Assembly: GCA_023247255.1 (NCBI GenBank)
Contig: JAHFGV010000002.1
Location: forward strand, 33,835-97,834
Source: Candidatus Omnitrophota bacterium
GTDB taxonomy: Bacteria; Omnitrophota; Gorgyraeia; Aquiviventales; Aquiviventaceae
Reading direction: 5' to 3'
DNA: 64,000 bases
Shown: piece by piece, positions 1 through 64,000 of the stretch
Layout of the letters: every line of letters begins with the position of its first letter
Numbering within the stretch: the first letter of the stretch is position 1
Made by a program: the position numbers and the translations under genes
Notes under the pieces: generated by a model
Told to the model about the DNA's origin: nothing
Database searches by the model: none
Seen by the model: the letters and a program-made list of their open reading frames with translations, nothing else

Positions 1-863
1 CGCGACAAACACCGGGATTTTCAGGAGCGGATTTAGCCAACCTCGCTAATGAAGCGGCGTTGCTTGCGGCCCGTCGGAATAAAGACGGTGTGAGTACGAA
101 AGAACTGGAAGAAGCTATCGAGCGCGTCATTGCCGGACCCGAGCGAAAGACGCGCGTATTGAATGAACGGGAAAAAAAGATCACCGCCTTTCACGAATCA
201 GGCCATGCGCTGGTCGCTCTTCTGACGCCGGATACCGATCCGGTGCATAAGGTGTCGATCATTCCCCGGGGGGCGCATGCTTTGGGATACACCATGCAAC
301 TGCCCATCGAAGACCGTTACACGATGAGTAAGACGGAGCTGCTCGCCCGCATGACGGTCATGATGGGGGGACGCGCGGCCGAGGAGATTGTCTTTAATGA
401 GATCACCACAGGGGCGCAAAATGACATCGAGACTGCAACCGAGATGGCTCGCCGCATGGTATGCGAATTTGGCATGAGCGAGCGTTTGGGTTCTCTCACC
501 TATGGCCGTCGGGAACGGCAGATGTTTTTAGGAAGAGATCTGTTTGAGGACCGCAACTACAGCGAGCAAACCGCCGTCCTCATCGATGAAGAAATTCGGA
601 GGTTGATCGATACCTGCTATCAGCGCGCCAGTCAGCTATTACTCGACTATCGTCCTCAGTTGGAAAGCCTGGCTCAGGCCTTGTTGGACAAGGAGGTGTT
701 GGATGGGGAAGCCGTCAAGCGCATCGCAGGAGTGACTACCAGCGCCGGCTCCTCAGGATCTGCTACTCTCTCAGGTGATGTTCTCCAGCCGCCCCATCTT
801 AAATCACTCCCGGAGAGTCTTTCATCTTCCAAAACAAACTCAGGCTGCAATAAGAGTGCCTAA
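1..863 (+). CDS. ftsH: ATP-dependent zinc metalloprotease FtsH, C-terminal portion (5' end lies outside window)
   Basis: ORF is in frame from the window edge and has the HESGHA zinc-binding motif of M41 peptidases plus C-terminal helical region. Stop at 861-863. Confidence 0.85.
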   Translation, partial: RQTPGFSGADLANLANEAALLAARRNKDGVSTKELEEAIERVIAGPERKTRVLNEREKKITAFHESGHALVALLTPDTDPVHKVSIIPRGAHALGYTMQLPIEDRYTMSKTELLARMTVMMGGRAAEEIVFNEITTGAQNDIETATEMARRMVCEFGMSERLGSLTYGRRERQMFLGRDLFEDRNYSEQTAVLIDEEIRRLIDTCYQRASQLLLDYRPQLESLAQALLDKEVLDGEAVKRIAGVTTSAGSSGSATLSGDVLQPPHLKSLPESLSSSKTNSGCNKSA

Positions 864-1010
864 CTGGGCTTTTGCAAAAATAGCCAACACGTTGACGGAG
901 CGTTGTGTCATGTTTCATGTGTCACGAGTCATGGAAAGCAAAAGGAGCCCTTTGGCCATACTTGAGGTGCCTATTTATTTTCTGCTTTTTCATGACACAT
1001 AAACCATGAA
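864..1010. repeat. MITE-like element with 16-bp terminal inverted repeat tgtgtcatgtttcatg/catgaaacatgacaca ('catgacac' family)
   Basis: Perfect inverted repeat at 903-918 and 995-1010. The internal ~85 bp is nearly identical to 62443-62545. Related copies at 45048-45192 and a partial copy at 23925-23975. Confidence 0.6.
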
Positions 1011-1208
1011 ACATGACACAGACGTGAGCACTACCACTAACCGCGATGCATTTTGCAAAACCTCAGTGCCGACATAATGAGCACATGGCCGCGATCATTA
1101 TGTTAGGCACTTTAGTCTGTATCTTCTTCCACTCATACAAACGAACGCATTCGTGATACATCCTAGAGTTCGTTTTGCGTTTGTATGAGTTGACACCACT
1201 TTTTACGC

Positions 1209-2165
1209 ATGCCCACCGGTGTTTGGCACGCAACGATGTCATCCCCGCACTCGCCTGAAGATCAGGCCGCAGGTTTAAGGTTTCAAGACCGCATCATCCC
1301 TTGCGCTCATAGCAAGCAGCTTGCCTATCGAGGGTTTCCGCTGGTCATGGGTATTCTCAACGTCACCCCTGATTCATTCAGCGACGGCGGCCGGTTTGCG
1401 ACACTGGAAGGCGCGCGACAGCGAGCCCAGAAGATGATTAGCGAAGGGGTCGATTTGATCGACGTCGGAGGCGAATCTACCCGACCCGGCGCAAGTTTTG
1501 TTCCGCTTGAGGAAGAGCTGCAGCGGGTGATTCCGGTCGTTGAACGTCTGGCGCGGATATTACACGTGCCTATTTCTGTGGATACTCACAAAGCTGAAGT
1601 CGCCCGTCAGTCCCTGGATGTGGGTGCGTGTCTCATCAACGACGTGACGGCATTCCGGGGCGATTCCCAAATGATCTCGGTGATTGTCCGTGCCAAGGCT
1701 GCCGTTATTTTGATGCATATGCGTGGCACACCTCAGACGATGCAGGATCAGCCCCGTTACGGCCAGCTCGTTCCGGAAATCAGCGGGTGGCTTTCCCATG
1801 CGGCTCAACAGGCTGAGGTTGCTGGCGTGGAGCGCTCACGTATTCTCATTGACCCTGGCCTGGGATTTGGAAAAACACTTGAGCATAACCTTCAACTGAT
1901 GCGAGGACTCGACGCTTTTGTGGCGCTGGGTTATCCGGTCGTGGTCGGGCCTTCCCGTAAATCGTTTATTGGAAAGACGCTCGATTTGGATGTCGAGGAC
2001 CGGCTAGCGGGAACGCTGGCCTGCGTGGCTTATGCGCAGTTGCAGGGAGTGCACATCGTTCGGGTCCACGATGTGCCGCCGGCTGTTCAAGTTATTCAGA
2101 TGATTCGGGCGATTGAGGAATCTCAAGGATCAGAAAAAGCAGATGCGCTTGGGTGTCAACGTTGA
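1209..2165 (+). CDS. folP: dihydropteroate synthase
   Basis: GILNVTPDSFSDGG and DVGGESTRPGA motifs of the DHPS pterin-binding domain. Start uncertain; ATGs at 1209, 1236 and 1347 are all possible. Confidence 0.85.
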   Translation: MPTGVWHATMSSPHSPEDQAAGLRFQDRIIPCAHSKQLAYRGFPLVMGILNVTPDSFSDGGRFATLEGARQRAQKMISEGVDLIDVGGESTRPGASFVPLEEELQRVIPVVERLARILHVPISVDTHKAEVARQSLDVGACLINDVTAFRGDSQMISVIVRAKAAVILMHMRGTPQTMQDQPRYGQLVPEISGWLSHAAQQAEVAGVERSRILIDPGLGFGKTLEHNLQLMRGLDAFVALGYPVVVGPSRKSFIGKTLDLDVEDRLAGTLACVAYAQLQGVHIVRVHDVPPAVQVIQMIRAIEESQGSEKADALGCQR

Positions 2166-2862
2166 TCATATTGCGACCTTAAGGCAGGCCCGGAAAACTT
2201 CAAACCCGGATCCGAAAGATGCTGCTCGAATATGTGAGCAGGCCGGGGCCAGCAGCATCGTGTGTCATCTGCGGGAAGATCGGCGTCATATTCAAGACAC
2301 AGACGTTTGGCGACTGCGGCAGTCCATCACCACTCGCTTGAATCTGGAGATGTCTATCGCCAAAGGGATTGTCGCCATCGCCCTTGCGGTCAAACCCGCA
2401 CAGGTGACTCTGGTTCCCGAGCGTCGGCAGGAACTGACGACAGAAGGTGGCCTGGATATTGTCAATCTGCGGGGCCGTCTCAAGCGGGTGGTTCGAACGT
2501 TTCAGGAACGTGGGATTGAAGTCAGCTTATTTGTGGATCCCATCATCCGTCAGTTGCAAGCGGCGCAGGACCTAGGGGTTGAAATGATTGAGCTGCACAC
2601 GGGACGATATGCCGAGGCTTCAGCACCGCGTCTGCGTTTGCATCAGTTGAGGCAACTTTCCAAAGCGGCACAGGCAGCAAGGAAACTGGAAATTTCCGTC
2701 GCTGCAGGCCACGGTTTGGACTATGACAACGTCTCTGCGGTTGTCGAGATCCCTGAGATTGAGGAACTTAACATTGGCTATGCGATCATCAGGCGAGCGC
2801 TGTTTGTCGGTCTTCAGGATGCGGTCAGAGAAATGGTCGGGTTGGTTTCTGTCCCGTCATAG
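2143..2862 (+). CDS. pdxJ: pyridoxine 5'-phosphate synthase
   Basis: LGVNVDHIATLRQAR N-terminus and PdxJ TIM-barrel signature. Overlaps the folP end. ATG at 2143 fits the PdxJ N-terminus better than the ORF-track start 2113. Confidence 0.85.
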   Translation: MRLGVNVDHIATLRQARKTSNPDPKDAARICEQAGASSIVCHLREDRRHIQDTDVWRLRQSITTRLNLEMSIAKGIVAIALAVKPAQVTLVPERRQELTTEGGLDIVNLRGRLKRVVRTFQERGIEVSLFVDPIIRQLQAAQDLGVEMIELHTGRYAEASAPRLRLHQLRQLSKAAQAARKLEISVAAGHGLDYDNVSAVVEIPEIEELNIGYAIIRRALFVGLQDAVREMVGLVSVPS

Positions 2863-3078
2863 GACCCGGCCTTTGGCTGTGGACCGATGGTTTCGTTGGG
2901 TCTTTAGCCAAAAGCAAAAGCCCCGGGTTCTCGAGCAAACGGGTGTTTTTCCGCAGCCTGTGAGGTGCTCTTAATGCGAACCTTGCGACGTCCGTCGAAG
3001 TATCTTTGGAATAGCTCGCCTTCGCGGAATCGCAGACGTCACAAACACCCAGCTAAAATTTTAGCAAATTCCGAATCG

Positions 3079-3498
3079 ATGGCGATTGGTTGTGGAGTCG
3101 ATGTCGTGGAGTTGGATCGATTCAAGGAAGCGCTCAGACGAGGGGGGGCGGCTTTTCTCCGAAGAGTCTTTACGGCTCAAGAGGTGACTTACGCCAAGGC
3201 AAGAAAGCGAACGGTCCTTTTGCATCTGGCTGCCCGGTTTGCCGCCAAGGAAGCAGTAATCAAAGCCGTCTCGCAGATCGCTCCCCGTCGGATGCTGGCC
3301 ATGAACCAAGTCGAGGTTTGTAACGATTCGTTAGGACGGCCGCACATTTTTCTCCATGATGATCGACATCGAGGATCGACGCCGCTGACTCTATTGGTCA
3401 GCCTTTCACACACAGAGCGTGTCGCGGTGGCAAACGCCATCGCTTTTCAGAAAGGCTTTCTCCCTCACCAACCCTGCGCTCAGAAAGGCCGAAGATGA
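3079..3498 (+). CDS. acpS: holo-[acyl-carrier-protein] synthase (4'-phosphopantetheinyl transferase)
   Basis: MAIGCGVDVVELDRF N-terminus is typical of AcpS. The ORF-track start 2965 adds an implausible basic extension. Confidence 0.75.
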   Translation: MAIGCGVDVVELDRFKEALRRGGAAFLRRVFTAQEVTYAKARKRTVLLHLAARFAAKEAVIKAVSQIAPRRMLAMNQVEVCNDSLGRPHIFLHDDRHRGSTPLTLLVSLSHTERVAVANAIAFQKGFLPHQPCAQKGRR

Positions 3499-4361
3499 TC
3501 CCGGCAGGATTGTTTCCCCCACGTAGTCCTCAGACCCACAAAGGGGATGTCGGGCGTGTTTTCATTGTTGCAGGTTCTGTCGGATTAAGCGGAGCCGCAG
3601 CCCTCTGCGCTCAGGGTGCCTTGCGTATCGGTGCGGGGCTTGTCACTCTGGGCATTCCCCGCAGCCTTCATGATTCGATGGCGGCCAAACTGACAGAGGT
3701 GATGCTCAGGGTTTTGCCAGAGACACAAGCCGGCAGCCTAGCCCTTCAGGCCTTGCCCGAGTTGATGGCTATTGTAGAGTCGATGGATGCCGTCGCCCTT
3801 GGCCCTGGACTGTCGCAGAATCCGCAAACCAAAACACTTGTTTCTCGGCTGTTGCCCAAGGTTACCCACCCCTTGGTGCTCGATGCGGATGGACTCAATG
3901 CCCTTGCCGAAGACATAGGGCTATTAAAGAAACTTCCGCTTCCGATTGTTATCACGCCACATCCCGGTGAGATGGCGCGTTTGATTCGGCAATCAGCCGC
4001 AGAGGTCCAACGAGATCGTCAACGCATTGCCGTAGAGTTCGCTAAGCGGTATCGTGTCGTCGTTGTTCTCAAAGGACACCAGACGGTGGTGGCGGATGTG
4101 GACGGTTCTATCTATGTCAACGACACCGGCAATCCTGGTATGGCCTCAGGGGGTTGCGGTGACGTATTGACAGGAATCATCGTCGGCCTTTTGGGTCAGC
4201 GTTTGTCGCTCTTTGACGCAGCGCGTCTTGGGGTGTACCTGCATGGTTTGACCGGAGACCTCGCAGCCAGCGTTCGAGGCCCAATCGGCTTGATTGCATC
4301 CGATCTGCTGGATAGAATACCCCAAGCCATCCGACAGTATCAGGCCTTGAGTCCATCTTGA
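3495..4361 (+). CDS. ADP-dependent NAD(P)H-hydrate dehydratase (YjeF C-terminal domain family)
   Basis: VFIVAGSVGLSGAA and GNPGMASGGCGDVLTG motifs of the carbohydrate-kinase-like Nnr domain. Confidence 0.8.
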   Translation: MIPAGLFPPRSPQTHKGDVGRVFIVAGSVGLSGAAALCAQGALRIGAGLVTLGIPRSLHDSMAAKLTEVMLRVLPETQAGSLALQALPELMAIVESMDAVALGPGLSQNPQTKTLVSRLLPKVTHPLVLDADGLNALAEDIGLLKKLPLPIVITPHPGEMARLIRQSAAEVQRDRQRIAVEFAKRYRVVVVLKGHQTVVADVDGSIYVNDTGNPGMASGGCGDVLTGIIVGLLGQRLSLFDAARLGVYLHGLTGDLAASVRGPIGLIASDLLDRIPQAIRQYQALSPS

Positions 4362-4383
4362 TCGTTACAGAACAGAATAAGAT

Positions 4384-4455
4384 GCTGGCGTAGCTCAATG
4401 GCAGAGCAACGGTTTTGTAAACCGTGGGTTGGAGGTTCAATTCCTCTCGCCAGCT
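4384..4455 (+). tRNA. tRNA-Thr (anticodon TGT)
   Basis: Manual cloverleaf: 7-bp acceptor gctggcg/cgccagc, anticodon loop tttgtaa, T-loop ttcaatt, 72 nt, no encoded CCA. Confidence 0.8.
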
Positions 4456-4650
4456 TATTTCTCGTCTTGCGAGAGGAATTGAAGGGAGCGCCGACTCAGT
4501 TTAAGGGCGCTGCGACGGGCAGGAGCAGCGACATTCCTTTGGAGGCGCGGGTGGCCGACCCGGAGCGAGTCGAAGACGAGCGGAGGGCGCCAATTCCTCT
4601 CGCCAGCTTATTTCTCGTCTTGCGAGAGGAATCGAAGGGAGCCGAGCCTT
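4436..4650 (+). repeat. tRNA-Thr 3'-end duplication module (52-nt direct repeats at 4436-4492 and 4591-4650 flanking a conserved 45-nt motif at 4546-4590)
   Basis: aattcctctcgccagcttatttctcgtcttgcgagaggaat[t/c]gaagggagc occurs twice. The second copy sits 155 nt downstream of the real tRNA 3' end. Confidence 0.7.
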
Positions 4651-4674
4651 CGGTCAATCAAGAGAGCCGAGGGA

Positions 4675-4752
4675 ATTGTCGATTGCCGATTTTCGATTGA
4701 ACGAAGGTTTTTCAATCGACAATCCAAAATCGACAATCGACAATTCCAAGGC
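4675..4752. repeat. palindromic TCGATTGTCGATT-family element
   Basis: ttgtcgattttcgattgaa ... ttcaatcgacaatccaaaatcgacaa inverted arms. Confidence 0.7.
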
Positions 4753-4782
4753 TGTTTCATGATCCCTTAGTCGAGGCGGGTG

Positions 4783-4843
4783 GCCGACCCGGAGCGAGTC
4801 GAAGACGAGCGGAGGGCGCCGATTCCTCTGGCCATCTGAGTTA
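4783..4843 (+). repeat. third copy of conserved 45-nt motif gcgggtggccgacccggagcgagtcgaagacgagcggagggcgcc plus degenerate tRNA-Thr 3' end
   Basis: Near-identical to 4546-4590. Followed by gattcctctggcca, a degenerate form of aattcctctcgccagc. Confidence 0.6.
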
Positions 4844-4915
4844 GCCTCACGAGGAGTTATGGTATGGTAGGAGTTCTTAGATATTCCAGTTCTGTGCGCT
4901 GATTGCTGTTCTTCA

Positions 4916-5001
4916 AGGGCAGGTGCCGGAGTGGCCAATCGGATCAGTCTGTAAAACTGACGGGCTTACCGCCCTACCCAGGTTCGAACCCTGGCCTGCC
5001 C
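4916..5001 (+). tRNA. tRNA-Tyr (anticodon GTA), long variable arm
   Basis: Acceptor gggcagg/cctgccc, anticodon stem tcagt/actga with loop ctgtaaa, type-II variable arm, T-loop ttcgaac, 86 nt. Confidence 0.8.
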
Positions 5002-5180
5002 ATCGTTTTCAAGATATGCTTACATTTTGCCACAGGCCGGTATTTGTGAAGGGAACCCGTTTGTTCCTGCAAGAAGGGGAGGGTTCGAAGGCCGAACGCC
5101 CACCGCGTTCGGCATTCCGCGGCTGCCCCGATGACAGCCGCTGCAGGAGCCGAGCCGTCGATCAATCAAAAGAGCTGAAG

Positions 5181-5250
5181 GAATTGTCGATTTTCGATTG
5201 AATGAAGGTCTTTCAATCGACAATCCAAAATCGACAATTCCAACAGCTTG
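5181..5250. repeat. palindromic TCGATTGTCGATT-family element
   Basis: aattgtcgattttcgattgaatgaagg...ttcaatcgacaatccaaaatcgacaattcc. Confidence 0.7.
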
Positions 5251-5285
5251 TCACTTGTAACTTGCTACTTGTCACTATTCTTAAT

Positions 5286-5356
5286 GCGGGTGTAGCACAG
5301 TGGTAGTGCGCTAGCCTTCCAAGCTAGTCACACGGGTTCGATTCCCGTCACCCGCT
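5286..5356 (+). tRNA. tRNA-Gly (anticodon TCC)
   Basis: Acceptor gcgggtg/cacccgc, anticodon loop cttccaa, T-loop ttcgatt, discriminator U, 71 nt. Confidence 0.8.
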
Positions 5357-5612
5357 TTTTTGTCTTGTGACGGGAATCGAAGGGAGCCGCGACACAGATT
5401 AACGTCGATCCGACGAATAGGAGGATCGATATTCCTTAGGAGCGGCGGGTGGCCGACCGAAGCGAGCCGAAGGCGAGCGGAGGCGCCGATTCCCGTCACC
5501 CGCTTTTTTGTCTTGTGACGGGAATCGAAGGGAGCCGAGCCTTCGGTCAATCAAGAGAGCCGAGGGAATTGCCGATTGTCGATTTTCGATTGAATAAAGC
5601 TATAAGAATCGG
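5339..5612 (+). repeat. tRNA-Gly 3'-end duplication module (copies at 5339-5390 and 5488-5540, conserved motif at 5440-5487) followed by a half palindromic element
   Basis: gattcccgtcacccgcttttttgtcttgtgacgggaatcgaagggagcc is duplicated. Between the copies lies ggcgggtggccgaccgaagcgagccgaaggcgagcggaggcgcc, which is homologous to the Thr-module motif. Confidence 0.7.
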
Positions 5613-5785
5613 TATTGTTTGGGCTGACCTCCTTTTGCTCCCAACGCGCATTTACTCAGGAGAGCGGAAAATAGGTTGCATTACCGCCATGCCGATTCGA
5701 CGCTGCACTCAGCGCAAGGGGCAACCTTTCATTCGCTCCGCTCAGTAAGATTTAATATGAGTCAACGCGTGCGATGGCCCTGCCG

Positions 5786-5814
5786 TTGACAGTGGGCTCA
5801 AAAGATGCTAGAGT
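5786..5814 (+). promoter_or_regulatory. candidate sigma70-type promoter for rplM-rpsI (TTGACA-17nt-TAGAGT)
   Basis: TTGACA at 5786-5791, 17-nt spacer, TAGAGT at 5809-5814, ~14 nt before the rplM ATG. Confidence 0.35.
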
Positions 5815-5827
5815 GATACCCTTTAGA

Positions 5828-6265
5828 ATGACGACGACATTCGCCAAAGAAATAACCGCGAAACGCCAGTGGTTGGTCATCGACGCCAAGGATCAAGTTC
5901 TGGGTCGTTTAGCCAGCCGTATCGCCCTCATTCTGCGTGGGAAGCACAAAGTTGCTTACACGCCGTTTATAGATACGGGGGATTTTGTGGTGGTGATTAA
6001 CGCCTCGAATATCGCTGTGACGGGAAACAAGCGTACTCAGAAACTTTATCAACGATATTCAGGGTATCCAGGAGGACGGAAGGTGCAGACGCTGGGTGAG
6101 GTCCTGGATACTCATCCCGATCGTGTGATTCGCCTGGCTGTAAAGAGAATGATGCCCGAAGGACCATTGAGCCGACGGATGCTGAATAAGCTTAAAATCT
6201 ATCCTGGGCCGGATCATCCGCATGTGGCGCAGCAACCGAAACCCATTTCAATAAGCAACGGTTAA
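5828..6265 (+). CDS. rplM: 50S ribosomal protein L13
   Basis: MTTTFAKEITAKRQWLVIDAKDQVLGRLAS is a canonical L13 N-terminus. Confidence 0.9.
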   Translation: MTTTFAKEITAKRQWLVIDAKDQVLGRLASRIALILRGKHKVAYTPFIDTGDFVVVINASNIAVTGNKRTQKLYQRYSGYPGGRKVQTLGEVLDTHPDRVIRLAVKRMMPEGPLSRRMLNKLKIYPGPDHPHVAQQPKPISISNG

Positions 6266-6275
6266 GAGCTAACCC

Positions 6276-6761
6276 ATGCCTGATTTCCTAGAGTCTGCAG
6301 GGGTTGTAGAGCCTGAACCCCCAAAGACTAAAAGTCCACAGGACCCAACTGAAAGGGAAGAGCACCCAGCTGAAATGAAAGCCTCAGCCGGGACCGGACG
6401 TCGCAAGACTTCCATTGCACGCGTGCGGCTCATTCCAGGTACTGGGACCATTACGGTGAATCATACGCCTTACGAACAATGGTTTCCGCGTGAGTCGCTG
6501 CGCTTGAGCATTCGGGAACCGTTGCTGCTCACACGGCAGATTGGAAGGTATGACGTTTTCGCAAACGTGAGCGGAGGCGGTTTAAGTGGCCAGGCCGGTG
6601 CCATTCGATTAGGCATTGCGCGGGCCCTCCTTCAACTCGATCAGACCAACCGCTCGGGATTGCGCAGCGGTGGATTCTTGACTCGTGATCCTCGGATGAA
6701 GGAACGTAAGAAATACGGTCGGAAAGGCGCTCGGAAGCGATTCCAGTGGACCAAGCGGTAA
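6276..6761 (+). CDS. rpsI: 30S ribosomal protein S9
   Basis: [12 protein letters not shown] through the C-terminal [11 protein letters not shown] tail. An alternative start at 6372 ([11 protein letters not shown]) would match the canonical 130-aa S9 length. Confidence 0.85.
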
Positions 6762-6796
6762 GGCAATCAATTTTCTGCACGAAATGTCTGCTGGTG

Positions 6797-7092
6797 TTAA
6801 GAGTGCGTCCCAGAATCTCCCGTGCCCTGCGCTGGGCCTAGCTGCGAGACCCGCAAGGCGCGAGGATCGCCGCGTACCAGCTCCTGCGGTACGCAAGCGA
6901 CGAGCAACGCCGCGGGACGACGCAGATCGGCCCAGCCAATGGGCAGACTCAGGGTTGCGGCGCCAGACGGCCATCTGCGGCGTCGCTTCTCCTCGACGTA
7001 CCACGGGGGGTACGCCGTCGTCGTCGCTCCTTGCATCTGGCCGTCTGGCGCCGCAACGCAGGGTACGCGAGATTCTGGGACGCACTCTAAGA
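6797..7092. repeat. structured ~300-bp element A with 24-bp terminal inverted repeats and internal 19-bp hairpin (family shared with 55492-55804)
   Basis: Terminal inverted repeat gttaagagtgcgtcccagaatctc / gagattctgggacgcactctaa. Internal stem gttgcggcgccagacggcc...ggccgtctggcgccgcaac. The core is homologous to element B, with compensatory stem changes. Confidence 0.65.
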
Positions 7093-7114
7093 TGACAGTT
7101 ACCAATCCTTATAG

Positions 7115-8152
7115 ATGTCCAAGCTGCGAATCGCCATTGCTGGGGCGACTGGATATGCGGGAGAAGAGCTTATCCGGATCCTTCAGCACCATCCCTTCGT
7201 TGAGCTTACCCAATTGGCGGCTTCAGCCAAATGGGACCGCCCAGTCCCATTAGCCGAAGTCTTTCCACGCTTTGCCCACCCACTGGACTTGGCGATTGAA
7301 TCCTACGATCCCCAAACGTTTGCCCAGAAAAGCGATATCGCTTTTCTGGTCCTGCCCCATGGACTCTCGATGGATTTAGTGCCTATCCTGCTCAGGGCTG
7401 GCCTTCGCGTGATCGATTTGGGAGGGGATTTCAGGCTCAAGGATCCATCGCTGTTCAACCAATGGTACGGCAGAGTTCACGGCCATCCGGAATTTCTGGC
7501 GGAGGCAGTCTATGGTCTGTCGGAGCTCAATCGAGAGTCTATTGCACAAGCTCGTTTAGTGGCCAATCCGGGGTGCTATGCAACGTCGGTTATCTTGGCC
7601 GTTGCCCCTTTGCTCCGTGCAGGGATGGTGGAACCGACCGGGATGATTGTGGATGCCAAGTCAGGGCTCACCGGGGCTGGGCGAAAGGCAGAGACATCCT
7701 TAATGTTTGCCGAGATGAATGAAAATCTGTGGGCCTATAAGGTCAATCACCATCAGCACCAGCCGGAGATTCAACAAGCGCTGCGGCCTTTCACGACAGC
7801 GCAGAAAATCTCTTTGTGTTTTGTTCCTCACGTCGTGCCGCTGAATCGGGGGATTTTTTCCACCATTTATCTGCGTCTGGCCCGGTCCTGTCGTTGGGAG
7901 GATATCGATTCCGTGTATCGGGATTTTTATCGAGACACCCCATTCGTGCGCATGCGTCCCGCGCAGTCCTGGCCCAAGGTGAGTGACGTGGCGGGCACGA
8001 ACTTTTGCGATCTGGCTTTTACCGTTGATACCGACCAGCGCTTGGTGGTGGTCGGCGCAGTGATCGATAACTTAACCAAAGGAGCTGCGGGCCAGGCCGT
8101 GCAGAATCTGAATCTTATGGCTGGCTGGTCCGAGACGATGGGTCTGTTGTGA
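7115..8152 (+). CDS. argC: N-acetyl-gamma-glutamyl-phosphate reductase
   Basis: MSKLRIAIAGATGYAGEELIRIL Rossmann N-terminus and the catalytic Cys region ANPGCYATS. Confidence 0.9.
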   Translation: MSKLRIAIAGATGYAGEELIRILQHHPFVELTQLAASAKWDRPVPLAEVFPRFAHPLDLAIESYDPQTFAQKSDIAFLVLPHGLSMDLVPILLRAGLRVIDLGGDFRLKDPSLFNQWYGRVHGHPEFLAEAVYGLSELNRESIAQARLVANPGCYATSVILAVAPLLRAGMVEPTGMIVDAKSGLTGAGRKAETSLMFAEMNENLWAYKVNHHQHQPEIQQALRPFTTAQKISLCFVPHVVPLNRGIFSTIYLRLARSCRWEDIDSVYRDFYRDTPFVRMRPAQSWPKVSDVAGTNFCDLAFTVDTDQRLVVVGAVIDNLTKGAAGQAVQNLNLMAGWSETMGLL

Positions 8153-9351
8153 TGAGGCAGGTTTCTGGAGGAGTCACAGCGGCGAAAGGGTTTGTAGCGT
8201 CTGGAACGAGTGCCGGGATTAAACGGGGTCGTAAACCAGACGTTGCGCTTGTGGTCTCAGAATGGCCGGCAATCGTCGCTGGTGTTTTCACCAGAAACCG
8301 GGTGCAGGCAGCCCCCGTGCGCATCAGCAAAGACCGTGTGCGCAAGGCTAAGGCACGCGCGGTGTTTTTAACGAGTGGCTGTGCCAACTGTTTGACGGGA
8401 GTGCAGGGATGGCAGGATGCGCGGCTGCTTGGCCGAGTGGTTGCCCGTCACCTGGGATTCCCTGAGGACGAAGTTCTGTTGGCATCCACAGGAGTTATCG
8501 GACGTCGATTGCCTGTGCCAAGAATTCTACGGGTGATTCCCCAGTTAGTCCAGCGGCTCGATCGCGCGCATCATCGCGCGGCAGCACAGGCGATTCTGAC
8601 GACGGACCTCAAACCCAAAGAAGTGGCCCTGCAGACGACGATTCAGGGTCGGCGCTGCCACGTTGGAGGCATGGCGAAAGGTGCCGGTATGATTGCGCCT
8701 TCGATGGCGACGCTGCTTTCCGTGATTACCACTGATGTCGGCATGAGCCCGAGTGTGCTGCAGGCGATGCTTCGCGAGGCTGTCGCGCAGACGTTCAACC
8801 GTATCAGCGTTGACGGCGATAGGAGTACCAACGACACGGTGTTCGCGCTGGCCAATGGAGCTTCTGGGCTGAGCGTGAAGGCCATGACGCGCGACGCCAA
8901 GATCATCTCAGAGATGTTGCATCAGGTCTGCAAGGAGTTGGCCCAGCGGATTGTCGAGGATGGAGAAGGAGTCAGCCGTCTGATGGATGTCCAGGTATTG
9001 GGGGCACGCAGCCAAAGAGAGGCCGAAGCTTGTGTGCGGCAGGTCGCCGGCTCTAGTTTGGTGAAAACCATGTTGGCTGGTGCGGATCCTAATGTGGGTC
9101 GTATCGCGGCGGCGGCTGGCGCTTCCGCGGCTCGTTTTGATCCTTCGCAGATGGAGGTATTCATTGGAGGCCGACGAGTCATCGCCCAGGATAGGGTGTT
9201 GCCCTTGGACAAAGCTGTAGCCAAACGTCTTTTAGCCCCTTCTCGGGTTGCGGTGCGCATCGATCTGCACGCAGGCACGTTCCAGGCGCATCTTCTGACC
9301 TGCGATCTTACCGAAGATTACGTGAAGATCAACGCCGGCTATGCAACGTAA
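8149..9351 (+). CDS. argJ: bifunctional glutamate N-acetyltransferase / amino-acid acetyltransferase
   Basis: ArgJ family, with the autoproteolytic ATLLS site region and GAGMIAPSMATLLSVITTD. Confidence 0.9.
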   Translation: MMRQVSGGVTAAKGFVASGTSAGIKRGRKPDVALVVSEWPAIVAGVFTRNRVQAAPVRISKDRVRKAKARAVFLTSGCANCLTGVQGWQDARLLGRVVARHLGFPEDEVLLASTGVIGRRLPVPRILRVIPQLVQRLDRAHHRAAAQAILTTDLKPKEVALQTTIQGRRCHVGGMAKGAGMIAPSMATLLSVITTDVGMSPSVLQAMLREAVAQTFNRISVDGDRSTNDTVFALANGASGLSVKAMTRDAKIISEMLHQVCKELAQRIVEDGEGVSRLMDVQVLGARSQREAEACVRQVAGSSLVKTMLAGADPNVGRIAAAAGASAARFDPSQMEVFIGGRRVIAQDRVLPLDKAVAKRLLAPSRVAVRIDLHAGTFQAHLLTCDLTEDYVKINAGYAT

Positions 9352-9496
9352 TAAGCATGGCCAGCCTGTTAGGGTGTTAACGAGTGAGCGTGTCAGCGAG
9401 TATGCGGGTTTGTGAAATAGATTGTAACGGGCAAACGCGCCAACTCCCCAACTCGCTAACACGCCAGCACGCCAACTGGCTAACGCGCTAACTCTA

Positions 9497-10345
9497 ATGC
9501 AAGACTCTATACGAAAAGCCGATATCCTGATCGAGGCGCGGCCTTATCTGCAGGCATTCCGGGGTAAGGTGATCGTCGCTAAATATGGTGGCAGCGCGAT
9601 CGATAATCCAACCGCTATGCGCGGCATCCTGGAGGATCTCGTATTCCTGAGCGTGGTAGGGATTCGTGCGGTGTTGGTTCATGGGGGTGGCCCTGCGATT
9701 GCCCGCAAACTGGATTCACTCGGAAAGCAAAGCCGATTCGTGGATGGCATGCGCGTTACGGATCGGTTTACCCTGCGTGTGGTGAATAAAACCCTGGAAG
9801 AAATCAATCGCAGGCTCGTGAGTCAGATTCATCAGCTCGCAGGAGAGGCTGAAGGCCTGACGCCCAAACAAGAGGTCATCGTGGCCGAGCCTCATCTTCG
9901 GGCAGGCGAGTTGGGATACGTCGGTTCGGTGGCCTGGGTGCATACAGGCAGCATCCGTCGGGTGTTTGCACGACAGGCCATTGCCGTCATCTCACCCGTC
10001 GGGGTGGGTAACGGACAGCTTTACAACGTCAACGCGGATGACGTGGCCAGTGAAGTTGCCGCCAGTCTAAAAGCAGAAAAATTAGTTCTTTTGACCAATG
10101 TGCGCGGCATACTCAGCAAACCGGCTGATAGCGGATCGTTGCTGTCGACGCTGTCTGTTCGTAAAGTGACCCAGCTTATCCAGAAGGGAACCATCCAAGC
10201 AGGGATGATCCCAAAGGTCAATGCATGCGTCGAGGCGCTGCGGCGAGGGGTAAAGAAAACGCACATCATCGACGCGGCTTTGCCGCATGCGATGCTTCTT
10301 GAGATATTCACCCAACGAGGGATCGGGACGGAGATTATTCGATAA
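9497..10345 (+). CDS. argB: acetylglutamate kinase
   Basis: VIVAKYGGSAIDNP and VLVHGGGP motifs of amino-acid kinases. Confidence 0.9.
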   Translation: MQDSIRKADILIEARPYLQAFRGKVIVAKYGGSAIDNPTAMRGILEDLVFLSVVGIRAVLVHGGGPAIARKLDSLGKQSRFVDGMRVTDRFTLRVVNKTLEEINRRLVSQIHQLAGEAEGLTPKQEVIVAEPHLRAGELGYVGSVAWVHTGSIRRVFARQAIAVISPVGVGNGQLYNVNADDVASEVAASLKAEKLVLLTNVRGILSKPADSGSLLSTLSVRKVTQLIQKGTIQAGMIPKVNACVEALRRGVKKTHIIDAALPHAMLLEIFTQRGIGTEIIR

Positions 10346-10377
10346 AATGAGGGGGCAAGAGACACGGAGCAAGTTAT

Positions 10378-10447
10378 CATTTCGAATTTCGGATTTTTGA
10401 TTTCTTTTCAATCCGCCACTCGCAATCCCAAATCCGAAATTGAAACT
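10378..10447. repeat. palindromic element, TCGGATTT variant of the TCGATTG family
   Basis: ttcgaatttcggatttttgatttc ... caaatccgaaattgaaac inverted arms in the argB-argD spacer. Confidence 0.55.
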
Positions 10448-10463
10448 TGCCCCATTCTCCTGA

Positions 10464-11666
10464 GTGTGTGTTTCAATGGCTTCCCAGACCCAGAAGGTGA
10501 TTGAACAATACGAACGCTACGTGATGAACACCTACGTGCGCAGCCCCCTGGCATTGACGAAGGGCAAGGGTAGCCGGCTGTGGGATGTGGAGGGGCGAGA
10601 GTATCTGGATTTGTTTCCCGGTTGGGGCGTCGGTATCTTGGGCCACAACCATCCTTGGGTGATGAGCGCCTTGCGGGGACAGACCCGGCGTCTCATCCAT
10701 GTATCCAACAACTACTACCACCCGCTTCAATGGCAGGCAGCCAAGCGTGTCGTTGAAGCCTCCTTTGACGGAAAAGTCTTCTTTTGCAACAGCGGGGCAG
10801 AGGCGGTTGAATCGGCGGTGAAATTGGCGCGGCGCTGGGGCGCGGGGCGTTATGAAATTATTGTGATGGAACGTTCCTTCCACGGTCGCACGATGGCCGC
10901 CTTGAGCGCGACGGGACAGTCCAAATACCAGCAAGGCTTCGAGCCGCTATTGCCTGGGTTCATCCGAGTTCCGTTCAATGATTTGGAAGCGGTTCGCCGC
11001 GCGATTACGCCGAAGACCTGCGCGGTTTTGGTGGAGCCGATTCAGGGTGAGGGGGGACTGCGCGTCGGCACCGATGCATTTCTGCAAGGGCTTCGACAGC
11101 TCTGCGATGAGCACAGGTTCTTGCTCATCATGGACGAGGTCCAAAGCGGCATGGGACGAACAGGCAAATGGTTTGCCTATCAGCATACAGGCATTACGCC
11201 GGACGTGATGGTGCTTGCAAAGGCCCTGGGCGGCGGATTTCCAATTGCCGCCATGATAGCCAGACGCTCGGTTGCCGATACCCTGACACCGGGAAGCCAT
11301 GCTTCGACGTTTGGCGGAAATCCCTTGGGATGTGCAGCCATCGTGGCGGTCTTTGAAGCCATAGAAAAACAGGCTCTTCTTCAAAAAGTCAACACGCTCA
11401 GTCGAGTGATCTTTGAGCGGCTGAGGAAACTCGCGACGCGTTGCCCGATTATTCAAGAGGTGCGGGGGCGGGGATTCATGATTGGGATCGAGCTTACTGT
11501 CGCGGGACGGCCATTGGTGAGTGCCGCTTTGGACGAACGACTCCTGTTGAATTGTACCCAGGATACAGTTCTGAGGTTGCTTCCAGCCATGACGATTGCC
11601 AAACTTGAGCTCAACCGTGCGCTTTCGATTCTCGAGGGGATACTCTTGAAGAAGGCTCAAGGATAG
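10464..11666 (+). CDS. argD: acetylornithine aminotransferase
   Basis: Class-III PLP aminotransferase with DEVQSGMGRTGKWFA (Lys in the PLP site). Start may be 10476. Confidence 0.85.
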   Translation: MCVSMASQTQKVIEQYERYVMNTYVRSPLALTKGKGSRLWDVEGREYLDLFPGWGVGILGHNHPWVMSALRGQTRRLIHVSNNYYHPLQWQAAKRVVEASFDGKVFFCNSGAEAVESAVKLARRWGAGRYEIIVMERSFHGRTMAALSATGQSKYQQGFEPLLPGFIRVPFNDLEAVRRAITPKTCAVLVEPIQGEGGLRVGTDAFLQGLRQLCDEHRFLLIMDEVQSGMGRTGKWFAYQHTGITPDVMVLAKALGGGFPIAAMIARRSVADTLTPGSHASTFGGNPLGCAAIVAVFEAIEKQALLQKVNTLSRVIFERLRKLATRCPIIQEVRGRGFMIGIELTVAGRPLVSAALDERLLLNCTQDTVLRLLPAMTIAKLELNRALSILEGILLKKAQG

Positions 11667-11692
11667 CCCAGCGGAATTGAGAATAGGCCTCA

Positions 11693-12637
11693 TTGAGAAT
11701 GACGTCACGCCATTTTCTGACCTTGCAGGATGTGAGCGAAGACGAATTGCGCGGCTTGCTGTTGGAGGCCTCGCGCATGAAGTCGGACCGAAGCCGGGCG
11801 CAAAACGTATTGAAGGGCAAGACGGTCGCGTTGATTTTTCAAAAACCGTCCATGCGAACTCGCGTTGCCTGTGAAGTTGCCGTGCAGCAGCTGGCAGGCT
11901 CGGTGATCTATCTGGGCAAGGAGGATATCCAACTCGGGCAGCGAGAGCCGATCAAGGATGTAGCGCGGGTAATCTCGCGATATGTCGATGGCGTTGTGGT
12001 GCGCATGTTCGCGCATCGTGAGGTTGAAGAATTCGCCCGCTACGCCACGGTTCCTGTAATCAACGGCTTGTCTGATTCGGCGCATCCCTGTCAGGCGGTC
12101 GCGGATTTGTTGACCATCCAAGAACAGATGGGTCGTCTGCGGGGGGTTCGACTGGCCTATATCGGTGACGGGAACAATGTGTTGCATTCGTTGATGAACG
12201 GATGCGCGATGCTGGGGGTCAATCTGGCAGTAGCGACTCCGACGCGGTATCGGCCGGACCGAGGAATTTGGGAACAGGCCAGGCAGTCCGCCCGCAAGCA
12301 TGGTGGCAGCCTTCGATGGGAAGAAGATCCCCGTGAAGCTGCCCGAGGGGCCCAGGTGGTCTACACAGACGTCTGGATCAGCATGGGTCAGGAGAGGGAG
12401 CGTGCGGCGCGTCGCCAGGCATTTGGTCGCTATCAGCTTAATCCAACGCTGCTTAAACGGGCATCTGTGGATTGCCGGATCATGCACTGCCTTCCCGCTC
12501 ATCGTGGGGAGGAAATCACAGAAGAAGTTATGGAAAGTTCTGGTTCAGTGATCTTCGATCAAGCAGAGAACCGTCTTCATGTTCATAAGGCGATTCTGGT
12601 TTTCTTGATGACAAAACGAAAGAAGCATACTCGTTAA
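11693..12637 (+). CDS. argF: ornithine carbamoyltransferase
   Basis: SMRTR carbamoyl-phosphate motif and HPCQ ornithine-binding motif. Confidence 0.85.
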   Translation: MRMTSRHFLTLQDVSEDELRGLLLEASRMKSDRSRAQNVLKGKTVALIFQKPSMRTRVACEVAVQQLAGSVIYLGKEDIQLGQREPIKDVARVISRYVDGVVVRMFAHREVEEFARYATVPVINGLSDSAHPCQAVADLLTIQEQMGRLRGVRLAYIGDGNNVLHSLMNGCAMLGVNLAVATPTRYRPDRGIWEQARQSARKHGGSLRWEEDPREAARGAQVVYTDVWISMGQERERAARRQAFGRYQLNPTLLKRASVDCRIMHCLPAHRGEEITEEVMESSGSVIFDQAENRLHVHKAILVFLMTKRKKHTR

Positions 12638-12650
12638 AAACACAGGATCG

Positions 12651-13853
12651 ATGATGAAAACAGTTGTCTTAGCCTATTCCGGAGGATTGGACACATCGGT
12701 GTGCGTGAAGTGGTTGGCCGAGCGGGGCTATCGTGTCGTTGCGTTCATGGCGGATGTCGGGCAAGGTGAGCCTTCCACCGCAGCCATCCGTCGAGCCAAA
12801 ATTGCCGGCGCCGATTCGGTGATCATCCGCGATCTGCGTCAGGAGTTTGTGACTGACTTCTGCTGGCCGGCGCTGAAGGCCCATGCGGTTTATGAAGGGG
12901 CTTACTTGTTGGCGACGGCACTGTCGCGTCCTTTGATCGCCAAGCATCTGGTGGCTGTCGCGCATCGACTGAAGGCAAAAGCGATCGCCCATGGCTGCAC
13001 GGGCAAAGGCAATGATCAGGTTCGCTTTGAAGTGACGGCGAGGATTTTAGATCCTTCGCTTCAGATCATTGCTCCGGTCCGCGAGTGGGAATTTCGCAGC
13101 CGAGAAGAGGAAGTGGAGTATGCCTTGCGCCATCGTATTCCTATCGAGGTTTCCAAACGCAGCCCTTACAGCATCGACCAGAACCTTTGGGGAACAAGTA
13201 TTGAAGCCGGGGTTTTGGAGGATCCTTGGACGGAGCCGCCGGAAGAAACCTACCGGTCCATTCGTTCTCCCCGTCGGACATCTTCTCAACCGACGGCTGT
13301 GACGATCGGATTTGCAAAAGGCAATCCGATCAGTCTCAACGGTGAACGTTTGAAAGCGGTACCGCTTGTGGAGCGACTCAACCGACTCGGGGCCTTGCAC
13401 GGCGTTGGGCGCTGCGATATGATCGAAAGCCGAGTCGTGGGCATTAAATCCCGTGAGGTTTACGAATCACCGGCCGGGACGATTTTGCTTGGCGCGCATC
13501 AAGAACTGGAACGGTTGGTGTTGGATCGCCAGCTATTTCAGATGAAACAAACCTTGGGTATTAAGTACGCCGAGCTTGTCTATGGTGGACTCTGGTTCAC
13601 ACCGCTTAAAACAGCCTTGGACGCTTTTATCGATGAAACCCAACGCACCGTCACCGGGGAAGTCCGCCTGAAACTCTTCAAGGGGACTTGTCAGGTCGTT
13701 GGACGCCGATCCCCGCATAGCCTCTACCGAGAACATTTAGCTACTTACTCAGCCAAGGATCGATTCGACCCGCGCGCCTCAACAGGATTCATTAAATTAT
13801 TTGGACTTCCCTATGAAGGTAAAATGTGGAAGGTGGAGGATGGAAAGCGATAG
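12651..13853 (+). CDS. argG: argininosuccinate synthase
   Basis: AYSGGLDTS PP-loop. Confidence 0.9.
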   Translation: MMKTVVLAYSGGLDTSVCVKWLAERGYRVVAFMADVGQGEPSTAAIRRAKIAGADSVIIRDLRQEFVTDFCWPALKAHAVYEGAYLLATALSRPLIAKHLVAVAHRLKAKAIAHGCTGKGNDQVRFEVTARILDPSLQIIAPVREWEFRSREEEVEYALRHRIPIEVSKRSPYSIDQNLWGTSIEAGVLEDPWTEPPEETYRSIRSPRRTSSQPTAVTIGFAKGNPISLNGERLKAVPLVERLNRLGALHGVGRCDMIESRVVGIKSREVYESPAGTILLGAHQELERLVLDRQLFQMKQTLGIKYAELVYGGLWFTPLKTALDAFIDETQRTVTGEVRLKLFKGTCQVVGRRSPHSLYREHLATYSAKDRFDPRASTGFIKLFGLPYEGKMWKVEDGKR

Positions 13854-13890
13854 GCCCATGCGTGAGTCTGGTCTGCTTTTTATTGCAATC

Positions 13891-13925
13891 ACTGGTCACT
13901 GGTCACTGGTCACTAGCCACTGATA
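13891..13925. repeat. heptanucleotide tandem array (actggtc)x3 plus 2 degenerate units in the argG-argH spacer
   Basis: tcactggtcactggtcactggtcactagccactga immediately before the argH ATG. Confidence 0.7.
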
Positions 13926-15316
13926 TGGGTATTTCTCACACTAAGTTGTGGGGCGGACGTTTCCGAAAACAGACGGATCCGCTAGTCGAGGGGTACACGT
14001 CCAGCATTCGAGTGGATTATCGTCTGGCGCGCTATGATGTGATCGGTTCCATCGCTCATGCAAAGATGCTGGGTCGTTGTCAGATCATCGGTCCGAAAGA
14101 TTGCCGCAAGCTTGTCCGTGGCCTTGAGCGGATCCTTCGCACCATCGAGCAGGGTGACTGGCAAATGGATCCTTCCGCCGAGGATGTTCATACGCAGATT
14201 CAACAACAGTTGGAACGCCGGGTAGGTTCTGTCGCGCATAAGCTTCACACCGCACGCAGCCGTAACGATCAGGTCAGCTTGGATCTTCGACTCTATTGCC
14301 GGGATGCGGTTATCCAACTGGCCCAAGTAATCGGTATCCTTCAACGCGCCCTGATTCGATTCGCCGCAAAGAGTCAGAAGATTGTGATTCCAGGCTACAC
14401 GCACCTGCAACGGGCGCAGCCTGTCTTGTTCGCGCATCATCTTCTGGCCTACGTCGAGATGCTCCAGCGCGATGCCCAGCGCCTGGAGGATGTTCAGCGA
14501 CGCATCCAGGTGTTGCCTCTAGGTGCGGCGGCACTTGCGGGAACTTCCTTGCCGATCGATCGGCATTACGTGGCCAAGCTTCTGGGTTTTCCCCGGATAG
14601 CAGCCAACAGCCTGGATGCTGTTTCCGACCGGGACTTTGCTTGCGAGCTTATCGGTGTACTTGCCGGATTGCACGTTCATCTGTCTCGTTTTGCACAGGA
14701 CTGTATTCTTTGGGCGACGGAAGAATTTGGCCTCATCCGTCTGGATGACGCCATCGCGACAGGATCCAGCCTGATGCCGCAGAAGAAAAATCCGGATGTC
14801 CTTGAACTCATACGCGGACAAGCAGGACTCATCATCGGGAATCTGAGCGGATTCTTGACGGTGATGAAAGGCCTACCCTTGTCGTACAATCGAGACTTGC
14901 AGTGGGATAAGCGTTTTGTCTTCGAGTCGGTTGAGGCAAGCGTGGATGCCTTGACGGTTCTTGAGCGGTTCGTCTGCCATCTAAACGTTCGTCCGGAGGG
15001 AATCGCGCATCTGTTGGAATCGGACTTTATCTGCGCGACGGACTTGGCTGAATACTTGGTTGAGAGAGGCCTTGCGTTTCGTCAGGCCCATGAAGTCGTG
15101 GGACGCCTGGTTGCCTTCACCGAGACGCAGGGAAAGCGTTTGAAGGATCTATCCTTGGCGCAGCTTCGGCGTTTTTCCAAACGATTCGATGAACCAGCGC
15201 TGCGTTTGGCTGACCCTTACCGGTCGGTTGAGCGCAAACGCAGCTTCGGCAGCACCCATCCGGCTCAGGTCCGTCGAGCGCTGCGTCAATGGCGGCTTCG
15301 ATTGGGAATGCGGTGA
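13925..15316 (+). CDS. argH: argininosuccinate lyase
   Basis: MGISHTKLWGGRF N-terminus and the fumarate-lyase signature. ORF-track start 13826 is a read-through of the heptamer array and is rejected. Confidence 0.9.
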   Translation: MGISHTKLWGGRFRKQTDPLVEGYTSSIRVDYRLARYDVIGSIAHAKMLGRCQIIGPKDCRKLVRGLERILRTIEQGDWQMDPSAEDVHTQIQQQLERRVGSVAHKLHTARSRNDQVSLDLRLYCRDAVIQLAQVIGILQRALIRFAAKSQKIVIPGYTHLQRAQPVLFAHHLLAYVEMLQRDAQRLEDVQRRIQVLPLGAAALAGTSLPIDRHYVAKLLGFPRIAANSLDAVSDRDFACELIGVLAGLHVHLSRFAQDCILWATEEFGLIRLDDAIATGSSLMPQKKNPDVLELIRGQAGLIIGNLSGFLTVMKGLPLSYNRDLQWDKRFVFESVEASVDALTVLERFVCHLNVRPEGIAHLLESDFICATDLAEYLVERGLAFRQAHEVVGRLVAFTETQGKRLKDLSLAQLRRFSKRFDEPALRLADPYRSVERKRSFGSTHPAQVRRALRQWRLRLGMR

Positions 15317-15382
15317 CTGCGTATAAGCTCACTGATGAGGCTGTTGTGAGAAATTGTCGATTCTTGATTAACGATCGTTGCT

Positions 15383-16696
15383 ATGTTCTATCCGCATGAC
15401 TTTCATCGCGTAAAGGGTGATCTTTATTGTGAAGGCGTATCCGTCGAGCGGATTGCCCAGGCCGTGGGTACGCCGGTCTACGTCTACAGCTACAAGACGA
15501 TCGTGGAGCACTTCCGAAAGCTCAAAGGGGCTTTCAAGAGCATTCGTCCTTTGATCTGTTTCTCCGTCAAGGCCAATGGTAATTTGGCTATCCTCCGCCT
15601 GTTGGTGCGTGAGGGGGCGGGTTTGGACATCGTTTCCGGAGGCGAGTTATACAAGGCACGGAAAGCCGGCTGTTTTGGCTCGCGTATCGTGTATGCTAGC
15701 GTTGGTAAAAGGCCAGATGAAATTCGGACAGCGCTGGGGGCCAAGATATTCTGTTTTAACGTGGAATCCGCGCCGGAGTTGGAAGCGATCGATGCGGCTG
15801 CGCGTCGGATGCATACCGTTGCCCGGGTGGCGTTGCGTATCAATCCGAATGTCGAGGCGCATACCCACAGGCACATTACGACAGGCATTGCAGAAAGCAA
15901 ATTCGGCATCGATTCAAAGACAGCCTTGAGTCTGATTCGCCGTCACGCAGGCTTTCCAGGAATACGCATGATCGGTCTGCATGTTCATATCGGCTCTCAG
16001 ATCAGCCGTGCGCAGCCTTTCATCCAGGCGATTCGTCGTCTGGCTCCTCTGATTCACAAGGCGCGTCGTTTGGGTGTAGGGCTGGAATGGCTCAATCTGG
16101 GTGGGGGCTTGGGGATCGTCTATCAAGAACACGAGCAGCCGCAGACGCCTCAGGCGTTTGCGAAAGCGGTGCTTCCTCCGTTGCGCCGGTTGCGTGTGCG
16201 ATTGATTCTGGAGCCTGGGCGTTTTATTGTCGGTAACGCCGGGGTGTTGGTGACACGAGTGCTTTATGTAAAATCGGGTTTTGCGACGGATGATTCCGTC
16301 CAAACTCAGGCAGGCAGGCAATTTGTGGTGGTGGACGCAGGGATGAACGATTTGATCCGGCCGGCGCTCTACGATGCTTACCATGAAGTGATTCCTGTTA
16401 AGGCTCATCGCCAAACGCTCAACGGTCAACGACGGTATCACATCGTAGGGCCGGTTTGTGAGAGCGCGGATGTGCTGGCGCGTGATAGGGCTCTGGGAGA
16501 GCTGATGTCTGGAGATTTCTTAGCCATCTTGGGAACCGGTGCCTACGGCTCTACGATGAGTTCCAACTATAACGGTCGCCCGCGGCCGGCGGAGGTTCTG
16601 GTGCGCGGCAACGAATGGGCTTTGATCCGTAAGCGAGAGACGCTGCGCGATCTCATTCGGCAGGATGTCGTTCCGACTCAGATTTTGGGTAGATGA
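15383..16696 (+). CDS. lysA: diaminopimelate decarboxylase
   Basis: Orn/DAP/Arg decarboxylase family 2 with FSVKAN PLP lysine. Confidence 0.9.
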   Translation: MFYPHDFHRVKGDLYCEGVSVERIAQAVGTPVYVYSYKTIVEHFRKLKGAFKSIRPLICFSVKANGNLAILRLLVREGAGLDIVSGGELYKARKAGCFGSRIVYASVGKRPDEIRTALGAKIFCFNVESAPELEAIDAAARRMHTVARVALRINPNVEAHTHRHITTGIAESKFGIDSKTALSLIRRHAGFPGIRMIGLHVHIGSQISRAQPFIQAIRRLAPLIHKARRLGVGLEWLNLGGGLGIVYQEHEQPQTPQAFAKAVLPPLRRLRVRLILEPGRFIVGNAGVLVTRVLYVKSGFATDDSVQTQAGRQFVVVDAGMNDLIRPALYDAYHEVIPVKAHRQTLNGQRRYHIVGPVCESADVLARDRALGELMSGDFLAILGTGAYGSTMSSNYNGRPRPAEVLVRGNEWALIRKRETLRDLIRQDVVPTQILGR

Positions 16697-16750
16697 CAGG
16701 TGCCACTTGAAAGGTGCTAGGTGAGAGGTGAATGAAAAATAAGGTGAAAG
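16697..16750. repeat. purine-rich AGGTGA-type tandem repeats (lysA-dapF spacer)
   Basis: gaaaggtgctaggtgagaggtgaatgaaaaataaggtgaaag. Confidence 0.5.
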
Positions 16751-17721
16751 CCGCAATCCGCAATCCGCAATCCCCGATTCAAGGCGTTTCGTACACTAAA
16801 TTATCGGGCACAGGCAATGATTTTGTGCTGGTGGATACGCTCCATACGCAAACGGGCCGAGCGCATGTGAGCTGGCCGAGGATTGCCCAGCGTCTATGCA
16901 ATCGCAGCCAGGGGATCGGAGCGGATGGCCTGTTGGTATTGGGACGCTCGCGTGTCGCGGATGTTCGGATGAGAATTTTTAATCCGGACGGCTCAGAACC
17001 TGACATGTGCGGAAATGGGCTGCGGTGCCTGGCTTGGTACGCTACGCGATCGGGACAGGCTCGGGAGGGAGGAACTCTGACCATCCAAACCAAGGCCGGA
17101 ATCAAACAGGCCACCTTTGATAGTCCTAATCATGTTCGGGTTGATTTGGGAGTGCCTCGGTTTATTCGGCACTTCCACCGATTCGTCGTGGAAGGGCGGA
17201 GGGTTTTTCATATGGACGTTGTCAACTCCGGGGTTTTCCATGTCGTGTGTTGGGTATCGGATGTATCTCGGATCGATGTCCGGAAGCTCGGACGTTATCT
17301 GCGAAACCATCCCCGGTTTCGACCGCAAGGAGCCAATGTCGATTTCGTGGAATGGGTTTCTATGACTCAGCCCGCACGCCCGTTCGGAAATGAGCGGCCT
17401 TATCGAATCCGATTGAAGATGAGGACGTATGAACGCGGGGTGGAAGCCGAGACGCGTGCGTGTGGCACGGGGGCCGTGGCATCTGCGGCTGCTGCCATCC
17501 ATCATGCGTTGAGCCGTGAAACCCAAAGAACCTCTTCGGATATGCATCGTCCATTCGCTGTCGAGGTTTCTGTTCCGGGGGGAGTGCTTCGGGTCAATCT
17601 TGAGGCTAAAAGCCACTGCCTGCGGCAGAAGCAGAAATGGAATCTCGGCCATGCGTGGCTTGAAGGCAAGATCACACGACTCGACAGGGGAGTTTTTACG
17701 TTTGCCAACGGGAGAGAATAA
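16732..17721 (+). CDS. dapF: diaminopimelate epimerase
   Basis: KLSGTGNDFVLVD and catalytic Cys motifs CGNGLRC. Confidence 0.85.
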   Translation: MKNKVKAAIRNPQSPIQGVSYTKLSGTGNDFVLVDTLHTQTGRAHVSWPRIAQRLCNRSQGIGADGLLVLGRSRVADVRMRIFNPDGSEPDMCGNGLRCLAWYATRSGQAREGGTLTIQTKAGIKQATFDSPNHVRVDLGVPRFIRHFHRFVVEGRRVFHMDVVNSGVFHVVCWVSDVSRIDVRKLGRYLRNHPRFRPQGANVDFVEWVSMTQPARPFGNERPYRIRLKMRTYERGVEAETRACGTGAVASAAAAIHHALSRETQRTSSDMHRPFAVEVSVPGGVLRVNLEAKSHCLRQKQKWNLGHAWLEGKITRLDRGVFTFANGRE

Positions 17722-17723
17722 AA

Positions 17724-18638
17724 ATGATTCAGTGGCGCGGGTCCATGGTCGCACTCGTCACACCCTTTCGTGATGATCGAATTGACGAAAGCGTCCTCAA
17801 GCAGCTCGTCCAGATGCATGTCGAATCCGGCACCAGCGCCTTGGTGCCTTGCGGAACCACAGGCGAATCTGCCACCCTCTCTCACGAGGAACATGATCGC
17901 GTGATCGAAGTGACGGTTCAGGCCTCACGCGGCCGGATTCCGGTAATTGCCGGAACCGGATCAAACAACACGCGTGAAGCCGTCCGTCTGACCCAACATG
18001 CCCAACGAGTGGGTGTCGATGCCGCCTTGTTGATCAGCCCTTACTACAACCGCCCGACCCAACAGGGACTCTACCTTCACTTTAAAGCGATCGCTGAATC
18101 GGTGGATCTGCCTCTTGTGGTTTACAACGTTCCCTCTCGAACGGCGGTCAACATTGAACCAGAAACCCTCGCGAGGCTTACGGAATTTCGTAACATCGTG
18201 GCGGTCAAAGAAGCCAGCGGCAATCTCCAGCAGATGAGACGGATATTGGAACTCACCCAGGGAAAGCTGGCACTTCTATCCGGCGATGACTCCCTGACCT
18301 TTCCCGTGCTAGAGCTTGGGGGAAGAGGGGTGATCTCCGTCGTTGCAAATATCGTGCCGGCCGATGTGGCTGCGATGGTGGCTGCTTCAGAAGTCGGGAA
18401 AAGGCAACGGGCCAACGAGTGGCATGAACGCCTGCTTCCCTTGGCCAAGGTGCTGTTTCTTGAGACCAATCCGATTCCCGTTAAGACCGCCATGGGAATG
18501 CTAGGGATGATTCAACCGGAGTTGCGACTTCCCCTGTGCGCGCTGTCCGAGTCGAATCAACAAAGACTGCGCCAAGCCCTCCAAGCGTATGGGCTCCTCA
18601 AAGCAGGTGAAAGGTGCGAGGTGAAAGGTGCGAAGTAA
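17724..18638 (+). CDS. dapA: 4-hydroxy-tetrahydrodipicolinate synthase
   Basis: MVALVTPF...GTTGESATLS N-terminus. The C-terminal tail runs into the AGGTGA repeats. Confidence 0.9.
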   Translation: MIQWRGSMVALVTPFRDDRIDESVLKQLVQMHVESGTSALVPCGTTGESATLSHEEHDRVIEVTVQASRGRIPVIAGTGSNNTREAVRLTQHAQRVGVDAALLISPYYNRPTQQGLYLHFKAIAESVDLPLVVYNVPSRTAVNIEPETLARLTEFRNIVAVKEASGNLQQMRRILELTQGKLALLSGDDSLTFPVLELGGRGVISVVANIVPADVAAMVAASEVGKRQRANEWHERLLPLAKVLFLETNPIPVKTAMGMLGMIQPELRLPLCALSESNQQRLRQALQAYGLLKAGERCEVKGAK

Positions 18639-18655
18639 TAGGTGCGAGGTGAGAG
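18604..18655. repeat. AGGTG(A/C) tandem repeats at the dapA 3' end / dapB upstream
   Basis: aggtgaaaggtgcgaggtgaaaggtgcgaagtaataggtgcgaggtgagagg. Confidence 0.5.
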
Positions 18656-18727
18656 GATATCGTGCTTCATTACTCCCCTGTCGTTCTTGTGAACGGCATA
18701 ATACTGTGTGCTGAGGGAAAATTTGGC

Positions 18728-19510
18728 ATGTCTCTAAAACTGACGATTGCAGGTTGTTGCGGACGGATGGGCCAGCGCATTGCGCGTTTGGCTCTCCAAG
18801 ACTCTAGATATATTCTTGCCGCCGTTTTTGAATCTCATGCGCATACGGCTATCGGCCGCGTGCTTGCAGAACTTCTGCCTGAGTCAAAGGCTCAAGGGCT
18901 GACGATTCAGGGCGATGCGAAAGCAGCGATGGCTCAAGGCCATGTGACCATCGACTTCACGTCGCCTGAGGCCACTGACGAACACGTCCAGTTGGCTGTG
19001 CAACTCGGCAAGGCAATGGTGATCGGAACGACGGGGCTTTCCCAACAGCAGGTGGCTTCTGTACGTCAAGCGGCTCAAAGGATCCCCATCGTTATGAGTC
19101 CCAACATGAGCCTTGGGGTTAATGTTCTCTTTGATCTGGCTCAGTTGGCCGCTGTGCGGCTGGGAACTTCTTTTGACGTCGCGATCGTAGAAAGCCACCA
19201 TAAACATAAAAAAGACGCCCCCAGCGGAACGGCAAAGCGATTGGCACAAGTAGTGGAGTCTGCTCGAAAAGAGCAAACAAACGCAGTCGCCATTCACTCG
19301 GTAAGGGCTGGTGAGATTATCGGAGATCACACGGTGATTTTCTCAGGTCCTTCGGAATGTTTGGAGCTCACGCATCGGGCGCAAACACGCGAGACCTTTG
19401 CCGAAGGAGCACTGGTCGCCGCTGAATTTGTGCACAGCCAACCCCCGGGTCTGTATGACATGTCTAATGTGATTAAATGGAGGGCGGCTTCAACGGTGAG
19501 TAGGGAATGA
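18728..19510 (+). CDS. dapB: 4-hydroxy-tetrahydrodipicolinate reductase
   Basis: MSLKLTIAGCCGRMGQRI NAD(P)-binding N-terminus and ESHHKHKKDAPSGTA catalytic motif. Confidence 0.85.
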   Translation: MSLKLTIAGCCGRMGQRIARLALQDSRYILAAVFESHAHTAIGRVLAELLPESKAQGLTIQGDAKAAMAQGHVTIDFTSPEATDEHVQLAVQLGKAMVIGTTGLSQQQVASVRQAAQRIPIVMSPNMSLGVNVLFDLAQLAAVRLGTSFDVAIVESHHKHKKDAPSGTAKRLAQVVESARKEQTNAVAIHSVRAGEIIGDHTVIFSGPSECLELTHRAQTRETFAEGALVAAEFVHSQPPGLYDMSNVIKWRAASTVSRE

Positions 19511-20694
19511 TCCCAGACACAGAAGCACGTGTGAACTTTGAAGAGGCCACACGCTTGAAACAATTGCCTCCCTATTTATTCGTGGAGATGGATCGTGTCA
19601 AGCGCATGCATTTGGCAGCAGGCAAAGACGTCATTGATCTAGGTATCGGCGATCCGGATCTTCCCACACCGGCGCCTATCGTGGCGAGGCTCAAAGAAAC
19701 CGTCGAGGATCCCCAGAATCATCGCTATAGCTTGACGGAGGGATTGCCTCAGCTACGCCAAGCGATTGCCCAGTGGTACCATCGTCGGTTTGGCGTCAGC
19801 CTCGATCCCCAGACAGAGGTTCTGCCTTTGTTGGGATCTAAAGAGGGCATCGCTCATTTTCCATTGGCTGTGGCCAATCCGGCAGACGTCGTGCTTGTTC
19901 CGGATCCTTGCTATCCTCCTTATTGCAGCGGCACACTCTTTGCGGGTGCTGAAGTGGTTTCGATGCCATTGCTTGAAGAAAACGCCTTCTTTCCAGATCT
20001 GGGAGCGGTTAGCCAGAAGGCCGTTCGCCGAGCCAAGGTTTTATTCCTGAATTATCCCAACAACCCGACGGCTGCGGTAGCCACGCGTGAGCAATTTCAA
20101 GAAGCCATTGTCTTGGCTAAGGATTATTCCATTGCTATCGCGCATGACGCCGCTTATTCGGAGATTGCTTTTGACGGAAATCGTCCGATCAGCTTTCTTG
20201 AGCTGCCGGATGCGAAATCCGTAGGCGTTGAGTTTCACAGCCTTTCCAAGACTTATCAGATGACCGGCTGGCGGATCGGCTGGGTCTGCGGCAATGCGCG
20301 ACTGATTGCTGCTCTGAGCAAACTCAAGGCCAATGCCGATTCTGGAATTTTTCAACCGATTCAGTGGGCAGGGATTGCAGCCCTTGAAGCAGACGAGGCG
20401 ATTCTCAGACAGACCGTCGCCACCTATCAACAGCGACGGGATTTGTTGGTCGATGCCTTGGGTGAGGCAGGCTGGAAAGTGCCCAAGCCCGCAGCCAGCT
20501 TTTATGTTTGGGCGCGGCTTCCCACGCAAGAATCGTCCATGGCTTTTGCCTCGCGGATCCTCGAACAGGCTCAAGTCGTTCTGACTCCCGGCGTGGGCTT
20601 TGGCCCTTCGGGGGAAGGTTACATCCGTATGTCCTTGACCGTTGCTACCGAGCGCCTTCAAGAAGCCGTCGCTCGTATCGTTAGGATACTCTGA
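19507..20694 (+). CDS. class I/II PLP aminotransferase, LL-diaminopimelate aminotransferase (DapL)-like
   Basis: LGIGDPDLPTP, NYPNNPT and SLSKTYQMTGWRIGW motifs. Sits between dapB and folK. The DapL assignment is an inference from context. Confidence 0.65.
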   Translation: MIPDTEARVNFEEATRLKQLPPYLFVEMDRVKRMHLAAGKDVIDLGIGDPDLPTPAPIVARLKETVEDPQNHRYSLTEGLPQLRQAIAQWYHRRFGVSLDPQTEVLPLLGSKEGIAHFPLAVANPADVVLVPDPCYPPYCSGTLFAGAEVVSMPLLEENAFFPDLGAVSQKAVRRAKVLFLNYPNNPTAAVATREQFQEAIVLAKDYSIAIAHDAAYSEIAFDGNRPISFLELPDAKSVGVEFHSLSKTYQMTGWRIGWVCGNARLIAALSKLKANADSGIFQPIQWAGIAALEADEAILRQTVATYQQRRDLLVDALGEAGWKVPKPAASFYVWARLPTQESSMAFASRILEQAQVVLTPGVGFGPSGEGYIRMSLTVATERLQEAVARIVRIL

Positions 20695-20710
20695 CGAGCA
20701 GGCTGCTGAT

Positions 20711-21223
20711 ATGGCACGCGTTTTCATCGGCGTAGGATCTAACGAGGGGGATCGGCTGTGGAATATCTCCAGGGCCATCCAAGCATTGAGCCAGACGTCT
20801 GGAGTCGGAGTGGCGAACATGGCGACGATCATCGAGACAAAACCGGAAGGTGGGCCGGTGCAGGGTCCTTACCTGAACACAGTAGTGGAAGTCGAAACCA
20901 GCCTGGATCCAGATTCGTTACTTGAGATTCTCCAAAACATTGAGCGTTTGCTGGGACGTGTGCCTTGCGCAATCCGTTGGTCCGCACGTCCGATCGATTT
21001 GGATTTGTTACTCTACGACGATCGCGTCATCCAGCAGCCGAGACTGATTGTTCCTCATCCGCGAATGCACCTGCGCATTTTCGTCCTGGAACCTCTGGCT
21101 CAACTGGCTCCTGATTTTCTCCATCCGGTCTTGCGGCAGCCGATCTCGGCCCTTGCCGAAGCGGTTGCCCGTGTTTCAGACTCTTGCTCATTTGTCCTGC
21201 AATCCTCCGGCGAAAACTCCTAA
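20711..21223 (+). CDS. folK: 2-amino-4-hydroxy-6-hydroxymethyldihydropteridine pyrophosphokinase
   Basis: MARVFIGVGSN ... RPIDLDLLLYDD HPPK motifs. Confidence 0.85.
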   Translation: MARVFIGVGSNEGDRLWNISRAIQALSQTSGVGVANMATIIETKPEGGPVQGPYLNTVVEVETSLDPDSLLEILQNIERLLGRVPCAIRWSARPIDLDLLLYDDRVIQQPRLIVPHPRMHLRIFVLEPLAQLAPDFLHPVLRQPISALAEAVARVSDSCSFVLQSSGENS

Positions 21224-21226
21224 GCT

Positions 21227-22075
21227 ATGCGCCTGATCCGTTCGGTTCAGCAAATGGCCGCCTTTTCACTGAGTCTCAGACGGCATGGAAAATCAATAGG
21301 CGTGGTACCCACCCTGGGGGCGCTCCATGAAGGCCACCTATCGCTGATCCGCAGGGCGGTCGAAGAAAACGAGATTGTGATTGTGACGATTTTCGTCAAC
21401 CCGCTGCAATTTGGACCCGGCGAAGATTTTGCCCGCTATCCTCGGAACCTCAGGCGTGACCTTGGATTGATTGCTGCCACAAAGGCAACGATCGCTTTTG
21501 CTCCGACGGCTCGCAGCTTTTATCCCGATGATTTTCAAACCACCCTTGACGTCGGGAAACTTACCGAGCTTTGGGAAGGCCGCTTTCGGCCGGGTCACTT
21601 CAAGGGTGTCGCTACCGTCGTTGCCATCCTGTTTCACCTGACATGTCCGACGCGCGCTTACTTCGGACAGAAAGACTACCAGCAGGTTCTTGTGATCAAG
21701 CAGATGGTGAAGGATCTTTTGCTTCCGATCTCCATTCGAATGCTTCCGACGGTGCGTGAGCGAGATGGCCTTGCCCTGAGCTCGCGCAATCAATACCTGA
21801 GTCCCACCGAACGTCATCAGGCGGCGGCTCTTTTCCAAGCGCTTTCCGTCGCCCGTCGGCAGATTCGATCCGGGCAACGCAACGTCGCTCGGCTTCTTGC
21901 GACGATGCGAGCGCAGATCCGCACTCAATCCAAGGCCCGCGTCGATTATGTCGCCATCGTGGATGCCCAGACGCTCAGAGCCATTCCCCGCATTCGAGGA
22001 CGCGTGGCTTTGCTGGCTGCCGTTTGGATTGGACGCACACGACTGATTGACAATCTCCTCGTCGAGGTGTCATAA
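21227..22075 (+). CDS. panC: pantoate--beta-alanine ligase
   Basis: PTLGALHEGHLSL HIGH-type motif. Confidence 0.9.
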   Translation: MRLIRSVQQMAAFSLSLRRHGKSIGVVPTLGALHEGHLSLIRRAVEENEIVIVTIFVNPLQFGPGEDFARYPRNLRRDLGLIAATKATIAFAPTARSFYPDDFQTTLDVGKLTELWEGRFRPGHFKGVATVVAILFHLTCPTRAYFGQKDYQQVLVIKQMVKDLLLPISIRMLPTVRERDGLALSSRNQYLSPTERHQAAALFQALSVARRQIRSGQRNVARLLATMRAQIRTQSKARVDYVAIVDAQTLRAIPRIRGRVALLAAVWIGRTRLIDNLLVEVS

Positions 22076-22117
22076 TAGCCCTCGTTCAAAGACGCTCAGC
22101 CAACTGAGCGCGTGGGC

Positions 22118-22286
22118 TAAGGGTTCGTTAAGAAATAACTGCATCAATTTGATCGGGGGCTTTTGACTCATGGCTGCGTTGCTCATCGCTTACATCCTCG
22201 TCGCGGATGCTCGCTCTTCGCGCCTTGCCCTGAGTCAAAATCCCCAACGGCCAAATAGCGCAGTCATTTCTTAACGAACCCTAACC
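22118..22286. repeat. MITE-like element bounded by 25-bp inverted repeats taagggttcgttaagaaataactgc / gcagtcatttcttaacgaaccctaa
   Basis: Inverted repeat plus an internal ttgactca/tgagtcaa sub-palindrome. A left-half copy lies at 58714-58800. Confidence 0.6.
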
Positions 22287-22327
22287 CGTAAACCGGCAGA
22301 CTCGCTAACACGCGAACGCACCTTACC

Positions 22328-22750
22328 ATGCTACGAACGATGTGCCAGTCCAAAATCCACGGGGCGGTTGTCACACAGGCGAAGCTGGAATATGAAGGCA
22401 GCCTCACGATCGACGCCCATCTCATGAAAGCGGCCGGCATCCTTCCTTACGAACAAGTCCACGTGGTGGATATCACCAACGGCGCGCGGCTGGTAACGTA
22501 CTGCCTGGAAGGACCATCCGGCTCCGGGATGGTCTGTATCAATGGGGCTGCGGCACGCTTGGTTGCCGTCGGGGATCGTATCATCGTGATCACCTACGCC
22601 CAAATGAGTCCAGAAGAGATCACCCGTTTTGTCCCGACTGTTCTATTATTAGAGCAGGGAAATCGGATTCGGCAGGTCATCCGCAGTACCGATGAATTTC
22701 TTTCTACGCAGGATCCTCTGTGTGAAATTTCCTCTGGGGCATCAGCGTAA
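22328..22750 (+). CDS. panD: aspartate 1-decarboxylase
   Basis: KIHGAVVTQAKLEYEGSLTID, including the Gly-Ser self-cleavage site. Confidence 0.85.
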   Translation: MLRTMCQSKIHGAVVTQAKLEYEGSLTIDAHLMKAAGILPYEQVHVVDITNGARLVTYCLEGPSGSGMVCINGAAARLVAVGDRIIVITYAQMSPEEITRFVPTVLLLEQGNRIRQVIRSTDEFLSTQDPLCEISSGASA

Positions 22751-23580
22751 TGGTTCGAGTGGGTCTTGTCGGTTGCGGTACCATTGGCCGACGATTGGCT
22801 CAAACCCTCCGACGCTCTTACCCGCACCTCGCCCGCCTGAGTGCCATCCATGATGGGGATATGGCCCAAGCCATCGCCCTGCGACGGTTTCTTAGGTCTT
22901 CGGTGCGTATCGTGTCTCTGAACGAGCTCATTCGCCGTTGTGAGCTTGTGATCGAAGCGGCGTCTGCCGATGCGGCTGTCGATGTGGCAGTGCGAGCCCT
23001 GCGTGCCCATCGGGATGTACTCATCATGAGTGTCGGTGGCCTTCTACGAAATAATGCTTGGCGAAGGATTGCCCGTCGATCCCAAGGAAGTGTGTGGATT
23101 CCCAGTGGAGCCCTCGCCGGTTTGGATGGGGTGAAGGCTTTAGCTGTCGGGACGATCAAAAGGGTTTCGTTGACGACGCGTAAGCCCCCACAGGCACTGG
23201 CCGCCGCCCCTTATATCCTTCAGAACCGCATCGAACTCGATTGTCTGAAGGTTCCGAGGCTCCTGTTTGAAGGCTCGCCGCTTGAGGTTGTGAAAGCCTT
23301 TCCCCAAAACACAAACGTTGCTGCCACCCTCGCCTTGGCAGTAAGTGGCCAGGCTGAACCAAAGGCAAAGAAAGGCTCGCCACCGATTTTGGTTCGGGTG
23401 ATTGCGGATCCCACACTCAGCGCGAATGTGCATGAGCTGGAAGTGGAGGGGGATTGCGGCCGCATTCACTGTCGGGTTGAGAGTCGTCCCAGCGCGAATC
23501 CTAGAACGAGTGAGCTGGCTGTGCGCTCCGCCATAGCAACTTTATCTCGGATATTCGAGCCTATTCGATTGGGGACTTGA
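22750..23580 (+). CDS. L-aspartate dehydrogenase (NadX-like)
   Basis: MVRVGLVGCGTIG N-terminus and the NadX C-terminal domain (GALAGLDGV, KPP, VIADP). Confidence 0.7.
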   Translation: MVRVGLVGCGTIGRRLAQTLRRSYPHLARLSAIHDGDMAQAIALRRFLRSSVRIVSLNELIRRCELVIEAASADAAVDVAVRALRAHRDVLIMSVGGLLRNNAWRRIARRSQGSVWIPSGALAGLDGVKALAVGTIKRVSLTTRKPPQALAAAPYILQNRIELDCLKVPRLLFEGSPLEVVKAFPQNTNVAATLALAVSGQAEPKAKKGSPPILVRVIADPTLSANVHELEVEGDCGRIHCRVESRPSANPRTSELAVRSAIATLSRIFEPIRLGT

Positions 23581-23648
23581 GCCGCTGATAGAGCGTTATC
23601 GTCGGCGTTATGTCAGGGCTCATAGAAATAGAAAGGGGGTGAGTTTCA

Positions 23649-23783
23649 GTGGCAGAGAAGGTGGCAAAGGTTGGCATCAAGAAGGAACGGGGTTACCTTT
23701 ACTTCATTGACAAGCAGGGAGACATCTCGAGAGCGAAAATGGCTCGGGGTGGCCAGCGCCGCAGCCGTAGCAAACGGCGATAA
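23649..23783 (+). CDS. small basic protein (44 aa), GTG start
   Basis: Strong SD aagggggtga 6-9 nt upstream. Peptide VAEKVAKVGIKKERGYLYFIDKQGDISRAKMARGGQRRSRSKRR. Not in the ORF track because it is under 60 aa. Confidence 0.35.
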   Translation: MAEKVAKVGIKKERGYLYFIDKQGDISRAKMARGGQRRSRSKRR

Positions 23784-23980
23784 ACCGCATTGTTGGGAAT
23801 TCTTGACCCCTTGCTTTCGGGACGTTGGCCATCGACAGGGTAAACGCAAATGCTCGATGGCCTGTGTTCTCGGAAGCAGGGGGTCTTGTGTTATAATCGA
23901 ACAACCGACGTATGGAAGACTGTTTCATGAAACCTGACACAATCCTCATTACTTCCCTTGGAATATGACACAGCATTCGA

Positions 23981-26929
23981 ATGGCATCTTCTGATAGCGC
24001 CATCGTGATTCGAGGCGCAAAGGAACACAATCTTAAACAAATCGACTTGAGGATTCCCCGCAACCGCTTGGTTGTGATCACCGGGCTTTCGGGATCAGGG
24101 AAATCCTCTTTGGCCTTCGATACCCTCTACGCCGAGGGTCAGCGCCGGTACGTGGAAAGCCTCTCGGCCTACGCCCGGCAGTTTCTGGAACGCCTGGAAA
24201 AACCGGACGTTGAATCCATCGAGGGTCTATCCCCGGCGATTGCCATCGAGCAACGTACCGCAGGCAGCAATCCCCGCTCGACGGTGGCGACCCAAACGGA
24301 AATCTATGACTACCTCCGGGTGCTGTTTGCCCGGATCGGCCTGCCCCACTGCCCTCGGTGCCGTGTGCCCATCAGCCAGCAATCCGCTCAGGAGATTGTG
24401 TCTCAGGTGCTTACACTGCCTGCCCAGACGCCCCTGACCGTTCTGGCCCCTGTGGTGCGCGGACGCAAAGGCCAGGCGTTGGAAATATTCCGCCAGATCA
24501 AACGACAGGGTTTCGTGCGTGTTCGTGTGGATGGCGTCCTTCACGATTTGGATGAATCCATCGATCTGGACAAGAAACGCGCGCATACGATTGAGGTTGT
24601 GGTGGATCGGCTTACCATCGAGCCGGACATCAAGTCTCGCCTGACGGAATCCATTGAGAGCGCCCTCAAGCTGGGCAAGGGGATCGTCATTATTAATACC
24701 AGCTCCAGAGGCGAGGGCCCAGCGGCAAGGGCGAAAAAATCCTCGGTTTCAGGGGTCAAAGCCCGTGATGAGTTGATCTTCAGTGAGCTCTACGCCTGTC
24801 CCACCTGCGGGTTCAGTTTTGAGGAAATCTCTCCTCGGGTTTTTTCATTCAATTCCCCTTATGGCGCTTGCCCCACCTGCGATGGACTAGGAACGCGCCT
24901 TGAGATCGATCCGGAGCTTGTGGTTCCTGATCGCGATAAAACGCTCAGCGAAGGCGCCATTGAGCCGTGGAAACGTGGCGGGCTGCATATGGTGATGTAC
25001 TACAATCGTCTGCTTCGCGAAGCGGTTCGATACTACGATGTTAGCTTGAATGCGCCCTTTAAGTCGTTGGACCGAAAGATTCAGAGGATTCTTCTGTATG
25101 GTTCTGCGGATGAGGTGTGGGGAAATCCCTTTGAGGGTGTGATTCCCAATCTGGAGCGGCGATTCCGGCACACGGATTCGGACTACGTTAAAGAAGAAAT
25201 CGCTCGATACATGAGTGTGCTGAGCTGTCCCACCTGTGGCGGAACGCGCCTGAAGCCGGAATGCCTCTCTGTTGTTGTCGACGGCCGTTCGATTGCCCAG
25301 GTGACTTCGGATTCTATCGTCGCTGCTTGGCGCTGGATCAGCCAGGTGCCTATTCCTCGACAGTTACAGGCGGTAGCCGAGCCGATCGTCAAAGAAATCG
25401 CCAACCGTTTGCAGTTTCTGATCGACGTGGGCCTGGGATATCTGACGCTGGATCGGCCCTCCGGCAGTCTCTCGGGTGGGGAAGCGCAGCGGATTCGCTT
25501 GGCCACGCAGGTGGGATCCGGATTGGTGGGGGTGCTTTACATTTTAGACGAACCGTCGATCGGGCTTCACCAGCGTGATAACGAGAAACTACTCAACACG
25601 CTCCAGCGGCTGCGCGATCTGGGAAACACCCTGTTGGTCATCGAGCATGATGAGGCTACCATCCGACGCGCGGACTACATCATCGACTTGGGTCCTGGGG
25701 CAGGCAAGCATGGCGGAGAAGTCGTAGCCGCCGGCACCCTTGAAGATATCCTCCGAGAGAGCAAAAGCCTAACGGGACAGTTTTTAAGCGGCAAGCGGCA
25801 CATTCCGATTCCTGCCGTCAGACGGCCCTCGACGCGCCGGATGAGTCTGATCGTCAAGGGAGCGTCCGAGCACAATCTCAAGCGGATCGACGTGAGATTT
25901 CCATTGGGATGTTTGATCTGTGTCAGCGGTGTTTCAGGTTCCGGAAAATCGACGCTGGTGGATGACATTCTTTATCGCGCCTTGGCTCGACGGCTCTACG
26001 GCAGTCGGCAACGTCCCGGAAGGCACGAGCGCATTAGCGGTATCGAGCACATCGACAAGGTGATCGTGATTGATCAGTCCCCGATTGGTCGCACCCCGCG
26101 TTCCAATCCCGCGACCTACACGGATGCCTTCGGCCCGATTCGAGAGCTCTTTAGCCAGACGCCAGCCGCAAAGCTGCGAGGGTTCAAACCCGGCCGGTTC
26201 AGTTTCAACGTCAAAGGAGGCCGTTGCGAGGCCTGTCAGGGGGATGGCATCAAGCGCATTGAGATGCATTTTCTCTCTGATGTTTACGTTCGTTGCGAGC
26301 TCTGCAAGGGCCGGCGATTCAACGAACAAACGTTGGAGATTACCTACAAGGGACGTTCCATCGCCGATGTGCTGGCCATGACGGTGGATGAGGCGCTGGA
26401 GTTGTTTGAGCCGATTCCTGCGATTCGGCAGAAGCTCCAGACGATCCAAGCGGTCGGTTTAGGGTATCTGGAGCTGGGCCAATCAGCAACGACTCTGTCC
26501 GGGGGTGAGGCCCAGCGCATCAAGCTGGCCAAAGAGCTTTCGCGCCGCGCGACAGGACGCACCCTCTATCTGTTGGATGAGCCAACGACCGGTTTGCATG
26601 TCGCCGACATCGAGAAACTGCTCAGGGTTTTGCATCAGTTGGTCGAACACGGCAATACGGTTGTGATTGTCGAGCACAATCTCGATGTGATCAAGACGGC
26701 GGATCATGTCATCGATCTGGGCCCTGAAGGTGGGGATGCGGGAGGAGAGCTGGTGGCTTGCGGGACTCCGGAGCAAATCGCCGCCGAGCCGAAATCGGCG
26801 ACGGGACAATTTTTGAAGCGACTCCTCAACGGCCCACGGGGTAGCCTCGCCCTGTCCAGTCAAATGTCGGACGTCTTCGCGTTTCCCAGAAACAATGCTC
26901 TGGCGCTTCGCAAAAATAATGGGAGTTAA
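23981..26929 (+). CDS. uvrA: excinuclease ABC subunit A
   Basis: Two ABC ATPase modules ([18 protein letters not shown]) and zinc-finger Cys clusters; 982 aa. Confidence 0.95.
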
Positions 26930-29192
26930 GAGTGCGTCGATTTCTGCGAGGCGCAATCCCATTGAGGTTCGCCAGTGTCCATTCATTATGCGGACATCAA
27001 TGGAACCTACAGCTAGCCCACAGCAGCGTGGGGTGCTGGGACAAATGATTATTTCATGGGTGGCCTGTGTATGGGTGGCCATGAGTTTTCCGTGTCGGGC
27101 CGCGGAAACGACGCCGCTGATTGCCACATACGATTCTGTTCGTACCGCTTTCTTGCGCGAGTCTTTCGAGGAGGTGACGACTTTGGCCCAGAGCTTTGTC
27201 CATCAATCGCAAGTCCTCCCCGATGAAGTGGCAAGGGTCCGGTGTTGGTGGGCGCTTAGTCTGGACCGGCTTCAACGACCGCATGAAGCTCTAAAAGTGT
27301 TAGATGTTCTTAAGACGGAACTTTCCGCAGACGATCCCTTCTGGGCGGAAGTGCTCTTCTGGGAAGGGGAAATCAGCCGGCGCGCTTTTCAAATGGTTCG
27401 TGCCCGGTTGTCTTACCAACAGTTGCTTGAGCGTGCGCCGCGTTCGATATGGGCGGCGCAGGCTCGAGTTGGGCTTGGGAAGGTCCTCATCCATGAACAG
27501 GCATTGACAGAGGCTCTCGAGCAGTTTCAAACGGTTGCGGCACAGAAAGAGAATCAGACACTCGCTCAAGATGCCGCTCTTTTAGAGGGATTCTGTCTTG
27601 TGCAACTTAAGCGGTTTCAGCAAGCCACTCGGGTTCTTCAGGATTTGCTGGATCGATCCCAGAACCCCGACACAGTGGCTCAGGTCGCTTTCTATTTGGG
27701 GGAGAGCTTAACCGGGTTGGATCGTTTCGAACAAGCGCAGCAAGCCTATCAGCGTTCGATTGACGTAAAACCCGATTCTCCATGGGCGTGGGCGTCTGGG
27801 TTTGGTTTGGGATGGGTTCAGTATCAATCCGGCGACTGTGAAGCCTGCCTGCATACCTTGGAGCGCTATCTCACTCCAACGACGAAGGACCGCAACGCTT
27901 CCTATCAAACCGAAGCGCGCTTCGCTCAAGCCGGTTGCCTCATGCGGCTGGGACGGGAGCCGGAGGCCTTGACTTTGTTTGAGCGGATTCTTTCCGACGA
28001 TTTCAAACATCCCTTGGCCTTGCAGACTGGTTTGACCCTGGTGGACATCTATCGCCGTCACGGGGATATTCTGCGCGCTGTGGGAGTGTTGGAAAGCCTC
28101 TCTGATCGTCCGCTCGATCCGATCCCTCGCGCTCAACTTCAGCTGAAAGCGGGAAGCATCGCCTTGGATCAGGGGCAGTTCCTGCAGGCCAGACGTTTTT
28201 TCAAGCTCGCATCCGAGGTGGGACAGTTGGCGATCCGCCAGGTGTCTTTGGCAGGGTTAGCCGACGTCGAAATGTTCCTGGGCAACGTCGGTCAAGCGCA
28301 GGTTTATTATGAACAGGGGATAACGCTCTCACCCCAGACGCCAGAAGCCGCTTATGCTTCCTATCAACTGGGTCGTTTGAATCTAGAATCCGGCTCCTTT
28401 GACCAGGCGATGGAGATCTTTCAACGACTGACATCCAGCACCGACGCCTCGATAGCACAGGATGCTGCTTTGGCATTGGCCCTGGCGCACGTTCGTCGCG
28501 GTGAGAACCGTCTGGCTCGGGGTTATTTGCAAGCCCTTGCGCAGCAACAAGGCAATCCCACAGCTACCGCCCGGACTTTTTATTACCTTGCGTTGCTCGC
28601 CATCGATGAGGCCGATGAAGAATCGGCAAGCGCCTTCTGCCAGCAGACCATTCAAGGAGCGCCGGATTCCGAAGAAGCCCTCGAAGCCCGGCTTCTGCTT
28701 GCGGAGCTGACGGCTCGTCAGTCTACGGATGCGTCGGTTCAGGAGTTGCAAAGGGTGTATGCGACGGAGAAATTACCGCTTCGTCATCGGGCTCGTGTGG
28801 CTCAGCGATTGGGGGATATTACTCATAAAGACGGCAGATATGCAGAAGCGATCCGTTGGTACGAGATTGCGTATGAGGTTTTTCCGAATATCGAGGGAGA
28901 ACTTGGGTATTCCATCGCCAGTTGTTACGAAGAGGCGGCAGATATCGAGTTAGCCATTCATCGTTATCAAAAGCTGAAACAGGCTCCTTGGCGCGTTCGT
29001 GGCCAACTGGCTGCAGCCAGGCTTCTGGAACGCCAAAACCAGTTGGATCAGGCCAAGGCGATCTATATCGCCCTTGCCCAAGAGCCGATTCCAGAGGCAA
29101 AGGTCCTTCAGGAACGATTGGCTTTTTGGGATCAGCAGACATGGCAGCAGCCCCAACGCATGTCCGTTTCTGGGGATGTCTACAAGGAGTAG
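26895..29192 (+). CDS. secreted TPR-repeat protein
   Basis: Signal peptide [20 protein letters not shown], then tetratricopeptide-like helical repeats. Start uncertain; ATGs at 26895, 26988 and 27045 are all possible. Confidence 0.7.
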
Positions 29193-29198
29193 AAAAAC

Positions 29199-29882
29199 AT
29201 GATTGCGCGTATGGTGCAGACCATTCTCTTCGTTGTCGTGGCCGCCATTGTAGGCACAGTGCTGTATTGGTATATCGACATTATCCACAGAGGCGGCGTT
29301 GTGATGATTCCCATCGTCATGTGTTCCATCTTTGCCGTGGCGATTGCCATCGAGCGATTTGTGTATTTCTTTGGGACAGGCCCCGACACAGATCAGTTCA
29401 TCGTGCAATTGCGCAGCCACGTACAATCCGGTCACTGGCAGGAAATAGAGGCCCTGTGCCAGAACACAAAAGGATCAGTGGCTCGCGTGACTCATGCGGG
29501 ACTGTCGGTTCGTGAACGCCAAGCCCTTGAGATCGAGCGGGTCATGGAAGAAGCGGCACGGGAAGAACTTCCCCTGGTTGAACGTCACCACCGTTGGCTG
29601 GCTACCCTGGCACAGACTGCCACCCTTCTGGGACTTTTAGGAACCGTGACCGGCATGGTGAATGCTTTCCAGGTCATTCAAAGTAAAGCGACCTTAACCA
29701 ATCCGGTCAACCCTGCGGATCTAGCCGGTGGGATTTGGGAAGCGCTGATTACGACGGTGGCCGGTCTTGAGGTGGCGATTCCTACCATCCTGGTCTACAA
29801 TTATTTTGTCGGCCGCTCGGTTGAGGTTCAATCTCAGATCGAGCGGGTAGCAGGTATTGTGGCTCACTGGCGTCGCTCCTAG
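29199..29882 (+). CDS. MotA/TolQ/ExbB proton-channel protein
   Basis: Three TM helices; conserved LATLAQTATLLGLLGTVTGM region. Confidence 0.8.
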   Translation: MIARMVQTILFVVVAAIVGTVLYWYIDIIHRGGVVMIPIVMCSIFAVAIAIERFVYFFGTGPDTDQFIVQLRSHVQSGHWQEIEALCQNTKGSVARVTHAGLSVRERQALEIERVMEEAAREELPLVERHHRWLATLAQTATLLGLLGTVTGMVNAFQVIQSKATLTNPVNPADLAGGIWEALITTVAGLEVAIPTILVYNYFVGRSVEVQSQIERVAGIVAHWRRS

Positions 29883-29891
29883 TGATTTCGG

Positions 29892-30287
29892 ATGGCCTTG
29901 CACTTGAGAAAATCTTCAGCGGAAGCAGTGCCCATTGACATCGCTCCCCTGATTGATGTTGTTTTTCAATTGCTTTTGTTTTTCATGCTCACCTCCAGCT
30001 TTGTCCTGCATCCTGGAATCCGCGTGGCCCTGCCAAAAGCGACGACAGGCCGGAGTGTGACGTCTTCCACAGTCATCCTCACATTGACCAAAGATCATCT
30101 CATTTATTGGAATGATGAGTTGGTGACGCTTCAAGAATTGCGTCGTAACCTGAAGGAAACTAACGGGCAGCAGTCGATCTTAATTCGTTGTGATCGGCAT
30201 GCCTACGTCGATAAGCTCATTGCCCTTTGGGATCTTTGCCGTGAGGTAGGTGCCACGGAAGTCCATATCGCGACACTGTCTGAGTAA
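29892..30287 (+). CDS. ExbD/TolR biopolymer transport protein
   Basis: N-terminal IDIAPLIDVVFQLLLFFM TM helix and ExbD fold. Confidence 0.8.
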   Translation: MALHLRKSSAEAVPIDIAPLIDVVFQLLLFFMLTSSFVLHPGIRVALPKATTGRSVTSSTVILTLTKDHLIYWNDELVTLQELRRNLKETNGQQSILIRCDRHAYVDKLIALWDLCREVGATEVHIATLSE

Positions 30288-30321
30288 CATCTGTACACCT
30301 TGACTCTGACACGGTACACTA

Positions 30322-30410
30322 GTGCCGTCTACATCGAACTGACGGATAGTCCGCTGCAATTCATAGCCGACTTTAGTATCGGCGACCCGTCATTTCAATC
30401 TGGATGGAGC
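30322..30410. repeat. ~90-bp repeat shared with 57370-57541
   Basis: gtgc.gtctacatcgaac..ggatagtccgctgcaattcat and agtatcggc.acccgtcatttcaatctgg.tggag blocks are conserved. Both copies sit just downstream of a gene end. Confidence 0.55.
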
Positions 30411-30456
30411 ACTAGCCGGGGGCTCGAAGTGCCTACGGCCAATTAAGGAGGTTTCT

Positions 30457-30657
30457 ATGATTACGGAAATTGGGATTGTGGCAGGAGAGATCTGGCATTA
30501 TCTGGATGAGCATGGAGAGGTGCTGTTCTCCCGTCTGATGGCTGGCATTGAGCGTCCTAAGGAATTGGCCTTGATGAGCCTGGGCTGGCTGGCACGTGAG
30601 GGGCATGTCATCGTTCGCCAAGAAGGCCAGGATTTCCAGGTCGTTCTGCGTCGGTGA
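30457..30657 (+). CDS. hypothetical small protein, probable winged-helix fold
   Basis: Strong RBS aaggagg and compact 66-aa ORF. Confidence 0.5.
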   Translation: MITEIGIVAGEIWHYLDEHGEVLFSRLMAGIERPKELALMSLGWLAREGHVIVRQEGQDFQVVLRR

Positions 30658-30669
30658 AGCTAAGGCAAG

Positions 30670-31014
30670 ATGCACCGATTGGGGAATGCGAAACGGTTTG
30701 TCGTGGTGATGGTTAGCTGTCCTACACTGCTGGTGGCCCGTCGGATAACCAGGCATATTCTCGATCGTCGTTTAGCTGCTTGCGTCAATATCATTCCTGG
30801 GATCGAGTCGAATTTCTGGTGGCAAGGGAAGATCGACCGCTGTCGGGAGCACTTATTGATCATCAAAACTGCAGATAGTCACTTCCAAAAGCTCAAGCAG
30901 GCCATCATTGCCATTCATCCCTATGAAGTACCTGAGGTCCTCGCACTTTCCCTAGCAAGCGGCCATACCCCTTATCTGGAGTGGGTTCTCCAAAACCTCA
31001 TCTCCAGGCCATAA
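30670..31014 (+). CDS. cutA: divalent-cation tolerance protein CutA
   Basis: AACVNIIPGIESNFWWQGKI and HPYEVPE motifs. Confidence 0.8.
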   Translation: MHRLGNAKRFVVVMVSCPTLLVARRITRHILDRRLAACVNIIPGIESNFWWQGKIDRCREHLLIIKTADSHFQKLKQAIIAIHPYEVPEVLALSLASGHTPYLEWVLQNLISRP

Positions 31015-31089
31015 TTCAGGGCTCCACTTGACACAATTAAAATGGCTCAGGCATACTTTATGTAGTTGATATTTAAATATTTACTTACG

Positions 31090-31225
31090 CTTTACATGGT
31101 ACTGGCGAAAGGGCAAATCCACCGTGAGGTGGAGACCCCCGAGAAATTAGCTTCGGGGCCGCGGGTCTGAAATCAGGACAAGACGCGGGCAAAGCTACGG
31201 GTCTCACGAGACTGCCGAGCTGCCG
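31090..31225 (+). ncRNA. candidate c-di-GMP-I (GEMM) riboswitch aptamer
   Basis: GCGAAAGGGCAAATCC plus hairpin CCACC-GTGA-GGTGG (GNRA loop) plus GAC aligns to the Vc2 GEMM 5' half CGCACAGGGCAAACC-AUUCGAAAGAGUGG-GAC. Downstream GACGCGGGCAAAGCTACGGGTC resembles the P3 consensus. Confidence 0.35.
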
Positions 31226-31257
31226 ACCAGAAAAACGGCGCCGATGGAGAATGAGAC

Positions 31258-31287
31258 CGCCGAGCTACCGAACCAGTGGTGAAGGTT
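31258..31287 (+). terminator. intrinsic terminator (possible riboswitch expression platform)
   Basis: ccgaacc-agtggtgaa-ggttcgg 7-bp stem followed by TTTTTTT, 48 nt before the pilX-like ATG. Confidence 0.6.
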
Positions 31288-31335
31288 CGGTTTTTTTATT
31301 TACTATCACCTGTCATTTATCTGAGACCTAACAAG

Positions 31336-31710
31336 ATGGCTTCTGAAATGGTTTCTCACAGATCCCTTCTTCTCTCAGAACGTGGAGCTATCCTCGGATT
31401 AGTGACCGTCATGGCGCTTGCTTGTGCCATTGCGTCCTACACGGTTTTGATGATGGCTGGAAGCGATGTCCGGCAGGGTGGATTCTACGAAGGGCGCACG
31501 GAATCCCGCTATGCTGCGGAAGCAGGTCTGATATGGGCCATGCAGCAGTTGTGGGTGGATCCGTATTGGCAGTCGGCCGCCGGCACTACCGACGTCACAG
31601 TCGATGTCAACGGCAGGCCGGTGAACGTAGACATTATCATGCCCAGTTGTGGGGTGGTAGCGCCGACTCCATGTCCTCCCCGCAGTCTCCAAGCCAAGGT
31701 GGTGTACTAA
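31336..31710 (+). CDS. type IV pilus assembly protein PilX-like (PilX_N domain)
   Basis: SERGAILGLVTVMALACAIASYTVLMMA...AAEAGL matches the PilX N-terminal family. ORF-track start 31276 lies inside the terminator hairpin and is rejected. Confidence 0.7.
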   Translation: MASEMVSHRSLLLSERGAILGLVTVMALACAIASYTVLMMAGSDVRQGGFYEGRTESRYAAEAGLIWAMQQLWVDPYWQSAAGTTDVTVDVNGRPVNVDIIMPSCGVVAPTPCPPRSLQAKVVY

Positions 31711-31712
31711 TA

Positions 31713-31766
31713 CAATACAAACGAATTATCTAACGCGACAGTGCCAGAGGATAATTCGTTTGTATA
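31713..31766. repeat. 54-bp hairpin element atacaaacgaattatctaacgcgac.gtgccagaggataattcgtttgtat
   Basis: 16-bp stem atacaaacgaattatc/gataattcgtttgtat. Second copy at 49147-49199; related hairpin at 1131-1190. Confidence 0.6.
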
Positions 31767-31773
31767 CTAAAAG

Positions 31774-32328
31774 ATGCATTCTGCGAGCGTTTATTCTAAG
31801 ACAGTTATGCGCTCAAGGCTCAAGGCTCAAGGCTCAAGGCTATTTCCTACAGCCTACAGCCTACAGCCTACAGCCAATAGGGATTTTAAAGCATACCCTT
31901 GTGAATCTCGATGGATTTCATTCGTTTCTCAATATGGCTATACGTTTATGGAGGTTTTAACCACTGTCGTCATTCTCTCGGTTTTAATGATGATGGGCCT
32001 GCCTCAGTATCGCAAGGTGATCGAGCGCGGCTACTGGGACAGCGCCCGCGACGTTCTTTTAGCGATTTACGCAGGTGAGCAAACTTATGTGACGGTGAAT
32101 GGCACGTACAAAGGCGGCTTGGGAACGGCAAGCAGCATGACTGACTGGAGGGCAATCTATGTGGACAAACCGGCCGCTGCAGGGGAGCCTGTGGAATACA
32201 GTGTCACCGCGGCGGGACCTCCACCGACATTCACCGCAACGGCCAAGCGTATCGGTGGATCGTTTGACAGCAAGACAATAACGATCGATCAAGACAAGGC
32301 ATGGGGCGGAACATGGGCCAGGCCATGA
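31774..32328 (+). CDS. type IV pilin-like protein (minor pilin)
   Basis: Prepilin cleavage motif G|YTFMEVL with Glu at +5 and a hydrophobic helix. N-terminal extent uncertain; in-frame ATGs at 31774 and 31807 lie upstream of heptamer arrays. Confidence 0.6.
   Translation: MHSASVYSKTVMRSRLKAQGSRLFPTAYSLQPTANRDFKAYPCESRWISFVSQYGYTFMEVLTTVVILSVLMMMGLPQYRKVIERGYWDSARDVLLAIYAGEQTYVTVNGTYKGGLGTASSMTDWRAIYVDKPAAAGEPVEYSVTAAGPPPTFTATAKRIGGSFDSKTITIDQDKAWGGTWARP
31814..31876. repeat. two adjacent heptanucleotide arrays, (caaggct)x4 and (acagcct)x4
   Basis: 31814-31841 and 31849-31876. The core pentamers aggct/agcct are reverse complements, so the arrays can pair as an imperfect hairpin. Confidence 0.75.
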
Positions 32329-32873
32329 GGGGGTACCCGTGGTGTCTATCGTCGATTTTCGATTTTCGATTGTCGATTGAAAGCCATAGCGTTATCGATC
32401 GACGATCCACAATCCACAATCGACAATTCCATAGAGGTATCCGTGGTTTCACCATGATCGAGGTTCTCATCGCCTCAGTCATTGCTTCCATAGTCATCGG
32501 GGGAACGATGACAGCCTTTGTGACGGCAAGCCGGATGACGCGTCAGCAAAGCGGACCGGCCAATTCCGATGCCGCTTTGTATGTCCAGCAGCTTTTGGAG
32601 GCGATTCGCAATCACGTGGCTGCCGACTCGACATGGTTCAGCACAAGGGTCGGGCCGGTTCCCGCTACGTGGGCGGCTTGGCGAAACGATGATCCCCCAT
32701 TGTCGGCGTCCTGTCCCTCGGCATCTATCGTTTGCCGGACAGATGTGAACAATGGGCGGAAATATTTTATCACCTATGTCGACGACACCTGTGATGATGA
32801 CGGCGATACCAGTGATTGTTACTACGCCGTGACCGTGAGGGTCTGTTGGGATGAGCCGGCCTCGTCATGCTAA
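32301..32873 (+). CDS. type IV pilin-like protein (minor pilin, PilV/FimT-like)
   Basis: G|FTMIEVLIASV class III signal motif (Gly -1, Phe +1, Glu +5). No canonical start near the motif; the ORF reads through palindromic element 32345-32430. Confidence 0.6.
   Translation: MGRNMGQAMRGYPWCLSSIFDFRLSIESHSVIDRRSTIHNRQFHRGIRGFTMIEVLIASVIASIVIGGTMTAFVTASRMTRQQSGPANSDAALYVQQLLEAIRNHVAADSTWFSTRVGPVPATWAAWRNDDPPLSASCPSASIVCRTDVNNGRKYFITYVDDTCDDDGDTSDCYYAVTVRVCWDEPASSC
32345..32430. repeat. palindromic TCGATTGTCGATT-family element inside the pilin leader ORF
   Basis: cgattttcgattttcgattgtcgattgaaagccatagcg...cgacgatccacaatccacaatcgacaattcc. Confidence 0.7.
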
Positions 32874-33606
32874 ACAAGCGTATCCTTTTCGATTGTCGAT
32901 TGTCGATTTTCGATTGAAAGCCATAGCATTGCCAATCGACGATCCACAATCGACGATCGACGATTCCATTGTAGGTATGACTCTGATTGAGGTTATGGTC
33001 TCCCTGACGCTGGCGATGATCGTTCTGCTTGCGGTAACCAGCATCGATGTGACGCGGGTGCGGATTCACGAAGAGCTTCGTGATCGCTCAGGAATTGCAA
33101 CGCCGGAGCATGGGGAGGCTTCCTTGGCTGCTCTCTCTATAGAAAAAGACATCGAGCAGGCCGATCGGATCAATATCATTGCGGATGGCATTCAAGTGCG
33201 GATTCCCGATATGACGATCGCAGGATGTACGGGGACTGTTCCTGATGCCAGTTGCTTTGATGCTGCGGCCAACTACCGCTGGGACCAATACCGGCTTGAC
33301 GCTGACCAGCTGCTTTATTACCGCGGCACCCAAGTGGCCTGCCCCACTCCCACAGTGCTGGCTGAACAGATTGCGGATTTATCGTTTCAGTACGTGAATG
33401 AAGCCCCCGCTCCTCCTGGAGGCGATCCGGCAAACCAAGACAACAACCTGCTTGCCTACACGGTGAAATGGGATAACGCAGATGGGCTAAGCCATGAATT
33501 TCAGGGGGTGGTCAGTCTCAGAGCCTCTGCCTACACGGATGTTTCGACAGGGCTTCAGGCTCCCAATGGAACAGACATCAGTCCACCGCCTACGGTATGT
33601 TCGTAG
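32851..33606 (+). CDS. type IV pilin-like protein (minor pilin, PilW-like size)
   Basis: G|MTLIEVMVSLTLAMIVLL motif. The ORF reads through palindromic element 32886-32967. Confidence 0.6.
   Translation: MSRPRHAKQAYPFRLSIVDFRLKAIALPIDDPQSTIDDSIVGMTLIEVMVSLTLAMIVLLAVTSIDVTRVRIHEELRDRSGIATPEHGEASLAALSIEKDIEQADRINIIADGIQVRIPDMTIAGCTGTVPDASCFDAAANYRWDQYRLDADQLLYYRGTQVACPTPTVLAEQIADLSFQYVNEAPAPPGGDPANQDNNLLAYTVKWDNADGLSHEFQGVVSLRASAYTDVSTGLQAPNGTDISPPPTVCS
32886..32967. repeat. palindromic TCGATTGTCGATT-family element
   Basis: cgattgtcgattgtcgattttcgattgaaagccatagc...caatcgacgatccacaatcgacgatcgacgattcc. Confidence 0.7.
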
Positions 33607-33998
33607 AAAAGTTAGGAACTCGTGATTAGTGGCTAAAGAGAAAAGTAGCTAAGTGGGGATTCAAGAAGAAGAGGTGAGCGATGAACGGATTTCCGCAAGG
33701 CGAAGATTTATCGTTTGGCGAAGAAGGCAAACATCTCTTGGATGAGGTTGGCTCTGACACGTTCGATCTTAGCTTCAACCTGGGTGAGCCGTTTCTCAAA
33801 CTCCTTTTTTCTTCCACGCGAAGAGGATAATGCTCAGCACCAAGCAGCCGATGCCGAGCGCGACAAAGCCATCCTGCACTATTGGGAGATGATAAGGTTC
33901 TGACGAGGGAAATCGAGATGGACACTGACGTGTTTGAGGAAATTCAGTCCCAAGAGACCGCGCACTGGACTTTGGGATGGGAGATCGTGAGCGACGAT

Positions 33999-34319
33999 CT
34001 ACAAGTGGGGGATTCGGATGCCGAGCGCTTGCACGCTCCGGAGCGTCACGATGGGTTTGAACTCTACACTTCCCGCAGCGATGAACTCTACCCGCGCTTT
34101 CGATGCAGCCGGATCGTAGCCGATAGCTCGCAGGGTGTGAATGGGTGCCATCGTGTAGGTGGCACCTGTATCCAGAGCCATGCGGACAAACTGACGGCCA
34201 TTGGGTCCTTCAAGAAGGACATCCACAGGAATGATTGGCTTGGCAGGATCCAGTGGGAAGGAAGAAGGGCTAGAAGGCAGCGGCATATCCCTGCGGGAGG
34301 GTGTCGCTTCCATAGACAA
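33999..34319 (-). CDS. retropepsin-like (clan AA) aspartic protease domain protein
   Basis: FVRMALDTGATYTMAP contains the D-T/S-G-A active-site motif preceded by a hydrophobic beta-strand; 106 aa. Confidence 0.5.
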   Translation of the reverse strand: MSMEATPSRRDMPLPSSPSSFPLDPAKPIIPVDVLLEGPNGRQFVRMALDTGATYTMAPIHTLRAIGYDPAASKARVEFIAAGSVEFKPIVTLRSVQALGIRIPHL

Positions 34320-34524
34320 GATAAATCAAACCCTTCCGATGAGTCACTTCTTGCTCAAGTGTATCCCGCAGCTTGGAGTGGGCGAGAAGCCGCCCGGTCA
34401 GAGGCGTGGTGGTTTGGGGATCAAACTGATCCACTTGAACGAGTAGCCACTCATCAGAGAATCTGCGACGTAACTTTTGGATGGGTTGACTCTGTTGACG
34501 TTTCATTAAAAATCTGCGCCGCAT
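34270..34524 (-). CDS. hypothetical small protein overlapping the protease gene by 50 nt (+1 frame)
   Basis: ORF only. Its 5' end overlaps the duplicated upstream block of fibre gene 1. No recognisable motif. Confidence 0.2.
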   Translation of the reverse strand: MRRRFLMKRQQSQPIQKLRRRFSDEWLLVQVDQFDPQTTTPLTGRLLAHSKLRDTLEQEVTHRKGLIYLVYGSDTLPQGYAAAF

Positions 34525-34525
34525 A

Positions 34526-34543
34526 CCCCGCCCATGGGTGGGG
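34526..34543. promoter_or_regulatory. near-perfect 18-bp palindrome ccccgcccatgggtgggg upstream of fibre gene 1 (candidate operator)
   Basis: Sits 48 nt before the ATG. A perfect copy ccccgcccatgggcgggg lies at 36623-36640 upstream of fibre gene 2. Confidence 0.45.
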
Positions 34544-34590
34544 AGGAGGCGCAGCCTTTTGATGCCAGCAGTATAACACGAGGTGAGGTT

Positions 34591-36198
34591 ATGTTCAATA
34601 CAGGTGTAAGCTTTCCCCGTCGGCGAGCAACCCGCACTGGTTTGCGAGTCACAAGCGACGAGCGACGAGCAACGATACGTGGGGTTTTTGTAACCATTCT
34701 ATATTTCTGTGGTGTGTTCCTCAGCCTTGCGCCTGCGACGGGGGCGGAAGACGTCACGGTGACGACCTACTACCCCTCTCCGCGCGGAGTCTACGATGAG
34801 CTGCGCACAACCGGCGATGTGAGAATTGGGACGACTTCTGCTCCTGCGGCACGGTTGCACGTGGTCCAGACAAACGCACAAAACGCCTTTCGGGTCGATG
34901 ATGCGAATCCAGATACGACCCCATTCGTCATCGATCAGAATGGCAATGTCGGGATCAAGACGGCAAGCCCTCTGGCTGATCTCCATGTACGAGATGACGC
35001 CGATATAGTAAATCTTCGTGTCACATCGGACAATGAGCGAGCCGGAATTTCTTTATTGTCAGACAATACCGGTGAAGTATTAATCTATACCGAAGACGGA
35101 TCAGATGATTTGCGCTTTCAGGTTGGTGGTACAGATCGTATGACTATTGAAAGTGCCGCTGCTGAGACAAGCATTACGGGTGAGCTAGGGATAGGGACGG
35201 CGAATCCAGAGAGTCCCTTACACATTGTCACTCCAGCTGGGTCCGGTATAAATGAAGTACGTCTTGAAGAGACAGGTGGATCTACCCTGAGTCTGAGCGC
35301 TGGAGGTGGAGTGACCAGGATTGCCTCTAGCGATAATCTACAGATAGAAGCTCCAGGAGGAACCACTCGTATGATCGTGTTGGGCACAGGCAATGTTGGT
35401 ATAGGCGCAGGGAACCCATTGTCCCGTCTCAGCGTAGGAGCTGATGGGTTCGCGGCAACGGCTATTTATGGAGAAAGTGGAGGAGCAGGATCGGGTGTGG
35501 CTGGAAAGGGGGGTGGAAGGGGAGTGGAAGGATGGGCGAGCCTAGGAGCGGGAGCTGTTGCGGGCGTAGCTGGTACTACCATCGATCCAGCGACAATTCC
35601 TGGGGGAGAAATTCCGAATGGTGCGGGTGTATTTGGTTATGGACATACCTATGGAATCCGGGCCGTAGCGACGGACGCCGGGGGCACAGGGGTTTATGGA
35701 AAAGGGCCGGCTTGGGCAGGGGATTTTATAGGCGATGTGCGTGTATCCGATGACCTCTTTGTTGGTAATGATGTAGATGTTCAGGGGGATATTTCGGTAA
35801 CGGGGAACATCACAGGCGATGTTTCAGAACATGTGGATTGTTCAGGGTGTGAAGCGACCGATGTGGTGGTGATCGATCCTGACCACGACCAGCGCCTGCG
35901 CCCATCCAGCAAGGCCTATGACTCGACGGTGGCCGGCGTGATTTCAGAGAAACCGTCTCTAAAGATCGGCGGCAGCCAATCCGAGATCGCCAAGCCCTTG
36001 GCGCTTGCCGGGCTGGTTCGTGTGAAAGCGACGACGGAAAACGGGCCGATTCATCGGGGGGATCTACTCGTGACTTCATCAAAGCCTGGGCATGCCATGC
36101 GGGCCGATCCTGATGCGATCAAACCAGGGATGCTGCTGGGCAAGGCGCTGGAGCCTCTTTCCGAAGGCGATGGGGCGATAGTGATCTTGGTGGAATGA
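34591..36198 (+). CDS. secreted fibre-like repeat protein, paralog 1 (tail-fibre-like NGNVGIGT repeats, Gly-rich core, conserved C-terminal module)
   Basis: Strong RBS gaggtgagg. Signal-anchor VFVTILYFCGVFLSLAPATGA. Repeats of the type L.VV.....AFRVDD..PDTTPFVIDQNGNVGI. C-terminal 115 aa are ~85% identical to paralog 2. Confidence 0.75.
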   Translation: MFNTGVSFPRRRATRTGLRVTSDERRATIRGVFVTILYFCGVFLSLAPATGAEDVTVTTYYPSPRGVYDELRTTGDVRIGTTSAPAARLHVVQTNAQNAFRVDDANPDTTPFVIDQNGNVGIKTASPLADLHVRDDADIVNLRVTSDNERAGISLLSDNTGEVLIYTEDGSDDLRFQVGGTDRMTIESAAAETSITGELGIGTANPESPLHIVTPAGSGINEVRLEETGGSTLSLSAGGGVTRIASSDNLQIEAPGGTTRMIVLGTGNVGIGAGNPLSRLSVGADGFAATAIYGESGGAGSGVAGKGGGRGVEGWASLGAGAVAGVAGTTIDPATIPGGEIPNGAGVFGYGHTYGIRAVATDAGGTGVYGKGPAWAGDFIGDVRVSDDLFVGNDVDVQGDISVTGNITGDVSEHVDCSGCEATDVVVIDPDHDQRLRPSSKAYDSTVAGVISEKPSLKIGGSQSEIAKPLALAGLVRVKATTENGPIHRGDLLVTSSKPGHAMRADPDAIKPGMLLGKALEPLSEGDGAIVILVE

Positions 36199-36256
36199 TG
36201 CCCAGAACTAAGACCGTAGCACAGAAAGCCCAGGGATGTTTGCGAAGTCGATCCGA

Positions 36257-36604
36257 TCATAAGGTTAAGAGGGCTGCTCCTGATTCAATGGCGGTGGCGG
36301 CAATAAGGGCATCCGGGATCTTGCGGCGTTGTCGGCTATACCGTGAGACAAACAGCTCTGCGGCACGATCGATAATCGGTTGGGAGAGTCCAATGGGTTT
36401 TAGGGCTTCCAACAAGGTGTGCGCTCGCTGATGGTGGGCTACTTCTGGGGTGGCAAGCAGTTCGAAACGCGTGATCAGGCTGTAACCGATTACTGTACTT
36501 GCGTCCATCGATTCCAACAGCTGCTTCGCCTCTTGGCCCCTCGGGGTTGCTTCCAACAGGTCGATCAGCACATTGGTATCGAGGACGATGAGATTCGCTA
36601 CCAC
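36257..36604 (-). CDS. PIN-domain (VapC-like) ribonuclease, solitary
   Basis: LIVLDTNVLIDLLE N-terminal PIN motif with conserved Asp residues; GTG start at 36604. The alternative ATG at 36676 overlaps the fibre gene 2 upstream block. No upstream antitoxin ORF is possible on this strand. Confidence 0.65.
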   Translation of the reverse strand: MVANLIVLDTNVLIDLLEATPRGQEAKQLLESMDASTVIGYSLITRFELLATPEVAHHQRAHTLLEALKPIGLSQPIIDRAAELFVSRYSRQRRKIPDALIAATAIESGAALLTL

Positions 36605-36622
36605 AAAAATCTGCGCCGCATA

Positions 36623-36640
36623 CCCCGCCCATGGGCGGGG
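36623..36640. promoter_or_regulatory. perfect 18-bp palindrome ccccgcccatgggcgggg upstream of fibre gene 2
   Basis: Sits 48 nt before the ATG at 36688, inside the duplicated ~340-bp block 36606-36950 (copy of 34508-34850). Confidence 0.45.
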
Positions 36641-36687
36641 AGGAGGCGCAGCCTTTTGATGCCAGCAGTATAACACGAGGTGAGGTT

Positions 36688-38367
36688 ATGTTCAATACAG
36701 GTGTAACAGGTGTAAGCTTTCCCCATCGGCGAGCAACCCGCACTGGTTTGCGAGTCACAAGCGACGAGCGACGAGCGACGATACGTCGGGTTTTTGTAAC
36801 CATTCTATATTATTTCTGTGGTGTGTTCCTCAGCCTTGTGCCTGCGATGGGGGCGGAAGACGTCACGGTGACGACCTACTACCCCTCCCCGCGCGGAGTC
36901 TACGATGAGCTGCGCACAACCGGCGATGTGGGGGTGGGGGTAACCGGTCCGGTACTCGGCAAGCTGCACGTGGTGCAGACTGCTATCGCTCCTGCCTTCC
37001 GTGTGGAGGATGAGGCTACTGCAACTGAGGTGACGCCTTTTTTGATTGATTTTGATGGAAATGTAGGTGCGGGTACCGGGGCCCCTGGGGCTAAGCTCCA
37101 CGTTGTGCAAGATAACGCTGCGAATGCATTTCGCGTGGATGATGAGGTTCCTCCGGATACCACGCCATTTCTGATTGACCAGAATGGCAGCGTAGGCATT
37201 CAAACAATACCTACAACCACATTGGAGATTGTCGATAACGATGCCAGTGGTGACTCGGTTGTAAAGATCGTCAGCGATGATACAGTCTCTGCCTTTCTTC
37301 AGTTTGTGTATGATGACGCGGTTGATCGGGACTGGAGGTTCTACATCAATGTGGATGGGAAATTGTACGTAGCAGATCAAACAGACGGCCTTAACGTGAT
37401 GATCTTTAATAATAATGGACGCGTGGGAATTGGAACAGATACCCCAGCAGCTGGTTTGGAGGTACAGCCATTTGTAGGGGTCACTGGTGTTAAGGGTGAG
37501 GGGGATGGGGCTGTGGGTGTGCATGGTGTGAGTAATAACAATGTAGGTGTTTTAGGTCAAAGTGCTACTGGTACTGGTATTGGGGTTTCTGGATCCTGCC
37601 CAGGCTGTCTTGGAGTCAAAGGGCAAGGTGCAACTGGTGTGGTTGGGGAGAGCACCAATGTGGGTGGTTTTGGCGTTTCCGGGCAGGTAGCCGATGGAAT
37701 TGGTGTTCAAGGTATCGTGACAGATGGAACTGGTGTTGTAGGTACCTCTACAAATGGTGTAGGAGTTATGGCTACAGGTGGGATTGGGTTTGGAGATGCG
37801 GGATTGATTGCTGAAGGAACAGACGGTGTTATAGCGACAGCAAAAGCAGTCGGAGGAGCTGGTATTCATGCGCTTGATGATGGTGATCCGGCCAGATTAG
37901 CTGGACGCTTTGATGGAGAAGTGGAAGTCAATGGATTGCTTGATGTGAATGGAAATATCGAAGTCAGTGGTAGTATTACCGGAGGAGACGTTGCAGAGTT
38001 TATGGACTGCGTTGGGTGTAAGCCAACCGATGTGGTCGTCATCGATACAGAGCACAATCGGTACGTAAAGCCATCCAGCCGGCCCTATGATTCGACTGTT
38101 GCTGGTGTCGTCTCAGAGAAACCTTCGCTTAAGATCGGAGGCAGTGACTCGGAAATCGCAAAGCCCTTGGCTCTGGCTGGCCTTGTGCGTGTAAAAGCGA
38201 CGACGGAAAACGGGCCTATCAAGCGGGGGGATCTGCTCGTAACTTCATCAAAGCCAGGCCATGCGATGCGGGCGGATCCGGAGCGGATCAAGCCTGGGAT
38301 GCTTTTGGGAAAAGCGCTGGAGCCACTTGAGGAAGGTGATGGAACGATTCTACTCCTTGTCGAGTAA
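36688..38367 (+). CDS. secreted fibre-like repeat protein, paralog 2
   Basis: First ~85 aa and last ~115 aa are near-identical to paralog 1. Divergent Gly/Val/Thr-rich core (GVxGxSTNGVGV repeats). Shares the CxGC plus DVVVID...YDSTVAGV...GDLLVTSSKPGHAMRA C-terminal module. Confidence 0.75.
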   Translation: MFNTGVTGVSFPHRRATRTGLRVTSDERRATIRRVFVTILYYFCGVFLSLVPAMGAEDVTVTTYYPSPRGVYDELRTTGDVGVGVTGPVLGKLHVVQTAIAPAFRVEDEATATEVTPFLIDFDGNVGAGTGAPGAKLHVVQDNAANAFRVDDEVPPDTTPFLIDQNGSVGIQTIPTTTLEIVDNDASGDSVVKIVSDDTVSAFLQFVYDDAVDRDWRFYINVDGKLYVADQTDGLNVMIFNNNGRVGIGTDTPAAGLEVQPFVGVTGVKGEGDGAVGVHGVSNNNVGVLGQSATGTGIGVSGSCPGCLGVKGQGATGVVGESTNVGGFGVSGQVADGIGVQGIVTDGTGVVGTSTNGVGVMATGGIGFGDAGLIAEGTDGVIATAKAVGGAGIHALDDGDPARLAGRFDGEVEVNGLLDVNGNIEVSGSITGGDVAEFMDCVGCKPTDVVVIDTEHNRYVKPSSRPYDSTVAGVVSEKPSLKIGGSDSEIAKPLALAGLVRVKATTENGPIKRGDLLVTSSKPGHAMRADPERIKPGMLLGKALEPLEEGDGTILLLVE

Positions 38368-38469
38368 TGGCTTAAGGGGCAGGGGGTGTGGGATAGGGGA
38401 CGTGAGAGAAGCAACCAGAGTGAGTGGTTGTCGGTTCACTCTATTAAGAAACGGCGAGGAGAGCCTGAG

Positions 38470-39939
38470 ATGCCGATAGCCGAGAGATTTCGGACAGCCG
38501 GCATAAAACGATCCATTCGAGTAGGGCTCGTGGCTGCTGGTCTGGGGCTGATGATGGGCTTGGCCCTACCACAGATGGCATGGGCGGCTGTGGGAGATGC
38601 CTGTTCTGCGGTGCTTCCTTGTCCAGAATGTCAGACCTGTAGCGCTGCGGTTTGTATCGCAAGTACTGGATCTTTGTGCGCCGGGACCACCGATTGCAAC
38701 GATCTAGACTCCGACTGTAGGAACTATAGCGGTTCGGCCACAAACCGATGCGATGCCGCTGGAACGTGTCAGCCTTACTATGCAGGTTGTACGACTTACA
38801 CGGATGCTCCTTCAGGTACTTTATGTCCTGGCACTACGGATTGTGACTCACTTGACGTCACCTGTCGTAATTACAACGACGTGAGCAATGTCTGCAATGG
38901 ATCGGGCGGTTGCGGAAGCGGCAGTTGCACTAGCTACACGAATAATGATGGGATTCACTGTAACACCAGAAGCTGCGGCTTTTCAAAAGGCGATCATTAT
39001 TATCAGACAGGGGTGAATGGGGCGCTAGTCACAGAGACTGATGTCTGTAACCTGCATGACGTCGAAGACCGACTCAGTTACTGTAGCGGGGGAAGCTGTC
39101 CCAGCCCACCCGCTTGCGATCCGGCTAGTTATACTGATCAGCTTAACTTGTATTCTTGTGGGGCCTGTAAATACATCAAAGATGCTGTCGATTGTATAGG
39201 CTCGACTTATGGATCATGCACCAACTCTCCCAATCATTCGGTGTGTGATAGCAGTTGTACCATTGCAACTGACGCGACGACGGCAACAAAATGTGTGAGT
39301 ACCGGTCCGCCACCGACAAACAGTGGTTGTAGGCTTAAGTGCGACAATGGCAATCCAAAAGAATGCGATACCTCCGGAAACTGCCAAGCATCCTGCCCCC
39401 GTACCAGTAGCGTGAACTTCGATACAGACGCGGACGGCTGGCAGCCGGCTCCCTGCGGGGATTGTAACAATGACAACCTCGTGATACATCCCGGAGTGTC
39501 GAATCGGTTCTGCGATTGCGACTCCTTAACCGGCTATAGCGCTTTGTTTGAGAACGCGTCTACCAACCCAACCGATCCTTGGGCAGGATACCCGGAGACG
39601 ACGAATTGTATAACGGGATCTGATTTTGAATTTAGCTCAACTTGTTTCTGTAACAACGGCAGGGATGATGATTGCGATGGGGCCATCGATGATGCAGACA
39701 GCGATTGCCCCAGCGCAGCGAATGACCTCATCATTGATCCTGGAGCCGGAAACACGGTGACACTGAGTCACGATGCTGCTTTCTGTGGGTTGCATGTTCT
39801 CAGTGGGACGTTACGGATTCTTTCAGGTGTGACATTGACGCTCGATGATGATGATGGGCTACATTCGCATTCTACGGCAGGTGCGGTGGACCTACAAAGT
39901 AACACTGCTGTGATTGATCTTATCGAACGCTGTCCATAG
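38470..39939 (+). CDS. secreted cysteine-rich protein (CxGTTDCxxLDxxCRNY repeats, C-terminal MopE-like Asp/Cys metal-binding motif)
   Basis: SD ggcgaggagag. Signal peptide ...LALPQMAWAAVGD. About 60 Cys. Motif CAGTTDCNDLDSDCRNY occurs twice. CNNGRDDDCDGAIDDADSDCPS near the C-terminus. Confidence 0.7.
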   Translation: MPIAERFRTAGIKRSIRVGLVAAGLGLMMGLALPQMAWAAVGDACSAVLPCPECQTCSAAVCIASTGSLCAGTTDCNDLDSDCRNYSGSATNRCDAAGTCQPYYAGCTTYTDAPSGTLCPGTTDCDSLDVTCRNYNDVSNVCNGSGGCGSGSCTSYTNNDGIHCNTRSCGFSKGDHYYQTGVNGALVTETDVCNLHDVEDRLSYCSGGSCPSPPACDPASYTDQLNLYSCGACKYIKDAVDCIGSTYGSCTNSPNHSVCDSSCTIATDATTATKCVSTGPPPTNSGCRLKCDNGNPKECDTSGNCQASCPRTSSVNFDTDADGWQPAPCGDCNNDNLVIHPGVSNRFCDCDSLTGYSALFENASTNPTDPWAGYPETTNCITGSDFEFSSTCFCNNGRDDDCDGAIDDADSDCPSAANDLIIDPGAGNTVTLSHDAAFCGLHVLSGTLRILSGVTLTLDDDDGLHSHSTAGAVDLQSNTAVIDLIERCP

Positions 39940-40016
39940 ACTCCATGAATTCAACGGACAGCAGATGGCAATTAGCAGATAGCACATAGCAGATAGAAGA
40001 AGGGGACGGCTAGTAA

Positions 40017-41753
40017 ATGAAGCTGGCGTTGGCGAAAATAGCGGCGGGACTGGTCATACGCACCTCTGAGGTGGAGTTGCTTGCGCGGCAGGCAACGCGG
40101 ATCGTCAGCCGTATGCGCGTTCCCATTGAGGCAGATAACCAGCAGAGTTTGGTCCGCGCCATTCAGCAGGCGGTCAGCGTTGCTAGCAACCTGAACACCA
40201 ACCGCTTCGCTGTTTCCATCTTGACCCAGGATATAGTCTTTCGGTTTTTCACGATTCCGGCGATTCCGAAGAATGACTGGGATTCGGCGGTGCAGTTTGA
40301 GGCCCGCAAATACATTCCCTTCAAGATTGATAAATTGGTTTGGGACGCCGTGGTGGTTCCTTCTCGCATGCCGCAACGGCTCGATGTAATTTTCAGCGCC
40401 ATCCCGCGAGAAATCTTTGACGCAATCCAGGTCGCTTTGAAGGAGGCCGGGGTAGTACCGACGGTCATTGAGCCGCGGACGGCGAGTCTGGCCCGATTGG
40501 TGGGACACTCAACCGTACAGGCAACGGCCGGCTCGAAAGCGGCCGGGGTTGCGGCAAACACGGATACGTTTGCGTGTCTGGTCGATATCGACCGGGATAC
40601 GGCACACTTGGCGATCGTGAAGAATCGCTTGCCTTACTTGGCACGGGATATTCATCTGGTGCCCAGCAAGGAGGCGCGTTTGGATAATCTATATCTCTAT
40701 GCGGGGGTTGCCGATCCACCCGTTCAGCCGGTAGTCAATGAGCCAGCGTCAGGCCCTGCGATTGCGACAGGGGAAGGATCGACGGGTGTTCCTTTAAAGC
40801 CTCCGATCGCCCTGGAGGTGCCTCAATCCGTGGATCCCAAGATTCAGAAGCTGCTGAGCGAGTTGCGGGTTTCGATTGATTTCTTCACTCGGGAGCATCC
40901 TTCAGCGACTATTGAAAAGGTGTGGCTCTTTGGGGAGGATTCGGTAATCGGGCAGTGGCAACAGGCGTTGTCTGAACAGCTTCAAGGGACCGTTGACGTT
41001 GGCCGTAGCCTCCTCAATCAACGGTTTGAAGGGGGACTGCCTGTGTCTTTTGCCTCCGCGGCAGGGCTTTTGGAAGACAAAGAAGGACTGTCGATCAATT
41101 TTCTGAAACGCAGCATCGGCAAAAGCTCAGGCAACAACTTAAAAGAGATTCTCGCAGATCGGTTTCAGATCGACTCCAGCCGATTAATCGCCATGCTGGA
41201 CATGCGGCAGTTGGTCGTATGTGCGGCCGTTGCGGTGGCCCTGTTGGTCGGTTTATGGACTTTAGGATATCGACGGGTGAAAGAGGCCAAACAGCGCCTT
41301 CAGGTGGCTATTCAGGAAAGACAGGATGTCGGCTGGGACCTTAAGGGGAAGACCGAAACGGAAATAAAGCCGATTCAGGAGAATGCGAAAGCCCAACTCG
41401 CTTTGCTCAGTCAGGTGATCAATGGGCGGTCCCAATCGGCATTGGTGTTGGATCAACTGGCGCGATCTTTGCCGGATGGCGTGTGGCTGACCAGCCTGAC
41501 GTTTGAAGATCAATCCATAAAATCCGGAAAGGGGCAGTTTACGCTGATCGTCCAGGGTGCCTGTTTTCTGGGTTCCCCTGGCCAGGAGGTCAATGCGATT
41601 CAGGCATTCGAGGATCGCATGAAGCATAGCCCGGTCATTTCTTATATGCGGAACATTCGTGTGGATGCGATTAATGCTCAGGTAAGCCAGAACTATACCT
41701 ACCGGACATTTCAGTTGCAGTATCAATCGGATCGGATGGATCGGAGGCTGTAG
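40017..41753 (+). CDS. type IV pilus assembly PilM-PilN fusion protein
   Basis: N-terminal actin-like PilM domain (~350 aa), then a TM helix LVVCAAVAVALLVGLW and PilN-type coiled-coil periplasmic domain; 578 aa single ORF. Confidence 0.8.
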   Translation: MKLALAKIAAGLVIRTSEVELLARQATRIVSRMRVPIEADNQQSLVRAIQQAVSVASNLNTNRFAVSILTQDIVFRFFTIPAIPKNDWDSAVQFEARKYIPFKIDKLVWDAVVVPSRMPQRLDVIFSAIPREIFDAIQVALKEAGVVPTVIEPRTASLARLVGHSTVQATAGSKAAGVAANTDTFACLVDIDRDTAHLAIVKNRLPYLARDIHLVPSKEARLDNLYLYAGVADPPVQPVVNEPASGPAIATGEGSTGVPLKPPIALEVPQSVDPKIQKLLSELRVSIDFFTREHPSATIEKVWLFGEDSVIGQWQQALSEQLQGTVDVGRSLLNQRFEGGLPVSFASAAGLLEDKEGLSINFLKRSIGKSSGNNLKEILADRFQIDSSRLIAMLDMRQLVVCAAVAVALLVGLWTLGYRRVKEAKQRLQVAIQERQDVGWDLKGKTETEIKPIQENAKAQLALLSQVINGRSQSALVLDQLARSLPDGVWLTSLTFEDQSIKSGKGQFTLIVQGACFLGSPGQEVNAIQAFEDRMKHSPVISYMRNIRVDAINAQVSQNYTYRTFQLQYQSDRMDRRL

Positions 41754-41759
41754 ACTCTG

Positions 41760-42305
41760 ATGAAAGGTTTCAACCCGACAGCGATCGTTGGAGGAATTGG
41801 AGTTGTCTGCATAGGCATCTTGGGGTATCATACCCTCTATGCGCGCCAATTGCAGCAGGTGCGAACCATTGAAGCACAAGTTGCTCAAGAGCACCGGGAT
41901 CAGCAGGTTCAACAAGAGGTAGCCAAGCTGCTGGAGCAACTGGAGCGCCAGCGAAAACGACTGCCCCCCGAGCCGGATCCTTCATGGCTAGTGCGGGAAG
42001 TGGTTTCCCATGGTCAACAGGCAGGTCTTCAGTTGACGAGCATCACCCAGCAACCTTCCGAACAACAAGCCTCAGCCCTTCGTCTTGCCGTAAATCTCCA
42101 GGTCCAGGCTTCCTACCATCAATTGGGAAGGTTTCTCGACTCTCTGGAGCGCTCCGAGTCTTTTATCAAAGTGGACAAAATCGAATTATCCAATCCCAAC
42201 GATAATGGCGTTGCCGTGGCGCGACTGATGTTGAGCACTATTTACCTTCCTCCGGTTACGCAAGCGTCTGCGCCTACTATAAGGAAAAAGGAAGATCTAG
42301 GGTGA
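41760..42305 (+). CDS. pilO: type IV pilus assembly protein PilO
   Basis: N-terminal TM helix, coiled coil, PilO-like C-terminal domain; position after pilMN. Confidence 0.75.
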   Translation: MKGFNPTAIVGGIGVVCIGILGYHTLYARQLQQVRTIEAQVAQEHRDQQVQQEVAKLLEQLERQRKRLPPEPDPSWLVREVVSHGQQAGLQLTSITQQPSEQQASALRLAVNLQVQASYHQLGRFLDSLERSESFIKVDKIELSNPNDNGVAVARLMLSTIYLPPVTQASAPTIRKKEDLG

Positions 42306-42306
42306 A

Positions 42307-42990
42307 ATGGACACTGTGAAACGCGCCAATTTCGAAAAACGTCTGGTATTAATCCTGGTGATTCTGTTTTCCTTCACATTGCTTGGCGCTCTGAAGAATG
42401 CCGGCATATTGAAGATCCCAGGATTTGTTAAGGCCGCGACGGCTGCGAGTCCCAAGCAAACAACAGCCCCGCTGGCTGCGGCGGATTCTTCTCCATCGGC
42501 ACAGGCAGAGCCGGTCGCGCCGCTTGAAGTTCAAACGTCCGTTACAGAGCCAAAGCGCTCGAGTGCCTCGCAGGCTGTGGCAGGCTATACGGCTCAAGAC
42601 CTGCGCGATCCCCTGAAAGATTTGCTTCCGCAACCTTCTCGAGGTCCTACTCAAACGGTTTCGACCAGCTCTTATGGAGGATCGAACGCTTCATCGACTT
42701 TGAATCCTTCCGTTTCATCTACAAGACCGCTTGCCATTTCTGAGCTGAGCCTGCAAGGCCTGATATGGGGAGGCCCTCAACCTCAGGCGATCATTAACCA
42801 TCAAACCTATAAAGTGGGTGATCGACTACAGAGCGGGCGGATCGTTTCCATAACCCGTCAGGGGGTCGTCATTGAACAAGCCGGGGATAATACTCTGTTG
42901 TCCCCCAGCTCTTCGGATCAGTCTTTTTCTTCGATGTCGGTCACAAACAGCTTGCAGATACCGACGCATCAGCAGGGGGTTCGCCAATGA
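42307..42990 (+). CDS. pilP: type IV pilus assembly protein PilP-like
   Basis: TM/lipoprotein-like N-terminus, Ser/Pro-rich linker, C-terminal beta domain (VGDRLQSGRIVSITRQGVVIEQAG); position before the secretin gene. Confidence 0.65.
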   Translation: MDTVKRANFEKRLVLILVILFSFTLLGALKNAGILKIPGFVKAATAASPKQTTAPLAAADSSPSAQAEPVAPLEVQTSVTEPKRSSASQAVAGYTAQDLRDPLKDLLPQPSRGPTQTVSTSSYGGSNASSTLNPSVSSTRPLAISELSLQGLIWGGPQPQAIINHQTYKVGDRLQSGRIVSITRQGVVIEQAGDNTLLSPSSSDQSFSSMSVTNSLQIPTHQQGVRQ

Positions 42991-43044
42991 TGCTAATGAC
43001 GTTTTCATTTACAAAGCCTGTCTCTGTGAGTTTTGGGCTTAACG

Positions 43045-43118
43045 AATTGTCGATTGCCGATGGATAGGATCTGGACGGTTTTCAATCCACAATCCAAAAT
43101 CGGTAATCGAAGATTCAA
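43045..43118. repeat. palindromic TCGATTGTCGATT-family element (upstream / 5' region of pilQ)
   Basis: cgaattgtcgattgccgatgg...ttcaatccacaatccaaaatcggtaatcgaag. Confidence 0.6.
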
Positions 43119-43194
43119 TGGACCGCTAGCCTTTAGCTGCCAGTCTCATTTATTCTTGAAACAAGCTCTAGCAGGCTGCGGGAAAACCCTTCGT

Positions 43195-43322
43195 AGTTCT
43201 GGGTTGAGGGTTCAGGGTTCGGGGCAAATACACCATGGCTCATCGGTGAGACGGGTTCTGGCCCCCAGCCCAGAGCCCAGGACCCTGAACCGACTGGCGT
43301 TTTTCAGCATCCTGCTAGTGCG
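43195..43322. repeat. ~115-bp repeat shared with 49035-49148
   Basis: ctgggttgagggttcagggt...acacca..gctcatcggtgagacgggt.ctggcccccagcccaga.cc...gaaccgactggcgtttttcagca.cctgct; ~85% identity. Confidence 0.6.
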
Positions 43323-45006
43323 GGGGATCGGCTTCTGTGTCTGGCTTTTATGTATCGCAGGTCTGGGGGCTCAGGAGAGCGTTCATTCTTTGGAGGTCTC
43401 AGAAGCAGCATCGCCATCCGAAGAAGACTCTCTTTCTTTGAATGAACCGGACACGTTAGACCTGGCTTCGTCCTCAGAGGGGGCTTTCTCCTATGAACCC
43501 CTACGGCTTTCGATGGAATTTCAAGACGCTAACCTAAAGGACGTTTTGAAGATTTTTTCTCAGCAAACAGGCATCAACGTGATTACGAGCGCTCAGGTGG
43601 GTGATCAACCGGTCACTATCTACTTGGAAGATGTGGAAGCTATGGATGCGTTGGATCAAATCCTTCTCGCCGCTGGACTGACTTATGAACGGCCTGCTGG
43701 CAGCGAGATCTATATTGTGAAGCCCATCGAGCTACAGGAAACGGGTGTGACGACGATGACGCGGGTCTATCGACTACGATACGCGCGTGTCTCGAGTACT
43801 CCATTGGCTCAGGCGGCCGGCAAGCTCATAGCCGGCGGTAGCCTTGGGGGAGGGGGAAGTGGAGGGGGAGGTGGTGGAGGGGGTAGCGGAAGCTCCGCAG
43901 GTGCGGGCTCTTCCGGAGGAACCGGTGGAGGCGGTAGCACGGGTGGTGGCGGTGGTGGTGGAGCGACAGGTGGTGGAGGAGGTAGTGGCGTCGATACTGT
44001 ATTGACCGGACTTTTGACTTCTCAGGGAAGTATCGTAGTCGATGGCCGCACGAATAGTTTGATCGTGACCGATGTGCCCGAAAACTTTCCCCGTTTGGAG
44101 GCGGCGTTAGCGGCCCTGGATATTCCAACGCAGCAGATTATGATTCACGTGGAGATTATCGAGACTACCTTAGGAAAAGATAAAACCCTGGGTTTTCAAT
44201 GGGGCACAGGCGCCGATGGGGATATGCTCACCCTTACCCCGGGCTCTCGGACCACTCGATTTCCTTTTGGATTGCTTCGGGACGGGATTTCCCCCACAGG
44301 CCCGACGCCTTTTTCAACCAGCACCCTCTCTGCGCAAAGAGCGGCCGGACTCCTTCAGGCTTTGGAAAGCGATTCCGATACCAAGATCCTTGCCAGGCCG
44401 AAGATCTTGACATTGGACAACGAAAGTGCGGTGATTCGCTTGACGACGGATCAAGCGATTGGATTTGCTTCGAGCAGCCAGCAGTCCACAGGCACGACGA
44501 CTTCAGAGCCAGAGCGCCAAACCACCGGAGTCCTATTGACAGTCACCCCGCAAGTGAACGAGAAGAAATACATCACGATGGTGCTGGAGCCCGCGATTAC
44601 CAAAACCGTCGCTTCCCAGATTACCGCACCTTCGGGCCAATCTACCCCGATTGATCCTAAAACGCGCAGTTCCCGGACGGTGGTTCGGGTGCGCGGTGGA
44701 GACACCATTGTGGTCGGCGGCCTCATTGATCAAAGCGATCAAGAGAGTCACAAGCGGGTGCCTGTGGTGTCCGGTATTCCATTCTTAGGCGAAGTGTTTA
44801 AGCATAAAGAAGTCAACAGCTCCATAAGCGAGCTTTTAGTGTTTGTGACTCCCCAACTTCTTGAAGATGCTCAACAGGAGGATCAACACGGGATGTTGGC
44901 TTCCAAAGACCCAAAGGCTAGATTTCCCCAACAACAGGAATCCACACGCTCCAGACACACGTTGATGGAAGAGACGTTGAACGTGTTGGAGCGGCGTGAT
45001 CATTGA
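43318..45006 (+). CDS. pilQ: type IV pilus secretin PilQ
   Basis: In-frame GTG at 43318 gives signal peptide VRGIGFCVWLLCIAGLGAQES. Secretin N-domains, a ~50-aa Gly-rich linker, and the C-terminal secretin domain (VVSGIPFLGEVFKHK). The upstream in-frame ORF 43033-43317 is repeat sequence. Confidence 0.85.
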   Translation: MRGIGFCVWLLCIAGLGAQESVHSLEVSEAASPSEEDSLSLNEPDTLDLASSSEGAFSYEPLRLSMEFQDANLKDVLKIFSQQTGINVITSAQVGDQPVTIYLEDVEAMDALDQILLAAGLTYERPAGSEIYIVKPIELQETGVTTMTRVYRLRYARVSSTPLAQAAGKLIAGGSLGGGGSGGGGGGGGSGSSAGAGSSGGTGGGGSTGGGGGGGATGGGGGSGVDTVLTGLLTSQGSIVVDGRTNSLIVTDVPENFPRLEAALAALDIPTQQIMIHVEIIETTLGKDKTLGFQWGTGADGDMLTLTPGSRTTRFPFGLLRDGISPTGPTPFSTSTLSAQRAAGLLQALESDSDTKILARPKILTLDNESAVIRLTTDQAIGFASSSQQSTGTTTSEPERQTTGVLLTVTPQVNEKKYITMVLEPAITKTVASQITAPSGQSTPIDPKTRSSRTVVRVRGGDTIVVGGLIDQSDQESHKRVPVVSGIPFLGEVFKHKEVNSSISELLVFVTPQLLEDAQQEDQHGMLASKDPKARFPQQQESTRSRHTLMEETLNVLERRDH

Positions 45007-45047
45007 GAGAAGAACTGAAGGTCGTGTTGTGTTTCAAGAGAAGTAAT

Positions 45048-45192
45048 AAGGATTGTGTCATGCTTTATGTGTCATGAGTCATGGAACGACAGCAGACATG
45101 GGAAGTCTTTCATGACACATAAAACATGACTCATGAAACAAACGTGAGTACTGGGTCTTAGAATCATGACTCATGAAACATGACACAAACGT
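45048..45192. repeat. 'catgacac' inverted-repeat element copy upstream of pilB
   Basis: gtgtcatgctttatgtgtcatgagtcatgg ... tcatgactcatgaaacatgacaca. Confidence 0.6.
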
Positions 45193-45218
45193 CGTTGTTT
45201 GAAGCTGAGGAAATCAAC

Positions 45219-46946
45219 ATGTCCGTGCTGAAGACGACCCAAAAAATCGGCGATCTTTTGATCAAAGCCGGCGTGCTCTCGAAAGAACAACTGGACAAGG
45301 CTCTTGAGGTTCAGCGCGGAACGACCAAGCGGATCGGTGAAATCTTGGTGGAGTTGGGACTAGCGACAGAGCTTGAGATTGCTTCCGCTTTGAGCAAGCA
45401 GCTTGGAATTCCCTTTGCCTCCGGCGCATCCGGTTTGCTCAACCCGAAGGAAGACGAAGGACTGGAACAACTGGTGCCTGAGGAGTTTGCCCGGACTCAT
45501 TTGATCCTTCCACTATCCAAGACCCTTCATTCGCTTACGATCGCCTGCGTCAATCCATTGGATCTGATCGCCATAGATAACCTGAGCCGGATCTCTCGCT
45601 GCGAGATCAATCCCGTGGTCACTACCAAGGTAGACGTGGAACGGGCCATCGACAAGTTCTACGGCCATGATTCCATGCTCAGAGAAGCGGTCGGCCACTC
45701 GTATGAGCTGGCTCAAGAAGAAGGATTTACGACTGACGGCGATCAGTCTTTGGATCTGGGCCGTTTGAAGGAGGCGGCGGAAGAAGCCCCGGTCATTCGT
45801 CTGGTGGATCTGATTCTTCGCCAGGCGATCAAGGATAGAGCCAGCGATATCCATATCGAACCGTTCAAGGACCGTATCAGCTTGCGCTACCGGGTCGATG
45901 GCGCTTTGTGCGAGGTCACCTCGCCTGCGAAGTCTTTCAACGCGGCGATCGTTTCGCGTATCAAGATTCTCTGTAAGATGGATATCGCGGAAAAGCGATT
46001 GCCTCAAGATGGAGCCTTCATGATGACTATGGAGGGGCGATCCATCGATTTTCGCGTCAATAGCGTCCCGACGATTTATGGCGAGAAAGTCGTCATCCGG
46101 ATTCTCGACAAGTCGCCCGCTTTGTTGGATTTAAGTCGCCTGGGTTTTGACGAGCGTTCCCTTACCGTTTTTAGAGAGGCCATCCACGATCCCTACGGTC
46201 TTATCTTGATCACAGGACCAACCGGATCCGGAAAGTCCACGACGCTCTATGCGGTCCTCAACGAGATTAACGCTCCCTCCAAGAATATTCTCACCATCGA
46301 AGATCCTGTGGAGTACCGACTGTCCGGGGTCAATCAAATTCAGGCCAAGACGGATATCGGCCTAAGTTTTGCGGCAGGGTTGCGCGCGTTCATGCGCCAG
46401 GATCCGGATATCATCATGGTGGGAGAGACCCGGGACAAGGAGACCGCGGAGATTTGCATCCGGGCTTCATTAACCGGACATTTGGTGTTCACCACGTTGC
46501 ATACCAACGATGCCCCCAGCGCGGTTACTCGATTGGTGGATATCGGCATCGCGCCTTATCTGCTTTCCTCGACCCTTCGTCTGGTGGTGGCCCAACGGTT
46601 GCTGCGCAAGCTGTGCGACCATTGCAAGGAAGCGTATGAACCGATCGATCCTCTTCGAAAACAATTCGGGATCATGGAGGAGCTTTTGTACCGTCCTAAA
46701 GGTTGCGATCAGTGCGCGTCCTCCAGCGCCAACAAAGGCTACCGAGGGCGTATCGGCGTTTATGAAGTGATGCCCATCACACGGGAAATTCGTGATGGGA
46801 TCGCCAAAGGTGTCGCACCGCATACGCTCAAAGATCTTTCTGTAGCCTCAGGCATGAGCACCCTGTGGTCCGATGGCCTGCGCAAGGTGCGGCTTGGGAT
46901 CACAAGCCTTGAGGAATTGGAAGGCGTCGTCTTGTTGGAGGCTTAG
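45219..46946 (+). CDS. pilB: type IV pilus assembly ATPase PilB (GspE family)
   Basis: N-terminal T2SSE_N/MshEN-like domain, Walker A GPTGSGKST, tetracysteine CDHC...GCDQC motif. ATG 45219 has RBS gaggaaa. Upstream ATG 45180 lies inside the repeat. Confidence 0.9.
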   Translation: MSVLKTTQKIGDLLIKAGVLSKEQLDKALEVQRGTTKRIGEILVELGLATELEIASALSKQLGIPFASGASGLLNPKEDEGLEQLVPEEFARTHLILPLSKTLHSLTIACVNPLDLIAIDNLSRISRCEINPVVTTKVDVERAIDKFYGHDSMLREAVGHSYELAQEEGFTTDGDQSLDLGRLKEAAEEAPVIRLVDLILRQAIKDRASDIHIEPFKDRISLRYRVDGALCEVTSPAKSFNAAIVSRIKILCKMDIAEKRLPQDGAFMMTMEGRSIDFRVNSVPTIYGEKVVIRILDKSPALLDLSRLGFDERSLTVFREAIHDPYGLILITGPTGSGKSTTLYAVLNEINAPSKNILTIEDPVEYRLSGVNQIQAKTDIGLSFAAGLRAFMRQDPDIIMVGETRDKETAEICIRASLTGHLVFTTLHTNDAPSAVTRLVDIGIAPYLLSSTLRLVVAQRLLRKLCDHCKEAYEPIDPLRKQFGIMEELLYRPKGCDQCASSSANKGYRGRIGVYEVMPITREIRDGIAKGVAPHTLKDLSVASGMSTLWSDGLRKVRLGITSLEELEGVVLLEA

Positions 46947-46974
46947 CGTGTCATGTTCCAAGAGGTAGAGTAAC

Positions 46975-48207
46975 ATGCCGACTTTTGTCTACAGTGCAAG
47001 AGACCAACGCGGGGTCGTCCAAACCGGCCGTCTGGATGCCGTCAATGAAGATGACGTGATTGCCCAGCTCCAGCATCGAGGCCTTCTCATTACCTCTGTG
47101 GAGCGGAAGGACTCCCAGCAGGGCGTTAAGACCATCCATCGCTCCAGAAAACCCCGCCGCATGCACGCGGGGGTTAAGACCGAGGATCATGTCATATTTT
47201 GCCAGCAGCTTGCAACCATGGTTGAGGCCGGTGTTCCACTCTTGAAGGGTCTTCGGGTCGTATCCTCTCAGGTGGAAAGTCGCAAGATGCTTCTCGTTTT
47301 GGAAGAGGTTCGTCGGGATGTCGAGGCCGGACGCACCTTTCGGGAGGCTTTGGCCAAGCACCCCGCTGTTTTTTCCTCTCTCTGGCTGAATCTCGTTGAA
47401 ACCGGAGAGGCCAGCGGACATCTGGCTCAATCCCTTCAGCAGTTGTCTCGCCATTTTGAGGCTGCCCAGCATCTTCAGAATGAGGCAAAGACCGCCATGA
47501 CCTATCCGGCTTTTCTGATGGTGGCTGCCGTCGGGGTGCTTGCGTTTTTTGTATACTGGCTCATCCCCAAGTTCACCGCCATCTTCGCCTCTATGGATCT
47601 CGATCTGCCTCCCCTCACCCGTGCGGTCATTACTTTCAGTGAAGCTGGCCGTCGGTATTTCGTGTTCATCATCTTGGGAATCGCCGGGTTGGTCTATTTA
47701 ATCCGCCGTTATCTGCGCACAGAAGCAGGGCAATGGATGCGGGACCGCGCCATGCTGCGCCTGCCTTTGTTTAACACCCTTTTTTCCTACATTCACCTTG
47801 CCGAATTTTCCCGCGGTCTTTCCACGCTTTTAGAAAGCGGCGTTCCTCTTCTGTCTGCCTTGACGATTTTGGAGAATAGTGCTACAAACAAAGTTTATGG
47901 CGCAGCAGTCACTCGCGTGAAGCAAGCGGTTCAGGAAGGCCAGACCATGGCCGATCCCATGGCTCAAGAAGACATCTTCCCGCCTATGGCCGTTCAGATG
48001 GTGCAGGTCGGCGAAGAGGTGGGTGAGCTTTCCAAGATGGCGGATCGCATTGCCAAGTATTACGAAGGCCGGGTGGAGATTTTCATCGGCCGGATGACGC
48101 GGCTCTTTGAGCCTATCGCGATTGTGGTCATGGGCGCGATGGTCATGGTCATCGTCCTTTCGATCTTCATGCCCATCTTCAAGATGGCAGGCTCCTTTAA
48201 AGGATAA
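46975..48207 (+). CDS. pilC: type IV pilus platform protein PilC (GspF family)
   Basis: Two T2SSF repeats and three TM segments; 410 aa. Confidence 0.9.
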   Translation: MPTFVYSARDQRGVVQTGRLDAVNEDDVIAQLQHRGLLITSVERKDSQQGVKTIHRSRKPRRMHAGVKTEDHVIFCQQLATMVEAGVPLLKGLRVVSSQVESRKMLLVLEEVRRDVEAGRTFREALAKHPAVFSSLWLNLVETGEASGHLAQSLQQLSRHFEAAQHLQNEAKTAMTYPAFLMVAAVGVLAFFVYWLIPKFTAIFASMDLDLPPLTRAVITFSEAGRRYFVFIILGIAGLVYLIRRYLRTEAGQWMRDRAMLRLPLFNTLFSYIHLAEFSRGLSTLLESGVPLLSALTILENSATNKVYGAAVTRVKQAVQEGQTMADPMAQEDIFPPMAVQMVQVGEEVGELSKMADRIAKYYEGRVEIFIGRMTRLFEPIAIVVMGAMVMVIVLSIFMPIFKMAGSFKG

Positions 48208-48217
48208 AATCTGAGGA

Positions 48218-48305
48218 ATTTTCGATTGTCGATTTGCGATTGTCGATTGGAAAAAAGTTTTTGGCTGTGAATCGAGAATCCGGAATTGGCAATCGACGAT
48301 TCATC
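48218..48305. repeat. palindromic TCGATTGTCGATT-family element
   Basis: aattttcgattgtcgatttgcgattgtcgattgg...aatcgagaatccggaattggcaatcgacgattc. Confidence 0.65.
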
Positions 48306-48360
48306 AGTAAGTTATGACAACAGAAAGGAGGGAGAACACACATCAGAGATAGAATGTGGT

Positions 48361-48424
48361 ATTTTCGATTGTCGATGGGTTAGGATAGAAAGGTTTTTCA
48401 ATCGAAGATCTAAAATCGACAATA
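48361..48424. repeat. palindromic TCGATTGTCGATT-family element
   Basis: attttcgattgtcgatgg...ttcaatcgaagatctaaaatcgacaat. Confidence 0.65.
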
Positions 48425-48505
48425 ACTAAGTAGTGGTTTATTGTTCGGCTCATTGTTGAGGATGGCTTCTTAGACATGACAATAGGAAGAACCTAGGAGG
48501 AAACA

Positions 48506-48964
48506 ATGAAGAGAAAAAGCGGGTTTACGTTGCTTGAGTTGTTGATGGTCGTCATCATCATTGCAATCTTGGCTTCCATCGCTTTGCCTCAGTTCATGCG
48601 TGCGTCCGAGCGCGCCCGTGCCACCGAGGCGATTCAACTACTCGGCCAGATCCGCACGGCGGAAAATCGATACAAGTCCCAGAATGATCTAAACAACTAC
48701 TCCGATGTCGTGGGTGATCTGGACTTTGATCTGCCGACATCAACTCGGTTCTGGAATTGGACGGGTGCTGCAGTAGGTGTAGCTCCTGCATTCAATGTCA
48801 ATGAGACGAATGCAGCGGCTGGAACCCCAGCAACAGGCATGGCAGAAGCAGCTAGAAGTTCAGGGCAGTATATAGGAGAAATCGTTGGCATCCAATTTGG
48901 GACGGGGACCATTTGTGGTAACTTTACTCCCATGATGCCGCTAGTGGCTTGTGTGGAGGACTGA
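48506..48964 (+). CDS. type IV major pilin paralog 1
   Basis: RBS aggagg. Leader MKRKSG|FTLLELL. Conserved alpha1 helix ...ALPQFMRASERARATEA. C-terminal GIQFGTGTICGNFTP...AC disulfide loop. Confidence 0.85.
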   Translation: MKRKSGFTLLELLMVVIIIAILASIALPQFMRASERARATEAIQLLGQIRTAENRYKSQNDLNNYSDVVGDLDFDLPTSTRFWNWTGAAVGVAPAFNVNETNAAAGTPATGMAEAARSSGQYIGEIVGIQFGTGTICGNFTPMMPLVACVED

Positions 48965-49034
48965 TCCGTTTCAAGAGAATTGCGTAAGCACGCGATTCTG
49001 GCAAGCAAGAGAATCTTGCCATGGTGGTTGGACT

Positions 49035-49148
49035 TCTAGGCTCTGGGTTGAGGGTTCAGGGTAAATACACCACCGCTCATCGGTGAGACGGGTCCTGGCC
49101 CCCAGCCCAGAACCCCGAACCGACTGGCGTTTTTCAGCAGCCTGCTGA
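49035..49148. repeat. second copy of the ~115-bp pilQ-leader repeat
   Basis: See 43195-43322. Located between pilin paralogs 1 and 2 and followed directly by the hairpin element. Confidence 0.6.
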
Positions 49149-49199
49149 TACAAACGAATTATCTAACGCGACGATGCCAGAGGATAATTCGTTTGTATC
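49147..49199. repeat. second copy of the 54-bp hairpin element
   Basis: gatacaaacgaattatctaacgcgacgatgccagaggataattcgtttgtatc. Confidence 0.6.
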
Positions 49200-49346
49200 A
49201 GTGGGTATGAGTGGAAGGTTACGTAGACAAGGGCTTTGAGAAAGGTAGTCTGCTAGGGGGAGGTGAGCCTGTTATTGAATCTCGCAGAATCATTTGGTAC
49301 GATCTCTCAACGATAAATCAGTTTCATTCCTTCCGTGAGCTGCAAT

Positions 49347-49826
49347 ATGATTAAAATTAGGGTTAGAAGAAAGGGCGGCTTCACTCTCCTTGAAATGCTA
49401 ACAGTCGTTATCATCATCGCCATCCTTACCTCGATTGCCCTGCCGCAGTTCATGCGGGCTTCCGAGCGCGTCCGTGCAGCAGAGGCCATTCAAATATTGG
49501 GTCAGATTCGCGGCTCCCAGCATCGGCACAAGGCTATGAGTCTCGCCAACGACTATACCAACGACGTGACAGCATTAGATGTGGACTTACCTCAAGATAA
49601 GACAGGTGCTCCGATTACCAATATCTGGGATTGGACCCCTGCGATCCTGAATAGCAACATGTCCGTAAGCCATACTGCTCCGTTCTTCGCCACAGGCTAT
49701 GTAGCGGTTCCAAGAAATAGTGGTCAGTATAAGGGTGAGCTCTTAGGTATACAATTCGGGACAGGAACATTGTGTGGTGATTTCACCCCTTACGGAGGCA
49801 CAATCATCGCCTGTGGTGAGGATTAA
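49347..49826 (+). CDS. type IV major pilin paralog 2
   Basis: Leader MIKIRVRRKGG|FTLLEML. The same SERxRAAEA helix and CGDFTP C-terminal loop. GTG 49335 is an alternative start. Confidence 0.8.
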   Translation: MIKIRVRRKGGFTLLEMLTVVIIIAILTSIALPQFMRASERVRAAEAIQILGQIRGSQHRHKAMSLANDYTNDVTALDVDLPQDKTGAPITNIWDWTPAILNSNMSVSHTAPFFATGYVAVPRNSGQYKGELLGIQFGTGTLCGDFTPYGGTIIACGED

Positions 49827-49923
49827 ATCAGTGACCAGTGAGAAGCTCTGCGAGAATACACTCCACGCAATTCAAAAGAGGCGGATCACGGAAGGACTCA
49901 CCAGAAAGAGGAGGTGATTCAAG

Positions 49924-50412
49924 ATGAGGAGACTGGGTTTTACCTTGATTGAGCTTCTGACTGTCGTCATCATCTTGGGTGTTTTAGCCGCTGCCGCCCT
50001 GCCACAGTATATGAAAGCCGTAGAGGCATCCCGTGCCGGTGAGGCGCTGAGCATGCTTACGGCGTTGCGTCGTGCCGCCCTTCGTTACCAGCTCCAGCAT
50101 GATCAGGCACACTTCCCAATAGATTCAGAAGTCACTAACGGCATATTGGATGTTGAATGGTACATTGATACTACTACGAATGGCAAGTTTGATGCCGGTG
50201 AGACACTACTCATGCAGTATTGGACATTTAATCCGAGTACTGACTACGATGTGGATAATAGCGTTTCTCCCAGTATAGGACATATCCAAACGGTACGTAA
50301 AAGTGGTACGAACATAGGTAAAACCATTGGTGTTGAACTTAACAGTGGGGATACCTGTGGTGATTTTCCTGCAGCTTCGATTGTTGCACCCGGTGCTTGT
50401 GCCAATAACTAA
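49924..50412 (+). CDS. type IV major pilin paralog 3
   Basis: RBS gaggaggtga. Leader MRRLG|FTLIELL. YMKAVEASRAGEA helix. C-terminal GDTCGDFP...GACANN loop. Confidence 0.85.
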   Translation: MRRLGFTLIELLTVVIILGVLAAAALPQYMKAVEASRAGEALSMLTALRRAALRYQLQHDQAHFPIDSEVTNGILDVEWYIDTTTNGKFDAGETLLMQYWTFNPSTDYDVDNSVSPSIGHIQTVRKSGTNIGKTIGVELNSGDTCGDFPAASIVAPGACANN

Positions 50413-50424
50413 TCCTCCAGAGAG

Positions 50425-50898
50425 GTGAAGAAAATGGGAAGGAGATCTTTTACACTACCAGAACTATTAGTAGTAGTCGTTGTCCTTGCTGTTCTAGCAT
50501 CAATGGCCATTCCAGAGTACATCAAAGCGGTGGAGAAAAGCCGCGCCGCTGAGGCCCTGGATGCCTTAGGAGCGATTCGCCAATCTGTGAAACGTTACCG
50601 TTGGGCCAATTCTACTGGTATATATCCAGATAACGCTGCTGATCTTGACATTGGTGCGACCAATCTGAAGTATTGGGATAGCCTTAATCTTGACAACAAT
50701 AGCGATGGTACTGGTGCCAGTGCTAAAGGCTACGCAGACTACCAGCGCAATGGCGGTAACTTTGACAATAGACACCTGGGAATAACCTTTGGGACCGGTA
50801 TACTTTGTGGAGACTTTGTGCCTATGGGACTGATTCTAACCGCTGGTAAGACATGGCAGGACGACCCCAACGTAGGCTGTGTTACAAAACGCAATTGA
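50425..50898 (+). CDS. type IV major pilin paralog 4 (atypical Ser at -1, Pro at +4)
   Basis: RBS gagaggtga. MKKMGRRS|FTLPELL. YIKAVEKSRAAEA helix. GILCGDFVP loop. Confidence 0.75.
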   Translation: MKKMGRRSFTLPELLVVVVVLAVLASMAIPEYIKAVEKSRAAEALDALGAIRQSVKRYRWANSTGIYPDNAADLDIGATNLKYWDSLNLDNNSDGTGASAKGYADYQRNGGNFDNRHLGITFGTGILCGDFVPMGLILTAGKTWQDDPNVGCVTKRN

Positions 50899-50933
50899 TA
50901 GAATAGGGTATGAGTTAGGTGGGGATTTATCCC

Positions 50934-51374
50934 ATGCCGAAAGGCTTAGCTGGTTTTACCCTGCTTGAGCTATTGAGTGTGGTGATTATCATCGCTGTCC
51001 TTACGACGGCAGCGATTCCGGAGTACATGAAGGCGGTTGAGCGCTCGCGCGCGGCGGAGGCCCTGACCCTTTTGGGTGCGATTCGCGTTTCTGAGCAACG
51101 CTACAAGGCCCAGTCCCCAGGCGATACGTATACGGCCGCCTTTAGCGAGTTGGACATACAGTTTCCTGTCGGTGGTACACAAAGCTGGGGTGCTGAAACT
51201 CCTGCCGGTGGGAATCCTCCAAATCCTCCAGAGAACTTCAGCCTTACGACTTCTCGTGCTCGGCTGACACGCAAGGGGGGGACCTACAACGATCAAGTGC
51301 TGGGAATGATTTTTGATACTGGCGCTCTGTGCGGCGACTTCGTCCCCCTCAGCGTGAGCGTCGGCTGTCCTTAG
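50934..51374 (+). CDS. type IV major pilin paralog 5
   Basis: Leader MPKGLAG|FTLLELL. YMKAVERSRAAEA helix. GALCGDFVP...GCP C-terminus. GTG 50919 is an alternative start. Confidence 0.8.
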   Translation: MPKGLAGFTLLELLSVVIIIAVLTTAAIPEYMKAVERSRAAEALTLLGAIRVSEQRYKAQSPGDTYTAAFSELDIQFPVGGTQSWGAETPAGGNPPNPPENFSLTTSRARLTRKGGTYNDQVLGMIFDTGALCGDFVPLSVSVGCP

Positions 51375-51470
51375 TTCTTCCTGCTTTCCTCCTGCATGTT
51401 CAACCTCCCAGTTTTGTAGAAGCATAGGTATCTATGCTACAATCGTTCGAGCCGAAGTAGATTTGGAAGA

Positions 51471-51512
51471 CGGCTGTTCAATCGAAAATCGACAATCATC
51501 AATCGACAATTC
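51471..51512. repeat. half copy of palindromic TCGATTG-family element (right arm only)
   Basis: gacggctgttcaatcgaaaatcgacaatcatcaatcgacaattcc. Confidence 0.5.
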
Positions 51513-51616
51513 CATGGGGGAGACATCCCGCCCACCCGATCGTTGAAGCAAACCAACTGGGCCCATGCCTTCGGCTGTGGGCCCGATGGCGGGGAGGAGT
51601 CCCACAAGATGAGTTT

Positions 51617-51746
51617 GTGGCACTGATAACCTCTCCCCTCTCAAGGAATCATGAAACTGCCTTGGAATTTTCGATTGTCGATTTTGGATTTTCGATTGGA
51701 AGACGGCTGTTCAAACGAAAATCGACAATCGTCAATCGACAATTCC
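51617..51746. repeat. composite repeat: ~45-bp block plus palindromic TCGATTG-family element (near-duplicate of 58517-58646)
   Basis: gtggcactgataacctctcccctctcaaggaatcatgaaactgcc followed by ttttcgattgtcgattttggattttcgattggaagacggctgttcaaacgaaaatcgacaatcgtcaatcgacaattcc. Confidence 0.65.
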
Positions 51747-51889
51747 ACGGAATGAGTTTGTGGCATTCAAGAACACGCTCCGCGTGGGTCGACATCCCGC
51801 CCACCCATTGGCTGTTCTGCCGTGTCACCTACGGCTTTCGGCGTGGCGCAATGGCGGGGTCGAAATTAATTCGCGGAGGCAAAATTCTT

Positions 51890-51962
51890 GGGGCAGTAGC
51901 TCAGTTGGGAGAGCGCGACATTCGCATTGTCGAGGCCAGGGGTTCGATCCCCCTCTGCTCCA
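51890..51962 (+). tRNA. tRNA-Ala (anticodon CGC)
   Basis: Acceptor ggggcag/ctgctcc with the G3:U70 Ala identity pair, anticodon loop ttcgcat, T-loop ttcgatc, 73 nt. Confidence 0.8.
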
Positions 51963-52318
51963 TTTCTAAACGTCTTGGGGATCGAAGGGAGCCGAGCCTT
52001 CTTTCCTCAACGTCGCCGCGACTTATGGGAGCGGCGACAATCCACTTGGCGAGGCGAGTGCCCGACCGGAGCCCGAACGAAGTGAGGGCGAAGGCGGCGA
52101 TCCCCCTCTGCTCCATTTCTAGACGTCTTGGGGATCGAAGGTCAAGCGCCCGTCGCGCTCGACATTCCGCGGCTGCCACGATGGCAGCCGCTTCAGGAGC
52201 ACCGAGCCTTCGACCAATGAAGAGAGCCGAAGGAATTGTCGATTGATGATTGTCGATTTTCGATTGAACGAAGGTTTTTTAATCGACAATCCAAAATCGA
52301 CAATCGAAAATTCAAAAA
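51950..52318 (+). repeat. tRNA-Ala 3'-end duplication module (copies at 51950-51995 and 52097-52145; motif cccgaccggagcccgaacgaagtgagggcgaaggcggc) followed by palindromic element 52233-52312
   Basis: gatccccctctgctccatttcta.acgtcttggggatcgaagg is duplicated. Same architecture as the Thr and Gly modules at 4436-5612. Confidence 0.7.
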
Positions 52319-52544
52319 GGGAACGCCGACAACCGAGGCCGAAGGCCAAGGAAGTACCGCAATCAGGCAGACGATTGCGGTACCTCCGCTGCTCCACCCT
52401 GCTTAACATAGGTTGCAATATATTATACTACGACCCTCGTTTCACGTTCGTGACGGCCCACGCTAATAAAAACTCTTGAGGTCACATCCGTTCATTGACG
52501 ACTACAGCACGGACATGCTACCCTTTCAAGCAGGAGGAAACGCC

Positions 52545-52739
52545 ATGAGCACAAGCGTAGAGGAGCAGTACGTGATCAATCCAGCTGGCAAGAAGACTGC
52601 GGTCATCTTGTCACTTAAGCAGTACCAGCGCATACAGGAAGATCTTCACGACTTAGCAGTCGTTGCTGAGCGTCGAGAGGAAAAAGCCATTAGCCTAAAG
52701 GAGATGGAACGGCGACTGAAGAAGGATGACCTCTTATAG
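52545..52739 (+). CDS. type II antitoxin, Phd/YefM-like
   Basis: RBS aggagga. KKTAVILSLKQYQRIQEDLHDLAVV resembles the Phd/YefM core. Overlaps the downstream RelE/ParE reading frame by 14 nt. Confidence 0.65.
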   Translation: MSTSVEEQYVINPAGKKTAVILSLKQYQRIQEDLHDLAVVAERREEKAISLKEMERRLKKDDLL

Positions 52740-52992
52740 TCTCGTCTTCAAGCCGTCGGTCGAAAAGGATTTCCGCTGTCTCTCCCATGAAGTTGTACCC
52801 CGCCTGACGAAGAAGGTCGAAGAGCTCCGGACAAATCCTTTTCCCCATCAGGCCGAGAGGCTCTCGGGTGCCGAACGGCTCTATCGGATTCGTATCGGAG
52901 ACTAGCGGGTTGTCTACGAGGTCGACACGCATCTCAAGCAGATCACCATCCATCACATACGGCACCGCCGAGAGGTCTATCGAGCACTATGA
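52726..52992 (+). pseudogene. RelE/ParE-family toxin gene interrupted by in-frame TAG at codon 60 (52903-52905)
   Basis: Conceptual translation ...AERLSGAERLYRIRIGD*RVVYEVDTHLKQITIHHIRHRREVYRAL matches the RelE/ParE signature YRIRVGDYRVIY...HRREVY, with the conserved Tyr codon replaced by TAG. Confidence 0.65.
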
Positions 52993-53729
52993 TGCCGCGT
53001 GTGTTTATCCCCACACATCAAATCCACGGCTCCGTCATAACGATTGATGATGCGCGACAGATCCATCATCTTCGCGATGTGCTGCGTCTGAAGATGGGCG
53101 ATGGCATCATTTGTTGCGACAGTCAGGGAACAGAACACAGGGGTCTGATCCGCTTTGAGTCCAAAGACCGACTGGAAGTCGAACTTCAAGGATCTAGCCT
53201 TGTTGCGAAACAGTCCGTTTCCATCTGGTTGGCTGCGGCCCTCATCAAAGCGAATCGCTTCGATTGGTTGGTGCAAAAAGCGACAGAGTTAGGCGTTTCA
53301 AGAATCAGCCCTCTGGTTACTCGTTACACCGTGATTCGTCTTAGACAAGAACAGGCAAGATCAAAGTGCGCACGGTGGCAACGCATCGCCCAAGAAGCCG
53401 CCAAGCAATGCGGTCGGAAGACCCTGCCCATCGTCGACGTCCCTGAGCCCATGGGACGACTGCTTGAGCAGACTAAGCAAAGCCCTCTTGTGCTTATCCC
53501 CACCTTGGTCAAGGAGGCCATTCCTCTTTCGGAGGTTTTGAAAAGCTCGGGTGCCGCTCGTGAAGTGGTGGTTTTCATCGGGCCGGAGGGGGATTTTAGT
53601 GAAGAAGAGCTGCGCCTGGCCCGATCCTTCGGTGCAAGGCCCGTGTCCTTGGGATCTCTGACGCTGCGTTCGGAGACCGCCGCTGTTGCCGCAGTTGCGA
53701 TTCTACAATACAGCCTGGGGGGCCTGTGA
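52989..53729 (+). CDS. rsmE: 16S rRNA (uracil1498-N3)-methyltransferase
   Basis: PUA-like N-domain and SPOUT C-domain with FIGPEGDFSEEEL motif. Confidence 0.85.
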   Translation: MMPRVFIPTHQIHGSVITIDDARQIHHLRDVLRLKMGDGIICCDSQGTEHRGLIRFESKDRLEVELQGSSLVAKQSVSIWLAAALIKANRFDWLVQKATELGVSRISPLVTRYTVIRLRQEQARSKCARWQRIAQEAAKQCGRKTLPIVDVPEPMGRLLEQTKQSPLVLIPTLVKEAIPLSEVLKSSGAAREVVVFIGPEGDFSEEELRLARSFGARPVSLGSLTLRSETAAVAAVAILQYSLGGL

Positions 53730-55393
53730 GTTTTTCCCGCCGCTGGATGCGTTGGTTGCCTTGGCTGAGTCTGGCTGCGTTCAGTTCCTTATGGCTTGCC
53801 CACTGGCCGATCTTTCCTCTGGTGTTGGATCCCTACTACCACCTGCTCATCGCCCGGCAAGTGGCTGAGGCAGGCGGTCCCATCGTTTATGAATGGTGGC
53901 AATATGCCCCCATCGGGAGATTTCACCTCTATCCACCCTTTCTTCATCTTCTCCTTGCAGGATTTTTGAAGTTGGGAATTCCAGCGATTACGACGATCCG
54001 CATTGCCAGTGTTGTTTTGTTACCGGCGCTTTTGTTGAGCCTTTGGCTTGTCATGCGACGGCTGCTCGGCCCTTCCATCGCGCTGGCCAGTCTGTGGGTA
54101 GGCATGGTGCCGTTTTCCTTTCATCTTCACAGCGTCATTACGATGGCGGCGACATTATCCCTGATCGAGTGGTTATGGTTGATGGATGCGTTGGAGCACG
54201 GTCGCATTCTGGCGGCTGGCTTATTGTTGGCCTTGTTGTGTTATACGCACTTAGGGCTTCCTTGGATAGTTCTGGTGACGATTGGGATTTGTGGATGTCT
54301 GCGGCCCGATTGTTGGAAACGATGGCTGAGGGCATCTTGGGGGCTTCTGCTGGTTGTTCCCTGGTGGTGGCATTTATGGAGTCATCGGATGAGTTTGGTG
54401 CCTTTTCCTCGGGACGAGAATAGAATGGTAGAATTGATGCCTTTGGTTTATCTTGCGGCTGCCGTTGGCGTCTGGCGGTGTTGGGTCGGCAAGGGAGCTT
54501 TTAGGTGGCTGCCTGCCTGTTGGCTCGGATTTTCGTTGTTGGCTTTTGAGTACCGGTATCGTTGGCTCAGCGGCGAGGGGTTGTTTGCGGTTATTCTCCT
54601 TGCAGGAGTCGGGGTCGATTGGCTTGCGGGATGTCTGGCTGCTTGCGGACAACGTCTCAGGATCGCGCCCTCTCAAAGATCAGGCCGGGATGATCGATTG
54701 ACGAGTCGCGAGACAGGAAATGGAGGACAGAATTCAGGGAAGCAACTGCTCTGGGCGGGTGCGATCGTGGGACTGCTGTTATGTTCTGGCACCTTGGCTT
54801 TCGAGGAAGACCATCTGAGGTGGCGATGGCCGGATAGTGGGCTGGCGCATCTGGCAGGCATTCGCGGCGTTCAGGAAAAGGATTTGGACCAGGGTCTCTA
54901 CACGCCTGTGATGGAGCGATTGATCCGGGTGGTTTCTGAACAGACCCAACCGCTTGAGATCCTCTGGTCGAACGCCCCTTACGTGCTCGGTCTCATTGCC
55001 GCTGTTGTCGGACGTCCGATGTCTTCAGCGATGCTTAATGAGGTTAGGCCAGAGAGGGCTTTCGATTCGGTAGCGGCCGCCCATTGGATCGTTTGGTTTA
55101 AATTCGATCAGCCTCCTGAGTTGAGTCTTCTTAAGCAGATCCAGCGATACCCTTTGCGTCGGGTATACGAAGAAGATCTAGCCATCGTTTTCCGACAGGA
55201 ATCCCCCATCCAACCGGCTCACCCGCCACAAGCTATCCTTCCCGTCGGAATGGCGTTTGGGATTCTTGGCGTCGTCTTGGGACTGGTTGTTTGGGATCTG
55301 CGAATGGGCGCTCCACAGCGCTACACCCAGGGAGCGTCCATGACCGATATTTCGCTTTGTCGTAAAAATGTCGGATATGAAGGAATCCCTTAA
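53726..55393 (+). CDS. polytopic integral membrane protein, function unknown (possibly glycosyltransferase-like)
   Basis: More than 10 predicted TM helices; 555 aa; no confident family assignment. Confidence 0.55.
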   Translation: MSFSRRWMRWLPWLSLAAFSSLWLAHWPIFPLVLDPYYHLLIARQVAEAGGPIVYEWWQYAPIGRFHLYPPFLHLLLAGFLKLGIPAITTIRIASVVLLPALLLSLWLVMRRLLGPSIALASLWVGMVPFSFHLHSVITMAATLSLIEWLWLMDALEHGRILAAGLLLALLCYTHLGLPWIVLVTIGICGCLRPDCWKRWLRASWGLLLVVPWWWHLWSHRMSLVPFPRDENRMVELMPLVYLAAAVGVWRCWVGKGAFRWLPACWLGFSLLAFEYRYRWLSGEGLFAVILLAGVGVDWLAGCLAACGQRLRIAPSQRSGRDDRLTSRETGNGGQNSGKQLLWAGAIVGLLLCSGTLAFEEDHLRWRWPDSGLAHLAGIRGVQEKDLDQGLYTPVMERLIRVVSEQTQPLEILWSNAPYVLGLIAAVVGRPMSSAMLNEVRPERAFDSVAAAHWIVWFKFDQPPELSLLKQIQRYPLRRVYEEDLAIVFRQESPIQPAHPPQAILPVGMAFGILGVVLGLVVWDLRMGAPQRYTQGASMTDISLCRKNVGYEGIP

Positions 55394-55491
55394 TACAAAA
55401 GTGTCAAGGGGGCATCCATCCCTATGAAGACAACAGTGGCCAACGCAAGTATAATACGATACCGTGTTTTTCATCGCATGCGAGTGATTCC

Positions 55492-55804
55492 TTAGAGCAC
55501 CTAACATAATGAAAACGTGACTGCGCTGGGATTAGATGCAAGCTGCGCAAGGCGCTCGCCCTTGACAAGCTTGTCAAGGGCGAGGAGGAAGGCATATCAT
55601 GCGGCAAGCGATATGGCGACGACGAGCAACGCAGCGAAGCGAAGCAGATAAGCCCAGCCCTTCGGGTTGCGGCAAAAACTGCCCATCTGCTGCGTCACTT
55701 CTTCTCTGCGTATCGCTAGCTTTACGCCATCGTCGTCGTTCCTTGCATCTGGGCAGTTTTCGCCGCAACGCAGCCATGTTTTCATTATGTTAGGTGCTCT
55801 TAGA
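55492..55804. repeat. structured ~310-bp element B with 25-bp terminal inverted repeats; homolog of element A
   Basis: Terminal inverted repeat cttagagcacctaacataatgaaaac / gttttcattatgttaggtgctcttag. Internal stem gttgcggcaaaaactgccc...gggcagttttcgccgcaac. The shared core gcgacgagcaacgc...cccagcc...atctgcggcgtc...tcgtcgtcg.tccttgcatctg...gccgcaacgcag matches element A. Confidence 0.65.
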
Positions 55805-55812
55805 AAGGACGT

Positions 55813-57369
55813 ATGGAGAAGATGGCAAAGGTAAGAGAAATCTTGATCAGCGCAGATGCGCAAGAGACGCGCGTTGCGGTCACCGAGGACAAGCGCCTTG
55901 AGGAATATTACGTGGAGCGCCCATCGGATAGTCGGATGGTGGGCAGCGTCTATAAAGGACACGTAAGTTCTGTGGTGCCTGGAATCAACGCGGCGTTTGT
56001 GGATATCGGGTTGGGGAAAAACGGTTTTCTCTATGTGTCCGATATCGTAGAGCCCAAGCCCGATGAAGAGGTAATCTTGGAAGGGGAAGTGTCTCCAGGG
56101 GTGTCACAGGCTGCAGGGGTGCATCGCGAGCGGCAACGTTCTGGAGCTCGCCATCAGAGGCACTCACGGATCGAGGACGTGGTTAAAAGCAATCAAGAGA
56201 TTCTGGTGCAGGTGGTTAAAGAGCCCTTCGGAACCAAAGGCGCTCGGCTGACGACCCATTTAAGCCTTCCCGGCCGCTACATGGTTTTGATGTGCAATGA
56301 CGCGCGGCTGGGAATTTCAAAACGGATTGAAGATCCGCAAGAGCGCAGCCGTTTGCGTGAAATACTTCCAAAACTGCGATTCTCGGAAGAAGCGGGACTC
56401 ATCATCCGGACCGCGGGGGTGGGCAAAACGGAGAAAGATTTTATCAGGGATGTCCGGTATCTATCCGGGATTTATCAGCGTCTCAAGCGACTCGGTGCCC
56501 GATCCAAAGCGCCGGCTTGTCTGTATCAAGAGTACGAATTACCCCAACGGGTCATCCGAGACAGCTTTACAGAGGATGTTCAACGCATCGTGGTGGATTC
56601 CAAAGGGGTGTTCCATCGGCTGCGACGATTTCTCAATGTGCTGATTCCCCGCGTCAGGGTTCGCATGGAATTGTACCGAGGAGAGGAACCTTTGTTTGAG
56701 GCGGTTGGGTTGGATGAACAGATCGCTGCTCTGTTTGATAAGCGGGTACAACTGCCCTCCGGAGGATCGATTATTGTGGAACCTACCGAGGGAATGGTTG
56801 CGGTTGACGTCAACACCTCTAAGTTTACTGGGCGCCGTAATCTTGAAGAAACGGCGTTTCAGGTTGATAAAGAGGCGGCCATTGAAGTGGCCCGCCAACT
56901 GCGCTTGCGTGATATCGGCGGCATCGTTGTGATCGACTTTATCGATCTGGATGTTGCCGCACACCGTCGAGAGCTGGTGAAAACGTTGGAACAAGCCTTG
57001 GTGCGTGATCGTGCCAAGACCAATCTCGTTTCTTTTTCTGAGATCTGCGTTGCAGAACTGACACGCCAGCGCATGCGGCGTTCCGTTGAGACCGTAAGCT
57101 ATCAAAGCTGCCCCTATTGTAACGGGCGGGGAACAGTCAAGTCCGTTCAGACAATGGCCATCGAAGCCATCCGTCAGGCCAAGCGCGCCCTTAAGAATAT
57201 CCAGCATAAGACCCTGGAATTGCTGGTGCATCCTCAGGTGGCCGTCCGGCTGCTTCAAGAGGACCGACCCAGCTTGACTACGTTGGAGAATCAGAGTCAT
57301 TCTAAAATCCTTGTGCTGTCCGATCCCAGCTTGCACGTCGAGCAGATCAAAGTCCAGGTATCGGGCTAG
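55813..57369 (+). CDS. rng: ribonuclease G (RNase E/G family catalytic domain)
   Basis: S1 domain, DNase-I-like region, and GGIVVIDFIDL Mg-binding motif. At 518 aa it is RNase G sized. Confidence 0.85.
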   Translation: MEKMAKVREILISADAQETRVAVTEDKRLEEYYVERPSDSRMVGSVYKGHVSSVVPGINAAFVDIGLGKNGFLYVSDIVEPKPDEEVILEGEVSPGVSQAAGVHRERQRSGARHQRHSRIEDVVKSNQEILVQVVKEPFGTKGARLTTHLSLPGRYMVLMCNDARLGISKRIEDPQERSRLREILPKLRFSEEAGLIIRTAGVGKTEKDFIRDVRYLSGIYQRLKRLGARSKAPACLYQEYELPQRVIRDSFTEDVQRIVVDSKGVFHRLRRFLNVLIPRVRVRMELYRGEEPLFEAVGLDEQIAALFDKRVQLPSGGSIIVEPTEGMVAVDVNTSKFTGRRNLEETAFQVDKEAAIEVARQLRLRDIGGIVVIDFIDLDVAAHRRELVKTLEQALVRDRAKTNLVSFSEICVAELTRQRMRRSVETVSYQSCPYCNGRGTVKSVQTMAIEAIRQAKRALKNIQHKTLELLVHPQVAVRLLQEDRPSLTTLENQSHSKILVLSDPSLHVEQIKVQVSG

Positions 57370-57541
57370 TGCTCCGTCTACATCGAACGGATGGATAGTC
57401 CGCTGCAATTCATCGCCTACTTTATTGATGCTCGCGCAATTGTATGACAGGCTTCACCGTCGATAAATACTGTCATACTGATTTGCGAGACTCAATAGTA
57501 TCGGCAACCCGTCATTTCAATCTGGCTGGAGATCTGCTGGA
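57370..57541. repeat. second copy of the 30322-30410 repeat, with ~70-bp internal insertion
   Basis: gtgctccgtctacatcgaacggatggatagtccgctgcaattcatcgcctac ... agtatcggcaacccgtcatttcaatctggctggag. Confidence 0.55.
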
Positions 57542-57894
57542 GTGTGGGACCGCTCGTGGCAACAGTGCTGTCCTGATGGGACCAGCGCTTAAACAAATGG
57601 GTGATCGCCGTCGGCTCTGGGTTTTGATATGAGAGCGTCAAGACCTGTTTGGATTGCCTCTATGATTGGGTCAGTCCGGGATGAGTGATTCAGATCGATG
57701 ATTACGGCCATTGGCAGAGGGCTCGGAAAGCGGTGGATGACTTTCTTAAGCAGCGTTCAATGACTATCCCACTGCGCTGGCTTGATTATACTGGACGACA
57801 ATGGGGCAAATCTTGAAAAACCCTTGACCGGACACGAGGATTCAGCCAAAATAGAGCCTACTTTTTGACGCCATATAGATGAGGGAATAGGCTC

Positions 57895-58227
57895 ATGTAC
57901 GCTATTGTTGAAGTGGGAGGAAGACAGTGGAAGGTAGAATCAGGAACACATTTGGATATCAATCGTGTTTCCTTTGAGGTGGGGGCAAGACACACCCTGG
58001 AGCATGTGTTGTTCGCACGGCAAGAGGAACAGGTGCATATTGGACATCCTTACGTGCCCAATGCTCAGGTTGTTTGTGAAGTACTTGAGCATCGGCTGGG
58101 TCCTAAGGTCGTTTCCTATCACTACCGGCGACGAGAGAACTGGCGCAAGACCGTGGGACATCGTCAACCATTGACCCGGTTGGTCGTGAAAGAGATTAAA
58201 ATCGGTTCAATGGCTCCTCGGCAGTAG
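57895..58227 (+). CDS. rplU: 50S ribosomal protein L21
   Basis: MYAIVEVGGRQWKV is a canonical L21 N-terminus. Confidence 0.9.
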   Translation: MYAIVEVGGRQWKVESGTHLDINRVSFEVGARHTLEHVLFARQEEQVHIGHPYVPNAQVVCEVLEHRLGPKVVSYHYRRRENWRKTVGHRQPLTRLVVKEIKIGSMAPRQ

Positions 58228-58265
58228 GCAGTAAGCAGCAATAGTAAACAGTAACAGGTGAAACG

Positions 58266-58511
58266 ATGGCGCATAAAGCAGGTGCTGGGTCGACAAAGAA
58301 TGGACGTGATAGCTGTGGAAAACGGCTGGGTGTGAAGTGCTACGCAGGACAGAAGGTTTCAGCAGGATCAATCCTCGTGCGGCAACGGGGAACACCGTTT
58401 AAACCAGGATGGTTCGTCGGAACTGGAAGCGATTGGACCCTCTATGCCGAGATTGATGGAATTGTCCGCTTTCCAAAACCTCGCGTGGTCAGTGTGGAGC
58501 CCCAGGGGTAG
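58266..58511 (+). CDS. rpmA: 50S ribosomal protein L27
   Basis: [16 protein letters not shown] is a canonical L27 N-terminus. Confidence 0.9.
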
Positions 58512-58516
58512 AGCCC

Positions 58517-58646
58517 GTGGCACTAGTAACTTCTCCCTTGCCAAGGCATCATGAAACTACCTTTGAATTTCCGATTTTCGATTTTGGATTGTCGATTGAA
58601 AGACCTCTGTTTAATCGAAAATCGACAATCGTCAATCGACAATTCC
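58517..58646. repeat. composite repeat (duplicate of 51617-51746)
   Basis: gtggcactagtaacttctcccttgccaaggcatcatgaaactacc plus a palindromic TCGATTG-family element. Confidence 0.65.
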
Positions 58647-58713
58647 TTGAGCCCTCTTGTAGTGAAGGCCGTGGCGCAATGGTGGGGTTGAGCCAGCCCC
58701 TACCAGTGGCTAA

Positions 58714-58875
58714 GGGTTCGTTAAGAAATAACTGCATCCATTTGACCAGGGGCTTTTGACCCATGGCTGCCTTGCTCATCGTTTACATCCTCATCAAGGA
58801 TGGAAGCGTATCCATTCGATACTGAAAGCTCAGTAGGCCCAGCGCAGGGCACGGGAGATTCTGGAACGCACTCTT
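58714..58875. repeat. left half of the 22118-type MITE followed by a 45-bp motif identical to the element-A terminus
   Basis: ggctaagggttcgttaagaaataactgcatccatttgaccaggggcttttgac...; then gcccagcgcagggcacgggagattctggaacgcactcttag, the reverse complement of 6797-6841. Confidence 0.55.
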
Positions 58876-58904
58876 AGCCACTGGGTCACGTGACCACTCT
58901 TTTG

Positions 58905-59894
58905 ATGTGGTTTGTCGACCAGGCCCAGATTACTGTGAAAGCTGGCGATGGCGGACGGGGATGTTCCGCTCTTGCCCAGCCCCCTTATACGCGTTATCCC
59001 TTTCCTGACGGCGGCGACGGGGGTGATGGTGGAGACGTCACCCTACTTACCGACCCCAACCTTGCAACCCTTCTGGATTTCCATTTTCGCCACGAATTTG
59101 CCGCCCAGCGAGGGACCCATGGCGGCAGCAATCGAAAAACCGGAAAGCGCGGGCAGGACTGTTTGATTCGCTTGCCAGTGGGCACGGTCATTCGTGATGC
59201 AGAGAAGGGGAACATTCTCCAGGACATGAGCCGGCCTGCAGAAAAGGTACTGATTGCCAAAGGTGGGCGGGGAGGATTGGGGAACGCCACGGCTAAAGAA
59301 GCCACAGACGGGCGAAGGGGACAAATCCGCCAGTTGATTTTAGAACTGAAACTGATTGCGGATGTGGGGATTGTGGGTTTTCCCAACGCCGGCAAGTCTT
59401 CACTGCTGTGCCGGATTTCAACGGCTCGACCCGCCATTGGGGCCTATCCGTTTACGACCCGTTTTCCGGTCTTGGGCGTTGTTCGGATGGATGCGGAGCG
59501 TTCCTTTGTGGTCTGTGACATCCCTGGGTTGATCGAAGGGGCTCATCAGGGTCGTGGGTTGGGGATTGAATTTCTGCGGCATATCGAGCGGACGCGCCTT
59601 TTGATCCATCTTGTGGATATGGCCGCAGTGGATCAACGAGATCCGGTGGATGCCTATGCGCATATCAACCAAGAACTGATCGCTTATGGGCAGGGGGTGG
59701 CGTCGAAACCTCAGGTAGTGGTGGCGAATAAAATAGATCTGCCAGAGGCTCAGGCGAATCTCGGACGATTTTCCCAAGCGTACGGTCATCTGAAAGTTTG
59801 GCCGATTTCCTGCGTAACCGCTCAGGGTATTGCTGAGATGCTCCAGGGGCTATGGCAGGCTCTGAGTATGACGAAACCTTCCGCGAATGTCTGA
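58905..59894 (+). CDS. obg: GTPase Obg
   Basis: MWFVDQAQITVKAGDGGRG Obg fold N-terminus and G1 motif GFPNAGKSS. GTG 58890 is an alternative start. Confidence 0.9.
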   Translation: MWFVDQAQITVKAGDGGRGCSALAQPPYTRYPFPDGGDGGDGGDVTLLTDPNLATLLDFHFRHEFAAQRGTHGGSNRKTGKRGQDCLIRLPVGTVIRDAEKGNILQDMSRPAEKVLIAKGGRGGLGNATAKEATDGRRGQIRQLILELKLIADVGIVGFPNAGKSSLLCRISTARPAIGAYPFTTRFPVLGVVRMDAERSFVVCDIPGLIEGAHQGRGLGIEFLRHIERTRLLIHLVDMAAVDQRDPVDAYAHINQELIAYGQGVASKPQVVVANKIDLPEAQANLGRFSQAYGHLKVWPISCVTAQGIAEMLQGLWQALSMTKPSANV

Positions 59895-61002
59895 GCCGAA
59901 ATTCCATCTCTCACGTGTGGTAGTCAAAATTGGCTCCAGCGTCTTGACGGATGCCGCCGGACGATTGTTGCTCGAGCGTTTCAAATCGATTGTCAAGCAG
60001 GTAGCCGCTTGTGTTCCGGATGCTCCTCAAACCATCCTGGTTTCATCAGGGGCCATTGCCTGCGGCATGGCGATTCTGGGCCTTTCCAGCCGTCCGAAAG
60101 CGCTCGCCCAGCTTCAGGCCTGCGCGGCGGTTGGCCAAGGCCATTTGATGCAGTGCTATACAAAAGCGTTTGGGCAATACGGTATGACCCCCGCCCAGGT
60201 TTTGCTGACGCAGGAGGATTTGGCCGATCGGGGACGATTCCGGAACGCTAAACAAACGCTCCTGACCTTGTTGCACCATCGGGTGGTTCCGATTGTCAAT
60301 GAAAACGACACCGTGTCCGTTGAGGAGATTACCTTTGGCGATAACGATCGGCTCGCGGCACTGTTGAGCGTAGCCGTCGATGCCCAGTTGTTAATCATCT
60401 TATCGGATGTGGATGGGTTTCTGGAAGACGGCCGTCTCATTGAGCGGATCGACACCCTTAATGAGCGTCATCATGCGGCGATTCACGGCAGAGCCAGGGC
60501 TACGACCCGAGGAGGGATGTTTTCGAAGCTGGAGGCCTCGCGCATCGCTGGGCATCATGGCATTCCCGTGGTCATCGCCAACGGCACCAAGCCCTCGGTG
60601 TTGCAGGATCTTTTGGCCGGCCGTCCCGTAGGCACTTTGCTCGTGCCTCCTCGCGAACGTCTGAGTCCTCGAAAATGGTGGATTGCGTTTTCGTTGCGTC
60701 AGCCAAAAGGGCAGTTAGTCATCGATGCTGGCGCTTCCCAAGCCTTGCTTGAGCGTGGCAAAAGCCTGCTCGCCTCCGGTATCTTGGAGGTCAAAGGGCA
60801 TTTTCAAAAAGGTTGCTGTGTCGCCATCACCGATGGCCAACACAGGCAGCTCGCGCGAGGCATCGTCAATTTTTCATCGGCGGAGCTTTTGCGGATTCGA
60901 GGATTGCGCAGTATGGACATCGCTCGGACCTTGGGGGATGCAAGCGTCAGGGAAGTCGTTCATCGCGACCAGTTGGTATTTGCTCGGGATATGCACTCAT
61001 GA
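59887..61002 (+). CDS. proB: glutamate 5-kinase
   Basis: VVKIGSSVLTD amino-acid kinase N-terminus and C-terminal PUA domain. Confidence 0.9.
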   Translation: MSEPKFHLSRVVVKIGSSVLTDAAGRLLLERFKSIVKQVAACVPDAPQTILVSSGAIACGMAILGLSSRPKALAQLQACAAVGQGHLMQCYTKAFGQYGMTPAQVLLTQEDLADRGRFRNAKQTLLTLLHHRVVPIVNENDTVSVEEITFGDNDRLAALLSVAVDAQLLIILSDVDGFLEDGRLIERIDTLNERHHAAIHGRARATTRGGMFSKLEASRIAGHHGIPVVIANGTKPSVLQDLLAGRPVGTLLVPPRERLSPRKWWIAFSLRQPKGQLVIDAGASQALLERGKSLLASGILEVKGHFQKGCCVAITDGQHRQLARGIVNFSSAELLRIRGLRSMDIARTLGDASVREVVHRDQLVFARDMHS

Positions 61003-62285
61003 ACGCCACAGATGTATCCTCAGCGAATGCAGGGATTGAAGAGACAATCGTTGAGGTGGTGAAGAAATCCCGTGAGGCTTCGCGAGCGATTGCCTGTGCG
61101 CCGACGTCGCAGAAGAATCAGGCTTTGTCCCTGATGGCCCAGATGTTGCGCAGCCAAAATCAGCAGATCCTAAAGGCCAACGCCGAGGACGTGGCAGCGG
61201 CAAAAGCGTCCGGGCTTTCCAAAGCCTTGGTGGATCGCCTGAGTTTGACACCGCAGCGTCTGGAGGAGATGGTTCGATCCATAGAGGCGGTCATAGAGCT
61301 TTCCGATCCGGTCGGAGAATTAATCCGCAGTTGGCGGCGTCCGAATGGCCTGGAGATTCGAAAACTTCGGGTTCCATTGGGAGTGGTCGCTATCATCTAT
61401 GAATCTCGGCCCAACGTCACCAGTGACTGCGCCTCGTTATGTCTTAAAAGTGGAAATGCCGTGGTTCTACGCGGGGGCTCCGAGTCGTTTCGATCCAATC
61501 AGGCTATCGGCAGCGTCCTGAAAGAGGCCCTACGTGCGGCGAAACTTCCGGAAGCCACAGTGAGTCTGATCCCGACCGCAGATCGAAGGGGTGTGGACAT
61601 CATGCTGCAACTGGATGCATACATCGATGTCGTGATCCCTCGGGCAGGGGAGGATCTGATTCGCAAAATCACGAGCTCCTCCCGGATTCCTGTCATCAAA
61701 CACGCCAAGGGGATCTGTCATGTCTACGTGGATGCGGACGCGGATTTAGAAATGGCCAAGCGGATCGTGCATAATGCCAAGTGTCAACGGCCCGCTACCT
61801 GCAATGCGATGGAGACCCTTTTAGTGCACAAGAAAATCGCCCAACGTTTCCTGCCGGAGATGATTCGTCAACTGCGAGATTCAGGGGTTGAAATCCGTGG
61901 CTGTCCCCAGACTCAGGCAATGGCTGGCGGGATTATCGAGGCTACCGAACAGGATTGGCAGACCGAGTATCTCGATTTGATTGTGTCGGTAAAAATCGTC
62001 GAATCCCTACAGGAGGCGATTGCGCATATCGGACGATACGGATCGGCACATTCCGATGCCATCGTCACTCAAAATGAACAAACGGCGAACCGTTTCCTCA
62101 AAGAAGTAGACTCGGCGGCTGTTTACGTCAATGCCTCGACACGATTCACCGATGGATTTCAGTTCGGCCTTGGGGCGGAAATCGGCATCAGTACCGACCG
62201 GCTGCACGCCCGTGGGCCGATGGGGCTTGAGGAGCTCACTACCTACAAATACGTTGTGATTGGAAGCGGCCAGTTGAGGGAATGA
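60999..62285 (+). CDS. proA: gamma-glutamyl phosphate reductase
   Basis: ATG at 60999 overlaps the proB stop (ATGA). Aldehyde dehydrogenase family with catalytic Cys region. The ORF-track start 60813 is an unsupported 5' extension. Confidence 0.9.
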   Translation: MNATDVSSANAGIEETIVEVVKKSREASRAIACAPTSQKNQALSLMAQMLRSQNQQILKANAEDVAAAKASGLSKALVDRLSLTPQRLEEMVRSIEAVIELSDPVGELIRSWRRPNGLEIRKLRVPLGVVAIIYESRPNVTSDCASLCLKSGNAVVLRGGSESFRSNQAIGSVLKEALRAAKLPEATVSLIPTADRRGVDIMLQLDAYIDVVIPRAGEDLIRKITSSSRIPVIKHAKGICHVYVDADADLEMAKRIVHNAKCQRPATCNAMETLLVHKKIAQRFLPEMIRQLRDSGVEIRGCPQTQAMAGGIIEATEQDWQTEYLDLIVSVKIVESLQEAIAHIGRYGSAHSDAIVTQNEQTANRFLKEVDSAAVYVNASTRFTDGFQFGLGAEIGISTDRLHARGPMGLEELTTYKYVVIGSGQLRE

Positions 62286-62442
62286 GTACTCCTGTGTCAA
62301 GACCCACTTGCATTGATGCTGGAAGCTGAGCATGTGAGTGAAGGTATGCGTCGAGCAATACCCTCAAGATTCTGGAATAATTTCTAGAGCTTGGTGATGA
62401 CTGAGGTTTTGCAAAATGCATCGAGATTAGTGGCAGCGCTCA

Positions 62443-62625
62443 CGTCTGTGTCATGAGTCATGGAAAGCAAAAGGCGTACTTTGGCCGTGCTTGAGATGCC
62501 TGTTTATTTTCTGCTTTTTCATGACAGATGACTCATGAAACATGACACAATCCTCATTACTTCTCTTGGAATAGGACACAACACTCGGTCAACGCGTTGG
62601 CTATTTTTGCAAGAGCCCAGTGATG
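62443..62625. repeat. 'catgacac' element copy, inverted relative to 864-1010
   Basis: gtgtcatgagtcatggaaagcaaaagg...ctgctttttcatgaca...catgaaacatgacaca, followed by tgttggctatttttgcaagagcccag, the reverse complement of 865-890. Confidence 0.6.
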
Positions 62626-63213
62626 AGTATTAAGGTGATAATTCGGCTCGGTATCTTTGGGGGAACGTTCAATCCCATTCACTGGGGCCATCTGCTGTTG
62701 GCGGAGACGGCGCGTGAAGCCTACACTCTGGACCGGGTCCTGTTTGTTCCCACGTGGCAACCCCCACACAAAACCTCACGAGGACTCTTGCCAGGGTCGG
62801 TTCGATTTAAGCTGGTGGAGTTGGCGATCCACGATCATCCGAGTTTTGTGGCTTCAGACATTGAGCTGAAACGAGGAGGAACTTCCTATACCATTGATAC
62901 GGTCAAGACACTCAAGAAACAATTGCCGAATGCTCAGTTGTTCCTATTAGTGGGGCAAGACCTGTTGGGGGTTCGGTGGTTGGCGTGGGAAGAGATCAAG
63001 CGTTTGTGCACGGTGGTGGTCGCTCATCGGCCAGGATTTCAAAATCCCAAACGCCCCTCCAAGGTTAAATGGCTCCAGATGCCTCCGGTTGCCATTACCT
63101 CTTCCGAGATTCGCAAGCGGGTCCAAGCCGGACGTTCGATTCGTTACCTTGTGCCAACGACCGTAGAGCGTTATATCCAGCAGCATCAGCTCTACCAACA
63201 GGGCAGGGGATGA
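62620..63213 (+). CDS. nadD: nicotinate-nucleotide adenylyltransferase
   Basis: GIFGGTFNPIHWGHL (T/H)xGH nucleotidyltransferase motif. Confidence 0.85.
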   Translation: MMSIKVIIRLGIFGGTFNPIHWGHLLLAETAREAYTLDRVLFVPTWQPPHKTSRGLLPGSVRFKLVELAIHDHPSFVASDIELKRGGTSYTIDTVKTLKKQLPNAQLFLLVGQDLLGVRWLAWEEIKRLCTVVVAHRPGFQNPKRPSKVKWLQMPPVAITSSEIRKRVQAGRSIRYLVPTTVERYIQQHQLYQQGRG

Positions 63214-63221
63214 TCCCACCT

Positions 63222-63280
63222 TTCGAATTTTCGATTGTGGATTGTCGATTGTGGATTGTCCGTTCGATCAATCCGCATTC
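63222..63280. repeat. palindromic TCGATTG-family element (TGGATTG variant)
   Basis: ttcgaattttcgattgtggattgtcgattgtggattgtccgttcgatcaatccgcattcc. Confidence 0.6.
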
Positions 63281-63292
63281 CACGGTGGTGGG

Positions 63293-64000
63293 ATGATTCA
63301 TTCTTACCTTCGTAACGTCGATGGGACGATTGAAAAGGACGTTTCGACAGGGCGCTTTCGGCAGGTCCTGGCTAGTAATAATGAAGAATGCCTGCTCTGG
63401 GTGGATATCGAAGGGCCGGAGGATGATGAGATTGAGCTGTTGCTGGAAGTTTTTGGGCTGCATCCCCTCACGGTCGAAGACTGCATTATGCCCAATGTCC
63501 GACCCAAGCTGGAGGAATTTGAACATTATCTTTTCGTGACGCTTCAAGGATTGGCTCGTTCCGAGTCAGGGGGTCTGCGGGCGGTTGAATTGGACGTTTG
63601 CCTTGGAAAGAACTTTCTCATCACGATTCGCAGCGAGTCGATCCGGAGCATCGAAGAAGATCGTGCCCGAGTAGAACGTAAATCCCCGATCTTTTTTCGG
63701 GGAACTGATTTTCTTTTCTACGCGATCGTCGATTCGTTGATTGACAGTTATTTTCCGATCTTAGATGAGGTGGAATCCCGTGTCGATGAATTGGCCAGCA
63801 AGCTTCTGTCGGATTCCACCCAGGGTACGGTGCGTGAGTTTTTCAGCGTCTATCATGAGCTGGTGTTGCTTCGTAGAACCTTGGCTCCTCACCGGGACAT
63901 CCTGAGCCGATTCAATCGGGGGCAACTGTCATTCATCCAACCGGCGAACGCCATCTATTTTCGAGACATCTATGACCATCTATTGCGGATGAGCGATCTG
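63293..64000 (+). CDS. corA: magnesium/cobalt transporter CorA, N-terminal part (3' end outside window)
   Basis: MIHSYLRNVDG...LHPLTVEDC...YFRDIYDHLLRM CorA cytoplasmic-domain motifs; runs off the window end in frame. Confidence 0.8.
   Translation, partial: MIHSYLRNVDGTIEKDVSTGRFRQVLASNNEECLLWVDIEGPEDDEIELLLEVFGLHPLTVEDCIMPNVRPKLEEFEHYLFVTLQGLARSESGGLRAVELDVCLGKNFLITIRSESIRSIEEDRARVERKSPIFFRGTDFLFYAIVDSLIDSYFPILDEVESRVDELASKLLSDSTQGTVREFFSVYHELVLLRRTLAPHRDILSRFNRGQLSFIQPANAIYFRDIYDHLLRMSDL

Follow-up and report, generated by a model that had tools for sequence, protein, structure and literature searches.

A GEMM-I riboswitch with a two-hairpin insert and a duplicated 3' strand at the head of a pilus-gene operon in Omnitrophota

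The leader analysed here lies on the + strand of a 64,000-nucleotide stretch of Omnitrophota DNA (the window), with cutA upstream and a group of pilus genes downstream. The first gene behind it encodes a small membrane protein, a PilX-like orphan of 124 aa for which no Pfam match was found, and this is followed by three prepilin-type genes. A motif scan recovers the prepilin processing motifs GYTFMEV, GFTMIEV and GMTLIEV in the three genes. This gene order is the one described in the original prediction, which was made from the sequence alone. The main features of the locus are as follows.

30670-31014, + strand: cutA, the gene upstream of the leader
31027-31058, + strand: predicted promoter, CTTGACA-N16-TCAGGCATACTT (consensus scan, 10 of 12 matches)
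31102-31230, + strand: GEMM-I aptamer
31267-31297, + strand: intrinsic terminator, ACCGAACC / GGUUCGGU, an 8-bp stem with a 9-nt loop, then U7 (sequence and folds)
31336-31710, + strand: first regulated gene, 124 aa, PilX-like hydrophobic N-terminus (ORF, ATG at 31336)
31948-32328, 32325-32873 and 32851-33606, + strand: three prepilin-type genes (Pfam N_methyl and ComP_DUS; gene calls on the identical contig L001)

The putative promoter is sigma-70-like, with a -35 box TTGACA at 31028-31033, an 18-nt spacer and a -10 box CATACT at 31052-31057. The same block also lies upstream of the element in four relatives (L003, L111, L038 and L088), its -10 half alone does so in L023, and an exact 11-mer of the block occurs once in the 64 kb. 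The leader appears to be transcribed from this predicted promoter of its own. The original prediction had hinged on a transcription start upstream of the element, and the candidate promoter would supply one between the cutA stop and the aptamer that is kept in relatives. Given this conserved promoter, assignment of the terminator to cutA was rejected; with its own predicted start for the leader, the terminator would not simply be that of cutA. The terminator had been proposed at 31258-31287, and although it is real, its arms lie at 31267-31274 and 31284-31291 with the U7 tract at 31291-31297. The consensus scanner overlooked it, probably because the 9-nt loop exceeds the scanner's 8-nt limit.

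At Rfam gathering thresholds, the 64-kb window yields only four tRNAs and no riboswitch match. With permissive filters, the best GEMM-clan match is to RF03167 at 31104-31228 (30.2 bits, local E = 3e-5). Taken over 64 kb, both strands and 4,227 Rfam families, the GEMM-clan match has E = 0.004 and is the sole non-tRNA match with E < 1. The RF01051 score is lower than these 30.2 bits and below the 35-bit gathering threshold of that family, and the gathering score of 59 for RF03167 is likewise not reached. Based on these values, the element is significantly GEMM-like yet formally sub-threshold. No match to c-di-GMP-II (RF01786) was seen up to E = 10 in 30950-31400.

The downstream 124-aa protein proved to be a near-orphan: its only homologues form one cluster at 98% identity, and the leader is 100% identical on the other contigs that encode it. 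Relatives were therefore sought by the architecture itself. The pattern used for genomes comprised GGCAAA, a 6-bp stem with a GNRA loop, GAC, 25-55 nt and then GCAAAGCNNCGG, and was applied to one genome per GTDB species. It returned 42 loci where, by our own estimate, chance would give about 4, and some 25 of the 42 also carry a complete GEMM-I 3' strand. These loci come mainly from Planctomycetota and Omnitrophota MAGs, with one MAG each of Patescibacteria, Clostridia and Ratteibacteria; GEMM-I was already known to be common in Planctomycetes (PMC1950547). The metagenome pattern scan gave at least 80 loci, with 68 covariance-model matches among those listed, and at least 68 distinct insert-bearing elements are left after duplicate removal.

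Eleven of 20 genome relatives with the same layout exceed the RF01051 threshold (35.2-48.4 bits) and the other nine fall below it, which indicates that the architecture is a GEMM-I subtype that Rfam detects only in part. The window is missed because a 52-nt insert interrupts the normally invariant AAA/GAC internal loop. When applied to relatives, Rfam's model shifts the insert into the terminal loop of P1a and mispairs the stem; the two-hairpin insert architecture is absent from the model's consensus. A variant covariance model trained on 22 relatives, with the window left out, scores the window at 86.7 bits (E about 5e-23, span 31100-31233), and this is its sole match in the 64 kb. The parts of the element are listed below.

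31102-31107, + strand: P1 5' strand, CUGGCG (sequence, duplex energies and constrained folds)
31108-31117, + strand: junction AAAG, then GGCAAA (variant-model alignment)
31118-31133, + strand: P1a hairpin UCCACC-GUGA-GGUGGA, a 6-bp stem with a GNRA tetraloop (6 of 6 pairs covary)
31134-31136, + strand: GAC, 3' side of the internal loop (alignment)
31137-31158, + strand: hairpin X, CCCCGAG-AAAUUAGC-UUCGGGG (fold, covariation and shuffle control)
31159-31188, + strand: hairpin Y, CCGCG...CGCGG with an inner GUCU/AGGAC stem (fold, covariation and shuffle control)
31189-31204, + strand: GCAAAGC junction and P2 5' strand, here S2 (alignment and P2 pairs)
31208-31230, + strand: T1, proximal copy of the 3' strand, GAGAC-UG-CCG-AGCU-GC-CG-A-CCAG (direct repeat and model alignment)
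31231-31252, + strand: linker between T1 and T2, containing CGGCGCCG at 31236-31243 (minimum-free-energy folds of growing transcripts)
31253-31277, + strand: T2, distal copy of the 3' strand, GAGAC-CG-CCG-AGCU-AC-CG-AA-CCAGU (direct repeat)

Apart from the insert, the loop and stem are those of GEMM-I: the clamp, the AAA, the GUGA-capped 6-bp stem and the GAC are all in place, and the P1a hairpin agrees with Vc2 and with the GEMM description of 2007. The one deviation is the insert on the 3' side of a 3-nt AAA/GAC internal loop that was called highly conserved in that original description (PMC1950547). In Vc2 terms, the nucleotides flanking the insert are C44 and G45, and A47 is two nucleotides away from it. 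Hairpin X begins directly after C44, and hairpin Y abuts X and finishes directly before G45. An extra insert between the two halves had been noted in the original prediction as one hairpin of about 45 nt; the insert stands, and it consists of two abutting hairpins over 52 nt (31137-31188). On our structural model, it would convert the three-way junction into a five-helix junction.

The same arrangement recurs across the family. All 23 two-hairpin inserts analysed form two abutting hairpins, from just after GAC to just before GCAAAGC, and two relatives have a single hairpin as insert. Insert length in relatives ranges from 25 to 65 nt, and the X and Y sequences are unrelated from locus to locus. 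Plain MAFFT did not align X and Y, and a structure-anchored alignment of 22 relatives, excluding the window, was used in which the true basal bases were retained and the apical parts alone were trimmed. Paired cells make up 94.1% of this alignment and 72.9% of its shuffles, and none of 500 shuffles reaches the observed values. Compensatory changes occur at 6/6 pairs of P1a and at 5/5 basal pairs of both X and Y, and sliding the partner strand lowers pairing to 29-48%.

As the boundaries of X and Y were set from each sequence's own fold, a dinucleotide-shuffle control and a metagenome replicate were added. At least 9 of the 10 basal pairs form in every one of the 23 real inserts, but in just 0.9% of shuffles passed through the identical procedure. 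In the replicate of 61 distinct metagenome sequences, X is 100% and Y 97.5% paired, with five of five pairs compensatory in each, and all six P1a pairs covary again. Over both sets, basal pairing is 99-100% for X and 97.5-100% for Y.

The core of the aptamer was mapped onto Vc2 numbering; unless marked otherwise, the positions below come from the variant-model alignment.

G31112, + strand: Vc2 G20 (ligand contact)
31113-31114, + strand: Vc2 G21-C22 (5' half of the clamp)
31115-31117, + strand: AAA side of the internal loop
31134-31136, + strand: Vc2 G42-A43-C44 (3' side of the internal loop; C44 is C31136)
G31189-C31190, + strand: Vc2 G45-C46 (3' half of the clamp)
A31191, + strand: Vc2 A47 (ligand contact)
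31214 in T1 and 31259 in T2, + strand: Vc2 G83 (interhelical pair with C44; alignment)
31223 in T1 and 31268 in T2, + strand: Vc2 C92 (ligand contact; alignment)

In c-di-GMP-I aptamers, G20, A47 and C92 contact the ligand and the interhelical Watson-Crick pair C44-G83 is universally conserved (PMC4744006); the pair is also essential, as a G83C change abolishes binding (PMC11705072). The window has the expected base at every one of these ligand-contact and tertiary-contact positions. Since the retrieval pattern fixed G20, A47, C44 and the GNRA loop, their conservation among relatives is not independent evidence, while G83 and C92 were free to vary. The clamp is GC/CG in 22/22 and 61/61 sequences, though this too was fixed by the search pattern. 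Among the matches listed, the C92 equivalent, which the pattern left free, is C in 49 of 50 single-strand relatives, and the G83 equivalent (the second bulge base, scored for base identity only) is G in 50/50 single-strand copies, 18/18 T1 copies and 18/18 T2 copies.

The linker between hairpins reads GC-AAA-GC at 31189-31195, and the P2 5' strand is AGCU-A-CGG-GUCU (31193-31204). P2 is 95% paired across the family, with compensatory changes at 4 of 11 pairs in the 22 relatives and at 8 of 11 in the 61 metagenome sequences. The P1 5' strand of the window can pair either with the tail of T1, as CUGG-CG / CG-A-CCAG (6 bp), or with the tail of T2 in an 8-bp form extended to 31100. Family-wide, P1 is 41-43% paired in a fixed-column test, a low value that reflects a register differing between members; compensatory examples within single sequences were found by inspection (GGAA/UUCC in L008 and AAUC/GAUU in L057).

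All of the sequence strings on which the original prediction rested are present on the + strand, and their likeness to GEMM is far above chance on both searches (E = 0.004 and E about 5e-23), but the sub-coordinates were 3-12 nt off. The 5'-half string, GCGAAAGGGCAAATCCACCGTGAGGTGGAGAC / GCGAAAGGGCAAAUCCACCGUGAGGUGGAGAC, lies at 31105-31136 rather than 31094-31128, and the second-half string, GACGCGGGCAAAGCTACGGGTC, at 31182-31203 rather than 31176-31200. The latter had been matched to the P3 side, and this was misplaced in part: the GAC near 31182 belongs to the inserted hairpin, and the true GAC is that at 31134-31136. The prediction was to fall if a sub-threshold covariance-model score coincided with a lack of covariation in related leaders. 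The score is indeed sub-threshold (30.2 bits), but the covariation in related leaders is very strong, and the 11 relatives of like layout above the RF01051 threshold point the same way. Together, the covariation, the variant-model score of 86.7 bits and the gene context bear out a variant GEMM-I riboswitch with a terminator at the head of a minor-pilin operon: the leader is a genuine member of the c-di-GMP class I family (GEMM-I, RF01051).

The genes behind related elements follow the same theme. L003 is syntenic with the window, and its pilin-like protein is 38% identical to that of the window. Prepilin motifs around the elements number 12 downstream against 1 upstream, with clusters in the window, L003, L023 and L042. 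Other first genes encode PilM (L005 and L038), an AAA_22 ATPase (L018), a DUF7305 protein (L023), a C25 peptidase (L021), a PKD/glycosidase surface protein (L025) and a beta-helix protein (L008). Pili, secretion and surface proteins have long been known as targets of GEMM elements in general (PMC1950547).

This family membership makes c-di-GMP the probable ligand of the window element, and the identity of the contact bases agrees. Members of GEMM-Ib, the c-GAMP riboswitches, carry A in place of G at position 20 (see PMC6140456). The window has G31112 there and so does not show the GEMM-Ib signature, and with G20 rather than A20 the predicted ligand is c-di-GMP, not c-GAMP. It could be argued that the insert, or separate T1 and T2 pockets, have changed the specificity of a GEMM-I-derived aptamer towards another cyclic or linear dinucleotide, or towards two ligands. 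The position of the insert between C44 and G45, two nucleotides from A47, would suit this reading, as would a non-canonical T1 junction conserved in 11 loci (see below) and the fact that the formal best Rfam match is to a variant family, RF03167. That match does not survive inspection. In the RF03167 alignment, the partner of the 3' strand is a segment of hairpin X (AGCUUCGGGGC, 31149-31159), and a long insert in the P2 loop and non-canonical pairs are needed as well; this alignment was dropped because relatives show 31137-31158 to be an independent hairpin and GCAAAGC-UACGGGUC (31189-31203) to be the true junction and P2 strand. Only in the window does the 3' strand of hairpin X resemble the P2 5' strand; the inserts of relatives show no such likeness. 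At the A47 position the window has A, not the variant base. With RF03167 set aside as an artefact, the family-supported alignment gives G, A and C at 20, 47 and 92, the c-di-GMP triad, in a gene context classic for c-di-GMP, and we regard a change of specificity as very unlikely.

The 3' side of the aptamer is present twice. T1 stands directly after the P2 5' strand and T2 45 nt beyond it, and the tail of T2 is the 5' arm of the terminator. The second copy (31253-31277) had been overlooked in the original prediction. Duplex energies with S2 are close to equal, at -14.3 kcal/mol for T1 and -14.5 kcal/mol for T2, and in folds of the growing transcript CGGCGCCG in the linker may pair with the tail of T1 and the P1 5' strand. 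Among the matches listed, 18 of 68 family members carry two copies of the 3' strand, usually 32-45 nt apart. T2 tracks changes in the P2 5' strand, with AUCUC/GAGAU in L008 and AACUU with both AAGUU and GAGUU in L013. A consensus comparison among the matches listed (single-strand, n = 50; T2, n = 18; T1, n = 18) gave the following.

AG bulge: single-strand 74%, T2 78%, T1 33%
Closing U: single-strand 92%, T2 94%, T1 56%
Canonical RC junction: single-strand 94%, T2 78%, T1 50%
CGAA after the junction: single-strand 58%, T2 78%, T1 22%

Across the 18 dual loci, then, T2 fits the single-strand consensus and T1 departs from it. The non-canonical T1 junction GCGCACCGAYAACG is found in 11 loci, among them genomes of Planctomycetia, Clostridia and Omnitrophota. 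In the window, L003 and L111, T1 is canonical (a closing A-U, a GC junction, the C92 and G83 equivalents and a P1 of 6-7 bp), and in L111, a close relative, it is T2 that has an A.C closing pair beside a canonical T1.

Overlap between the terminator's 5' arm and the aptamer 3' strand is seen in 25 of 35 single-strand loci; of the dual loci, 16 of 17 show it, and there T2 is always the copy involved. A T-plus-terminator module like that of the window is seen in L003, L111 and L038. In the window, the T1 aptamer with the terminator (-67.3 kcal/mol) and the T2 aptamer without it (-64.4 kcal/mol) are nearly balanced. Ligand binding by Vc2 is worth about -9 kcal/mol by ITC (PMC11705072), and with the two folds so near to balance, binding of this size could flip the equilibrium. 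As long as the 3' arm of the terminator has yet to be made, the window favours the T2 conformer over the T1 conformer by 5.3 kcal/mol, and 9 of 16 dual loci have the T2 conformer as their minimum-free-energy fold; when the full leader is folded without ligand, all 16 have the terminator in their minimum-free-energy fold. Findpath estimates, which are rough and too crude to decide between ON and OFF, put the barriers to refolding from T1 to T2 at 10-13 kcal/mol, slow against transcription.

A leader that senses no ligand might be expected to rest in just such a terminated ground state. Such a leader could be a structured RNA or the relic of an aptamer, with a terminator or attenuator that acts constitutively and perhaps with a protein site, or it could simply contain the terminator of cutA; the sub-threshold Rfam scores of the window, and the existence of GEMM-I elements that do not respond to c-di-GMP, such as Bc1 (PMC11218506), would agree with this. 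Against it, helices and contact residues are conserved with compensatory changes in at least 68 non-redundant sequences from several phyla, a conserved dedicated promoter lies between cutA and the element, and the terminator overlaps the aptamer strand as a switch would predict. With canonical contact bases and a strong purifying pattern besides, we consider the absence of sensing highly improbable.

Given the overlap between T2 and the terminator, the consensus bases kept by T2 and the terminated ligand-free fold, we think it rather likely that the leader is an ON switch: c-di-GMP would keep T2 within the aptamer, T1 would serve as a decoy, and intrinsic termination would control read-through into the pilin operon. 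That c-di-GMP is the ligand, that it turns the switch on and that T1 is a decoy are all inferred. When c-di-GMP is scarce, T1 would hold the P2 5' strand and leave T2 free, allowing the terminator to form and transcription to stop. When c-di-GMP is bound, the T2-closed aptamer with its 8-bp P1 would be stabilised; this would sequester the 5' arm of the terminator, and the pilin genes would be transcribed. The arrangement of a terminator over the aptamer 3' strand was read as ligand-induced expression by Weinberg 2007 (PMC1950547).

This ON reading is weakened by the fact that T1 of the window is canonical wherever it can be scored and is transcribed first, so that c-di-GMP could lock T1 and leave T2 to terminate. 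The leader would then be an OFF switch: ligand would trap the first-made T1 aptamer, T2 would stay free and the terminator would form, and in the ligand-free state T2 would displace T1, its P1 being 8 bp against 6 bp, and sequester the 5' arm of the terminator to give read-through. The canonical T1 of the window, L003 and L111 speaks for this, as do the G83-equivalent base retained in 18 of 18 T1 copies, the greater stability of the T2 conformer before the terminator is complete, the capacity of the linker to pair with the tail of T1, and the longer ligand-binding window that T1 would have. On the other side, T1 in most dual loci lacks P1 or has a non-canonical junction (GCGCAC, UAU), and such copies cannot form a complete aptamer. 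T2, in turn, retains unpaired consensus bases that would be superfluous in a mere anti-terminator, and the full-length ligand-free fold is terminated in every one of the 16 loci. Finally, the T-plus-terminator module of single-strand relatives such as L038 can work only as an ON switch. An OFF switch thus seems to us unlikely, and the ON switch with T1 as decoy is the reading we prefer.

A bolder proposal would combine the two. Both alternative strands in the window keep the G83 and C92 equivalents, and insert-bearing GEMM-I elements might form a distinct five-helix-junction class in which about a quarter of members have two exclusive aptamer folds with opposite effects on the terminator, that is, a three-state switch. 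We hold this to be doubtful and speculative. If true, the response to c-di-GMP could for instance be band-pass, or the switch could serve two ligands should the T1 junction GCGCACCGAYAACG make a pocket of different specificity.

Several wider points follow from these results. As the Rfam model missed the window element and nine of the 20 relatives tested, the annotation of c-di-GMP regulons is probably incomplete in Planctomycetota, Omnitrophota and related uncultured lineages. In organisms whose signalling has hardly been studied, the elements found here would connect pilus and surface-protein operons directly with predicted c-di-GMP sensing. An aptamer considered tightly constrained evidently accommodates a two-helix domain just two nucleotides from a base that contacts the ligand, and this domain has been conserved; the insert offers a natural test case for the effect of junction topology on ligand binding. 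The doubled 3' strand, if it is a decoy or a second aptamer register, would give evolution a simple way to make riboswitch logic tighter or more complex.

Earlier work had already established GEMM-I as a class, its occurrence in Planctomycetes, its link to pilus genes and the logic of terminator overlap. Our literature search found no account of a two-hairpin domain between C44 and G45 or of a doubled 3' strand, which subscription papers and supplementary alignments may nevertheless mention. Neither feature is represented in Rfam's model. Judging from the alignments, we propose a new structural variant within GEMM-I, marked by two additional hairpins next to the ligand pocket and by a doubling of the 3' strand.

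With Vc2 and RF01051 the window family shares a putative P1, G20, the 2-bp GC clamp, the AAA/GAC loop and the 6-bp P1a with its GNRA tetraloop, as well as the GC-AAA-GC junction with A47, P2 with its bulged A and NG bulge (G83), and the RC junction with C92. It also shares with RF01051 a 5' regulatory place ahead of pilus genes and a terminator that overlaps the aptamer 3' strand. It differs in having two hairpins between C44 and G45 and, in 18 of 68 members among the matches listed, a doubled 3' strand. RF03167 (c-di-GMP-I-GGC) belongs to the same clan, CL00126, and gives the best Rfam score, but that score is far below 59 and the window has A, not G, at the A47 position; we take the GGC of the family name to denote the bases at positions 20, 47 and 92.

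The closest regulatory parallels are GEMM-I ON switches whose terminator overlaps P2, for example the Geobacter pilM c-GAMP riboswitch. The ON switches proposed in Weinberg 2007 likewise use the aptamer 3' strand as the 5' arm of the terminator, so that ligand binding is predicted to prevent termination, and are associated with type IV pilus assembly genes; the window differs from them in adding T1, a proximal copy of the 3' strand that competes for the same 5' strands. Bc1 of Bacillus thuringiensis is also a GEMM-I element with a duplicated element in its expression platform and has complex or ambiguous ligand responses, but there the terminator is doubled, in a long dual-terminator platform, whereas the window doubles the aptamer 3' strand and has one terminator (PMC11218506).

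In the related element at locus L008, the duplicated unit takes in the apical part of P2: across the P2 region and the spacer that precedes T2 (the distal copy of the aptamer 3' strand), AUUCUCCAAGAGAU comes 37 nt after AUCUCCAAGAGAU. The arrangement points to tandem duplication of the P2 tip and the 3' strand together as the origin of the second 3' strand. In some of the elements carrying both strands, spanning different phyla, the junction and tail of the proximal copy (T1), GCGCACCGAYAACG, are conserved and non-canonical (loci L005, L013, L014, L021, L033, L040, L045, L067, L076, L110 and L120). In these T1 copies the closing pair is A.G, the junction is 3 nt long and P1 pairs poorly, and the conservation of GCGCACCGAYAACG exceeds what a mere pairing decoy needs.

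On several metagenome contigs, GEMM-I elements occur in groups of two to four per ~2 kb (L100 1643-3804; L065 6574-6876; L068; L120; L122; L062). Insert-less copies of 83-100 nt are found there alongside copies bearing the two-hairpin insert, and the two forms therefore coexist in one genome neighbourhood.

Upstream of the elements in distantly related genomes lies a block that resembles a promoter and is very strongly conserved, CTTGACA-N16-TCAGGCATACTT, located as follows.

Promoter-like block in the window and at related loci
Window 31027-31058, one copy
L003 1394-1423, one copy
L111 867-896 and 3064-3093, two copies
L038 7409-7438 and 4473-4502, minus strand, two copies
L088 1689-1718, minus strand, one copy

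In both L038 and L111 the second copy sits within the operon downstream of the riboswitch, and the exact 11-mer of the block has a single occurrence in the 64-kb window. The block may be recognised by a sigma factor or regulator dedicated to pilus-like operons.

The window operon also contains several repeats.

Repeats within the window pilin operon
31715-31730 and 31750-31765, perfect 16-nt inverted repeat (ATACAAACGAATTATC) immediately 3' of the first-gene stop codon
31811-31838, four tandem copies of GCTCAAG ahead of the first prepilin gene
32352-32432, 81-nt element just 5' of the second prepilin gene
32889-32969, 81-nt element just 5' of the third prepilin gene

The 81-nt elements share 88% identity, and each is a long imperfect palindrome in which TCGATTN heptamer repeats flank a AAAGCCATAGC loop at the centre. 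Intercistronic RNA hairpins are one possible identity for them, protein-binding arrays another. Elsewhere, the window holds four tRNA genes (4384-5356 and 51890-51962), three of them clustered within 1 kb at 4384-5356.

A large protein is encoded after the pilin genes at window 34534-36198, and its 384-aa counterpart in L003, also after the pilin genes, is the product of the fourth ORF 3' of the element. Neither has a Pfam match. The two share a conserved N-terminal motif, TTYYPSPRGVY(D/E)(E/D)LR, and may represent an uncharacterised conserved component of the pilus-like locus.

Follow-up and report, generated by a model that had tools for sequence, protein, structure and literature searches.

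Three consecutive minor-pilin genes in the window, the 64,000-nucleotide stretch analysed here, carry heptamer arrays or heptamer-built hairpins upstream of their prepilin cleavage sites and, judged against short-leader orthologues, these repeats are insertions. The repeats appear to have landed in a dispensable segment of the leader, where they would be translated as leaders of 41–55 residues that are removed by prepilin peptidase, and this reading is given about an even chance of being correct. Among the three options offered by the initial annotation, unusually long leaders are the best supported, pseudogenes with disrupted starts are unsupported as the open reading frames (ORFs) are intact, and non-canonical initiation is not needed for the window pilins (ATC and ATT codons at position −3 of pilin2 and pilin3 are noted).

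The minor-pilin locus

The locus is a minor-pilin operon of the tip-complex type adjoining type IV filament machinery, with the order PilX-like gene, pilin1, pilin2, pilin3 and large secreted protein (Table 1). The same sequence is present in the independent ENA assembly L001 (1 mismatch in 8679 nt) and in Logan contig P0003, and the arrangement is therefore not an assembly artefact. The first cluster gene may start at GTG 31276 or at ATG 31336, the latter matching the gene call in L001. It has an orthologue at the equivalent position in L002, L008 and L015, and no Pfam or NCBIfam match. Its N-terminus was likened to that of PilX/GspK by eye only.

Table 1. Features of the window discussed in the text
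Feature	Position	Strand	Basis or remark
DapF (control)	16732..17721	+	CCGCAAT x3.3 array, 16751-16773
First cluster gene, small membrane-anchored protein	31336..31710	+	ORF list; motif ..SERGAILGLV..
Perfect 16-bp inverted repeat ATACAAACGAATTATC / GATAATTCGTTTGTAT	31715..31765	.	between first gene and pilin1; fold -25 kcal/mol, z = -5.2
Pilin1, FimT/GspH/ComP-like minor pilin	ORF 31774..32328	+	TIGR02532, ORF list, orthologue alignment
Heptamer arrays GCTCAAG x4.4 (31811-31841) and CCTACAG x4.3 (31846-31875)	31811..31875	+	inside putative pilin1 leader
Pilin2, PilV/GspI-like	32325..32873 (ORF 32301-32873)	+	Pfam N_methyl, TIGR02532, ORF list, database call
E1 hairpin: TCGATTK heptamers, loop, complementary heptamers	32343..32432	+	in putative pilin2 leader
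Pilin3, PilW/GspJ-like, 209-aa mature part	32851..33606	+	motif; homology to 187-representative family
E2 hairpin, second copy	32886..32969	+	in putative pilin3 leader
Large secreted protein, YPSPRGVY motif	34591..36198	+	AGCGACG x3 array, 34654-34675, in signal-peptide n-region
Type IV filament machinery: PilM-PilN fusion, PilO, secretin, PilB/GspE (T2SSE) ATPase, PilC/GspF (T2SSF) platform protein	40017..48207	+	
Five further pilin genes, ordinary short ATG leaders	48506..51374	+	internal control for prepilin starts

The textbook prepilin sites annotated initially in pilin2 and pilin3, with Gly at −1, Phe or Met at +1 and Glu at +5, are confirmed. Pilin2 has the motif ..GIRG↓FTMIEVL (Gly−1 at 32445–32447, Phe+1 at 32448) and pilin3 has ..SIVG↓MTLIEVM (Gly−1 at 32974–32976, Met+1 encoded by an ATG at 32977). 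In pilin1, which was also correctly described as bearing heptamer arrays in place of the palindrome, the motif is ..SQYG↓YTFMEVL, with Gly−1 at 31936–31938, Tyr+1 at 31939 and Glu at +5. A hydrophobic stretch follows each G↓xxxxE motif, with a helix maximum (KD15) of 2.6. Pilin2 exceeds the cut-offs of both Pfam N_methyl (28.7 bits, cut-off 21.2) and TIGR02532 (24.8 bits, cut-off 16.3). Pilin1 passes the NCBIfam model TIGR02532 (22.0 bits, cut-off 16.3) and stays below threshold in Pfam for N_methyl (18.6 bits, cut-off 21.2) and ComP_DUS. Pilin3, with 17.5 bits, is below the N_methyl cut-off of 21.2, and its membership follows from homology with 187 family representatives, which have canonical motifs and mostly short canonical leaders.

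All three window pilins are full length and intact. They are 30–45% identical to their orthologues from mature residue 1 to the C-terminus (33–44% over the full length for pilin1), comprise ~480 codons without frameshift or stop, and conserve the positions of Cys and Trp.

Repeat elements in the window

About 30 period-7 arrays built of at least 12 different units are dispersed over the window, mostly between genes, including several intergenic junctions of the type IV filament machinery, and they also adjoin tRNA and housekeeping genes. The 13-mer TCGATTGTCGATT, with at most one mismatch, has 32 matches in the 64-kb window at no fewer than 10 sites, against 0.2 expected, and the intergenic copies of the element have the consensus ends GGAATT...AATTCC. 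The commonest layout in the genome is an array followed after 2–16 nt by a start codon, as at ArgB, ArgH, PilMN and ORF 18662. Local slippage is a further way in which heptamer arrays could grow.

At the pilin junctions, the palindromic element reported upstream of the pilin2 and pilin3 sites is present as the hairpins E1 and E2, which are 88% identical (32352–32432 and 32889–32969) and have predicted folding energies of −46.6 kcal/mol (z = −2.4) and −50.0 kcal/mol (z = −4.7), respectively. A contiguous ORF runs through each element in frame with its host gene, reading ..CLSSIFDFRLSIESHSVIDRRSTIHNRQFH.. in E1 and, in a different frame of the element, ..FRLSIVDFRLKAIALPIDDPQSTIDDS.. in E2. The stop-free reading emphasized in the initial annotation thus stands, but it is weak evidence by itself because each element leaves two of the three frames open. 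On either side of E1 stands one copy of an imperfect 15-nt direct repeat with 13 of 15 nt matching, GGTAcCCGTGGTgTC (32332–32346) and GGTAtCCGTGGTtTC (32436–32450), from which an ancestral pilin2 leader MRGIRG↓F may be deduced; one extra G in the upstream copy would then restore the phase of pilin2. E2, unlike E1, has no flanking direct repeat. The two arrays of pilin1 pair partially (GGCU/AGCC; fold z = −3.1). The inverted repeat between the first gene and pilin1 has no T-run and no terminator call.

Arrays also lie inside N-terminal coding sequence elsewhere in the window, which is in favour of long leaders. The DapF array lies downstream of ATG 16732 and GTG 16744 and upstream of the conserved domain, whose Pfam DAP_epimerase match begins at residue 22. 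The array in the signal-peptide n-region of the large secreted protein recurs identically (36760–36781) in its paralogue at 36631–38367, and in this pair, too, a heptamer array occupies an N-terminal region that can be cleaved off.

Candidate start codons

The absence of a start codon near the cleavage sites holds for the upstream side, where no in-frame ATG, GTG or TTG occurs within 16 codons in pilin1, pilin2 or pilin3, and fails downstream, where ATGs occur at +1, +3 and +4. The nearest in-frame canonical starts upstream of the three sites give leaders of 16–55 residues. Those started by ATG have 41, 42, 44 or 55 residues and lie outside the documented short range (6–26 aa with a canonical start); for pilin2 and pilin3 the nearest ATGs give 41–42 residues and not the 45–50 estimated originally. 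The five control pilins have the leaders MKRKSG↓F, MIKIRVRRKGG↓F, MRRLG↓F, MGRRS↓F and MPKGLAG↓F.

In pilin2, ATG 32325 gives a 41-aa leader and overlaps the pilin1 stop as ATGA (32325–32328), and the in-phase frame is the only one of the three that is stop-free from this codon. Further in-frame starts of pilin2 are ATG 32313, ATG 32301 and TTG 32370 (26 aa). In pilin3, ATG 32851 gives a 42-aa leader, starts 23 nt before pilin2 ends and is preceded by GAGGG 9 nt upstream; both this ATG and the GAGGG arise incidentally from the codons of the conserved VRVCWDE stretch of pilin2, which counts against long leaders. The TTG codons at 32893, 32914 and 32929 would give leaders of 28, 21 and 16 residues. 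In pilin1, ATG 31807 (44 aa) and ATG 31774 (55 aa) have neither a Shine-Dalgarno sequence nor coupling to the preceding gene; likewise, the stop-overlapping ATG of pilin3 (32867) is out of phase and its frame closes at TGA 32915. Both points likewise count against them. All putative leaders are hydrophilic (GRAVY −0.2 to −0.85) with a net charge of +1 to +11, and none has a membrane-helix-like segment. The database proteins have 126 aa from +4 for pilin1, 182 aa (from 32325) or 186 aa for pilin2, and 251 aa for pilin3.

The ATGs close to the sites, which were overlooked when translation was first held to start necessarily upstream, allow a rather unlikely alternative, in which the elements are 5′-untranslated hairpins and the genes start at ATG +1 (32977), +3 (32454) and +4 (31948) to give leaderless, peptidase-independent minor pilins with Gly(−1) as a relic. 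An ATG within +1 to +4 does occur in all three genes. The usual layout of array, 2–16 nt and start codon fits E2, which ends 7 nt before ATG 32977, and gene callers place the start of pilin1, and that of its relative with 81% identity, at +4; this layout and the disagreement among callers also speak against long leaders. Moreover, in pilin2 a GTG after AGAGGT opens a 4-codon upstream ORF whose TGA overlaps ATG 32454, and pilin3 of L009 has a leader-like 10-codon upstream ORF, one base out of frame, with its stop overlapping ATG(+1), which suggests that a leaderless M+1 form may be viable. However, such starts would remove conserved residues of the assembly helix (+1 to +2 in pilin2, +1 to +3 in pilin1) and have no Shine-Dalgarno sequence at a usable distance, and these families often have Met at +1 and +4 in any case, so that the ATGs do not stand out. 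The repeat-bearing genes of L014, L016 and L015 (pilin2) carry GTC or TTT as the +1 codon with no start close by, Gly(−1) is retained in all repeat-bearing genes examined, and the pilin2 junction ATG is in phase in three genomes. A leader is, in addition, described as necessary for efficient prepilin processing (PMC4471445).

Initiation at near-cognate codons is highly improbable. Starts at ATC 32439 in pilin2, ATT 32968 in pilin3 and ATT 31915 in pilin1 would give leaders of 3, 3 and 8 residues (M-R-G↓F, M-V-G↓M and M-SFVSQYG↓Y). An Ile codon stands exactly at −3 in pilin2 and pilin3, which is unusual for families that mostly have E, R, Q, T or S there; ATC 32439 is matched in the E1/E2 alignment by the ATG of pilin3 and may be a mutated ATG, and a 3-residue MRG↓ leader occurs in one family member, P0153, possibly a fragment. 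On the other hand, AUU and AUC initiate translation only very weakly in the bacteria studied, the sole Shine-Dalgarno-like sequence (AGAGGT or GTAGGT) abuts the codons without spacing, repeat-bearing relatives have no Ile at −3, and the five other window pilins all start with ATG.

Orthologues and relatives

The syntenic, repeat-free genes of L002 have leaders of 5–7 residues (MKRARDG↓F, M(M)SERG↓T and MTHRERG↓V), all begun by stop-overlapping starts (TGATG, an ATG with a Shine-Dalgarno sequence, and ATGA), and in relatives the minor-pilin genes are closely packed, the stop codon of one overlapping the start codon of the next. In five diverged genomes (L008, L015, L007, L014 and L016), unrelated repeats occupy the equivalent place in intact genes, in L008 in all three, and the repeat-filled leaders are open and in phase with the junction ATG.

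For pilin2, whose junction had not been selected on this trait, the putative leader of L008 has 38 aa and holds a different heptamer hairpin, and that of L015 has 64 aa and holds an unrelated element of ~190 nt; in both, the starting ATG is ATGA-coupled. The L015 element has no stop in the in-phase frame and 5 and 2 stops in the other two. The pilin2 junction ATG is thus in phase in the window, L008 and L015. In the pilin2 family, 6 calls with long leaders stand against 2 truncated calls, both on contigs shorter than 700 nt, which has a binomial P of 0.02 under random phase. Two relatives with 93% identical mature parts have unrelated leaders of 38 and 44 residues. Among the in-phase cases overall, several were selected on the strength of an existing long call, which weakens the argument for long leaders.

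For pilin3, L014 and L016 both have GTC as their +1 codon, together with an ATG that overlaps the stop of the gene upstream and a leader filled with repeats. The sole TTCTAGC unit of L014 with a potentially in-frame TAG reads TTCCAGC. About 14 of 150 representatives of the pilin3 family are called with leaders of at least 25 aa, and ~30 are called without a recognisable leader motif, some of these being fragments. Long leader calls in databases can be artefacts, because in L012 and L013 a canonical GTG lies after the hairpin and gives leaders of 7 and 10 residues. Gly(−1) is encoded by GGN in every repeat-bearing gene examined.

The initial annotation had held that short canonical leaders in orthologues, simply mutated here, would make the window genes pseudogenes. 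Such leaders are found in L002, but the window genes are not simply mutated pseudogenes, because their ORFs are intact end to end, the pilin2 junction ATG is in phase and the arrangement recurs in diverged relatives. The related explanation that the insertions destroyed the starts and left three recent pseudogenes or barely expressed genes is very improbable. The canonical short leaders of the orthologues are missing here, no candidate start is preceded by a good ribosome-binding site, and five other normal pilins are encoded in the window; against decay, the mature parts align over their full length with conserved Cys and Trp, E1 and E2 are already 12% diverged so that the insertions are not brand new, and repeats within the leaders of intact genes are also found in the five diverged genomes.

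Proposed translation and processing

The genome is littered with tandem heptamer arrays and with hairpins built of heptamers, chiefly in 5′-untranslated spacers. In the favoured explanation of long cleavable leaders, copies would have inserted in the leader-coding stretch from the start codon to Gly(−1), the sole dispensable part of the packed junctions. Translation would begin at an ATG upstream of each insert: by re-initiation at the coupled ATG 32325 in pilin2, at ATG 32851 in pilin3, and at ATG 31807 or 31774 in pilin1. The ribosome would read through the hairpin, and the resulting hydrophilic, net-positive leaders would stay cytoplasmic. Prepilin peptidase would then cut after Gly(−1), the repeat-encoded peptide would be discarded, and the mature minor pilins would be normal. 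The insert would then be essentially neutral, with the cleavable leader as a safe harbour for selfish repeats. The hairpin begins ~6 nt after the pilin2 ATG, and it may therefore, more speculatively, make pilin2 translation depend on coupling to pilin1.

Comparison of the sequences supports long leaders in several respects. Pilin2 has kept its ancestral-type ATGA start, in phase with Phe+1 41 codons downstream; the repeat-free orthologues are short-leadered, and the repeat-bearing relatives keep phase, intact genes and Gly(−1); and pilin3 of L014 and L016 has no start-capable codon at +1. The putative leaders are, against this, about twice as long as the documented ones, which have 6–26 aa, or 15–30 aa for type IVb (PMC4471445).

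Comparison with known systems

Hairpin repeats fused in frame to genes are known as the Rickettsia palindromic element (RPE), YPAL (RU-2) and the 107-bp Correia element (Ogata et al. 2000, reviewed in PMC2229807), and in one Yersinia case a palindromic element supplies part of a signal peptide (PMC2229807). The window elements resemble RPE and other MITE-like sequences in being dispersed palindromes of ~100 nt with long stem-loops, found between genes and, in frame and stop-free, inside ORFs. In contrast, they are built of tandem heptamers whereas RPE is a unique-sequence MITE, and terminal inverted repeats with a candidate target-site duplication are convincing for E1 only. The window inserts lie in a putative class III leader, which would be cleaved off, and their translation is putative, whereas RPE lies in a surface loop of the mature protein.

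The cyanobacterial STRR sequences are similar in having many different 7-nt units repeated 3–6 times, scattered and mostly between genes. However, the host appears to be Omnitrophota-like and not a cyanobacterium (the nearest genome matches are Candidatus Omnitrophota MAGs, with ExbB 59% identical and syntenic, together with a P0207 annotation), many window arrays are complementary pairs forming hairpins, and some lie inside 5′ coding sequence. As in REP/BIME sequences, stable hairpins occur at the junctions of a polycistronic operon and could affect mRNA stability or translational coupling. REP sequences lie in untranslated spacers, whereas the window junctions are ancestrally spacer-free, and the window hairpin is therefore downstream of a retained start codon.

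Type IVb and Flp prepilins, whose leaders vary in length around ~15–30 aa (PMC4471445), share with the window pilins a hydrophilic leader ending in Gly and a hydrophobic helix with Glu5 (PMC4471445). The putative window leaders of 41–55 aa (64 aa in L015) are beyond this documented range, are repeat-encoded and unconserved even between close relatives, and precede mature parts that are type IVa-like minor pilins.

Contingency loci include opa of Neisseria, with CTCTT repeats in the leader-coding region, and neuO of E. coli K1, with heptanucleotide repeats in the 5′ coding region. The window shares their layout, with a unit that is not a multiple of three placed after the start codon and ahead of the functional part of a surface-related protein, as heptamer units lie downstream of ATG 31807, 32325 and 32851. 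Gain or loss of heptamers by slipped-strand events could accordingly shift the frame between ATG and pilin and switch minor-pilin expression on and off, an improbable explanation for these arrays. The rapid turnover of leader inserts between relatives with 93% identical mature parts and the extra G that appears to restore the pilin2 phase are in its favour. In contrast to opa and neuO, whose repeats are long and polymorphic between isolates, the window arrays have only ~4 units each and none is polymorphic in three assemblies of the strain, which are near-clonal consensus sequences; identical arrays also adjoin tRNA and housekeeping genes and are thus not specific to surface structures. Phase variation is compatible with the long-leader explanation for the ON state. 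It is also unlikely, if a little less remote, that the leader is a used regulatory module, in which the repeats impose strict coupling to the preceding gene or on/off switching by heptamer gain and loss; if true, these would be the longest known class III leaders (41–64 aa), with rapid turnover between strains.

Biological significance

Gene callers are inconsistent on repeat-leader pilins, and pilin finders that expect short leaders miss or mis-start them in uncultured PVC-group genomes. Should the long leaders prove real, the length tolerated in class III signal peptides would roughly double, and the substrates of prepilin peptidase could carry arbitrary repeat-encoded N-terminal extensions. 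The minor-pilin genes would then offer a clean example from nature of how selfish repeats survive inside genes, in a segment that proteolysis discards.

Gene cluster and setting

Four co-directional genes occupy 31.3-33.6 kb of the window, namely a small membrane-anchored protein and three pilin-like ORFs (pilin1, pilin2, and pilin3). The initial annotation had described prepilin motifs with repeats just upstream and a start-codon problem, and this observation is borne out. Pilin2 scores above the Pfam N_methyl cut-off (28.7 vs 21.2 bits), and pilin1 (22.0) and pilin2 (24.8) are both above the NCBIfam TIGR02532 cut-off of 16.3. Pilin3 is under the HMM threshold, and its family comprises 187 representatives with clear motifs. 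HMM search of the small protein gave no match.

PilM-PilN, PilO, a secretin, a PilB/GspE ATPase, and a PilC/GspF protein are encoded downstream, and beyond these machinery genes lie five more pilins whose 5-11-residue leaders start at ATG in the ordinary way; thus, this organism both possesses the machinery and produces normal prepilins. For the gene order TPR-ExbB-ExbD-DUF2582/CutA-PilX-like-three pilins, the nearest genome is a MAG of Candidatus Omnitrophota, whose ExbB is 59% identical. No intrinsic terminators were found around the cluster, and the idea that the hairpins divide transcripts as terminators was dropped because the cluster has no terminator-like sites. Promoter-like matches in the region are at chance level; one upstream of pilin1 would initiate transcription near ATG 31774 and might yield a leaderless pilin1 mRNA.

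Features of the pilin cluster, the repeats, and selected relatives (window coordinates unless a locus of a relative is named; slash, cleavage site; +1, first mature residue)
Feature	Position	Motif or unit	In-frame canonical starts (leader)	Other candidate starts
Small membrane-anchored protein (PilX-like by eye only)	31336-31710	..SERGAILGLV..
pilin1	+1 at 31939	..SQYG/YTFMEVL	ATG 31807 (44 aa), ATG 31774 (55 aa)	near-cognate ATT 31915 (-8); ATG 31948 (+4)
pilin2	+1 at 32448	..GIRG/FTMIEVL	ATG 32325 (41 aa, ATGA overlap with pilin1 stop), ATG 32313, ATG 32301, TTG 32370 (26 aa)	near-cognate ATC 32439 (-3); ATG 32454 (+3)
pilin3	+1 at 32977	..SIVG/MTLIEVM	ATG 32851 (42 aa), TTG 32893 / 32914 / 32929 (28 / 21 / 16 aa)	near-cognate ATT 32968 (-3); ATG 32977 (+1)
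Perfect 16-bp hairpin upstream of pilin1	31715-31765
Promoter-like sequence	31741-31776; ends at 31768	GTGCCA-16 nt-TATACT
E1	32343-32432	TCGATTK and complement
E2	32886-32969	TCGATTK and complement
15-nt imperfect direct repeat around E1	32332-32346; 32436-32450	GGTAcCCGTGGTgTC; GGTAtCCGTGGTtTC
10-mer	32337-32346; L008 ~2750; L013 ~1105; L015 ~3625	CCGTGGTGTC (GTGGTGTC in L015)
DapF array (N-terminal region 16732-16790)	16751-16773	CCGCAAT x3.3
Shine-Dalgarno-like arrays	16690-16730, 18605-18656	AGGTGAN
Array-bearing regions of YPSPRGVY paralogues	34591-34700, 36690-36800	AGCGACG x3
Composite ~100-nt repeat	4630-4745, 5140-5245, 5530-5600, 52200-52310	GAGCCGAGCCTTCGGTCAATCAAGAGAGCCGAGGGAATT then heptamer hairpin
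Secretin gene arrays	43033-43300	GGTTCAG and complement
L009 leader-like uORF	L009 1890-1925	MTLRARARLG-stop
L014 pilin3 orthologue (835 aa)	L014 1295-3802

Repeats in the window

E1 and E2, the hairpin copies in the putative leaders of pilin2 and pilin3, are 88% identical and have predicted folding energies of -46.6 kcal/mol (z = -2.4) and -50.0 kcal/mol (z = -4.7), respectively. There are 32 occurrences of the 13-mer core in the window vs 0.2 expected, with spacers between tRNA genes among the sites. The region upstream of pilin1 instead has the perfect hairpin and arrays of GCTCAAG (x4.4) and CCTACAG (x4.3). Four tRNAs were the only Rfam matches across the window; the elements themselves matched no known RNA family. 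Beside tRNA genes, the heptamer hairpin also forms part of a composite repeat.

The window contains about 30 period-7 arrays of many different units, most commonly 2-16 nt 5' of a start codon (ArgB, ArgH, PilMN, and ORF 18662). The AGGTGAN unit, which resembles a Shine-Dalgarno sequence, lies in 3-7 copies directly 5' of ATG 16732 (DapF) and GTG 18662. Some arrays fall within N-terminal coding sequence, as in DapF and two paralogous secreted proteins. DapF, a housekeeping enzyme, seems to carry a translated array, lying between its only canonical starts and the Pfam domain (from residue 22). In the two large secreted paralogues, which share a YPSPRGVY motif and had no match in a Pfam search, the array is located in the signal-peptide n-region; their upstream regions are near-identical and overlapped by opposite-strand ORFs (e.g. 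36257-36676). The secretin arrays bracket an in-frame GTG, so the probable start codon would sit in a hairpin loop, with the 3' arm encoding part of the signal-peptide n-region.

Orthologues without repeats

The junctions of the related locus L002 are compact and repeat-free: ..TGATG.. leads to MKRARDG/FTLSE, AGGAG-N6-ATG to MSERG/TTLLE, and ..ATGA.. to MTHRERG/VTLFE. These leaders indicate that ancestrally a short canonical leader began at the operon junction and that the window carries insertions. The window pilins are otherwise intact and are 30-45% identical to orthologues over an alignment running from +1 to the C-terminus. Decay of the three genes is quite improbable, being opposed by these intact ORFs and by the recurrence of the repeat-in-leader arrangement among relatives. 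A metagenome scan with pilin3 found only one cluster, L006, which is distant, high-GC, and has canonical leaders, and a word-indexed homologue search with pilin2 found the gene itself only. The strain-level relatives L001 and P0003 are essentially identical and thus uninformative on selection or array-length variation.

Proposed long repeat-encoded leaders

The best explanation, at roughly even confidence, is that in-frame repeat insertion made long leaders, whose start sites are predicted from sequence. Among non-canonical initiation, unusually long leaders, and disrupted starts, all offered by the initial annotation, long leaders are favoured, and its interpretation is upheld in part. Hairpin or heptamer repeats would spread through these genomes, and in operons of overlapping genes the leader-coding stretch would be the only insertion site sparing every protein. 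Only in-frame, stop-free insertions would persist, and leader removal would take the repeat-encoded peptide with it. Hydrophilic and net positive, without a helix-like segment, the putative leaders have a composition that fits the class III leader requirement, and at 41-55 aa they would be roughly double the documented 6-26 aa (PMC4471445).

Several other lines were set aside. Stop-free reading was rejected as weak coding evidence because each heptamer element is open in two of its three frames. Charge and hydropathy do not discriminate, since used frames are always hydrophilic and positive and the others are often similar. A conserved TTG start in the loop was rejected because the loop is read in one frame in E1 and in another in E2. 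Translational bypassing between direct-repeat copies (T4 gene 60 type) was set aside, the frame being open with no stop at a take-off site.

The case is strongest for pilin2. The direct repeat flanking E1 suggests an ancestral ATG AGG GGT ATC CGT GGT / TTC, that is MRGIRG/F; on this reconstruction the insertion would be 104 nt, and an additional G in the G-run upstream would re-phase ATG 32325. Pilin3 is weaker because the ATG that overlaps the pilin2 stop (32867) is out of phase, closing at TGA 32915. The in-phase ATG 32851 is preceded at 9 nt by GAGGG, the only well-spaced Shine-Dalgarno among the candidate starts, and both derive from conserved VRVCWDE codons of pilin2. Pilin1 is weakest because it has neither coupling nor a Shine-Dalgarno.

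Repeat-bearing relatives

L008, picked because its pilin3 was called 'leaderless', carries heptamer repeats at each of the three pilin junctions; its pilin2 has a different hairpin, with the ATGA-coupled ATG still in phase and a 38-aa leader ending HRG/F. L015 pilin2, not picked for this arrangement, has an unrelated ~190-nt element and a 64-aa leader from an ATGA-coupled ATG, with no stop in phase and 5 and 2 stops in the other frames. The pilin3 leaders of L007, L014, and L016 are repeat-filled and run from ATGs overlapping the upstream stop. In L014, the one TTCTAGC unit that would place TAG in frame reads TTCCAGC. The Gly(-1) codon is GGN in all repeat-bearing genes examined. Among 21 database proteins of the pilin2 family, six calls have 19-44-aa leaders and two are truncated (contigs <700 nt), with a binomial P of 0.02 under random phase. 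The mature parts of P0154 and P0155 are 93% identical, and their leaders (38 and 44 aa) are unrelated.

The 10-mer lies beside leader-region repeats in four genomes, being read as P-W-C in three. P0186, of the pilin1 family, begins MTHRGFT...(35 aa)...KLVGG/FTLMEVM, with the cleavage motif twice around an insert, as if copied by target-site duplication. The L014 pilin3 orthologue has PT-HINT, Hint_2, and Intein_splicing Pfam matches and looks like a minor pilin with an intein-type insert.

Counter-examples and other starts

Initiation at the ATG at +1, +3, or +4, giving leaderless pilins, is unlikely. It matches the layout common here, in which an array precedes a start codon, and fits L009, where a leader-like 10-codon uORF lies one base out of the pilin3 frame and its TGA overlaps ATG(+1) as ATGA; the uORF may reflect a frameshifted leader, a G-run assembly error, or termination-reinitiation giving a leaderless pilin. 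Such starts would, however, cost pilin1 and pilin2 some conserved N-terminal residues and are impossible in relatives whose +1 codon is GTC or TTT (GTC in L014 and L016 pilin3). 'Leaderless' database calls were rejected as support for M+1, since two of four checked in DNA (L010 and L011) are errors of gene calling, their leaders being canonical and starting with GTG or ATG; the other two are L008, with repeats and in-frame ATGs, and L009, with its apparently frameshifted leader. In the pilin1 family, truncated calls (8) are as common as long ones (6) and include a relative 81% identical to the window gene, called from +4. In L012 and L013, an in-frame GTG after the hairpin gives 7-aa and 10-aa leaders. 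Near-cognate ATC or ATT initiation at -3 is very improbable: pilin2 and pilin3 coincide in having Ile at that position, but the relatives lack it.

Comparison with known systems

There is established precedent for palindromic MITE-like repeats fused in frame to protein genes, in Rickettsia RPE, the 107-bp Correia element, and YPAL, which supplies part of a signal peptide (PMC2229807). The heptamer arrays of the window resemble cyanobacterial STRRs, and the layout of repeats between start and pilin resembles opa and neuO. This likeness would accommodate heptamer phase variation of pilin expression, which is nevertheless improbable, as the arrays are short, no array polymorphism was seen among three near-clonal assemblies, and identical repeats occur at housekeeping loci. 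Returning to long repeat-encoded leaders, what is new here is that the repeats sit in minor-pilin class III leaders and that this recurs across diverged Omnitrophota-like operons, together with the putative leader lengths that result. The practical relevance is to gene-start annotation.

Follow-up and report, generated by a model that had tools for sequence, protein, structure and literature searches.

We analysed a window of 64,000 nucleotides from a Candidatus Omnitrophota contig, in which two tandem fibre genes belong to a type-IV-pilus-like operon and each is preceded by a palindromic leader. The features that bear on these leaders are as follows.

31028 to 31057, + strand: sigma-70 promoter-like site TTGACA-18-CATACT (10/12), heading the pseudopilin/fibre operon
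31104 to 31228, + strand: candidate riboswitch aptamer of the c-di-GMP-I type, scoring 30.2 bits (E=3e-4), which is under the gathering score; one of its hairpins has a large insertion
31268 to 31297, + strand: canonical intrinsic terminator, CCGAACC...GGTTCGG then T7
33879 to 34319, - strand: retropepsin-like Asp-protease pseudogene, in-frame CAG-to-TAG at 33999-34001
34270 to 34506, - strand: cassette gene of 78 aa, whose start codon ATG comes within 1 nt of block copy 1
34508 to 34821, + strand: block copy 1, comprising an A-tract, the hairpin, a leader with a Shine-Dalgarno sequence and the first 77 codons of paralog 1, which encode the N-terminal extension, the signal peptide and the beginning of the conserved mature N-terminal motif
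34514 to 34554, no strand assigned: two-tier hairpin 1, with outer stem CTGCGCC/GGCGCAG, internal loops GCATA/AGGA, apical stem CCCCGCC/GGTGGGG and loop CATG, flanked by AAAAAT (34508-34513) and CCTTTT (34555-34560)
34526 to 34543, no strand assigned: 18-mer palindrome CCCCGCCCATGGGTGGGG, one mismatch to dyad symmetry
34570 to 34598, - strand: promoter-like site TTGAAC-17-TGtTATACT, overlapping the fibre 1 ATG (in copy 2, 36667-36695)
34591 to 36198, + strand: fibre paralog 1, 535 aa, with a long Arg-rich N-extension and signal peptide, motif AEDVTVTTYYPSPRGVYDELRTTGDV, a shaft in which GNVGIG-type repeats occur and, at the C-terminus, an all-beta domain
36208 to 36604, - strand: orphan PIN (VapC-type) toxin pseudogene, its GTG start adjoining block 2
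36605 to 36930, + strand: block copy 2, contents as copy 1, from which it differs in a tandem duplication of 9 bp and an indel of 3 bp
36611 to 36651, no strand assigned: two-tier hairpin 2, perfect apical stem, -29.1 (+ strand) and -28.8 kcal/mol (- strand)
36623 to 36640, no strand assigned: 18-mer palindrome CCCCGCCCATGGGCGGGG, perfect dyad
36688 to 38367, + strand: fibre paralog 2, 559 aa, N- and C-terminal modules as in paralog 1

The family profile of the two proteins matches Bdellovibrio MAT fibre structures (8OND, E=1.7e-15), and there is a PHROG tail-fibre match. The N-terminal motif is a shared module that directly follows the signal peptide, the shafts have diverged to 38% amino-acid identity in the middle, and the C-terminal 155 residues gave a confident model (pLDDT 91.6) of a gp12-like domain. 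Pfam gives no call for this domain in the window proteins, and two sequence homologs have PF11962. These sequence and model comparisons agree with the earlier description of both as fibre genes and support the prediction that the paralogs encode secreted trimeric-fibre-type adhesins.

Near-identity between the two 5' regions spans 34508-34821 and 36605-36930 (94.2% with gaps, blastn), and each block comprises a leader of 83 nt followed by the opening 77-81 codons of its paralog. The copies differ by seven substitutions and by two in-frame indels, both in copy 2: the tandem duplication of 9 bp (ACAGGTGTA) and an indel of 3 bp (TAT). Identity ends sharply on the right after ...GGC GAT GTG; thus the duplicated block described in the earlier note is real, but its right limits of 34850 and 36950 lay about 20-30 nt too far. 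On the left, each block adjoins the start codon of a decayed antisense cassette; the two cassettes are unrelated to each other. Both ATGs (34591 and 36688) lie 47 nt 3' of the palindrome behind a good Shine-Dalgarno sequence (GAGGTGAGG); the central CCATGG of the copy-1 palindrome additionally provides the in-frame ATG (34534) used by the public 554-aa annotation. No resemblance to other sequences was seen for the leader and N-extension; together with the heptamer array inside them, this suggests that non-coding DNA was recruited.

The synonymous divergence inside and outside the shared blocks, a comparison proposed in the earlier note, was pS 0.03-0.08 within the block versus 0.55-0.98 (saturated) outside, the latter range including the strongly constrained C-terminal domain. 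With the sharp edges, this bears out gene conversion, ongoing or recent, and the sequences support well a recent homogenisation of the 5' segment, about 315-326 bp long, that the anciently duplicated tandem genes have in common. Gene conversion, or repair of a copy-paste kind, would have overwritten one copy with the other and carried along the leader, start codon, lineage-specific N-extension and signal peptide, and the first 22 residues of the conserved mature N-terminus; recombination would have resolved on the right where that conserved motif ends. Since simple gene conversion needs homology at two ends and the left edge adjoins non-homologous genes, at least one junction must have been illegitimate. 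Both left junctions coincide with start codons. It is very improbable that a metagenome assembler produced a collapsed or chimeric repeat here: two of the three contigs with the locus break near the paralogs, but the arrangement recurs in two other assemblies, where L001 covers both blocks without a difference from the window (100% identity) and L002 is 99.98% identical, the copies are distinguishable by their substitutions and indels, and both fibre genes keep an uninterrupted frame and have homologs in a real family.

The palindromes were found where the earlier note had placed them, as was the larger imperfect inverted repeat CTGCGCC...GGCGCAG, with which the palindrome folds as a 41-nt hairpin. 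Folding the + strand gives the two hairpins energies between -27 and -29 kcal/mol; they rank fourth and sixth among 25,580 local 50-nt folds in the window, in whose intergenic DNA strong hairpins are 2.7-4.8-fold enriched. The riboswitch terminator of the same genome has a T-tail score of 5.46, and scores in relatives are 3.3-4.9; the hairpins reach 1.19 on the sense and 2.3-2.5 on the antisense strand. The sense U-tail is thus too weak for a canonical terminator and the antisense one borderline, so that "terminator" describes the anatomy of the element and not a demonstrated activity. The identical 18-mer was found in six other Omnitrophota MAGs, each time with different, unrelated outer stems; in three of the six it lies 7-27 nt 3' of a stop codon, and T-runs accompany it in three. 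At two further loci (L006 and L005) a fibre stop is followed by an antisense TA cassette, then by a hairpin that has a T-run, and then by the next gene. The source genome also holds several further palindromic repeat families in its intergenic DNA.

The earlier note proposed the palindrome as a conserved candidate operator through which one dimeric regulator would control both paralogs from promoters within the blocks. The perfect dyad of copy 2 and the equal position of the site 5' of both ATGs fit this, as does its rarity: at up to three mismatches these two are the sole matches of the 18-mer in the 64 kb, with 0.03 expected from shuffles, so within the window it is not the kind of abundant repeat that the note had said would, if genome-wide, speak against an operator. 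However, both palindromes lie in one copied segment and represent one evolutionary event, not two independent observations; the identity of the sites is a by-product of recent copying. Orthologous loci contain no palindrome or hairpin, and there the fibre gene follows the last pseudopilin gene by 13-50 nt. Nor would an operator have anything to act on, because the + strand contains neither a TANNNT -10 nor a sigma-54 element from block edge to ATG in either copy, and the reading as a promoter block is therefore not supported; judging from relatives, textbook sigma-70 promoters are in use in this lineage. The nested 41-nt co-linear complementarity, with the contiguous 18-mer inside a second inverted repeat, and the recurrence of the same word after stop codons in different stems of other genomes argue for a folded hairpin over a protein-binding site. 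The composite hairpin had no match in 241 million metagenome records. We therefore regard the operator reading as unlikely; an RNA-level structure or a hitch-hiking relic is more likely.

Co-regulation of the paralogs itself is plausible, and a single riboswitch-headed operon explains it more simply than a dedicated regulator. In relatives, bona fide aptamers occur in the same gene cluster. The intrinsic terminator at 31268-31297 sits 46 nt before the ATG of the first gene and served as the in-genome benchmark for a working terminator. From 31.3 kb to the fibre genes, no canonical terminator and no convincing promoter was found on the + strand.

Ownership of the hairpin by the minus strand was also considered, as the 5'-UTR attenuator or operator of a promoter (TTGAAC-17-TGtTATACT) that formerly drove toxin-antitoxin-type cassettes, or as a hot spot for cassette insertion next to a hairpin. 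Both cassette starts lie 0-1 nt past hairpin-ATTTTT on their own strand, that strand has the better U-tail, and both blocks contain the promoter-like site. At another locus (L004), a palindrome, AAAAAATCTGC-GGCA-GCAGATTTTT, is found just upstream of the orthologous cassette and has AAAAATCTGCG in common with the block edge. Against this, promoter-like sites in the region are no more numerous than expected by chance, attC core sites are absent, the two cassettes are unrelated, and one adjacency was probably made by the copy event. At ten other loci the 78-aa gene has no such palindrome and is preceded by an ordinary promoter and Shine-Dalgarno sequence, both of which it lacks in the window. Both cassettes are decayed, lack promoters, and have no antitoxin or regulator: the retropepsin-like pseudogene retains 39 conserved codons readable past the TAG, and the PIN pseudogene, whose original stop is 9 nt from the fibre 1 stop, has a frameshift ahead of its ...LLTxDxxDF...IPGL tail and no antitoxin gene. 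A cassette-owned hairpin thus seems improbable.

The reading that we prefer, with a probability of roughly 0.5, is that the homogenised segment carried the hairpin along, that the hairpin acts as a folded structure in the transcript, and that the operon is read from the riboswitch-controlled promoter. The 18-bp palindrome would then be the apical stem of a passively copied 41-nt hairpin, most likely working as folded nucleic acid and not as a protein-binding site. Transcription would start at 31.03 kb and pass through the two decayed antisense cassettes, which assumes that the polymerase reads through 0.9 kb and 0.4 kb of antisense cassette; this read-through and the hairpin's own role, including any RNA-level function, are what we infer. 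In the sense RNA, the hairpin would form an intercistronic stem-loop just 5' of each fibre cistron, and given its weak U-tail it would serve to pause transcription, to direct processing or to stabilise a 5' or 3' end, and would not be an efficient terminator. On the antisense strand, with its better U-tail, it would halt transcription toward the orphan toxin relics.

Alternatively, the hairpin may have no present function and owe its duplication solely to its position within the converted tract; it could be what is left of a former post-gene terminator or of the expression platform of a riboswitch, or else a palindromic repeat that inserted there. Identity within so young a block is uninformative on selection, and sub-canonical U-tails on both strands, the decay of the adjoining cassettes, the unique leader and N-extension with their heptamer array, and the other palindromic families of the genome all speak for an inert relic. 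Yet so stable a nested structure is unlikely to arise or persist without cause, and the same 18-mer occurs again at post-stop positions in other Omnitrophota. Moreover, the sole substitution between the hairpins, C to T, leaves a G-U pair in RNA of the + strand, whereas RNA of the - strand has a C-A mismatch there, so that pairing is preserved in the sense RNA only; this is a single coin-flip observation from two recently copied instances, too few to show covariation. We consider the relic possible but doubtful. Overall, the observation is real yet fairly ordinary.

The folded transcript structure that we favour and the fibre genes can be compared with known systems. With its A-tract, GC-rich hairpin and T-tract the element resembles a bidirectional intrinsic terminator, but its T-tails score far below the genomic benchmark and on neither strand does a gene end immediately upstream. 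Enterobacterial operons contain REP-type elements and operon-internal stem-loops as stabilising or attenuating hairpins between or after genes. The hairpins here are likewise very stable, GC-rich, inter-cistron stem-loops without a strong sense U-tract; unlike REP-type elements they form no dispersed family, with two linked copies in 64 kb, and they adjoin antisense cassette relics and are not directly 3' of an upstream stop codon. Conserved 5' UTR and signal-peptide blocks are known from the Mycoplasma vsp/vlp families, where the 5' ends of paralogous surface-protein genes evolve in concert, and Neisseria opa/pil are another example of such 5'-end gene conversion. The fibre genes share with them a near-identical leader and signal-peptide segment in otherwise divergent surface-protein paralogs, a sharp divergence step and homogenised synonymous sites; they differ in having just two copies and a left edge in non-homologous DNA, and no evidence of phase-variable elements, invertase sites or silent cassettes was found at this locus. 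The C-terminal fragment of the phi29 gp12 pre-neck appendage is an autochaperone. It superposes on the fibre C-terminal domain (PDB 3GQH, 3SUC; TM 0.60-0.63, rmsd 2.7-3.4 A) at a sequence identity of about 15%; it is this fragment that the domain resembles, and not the tip domains of MAT, the mosaic adhesive trimeric fibres of Bdellovibrio bacteriovorus (PMC10769870; PDB 8OND, 8OJN, 8OL4, 8OML, 8ON4). Unlike MAT, the Omnitrophota fibres are about half as long, have conserved N- and C-terminal modules around a variable shaft, and are encoded within a T4P-like operon. They resemble MAT in the sequence of the beta-helical shaft, as the profile match indicates, in the conserved module right after the signal peptide, in having relatives in the same genomic slot that end in Peptidase_S74 or other domains, and in their organism, for which a host-dependent or predatory lifestyle has been predicted (PMC10066038).

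The two fibre genes (paralog 1, 34591..36198, + strand, 535 aa; paralog 2, 36688..38367, + strand, 559 aa) begin within near-identical 5' blocks, as the earlier note had described, but its right limits were set ca. 20–30 nt too far, and the blocks extend over 34508-34821 and 36605-36930. Pairwise alignment of block 1 with block 2 showed seven substitutions, a 9-bp tandem duplication (ACAGGTGTA), and a 3-bp indel, and blastn gave an identity of 94.2% including gaps. Both edges are sharp, starting on the left at AAAAAT and ending on the right at ...GGC GAT GTG. The chance that the pair is an assembly artefact is practically negligible because the same arrangement is found in two other metagenome assemblies (L001, which covers both blocks with 100% identity to the window, and L002, 99.98% identical) and because the two copies differ from each other. 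No strain variation was found in the hairpin contained in the blocks, where the other assemblies are identical. Over 11.2 kb, L002 differed from the window in just two SNPs (38599 and 38609), which are reciprocal G/C swaps 10 nt apart in the Cys-rich gene 3' of fibre 2.

The earlier note had also suggested gene conversion, which was borne out by codon-level comparison of the paralogs: pS was ca. 0.03–0.08 within the block versus 0.55–0.98 (saturated) just outside. The C-terminal domain, with a pN of ca. 0.06 and a pS of 0.46–0.69, is under strong purifying selection; since its pS still reached these values despite the constraint, the identity of the blocks goes beyond protein-level constraint. 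The fibre paralogs are old and the shared block is young. The non-coding leader within the block (83 nt) has one substitution between the copies. The right edge falls where the best-conserved peptide motif of the family ends, which is a natural resolution point for homologous exchange. At the left edge, the tract does not end in homologous DNA; it borders an unrelated 78-aa gene in one copy and a PIN-domain gene in the other, and no homology was found leftward of AAAAAT. Non-homologous sequences cannot be joined by simple conversion, so that at least one of the joins must have been illegitimate; it may, speculatively, have arisen by break repair copying through the hairpin followed by end-joining. 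The block pair is thus a clear case of 5'-end concerted evolution in two surface-fibre paralogs, with the hairpin carried along. The two palindromes in the blocks represent a single evolutionary event, and therefore their identity is no evidence of selective conservation; identity of recently copied sequences should not be taken as evidence for a conserved regulatory site.

The blocks include a lineage-specific N-terminal extension of the fibre proteins (MFNTG...RRATR...RRATIR), whose coding sequence contains a heptamer array (AGCGACG ×3; 34654-34674 and 36757-36777) and an internal repeat (34600-34700). Neither the leader nor this extension resembled the remainder of the window or any of the loci retrieved for comparison, and the extension therefore looks like recruited non-coding DNA. 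A substitution in copy 2 creates a small stem and T-run inside the coding region (36776-36788).

The left edges of both blocks coincide with the start codons of unrelated genes, which belong to antisense cassettes:

33879-34506 and 36208-36604, − strand: antisense cassettes, both pseudogenised and without promoters
34270-34506, − strand: 78-aa gene, its ATG 1 nt from the left edge of block 1, followed by a retropepsin-like gene
36257-36604, − strand: PIN-domain gene, its GTG 0 nt from the left edge of block 2

The protease gene carries an in-frame CAG-to-TAG change with 39 conserved codons readable past the stop, and the PIN gene is frameshifted ahead of its canonical C-terminus and lacks an antitoxin gene. 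The window copy of the 78-aa gene has neither a promoter nor a Shine-Dalgarno sequence, whereas its homologs at other loci come with both. In five genomes, toxin-antitoxin-type cassettes (PIN, PIN-RHH, HicAB, and DUF433/78-aa/Asp-protease) are antisense and convergent to the fibre stop, 4–74 nt away. Four of the loci from other genomes carry them as follows:

L003:2409-2841: cassette in a relative
L004:1569-2444: cassette in a relative
L005:9641-10080: cassette in a relative
L006:9670-10338: cassette in a relative

Because differing cassette families sit there in L003 to L006, the fibre-stop position is a recurrent insertion site. L005 and L006 share the layout fibre stop, cassette, hairpin with T-run, and next gene, which resembles that of the window (fibre 1 stop, 9 nt, PIN relic, hairpin, 37 nt, fibre 2 ATG). 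In L004, a small palindrome (AAAAAATCTGC-GGCA-GCAGATTTTT) is located upstream of the orthologous cassette and has AAAAATCTGCG in common with the block edge. That the hairpin is a former 5' element or an insertion hot spot of the cassettes is nevertheless quite unlikely. A cassette-associated palindrome as a general rule was rejected, since ten other 78-aa-gene loci lack such a palindrome and have ordinary promoters. The 3' flanks of the two cassettes share a 15-nt inverted match, which was dismissed as chance, ca. 60 such matches being expected in 8 kb by our own estimate. In L003, the last 32 codons of a fibre gene are found past the antisense cassette and directly upstream of the Cys-rich gene (2889-2984, + strand), 69–75% identical to the window fibre C-termini; this remnant reflects either a tandem paralog that was mostly deleted or a cassette insertion that duplicated the 3' end.

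The 18-mer palindrome lies exactly where the earlier note had placed it (34526..34543 and 36623..36640). It forms the apical stem of a 41-nt two-tier hairpin (34514..34554 and 36611..36651) with the structure AAAAAT-CTGCGCC-GCATA-CCCCGCC-CATG-GGYGGGG-AGGA-GGCGCAG-CCTTTTGA. On the + strand it was predicted to fold at −27 to −29 kcal/mol, and on the − strand at −23 to −29 kcal/mol; the two copies ranked 4th and 6th among 25,580 local 50-nt folds of both strands (mean −10.4, sd 4.2). With the C-to-T difference between the copies, + strand RNA can still form a G-U pair, whereas − strand RNA has a C-A mismatch; this pairing-compatible change is a single observation and carries little weight. The start codons at 34591 and 36688 are located 47 nt 3' of the palindrome and have a good Shine-Dalgarno sequence (GAGGTGAGG); the public annotation of paralog 1 (554 aa) begins at the ATG in the palindrome centre, CCATGG.

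A motif search of the 64 kb allowing up to three mismatches found the 18-mer only in the two linked block copies (0.03 expected from shuffles), so that within the window it is not the abundant genome-wide repeat that the earlier note had considered. GTDB representatives, among which the source genome is not included, contained the 18-mer in 111 scattered stretches in 596 Gb, which makes it a rare word, and the composite hairpin had no match in 241 million metagenome records (JGI metagenomes). Six other Omnitrophota MAGs have the identical 18-mer, always with a different outer stem that extends the complementarity, and in three of the six a T-run follows. Read from a greedy gene map, the raw ORFs being ambiguous, the 18-mer lies 7–27 nt after a stop codon in three of these MAGs; in L048, a locus from another genome, it is 20 nt past a stop and 32 nt ahead of the next start. 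No credible known RNA family was found over the blocks in Rfam (33.5–38.5 kb, E ≤ 1). A riboswitch expression platform was rejected since no known aptamer is located directly 5' of the hairpin, the aptamer-like match being 3.3 kb upstream, and an integron attC site was rejected since R''/R' core sites (RYYYAAC ... GTTRRRY) were found on neither strand of either block.

The earlier note read the palindrome as a candidate operator, conserved in both copies, through which one dimeric regulator would control both paralogs. The dyad symmetry is as expected of an operator: the 18-bp palindrome is perfect in copy 2, and copy 1 deviates by one mismatch. However, no palindrome or hairpin was found upstream of the orthologs in L003, L005, L006, and L129, where the fibre gene follows the last pseudopilin gene by 13–50 nt, and the site is private to the lineage of the window. 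From the left edge to the ATG, the + strand of both copies contains neither a TANNNT −10 nor a sigma-54 element, though the lineage uses textbook sigma-70 promoters: TTGACA-17-TAGACT upstream of cassette homologs, TTGACG-18-CATACT in L005 and L006, and TTGACA-18-CATACT in the window itself (31028-31057). The sole + strand promoter-like site has its −35 outside the block and is present in copy 1 only. In addition, the palindrome is contiguous and GC-only and sits co-linearly inside another inverted repeat, which fits folding, not protein binding, as does the recurrence of the same 18-mer in other Omnitrophota inside differing outer stems, three of them post-stop. The dimeric-regulator model is accordingly improbable, and the promoter/operator interpretation is not supported.

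As a terminator, the fibre hairpin qualifies only in part. It is a GC-rich stem-loop of −23 to −29 kcal/mol on both strands and among the top six of the 25,580 folds. Its T-tail score was 1.19 on the + strand (poor) and 2.33–2.46 on the − strand (top 2–4% of positions), against 5.46 for the in-genome terminator at 31268-31297, which has a modest stem and follows an aptamer, and 3.3–4.9 for the terminators of relatives. Read in the sense direction, the stem-loop is therefore very stable but lacks a tail for efficient termination. The nearest + strand stops are 412 and 907 nt ahead of the hairpins; hairpin 2 would be ca. 10–15 nt past a + strand stop if the PIN relic were counted as an insertion. 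On the − strand, no gene ends upstream of the hairpins, and the antisense direction is borderline as a terminator.

The locus is syntenic with those of Omnitrophota MAGs, in the order UvrA, TPR protein, ExbB/ExbD, DUF2582, CutA1, pseudopilins, fibre gene, and antisense toxin-antitoxin-type cassette, followed by further genes, PilM/N, PilO, secretin, and ATPase. The named best matches of the window UvrA (64–79% identity) were almost exclusively from Candidatus Omnitrophica/Omnitrophota; the protein P0121 was rejected as a 97% UvrA relative, as it comes from the same organism on a contig that terminates inside uvrA. The following elements are found 46 nt upstream of the first gene of the pilin operon:

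31028-31057, + strand: promoter-like site (10/12 consensus) at the head of the pilin operon
31104-31228, + strand: candidate aptamer of the c-di-GMP-I type (30.2 bits, E = 3e-4), below the gathering score because of a large insertion
31268-31297, + strand: canonical terminator (T-tail 5.46)

In relatives, aptamers above the gathering score are present in the same cluster, upstream of the pseudopilins in L005 (5563-5665) and past the antisense cassette in L006 (10496-10569, GGC variant). The type-IV-pilus-like cluster of these Omnitrophota appears to be controlled by c-di-GMP riboswitches. Nearly all Omnitrophota have type IV pilus clusters, which have been taken as host-attachment machinery (PMC10066038). 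Between 31.3 kb and the fibre genes, neither a canonical + strand terminator nor a convincing internal promoter was found, and the large genes from 31.3 to 48.2 kb are all on the + strand, the two cassettes excepted. Because of these head elements, the uninterrupted stretch, and the shared strand, one riboswitch-headed transcription unit would be the simplest route to co-regulation of the paralogs.

Several other elements were observed in the window. A dispersed hairpin family consists of tandem heptamers in inverted orientation (TCGATTK ×3–4 ... MAATCGA ×3–4) at no fewer than 10 sites in 64 kb. Those at 31810-31872, 32351-32432, and 32886-32969 are each just upstream of consecutive pseudopilin genes, with a GGCTGTA/CCTTGAG version at 31.8 kb; further ones are at ca. 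4675-4748, 5183-5242, 5568-5594, 48218-48249, 51477-51747, 52239-52313, 58572-58643, and 63225-63259. A double-hairpin element is present twice (5091-5140 and 52141-52190). Another hairpin family (4436-4485, 5336-5385, and 5481-5530) overlaps or abuts tRNA 3' ends (tRNAs at 4384-4455, 4917-5002, and 5286-5356) in a 1.4-kb non-coding stretch. The gap that separates the Asp-protease relic from the last pseudopilin gene may hold a small membrane-protein gene, interrupted by a frameshift at an A-run (33640-33900, − strand). Eighteen nt past fibre 2, 38386-39939 (+ strand) encodes a Cys-rich secreted protein (489–517 aa), which had no family match in Pfam, PHROGs, or NCBIfam and is conserved in L003 with about 40% identity.

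Neither fibre protein has a source name on record, and both lacked matches in Pfam and NCBIfam. The family profile matched Bdellovibrio MAT fibre 8OND (Bd2133) in the PDB with E = 1.7e-15, and also 8OJN, 8OL4, 8OML, and 8ON4; in PHROGs, a tail-fibre family was matched (3.4e-8). The C-terminal 155 residues were modelled with a pLDDT of 91.6, and the best compact superposition of the model was on the C-terminal fragment of phi29 gp12 (3GQH, TM 0.60, rmsd 2.7 Å; 3SUC, TM 0.63), the gp12 autochaperone. The mature N-terminus, AE[DE]xTxTTYYPSPRGVYxELRTTG after a short signal peptide, was found in 33 of the 120 listed homologs, in varied architectures. Among these is P0019, which sits in the same genomic slot, carries the motif, and has a Peptidase_S74 end. 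Together, the MAT-fibre and tail-fibre matches, the shared N-terminal motif, and the gp12-like C-terminus make "fibre genes" a fair label, the products being candidate MAT-like adhesive fibres with putative trimeric assembly and surface display. The post-pseudopilin slot holds fibres with interchangeable ends. In one Omnitrophota MAG, the fibre in this slot has the same N-terminal motif and a Peptidase_S74 end (L129:5001-6734), and a further MAG has three tandem paralogs (PTL_trimer and Gly_rich_2) beside the prepilin peptidase gene (L131:2459-6257).

Our preferred reading, to which we assign a probability of roughly 0.5, is that a recent copying event homogenised the 5' ends of the fibre paralogs and that the hairpin acts at the level of nucleic-acid structure in a read-through operon transcript. 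Its sense-strand role would be that of a pause between cistrons, a processing site, or a stabiliser, and its antisense-strand role that of a stop ahead of the orphan toxin relics. That the hairpin is instead a functionless hitch-hiker of the copied block is somewhat unlikely. It is very unlikely that the 5' block and the conserved 3' C-terminal-domain region serve as recombination flanks, which swap or homogenise the divergent shafts between expression slots, with the hairpin as tract boundary and draw for the antisense toxin-antitoxin cassettes; if true, this would mean cassette-style host-range variation of a fibre working with a type IV pilus in host-dependent Omnitrophota.

The feature adds one more example to two phenomena already known, 5'-end concerted evolution of paralogs and an intergenic stem-loop. 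The finding by itself is modest, and its surroundings are the more promising lead: across Omnitrophota, type-IV-pilus clusters have a MAT-like fibre gene at a fixed place behind the minor pilins, under apparent c-di-GMP riboswitch control, with interchangeable C-terminal ends and an adjoining hot spot of antisense toxin-antitoxin cassettes. MAT fibres are trimeric adhesive fibres with a conserved domain directly past the signal peptide and S74 or non-S74 ends, for which an interplay with type IV pili is possible (PMC10769870). The window fibres resemble them in a predicted beta-helical shaft homologous to the solved MAT fibres; a conserved module, possibly homologous to the MAT N-domain, stands right after their signal peptide. 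This genomic setting of the fibre genes bears on a question raised for Bdellovibrio, namely the way in which adhesive fibres work together with type IV pili when a cell attaches to prey or host.
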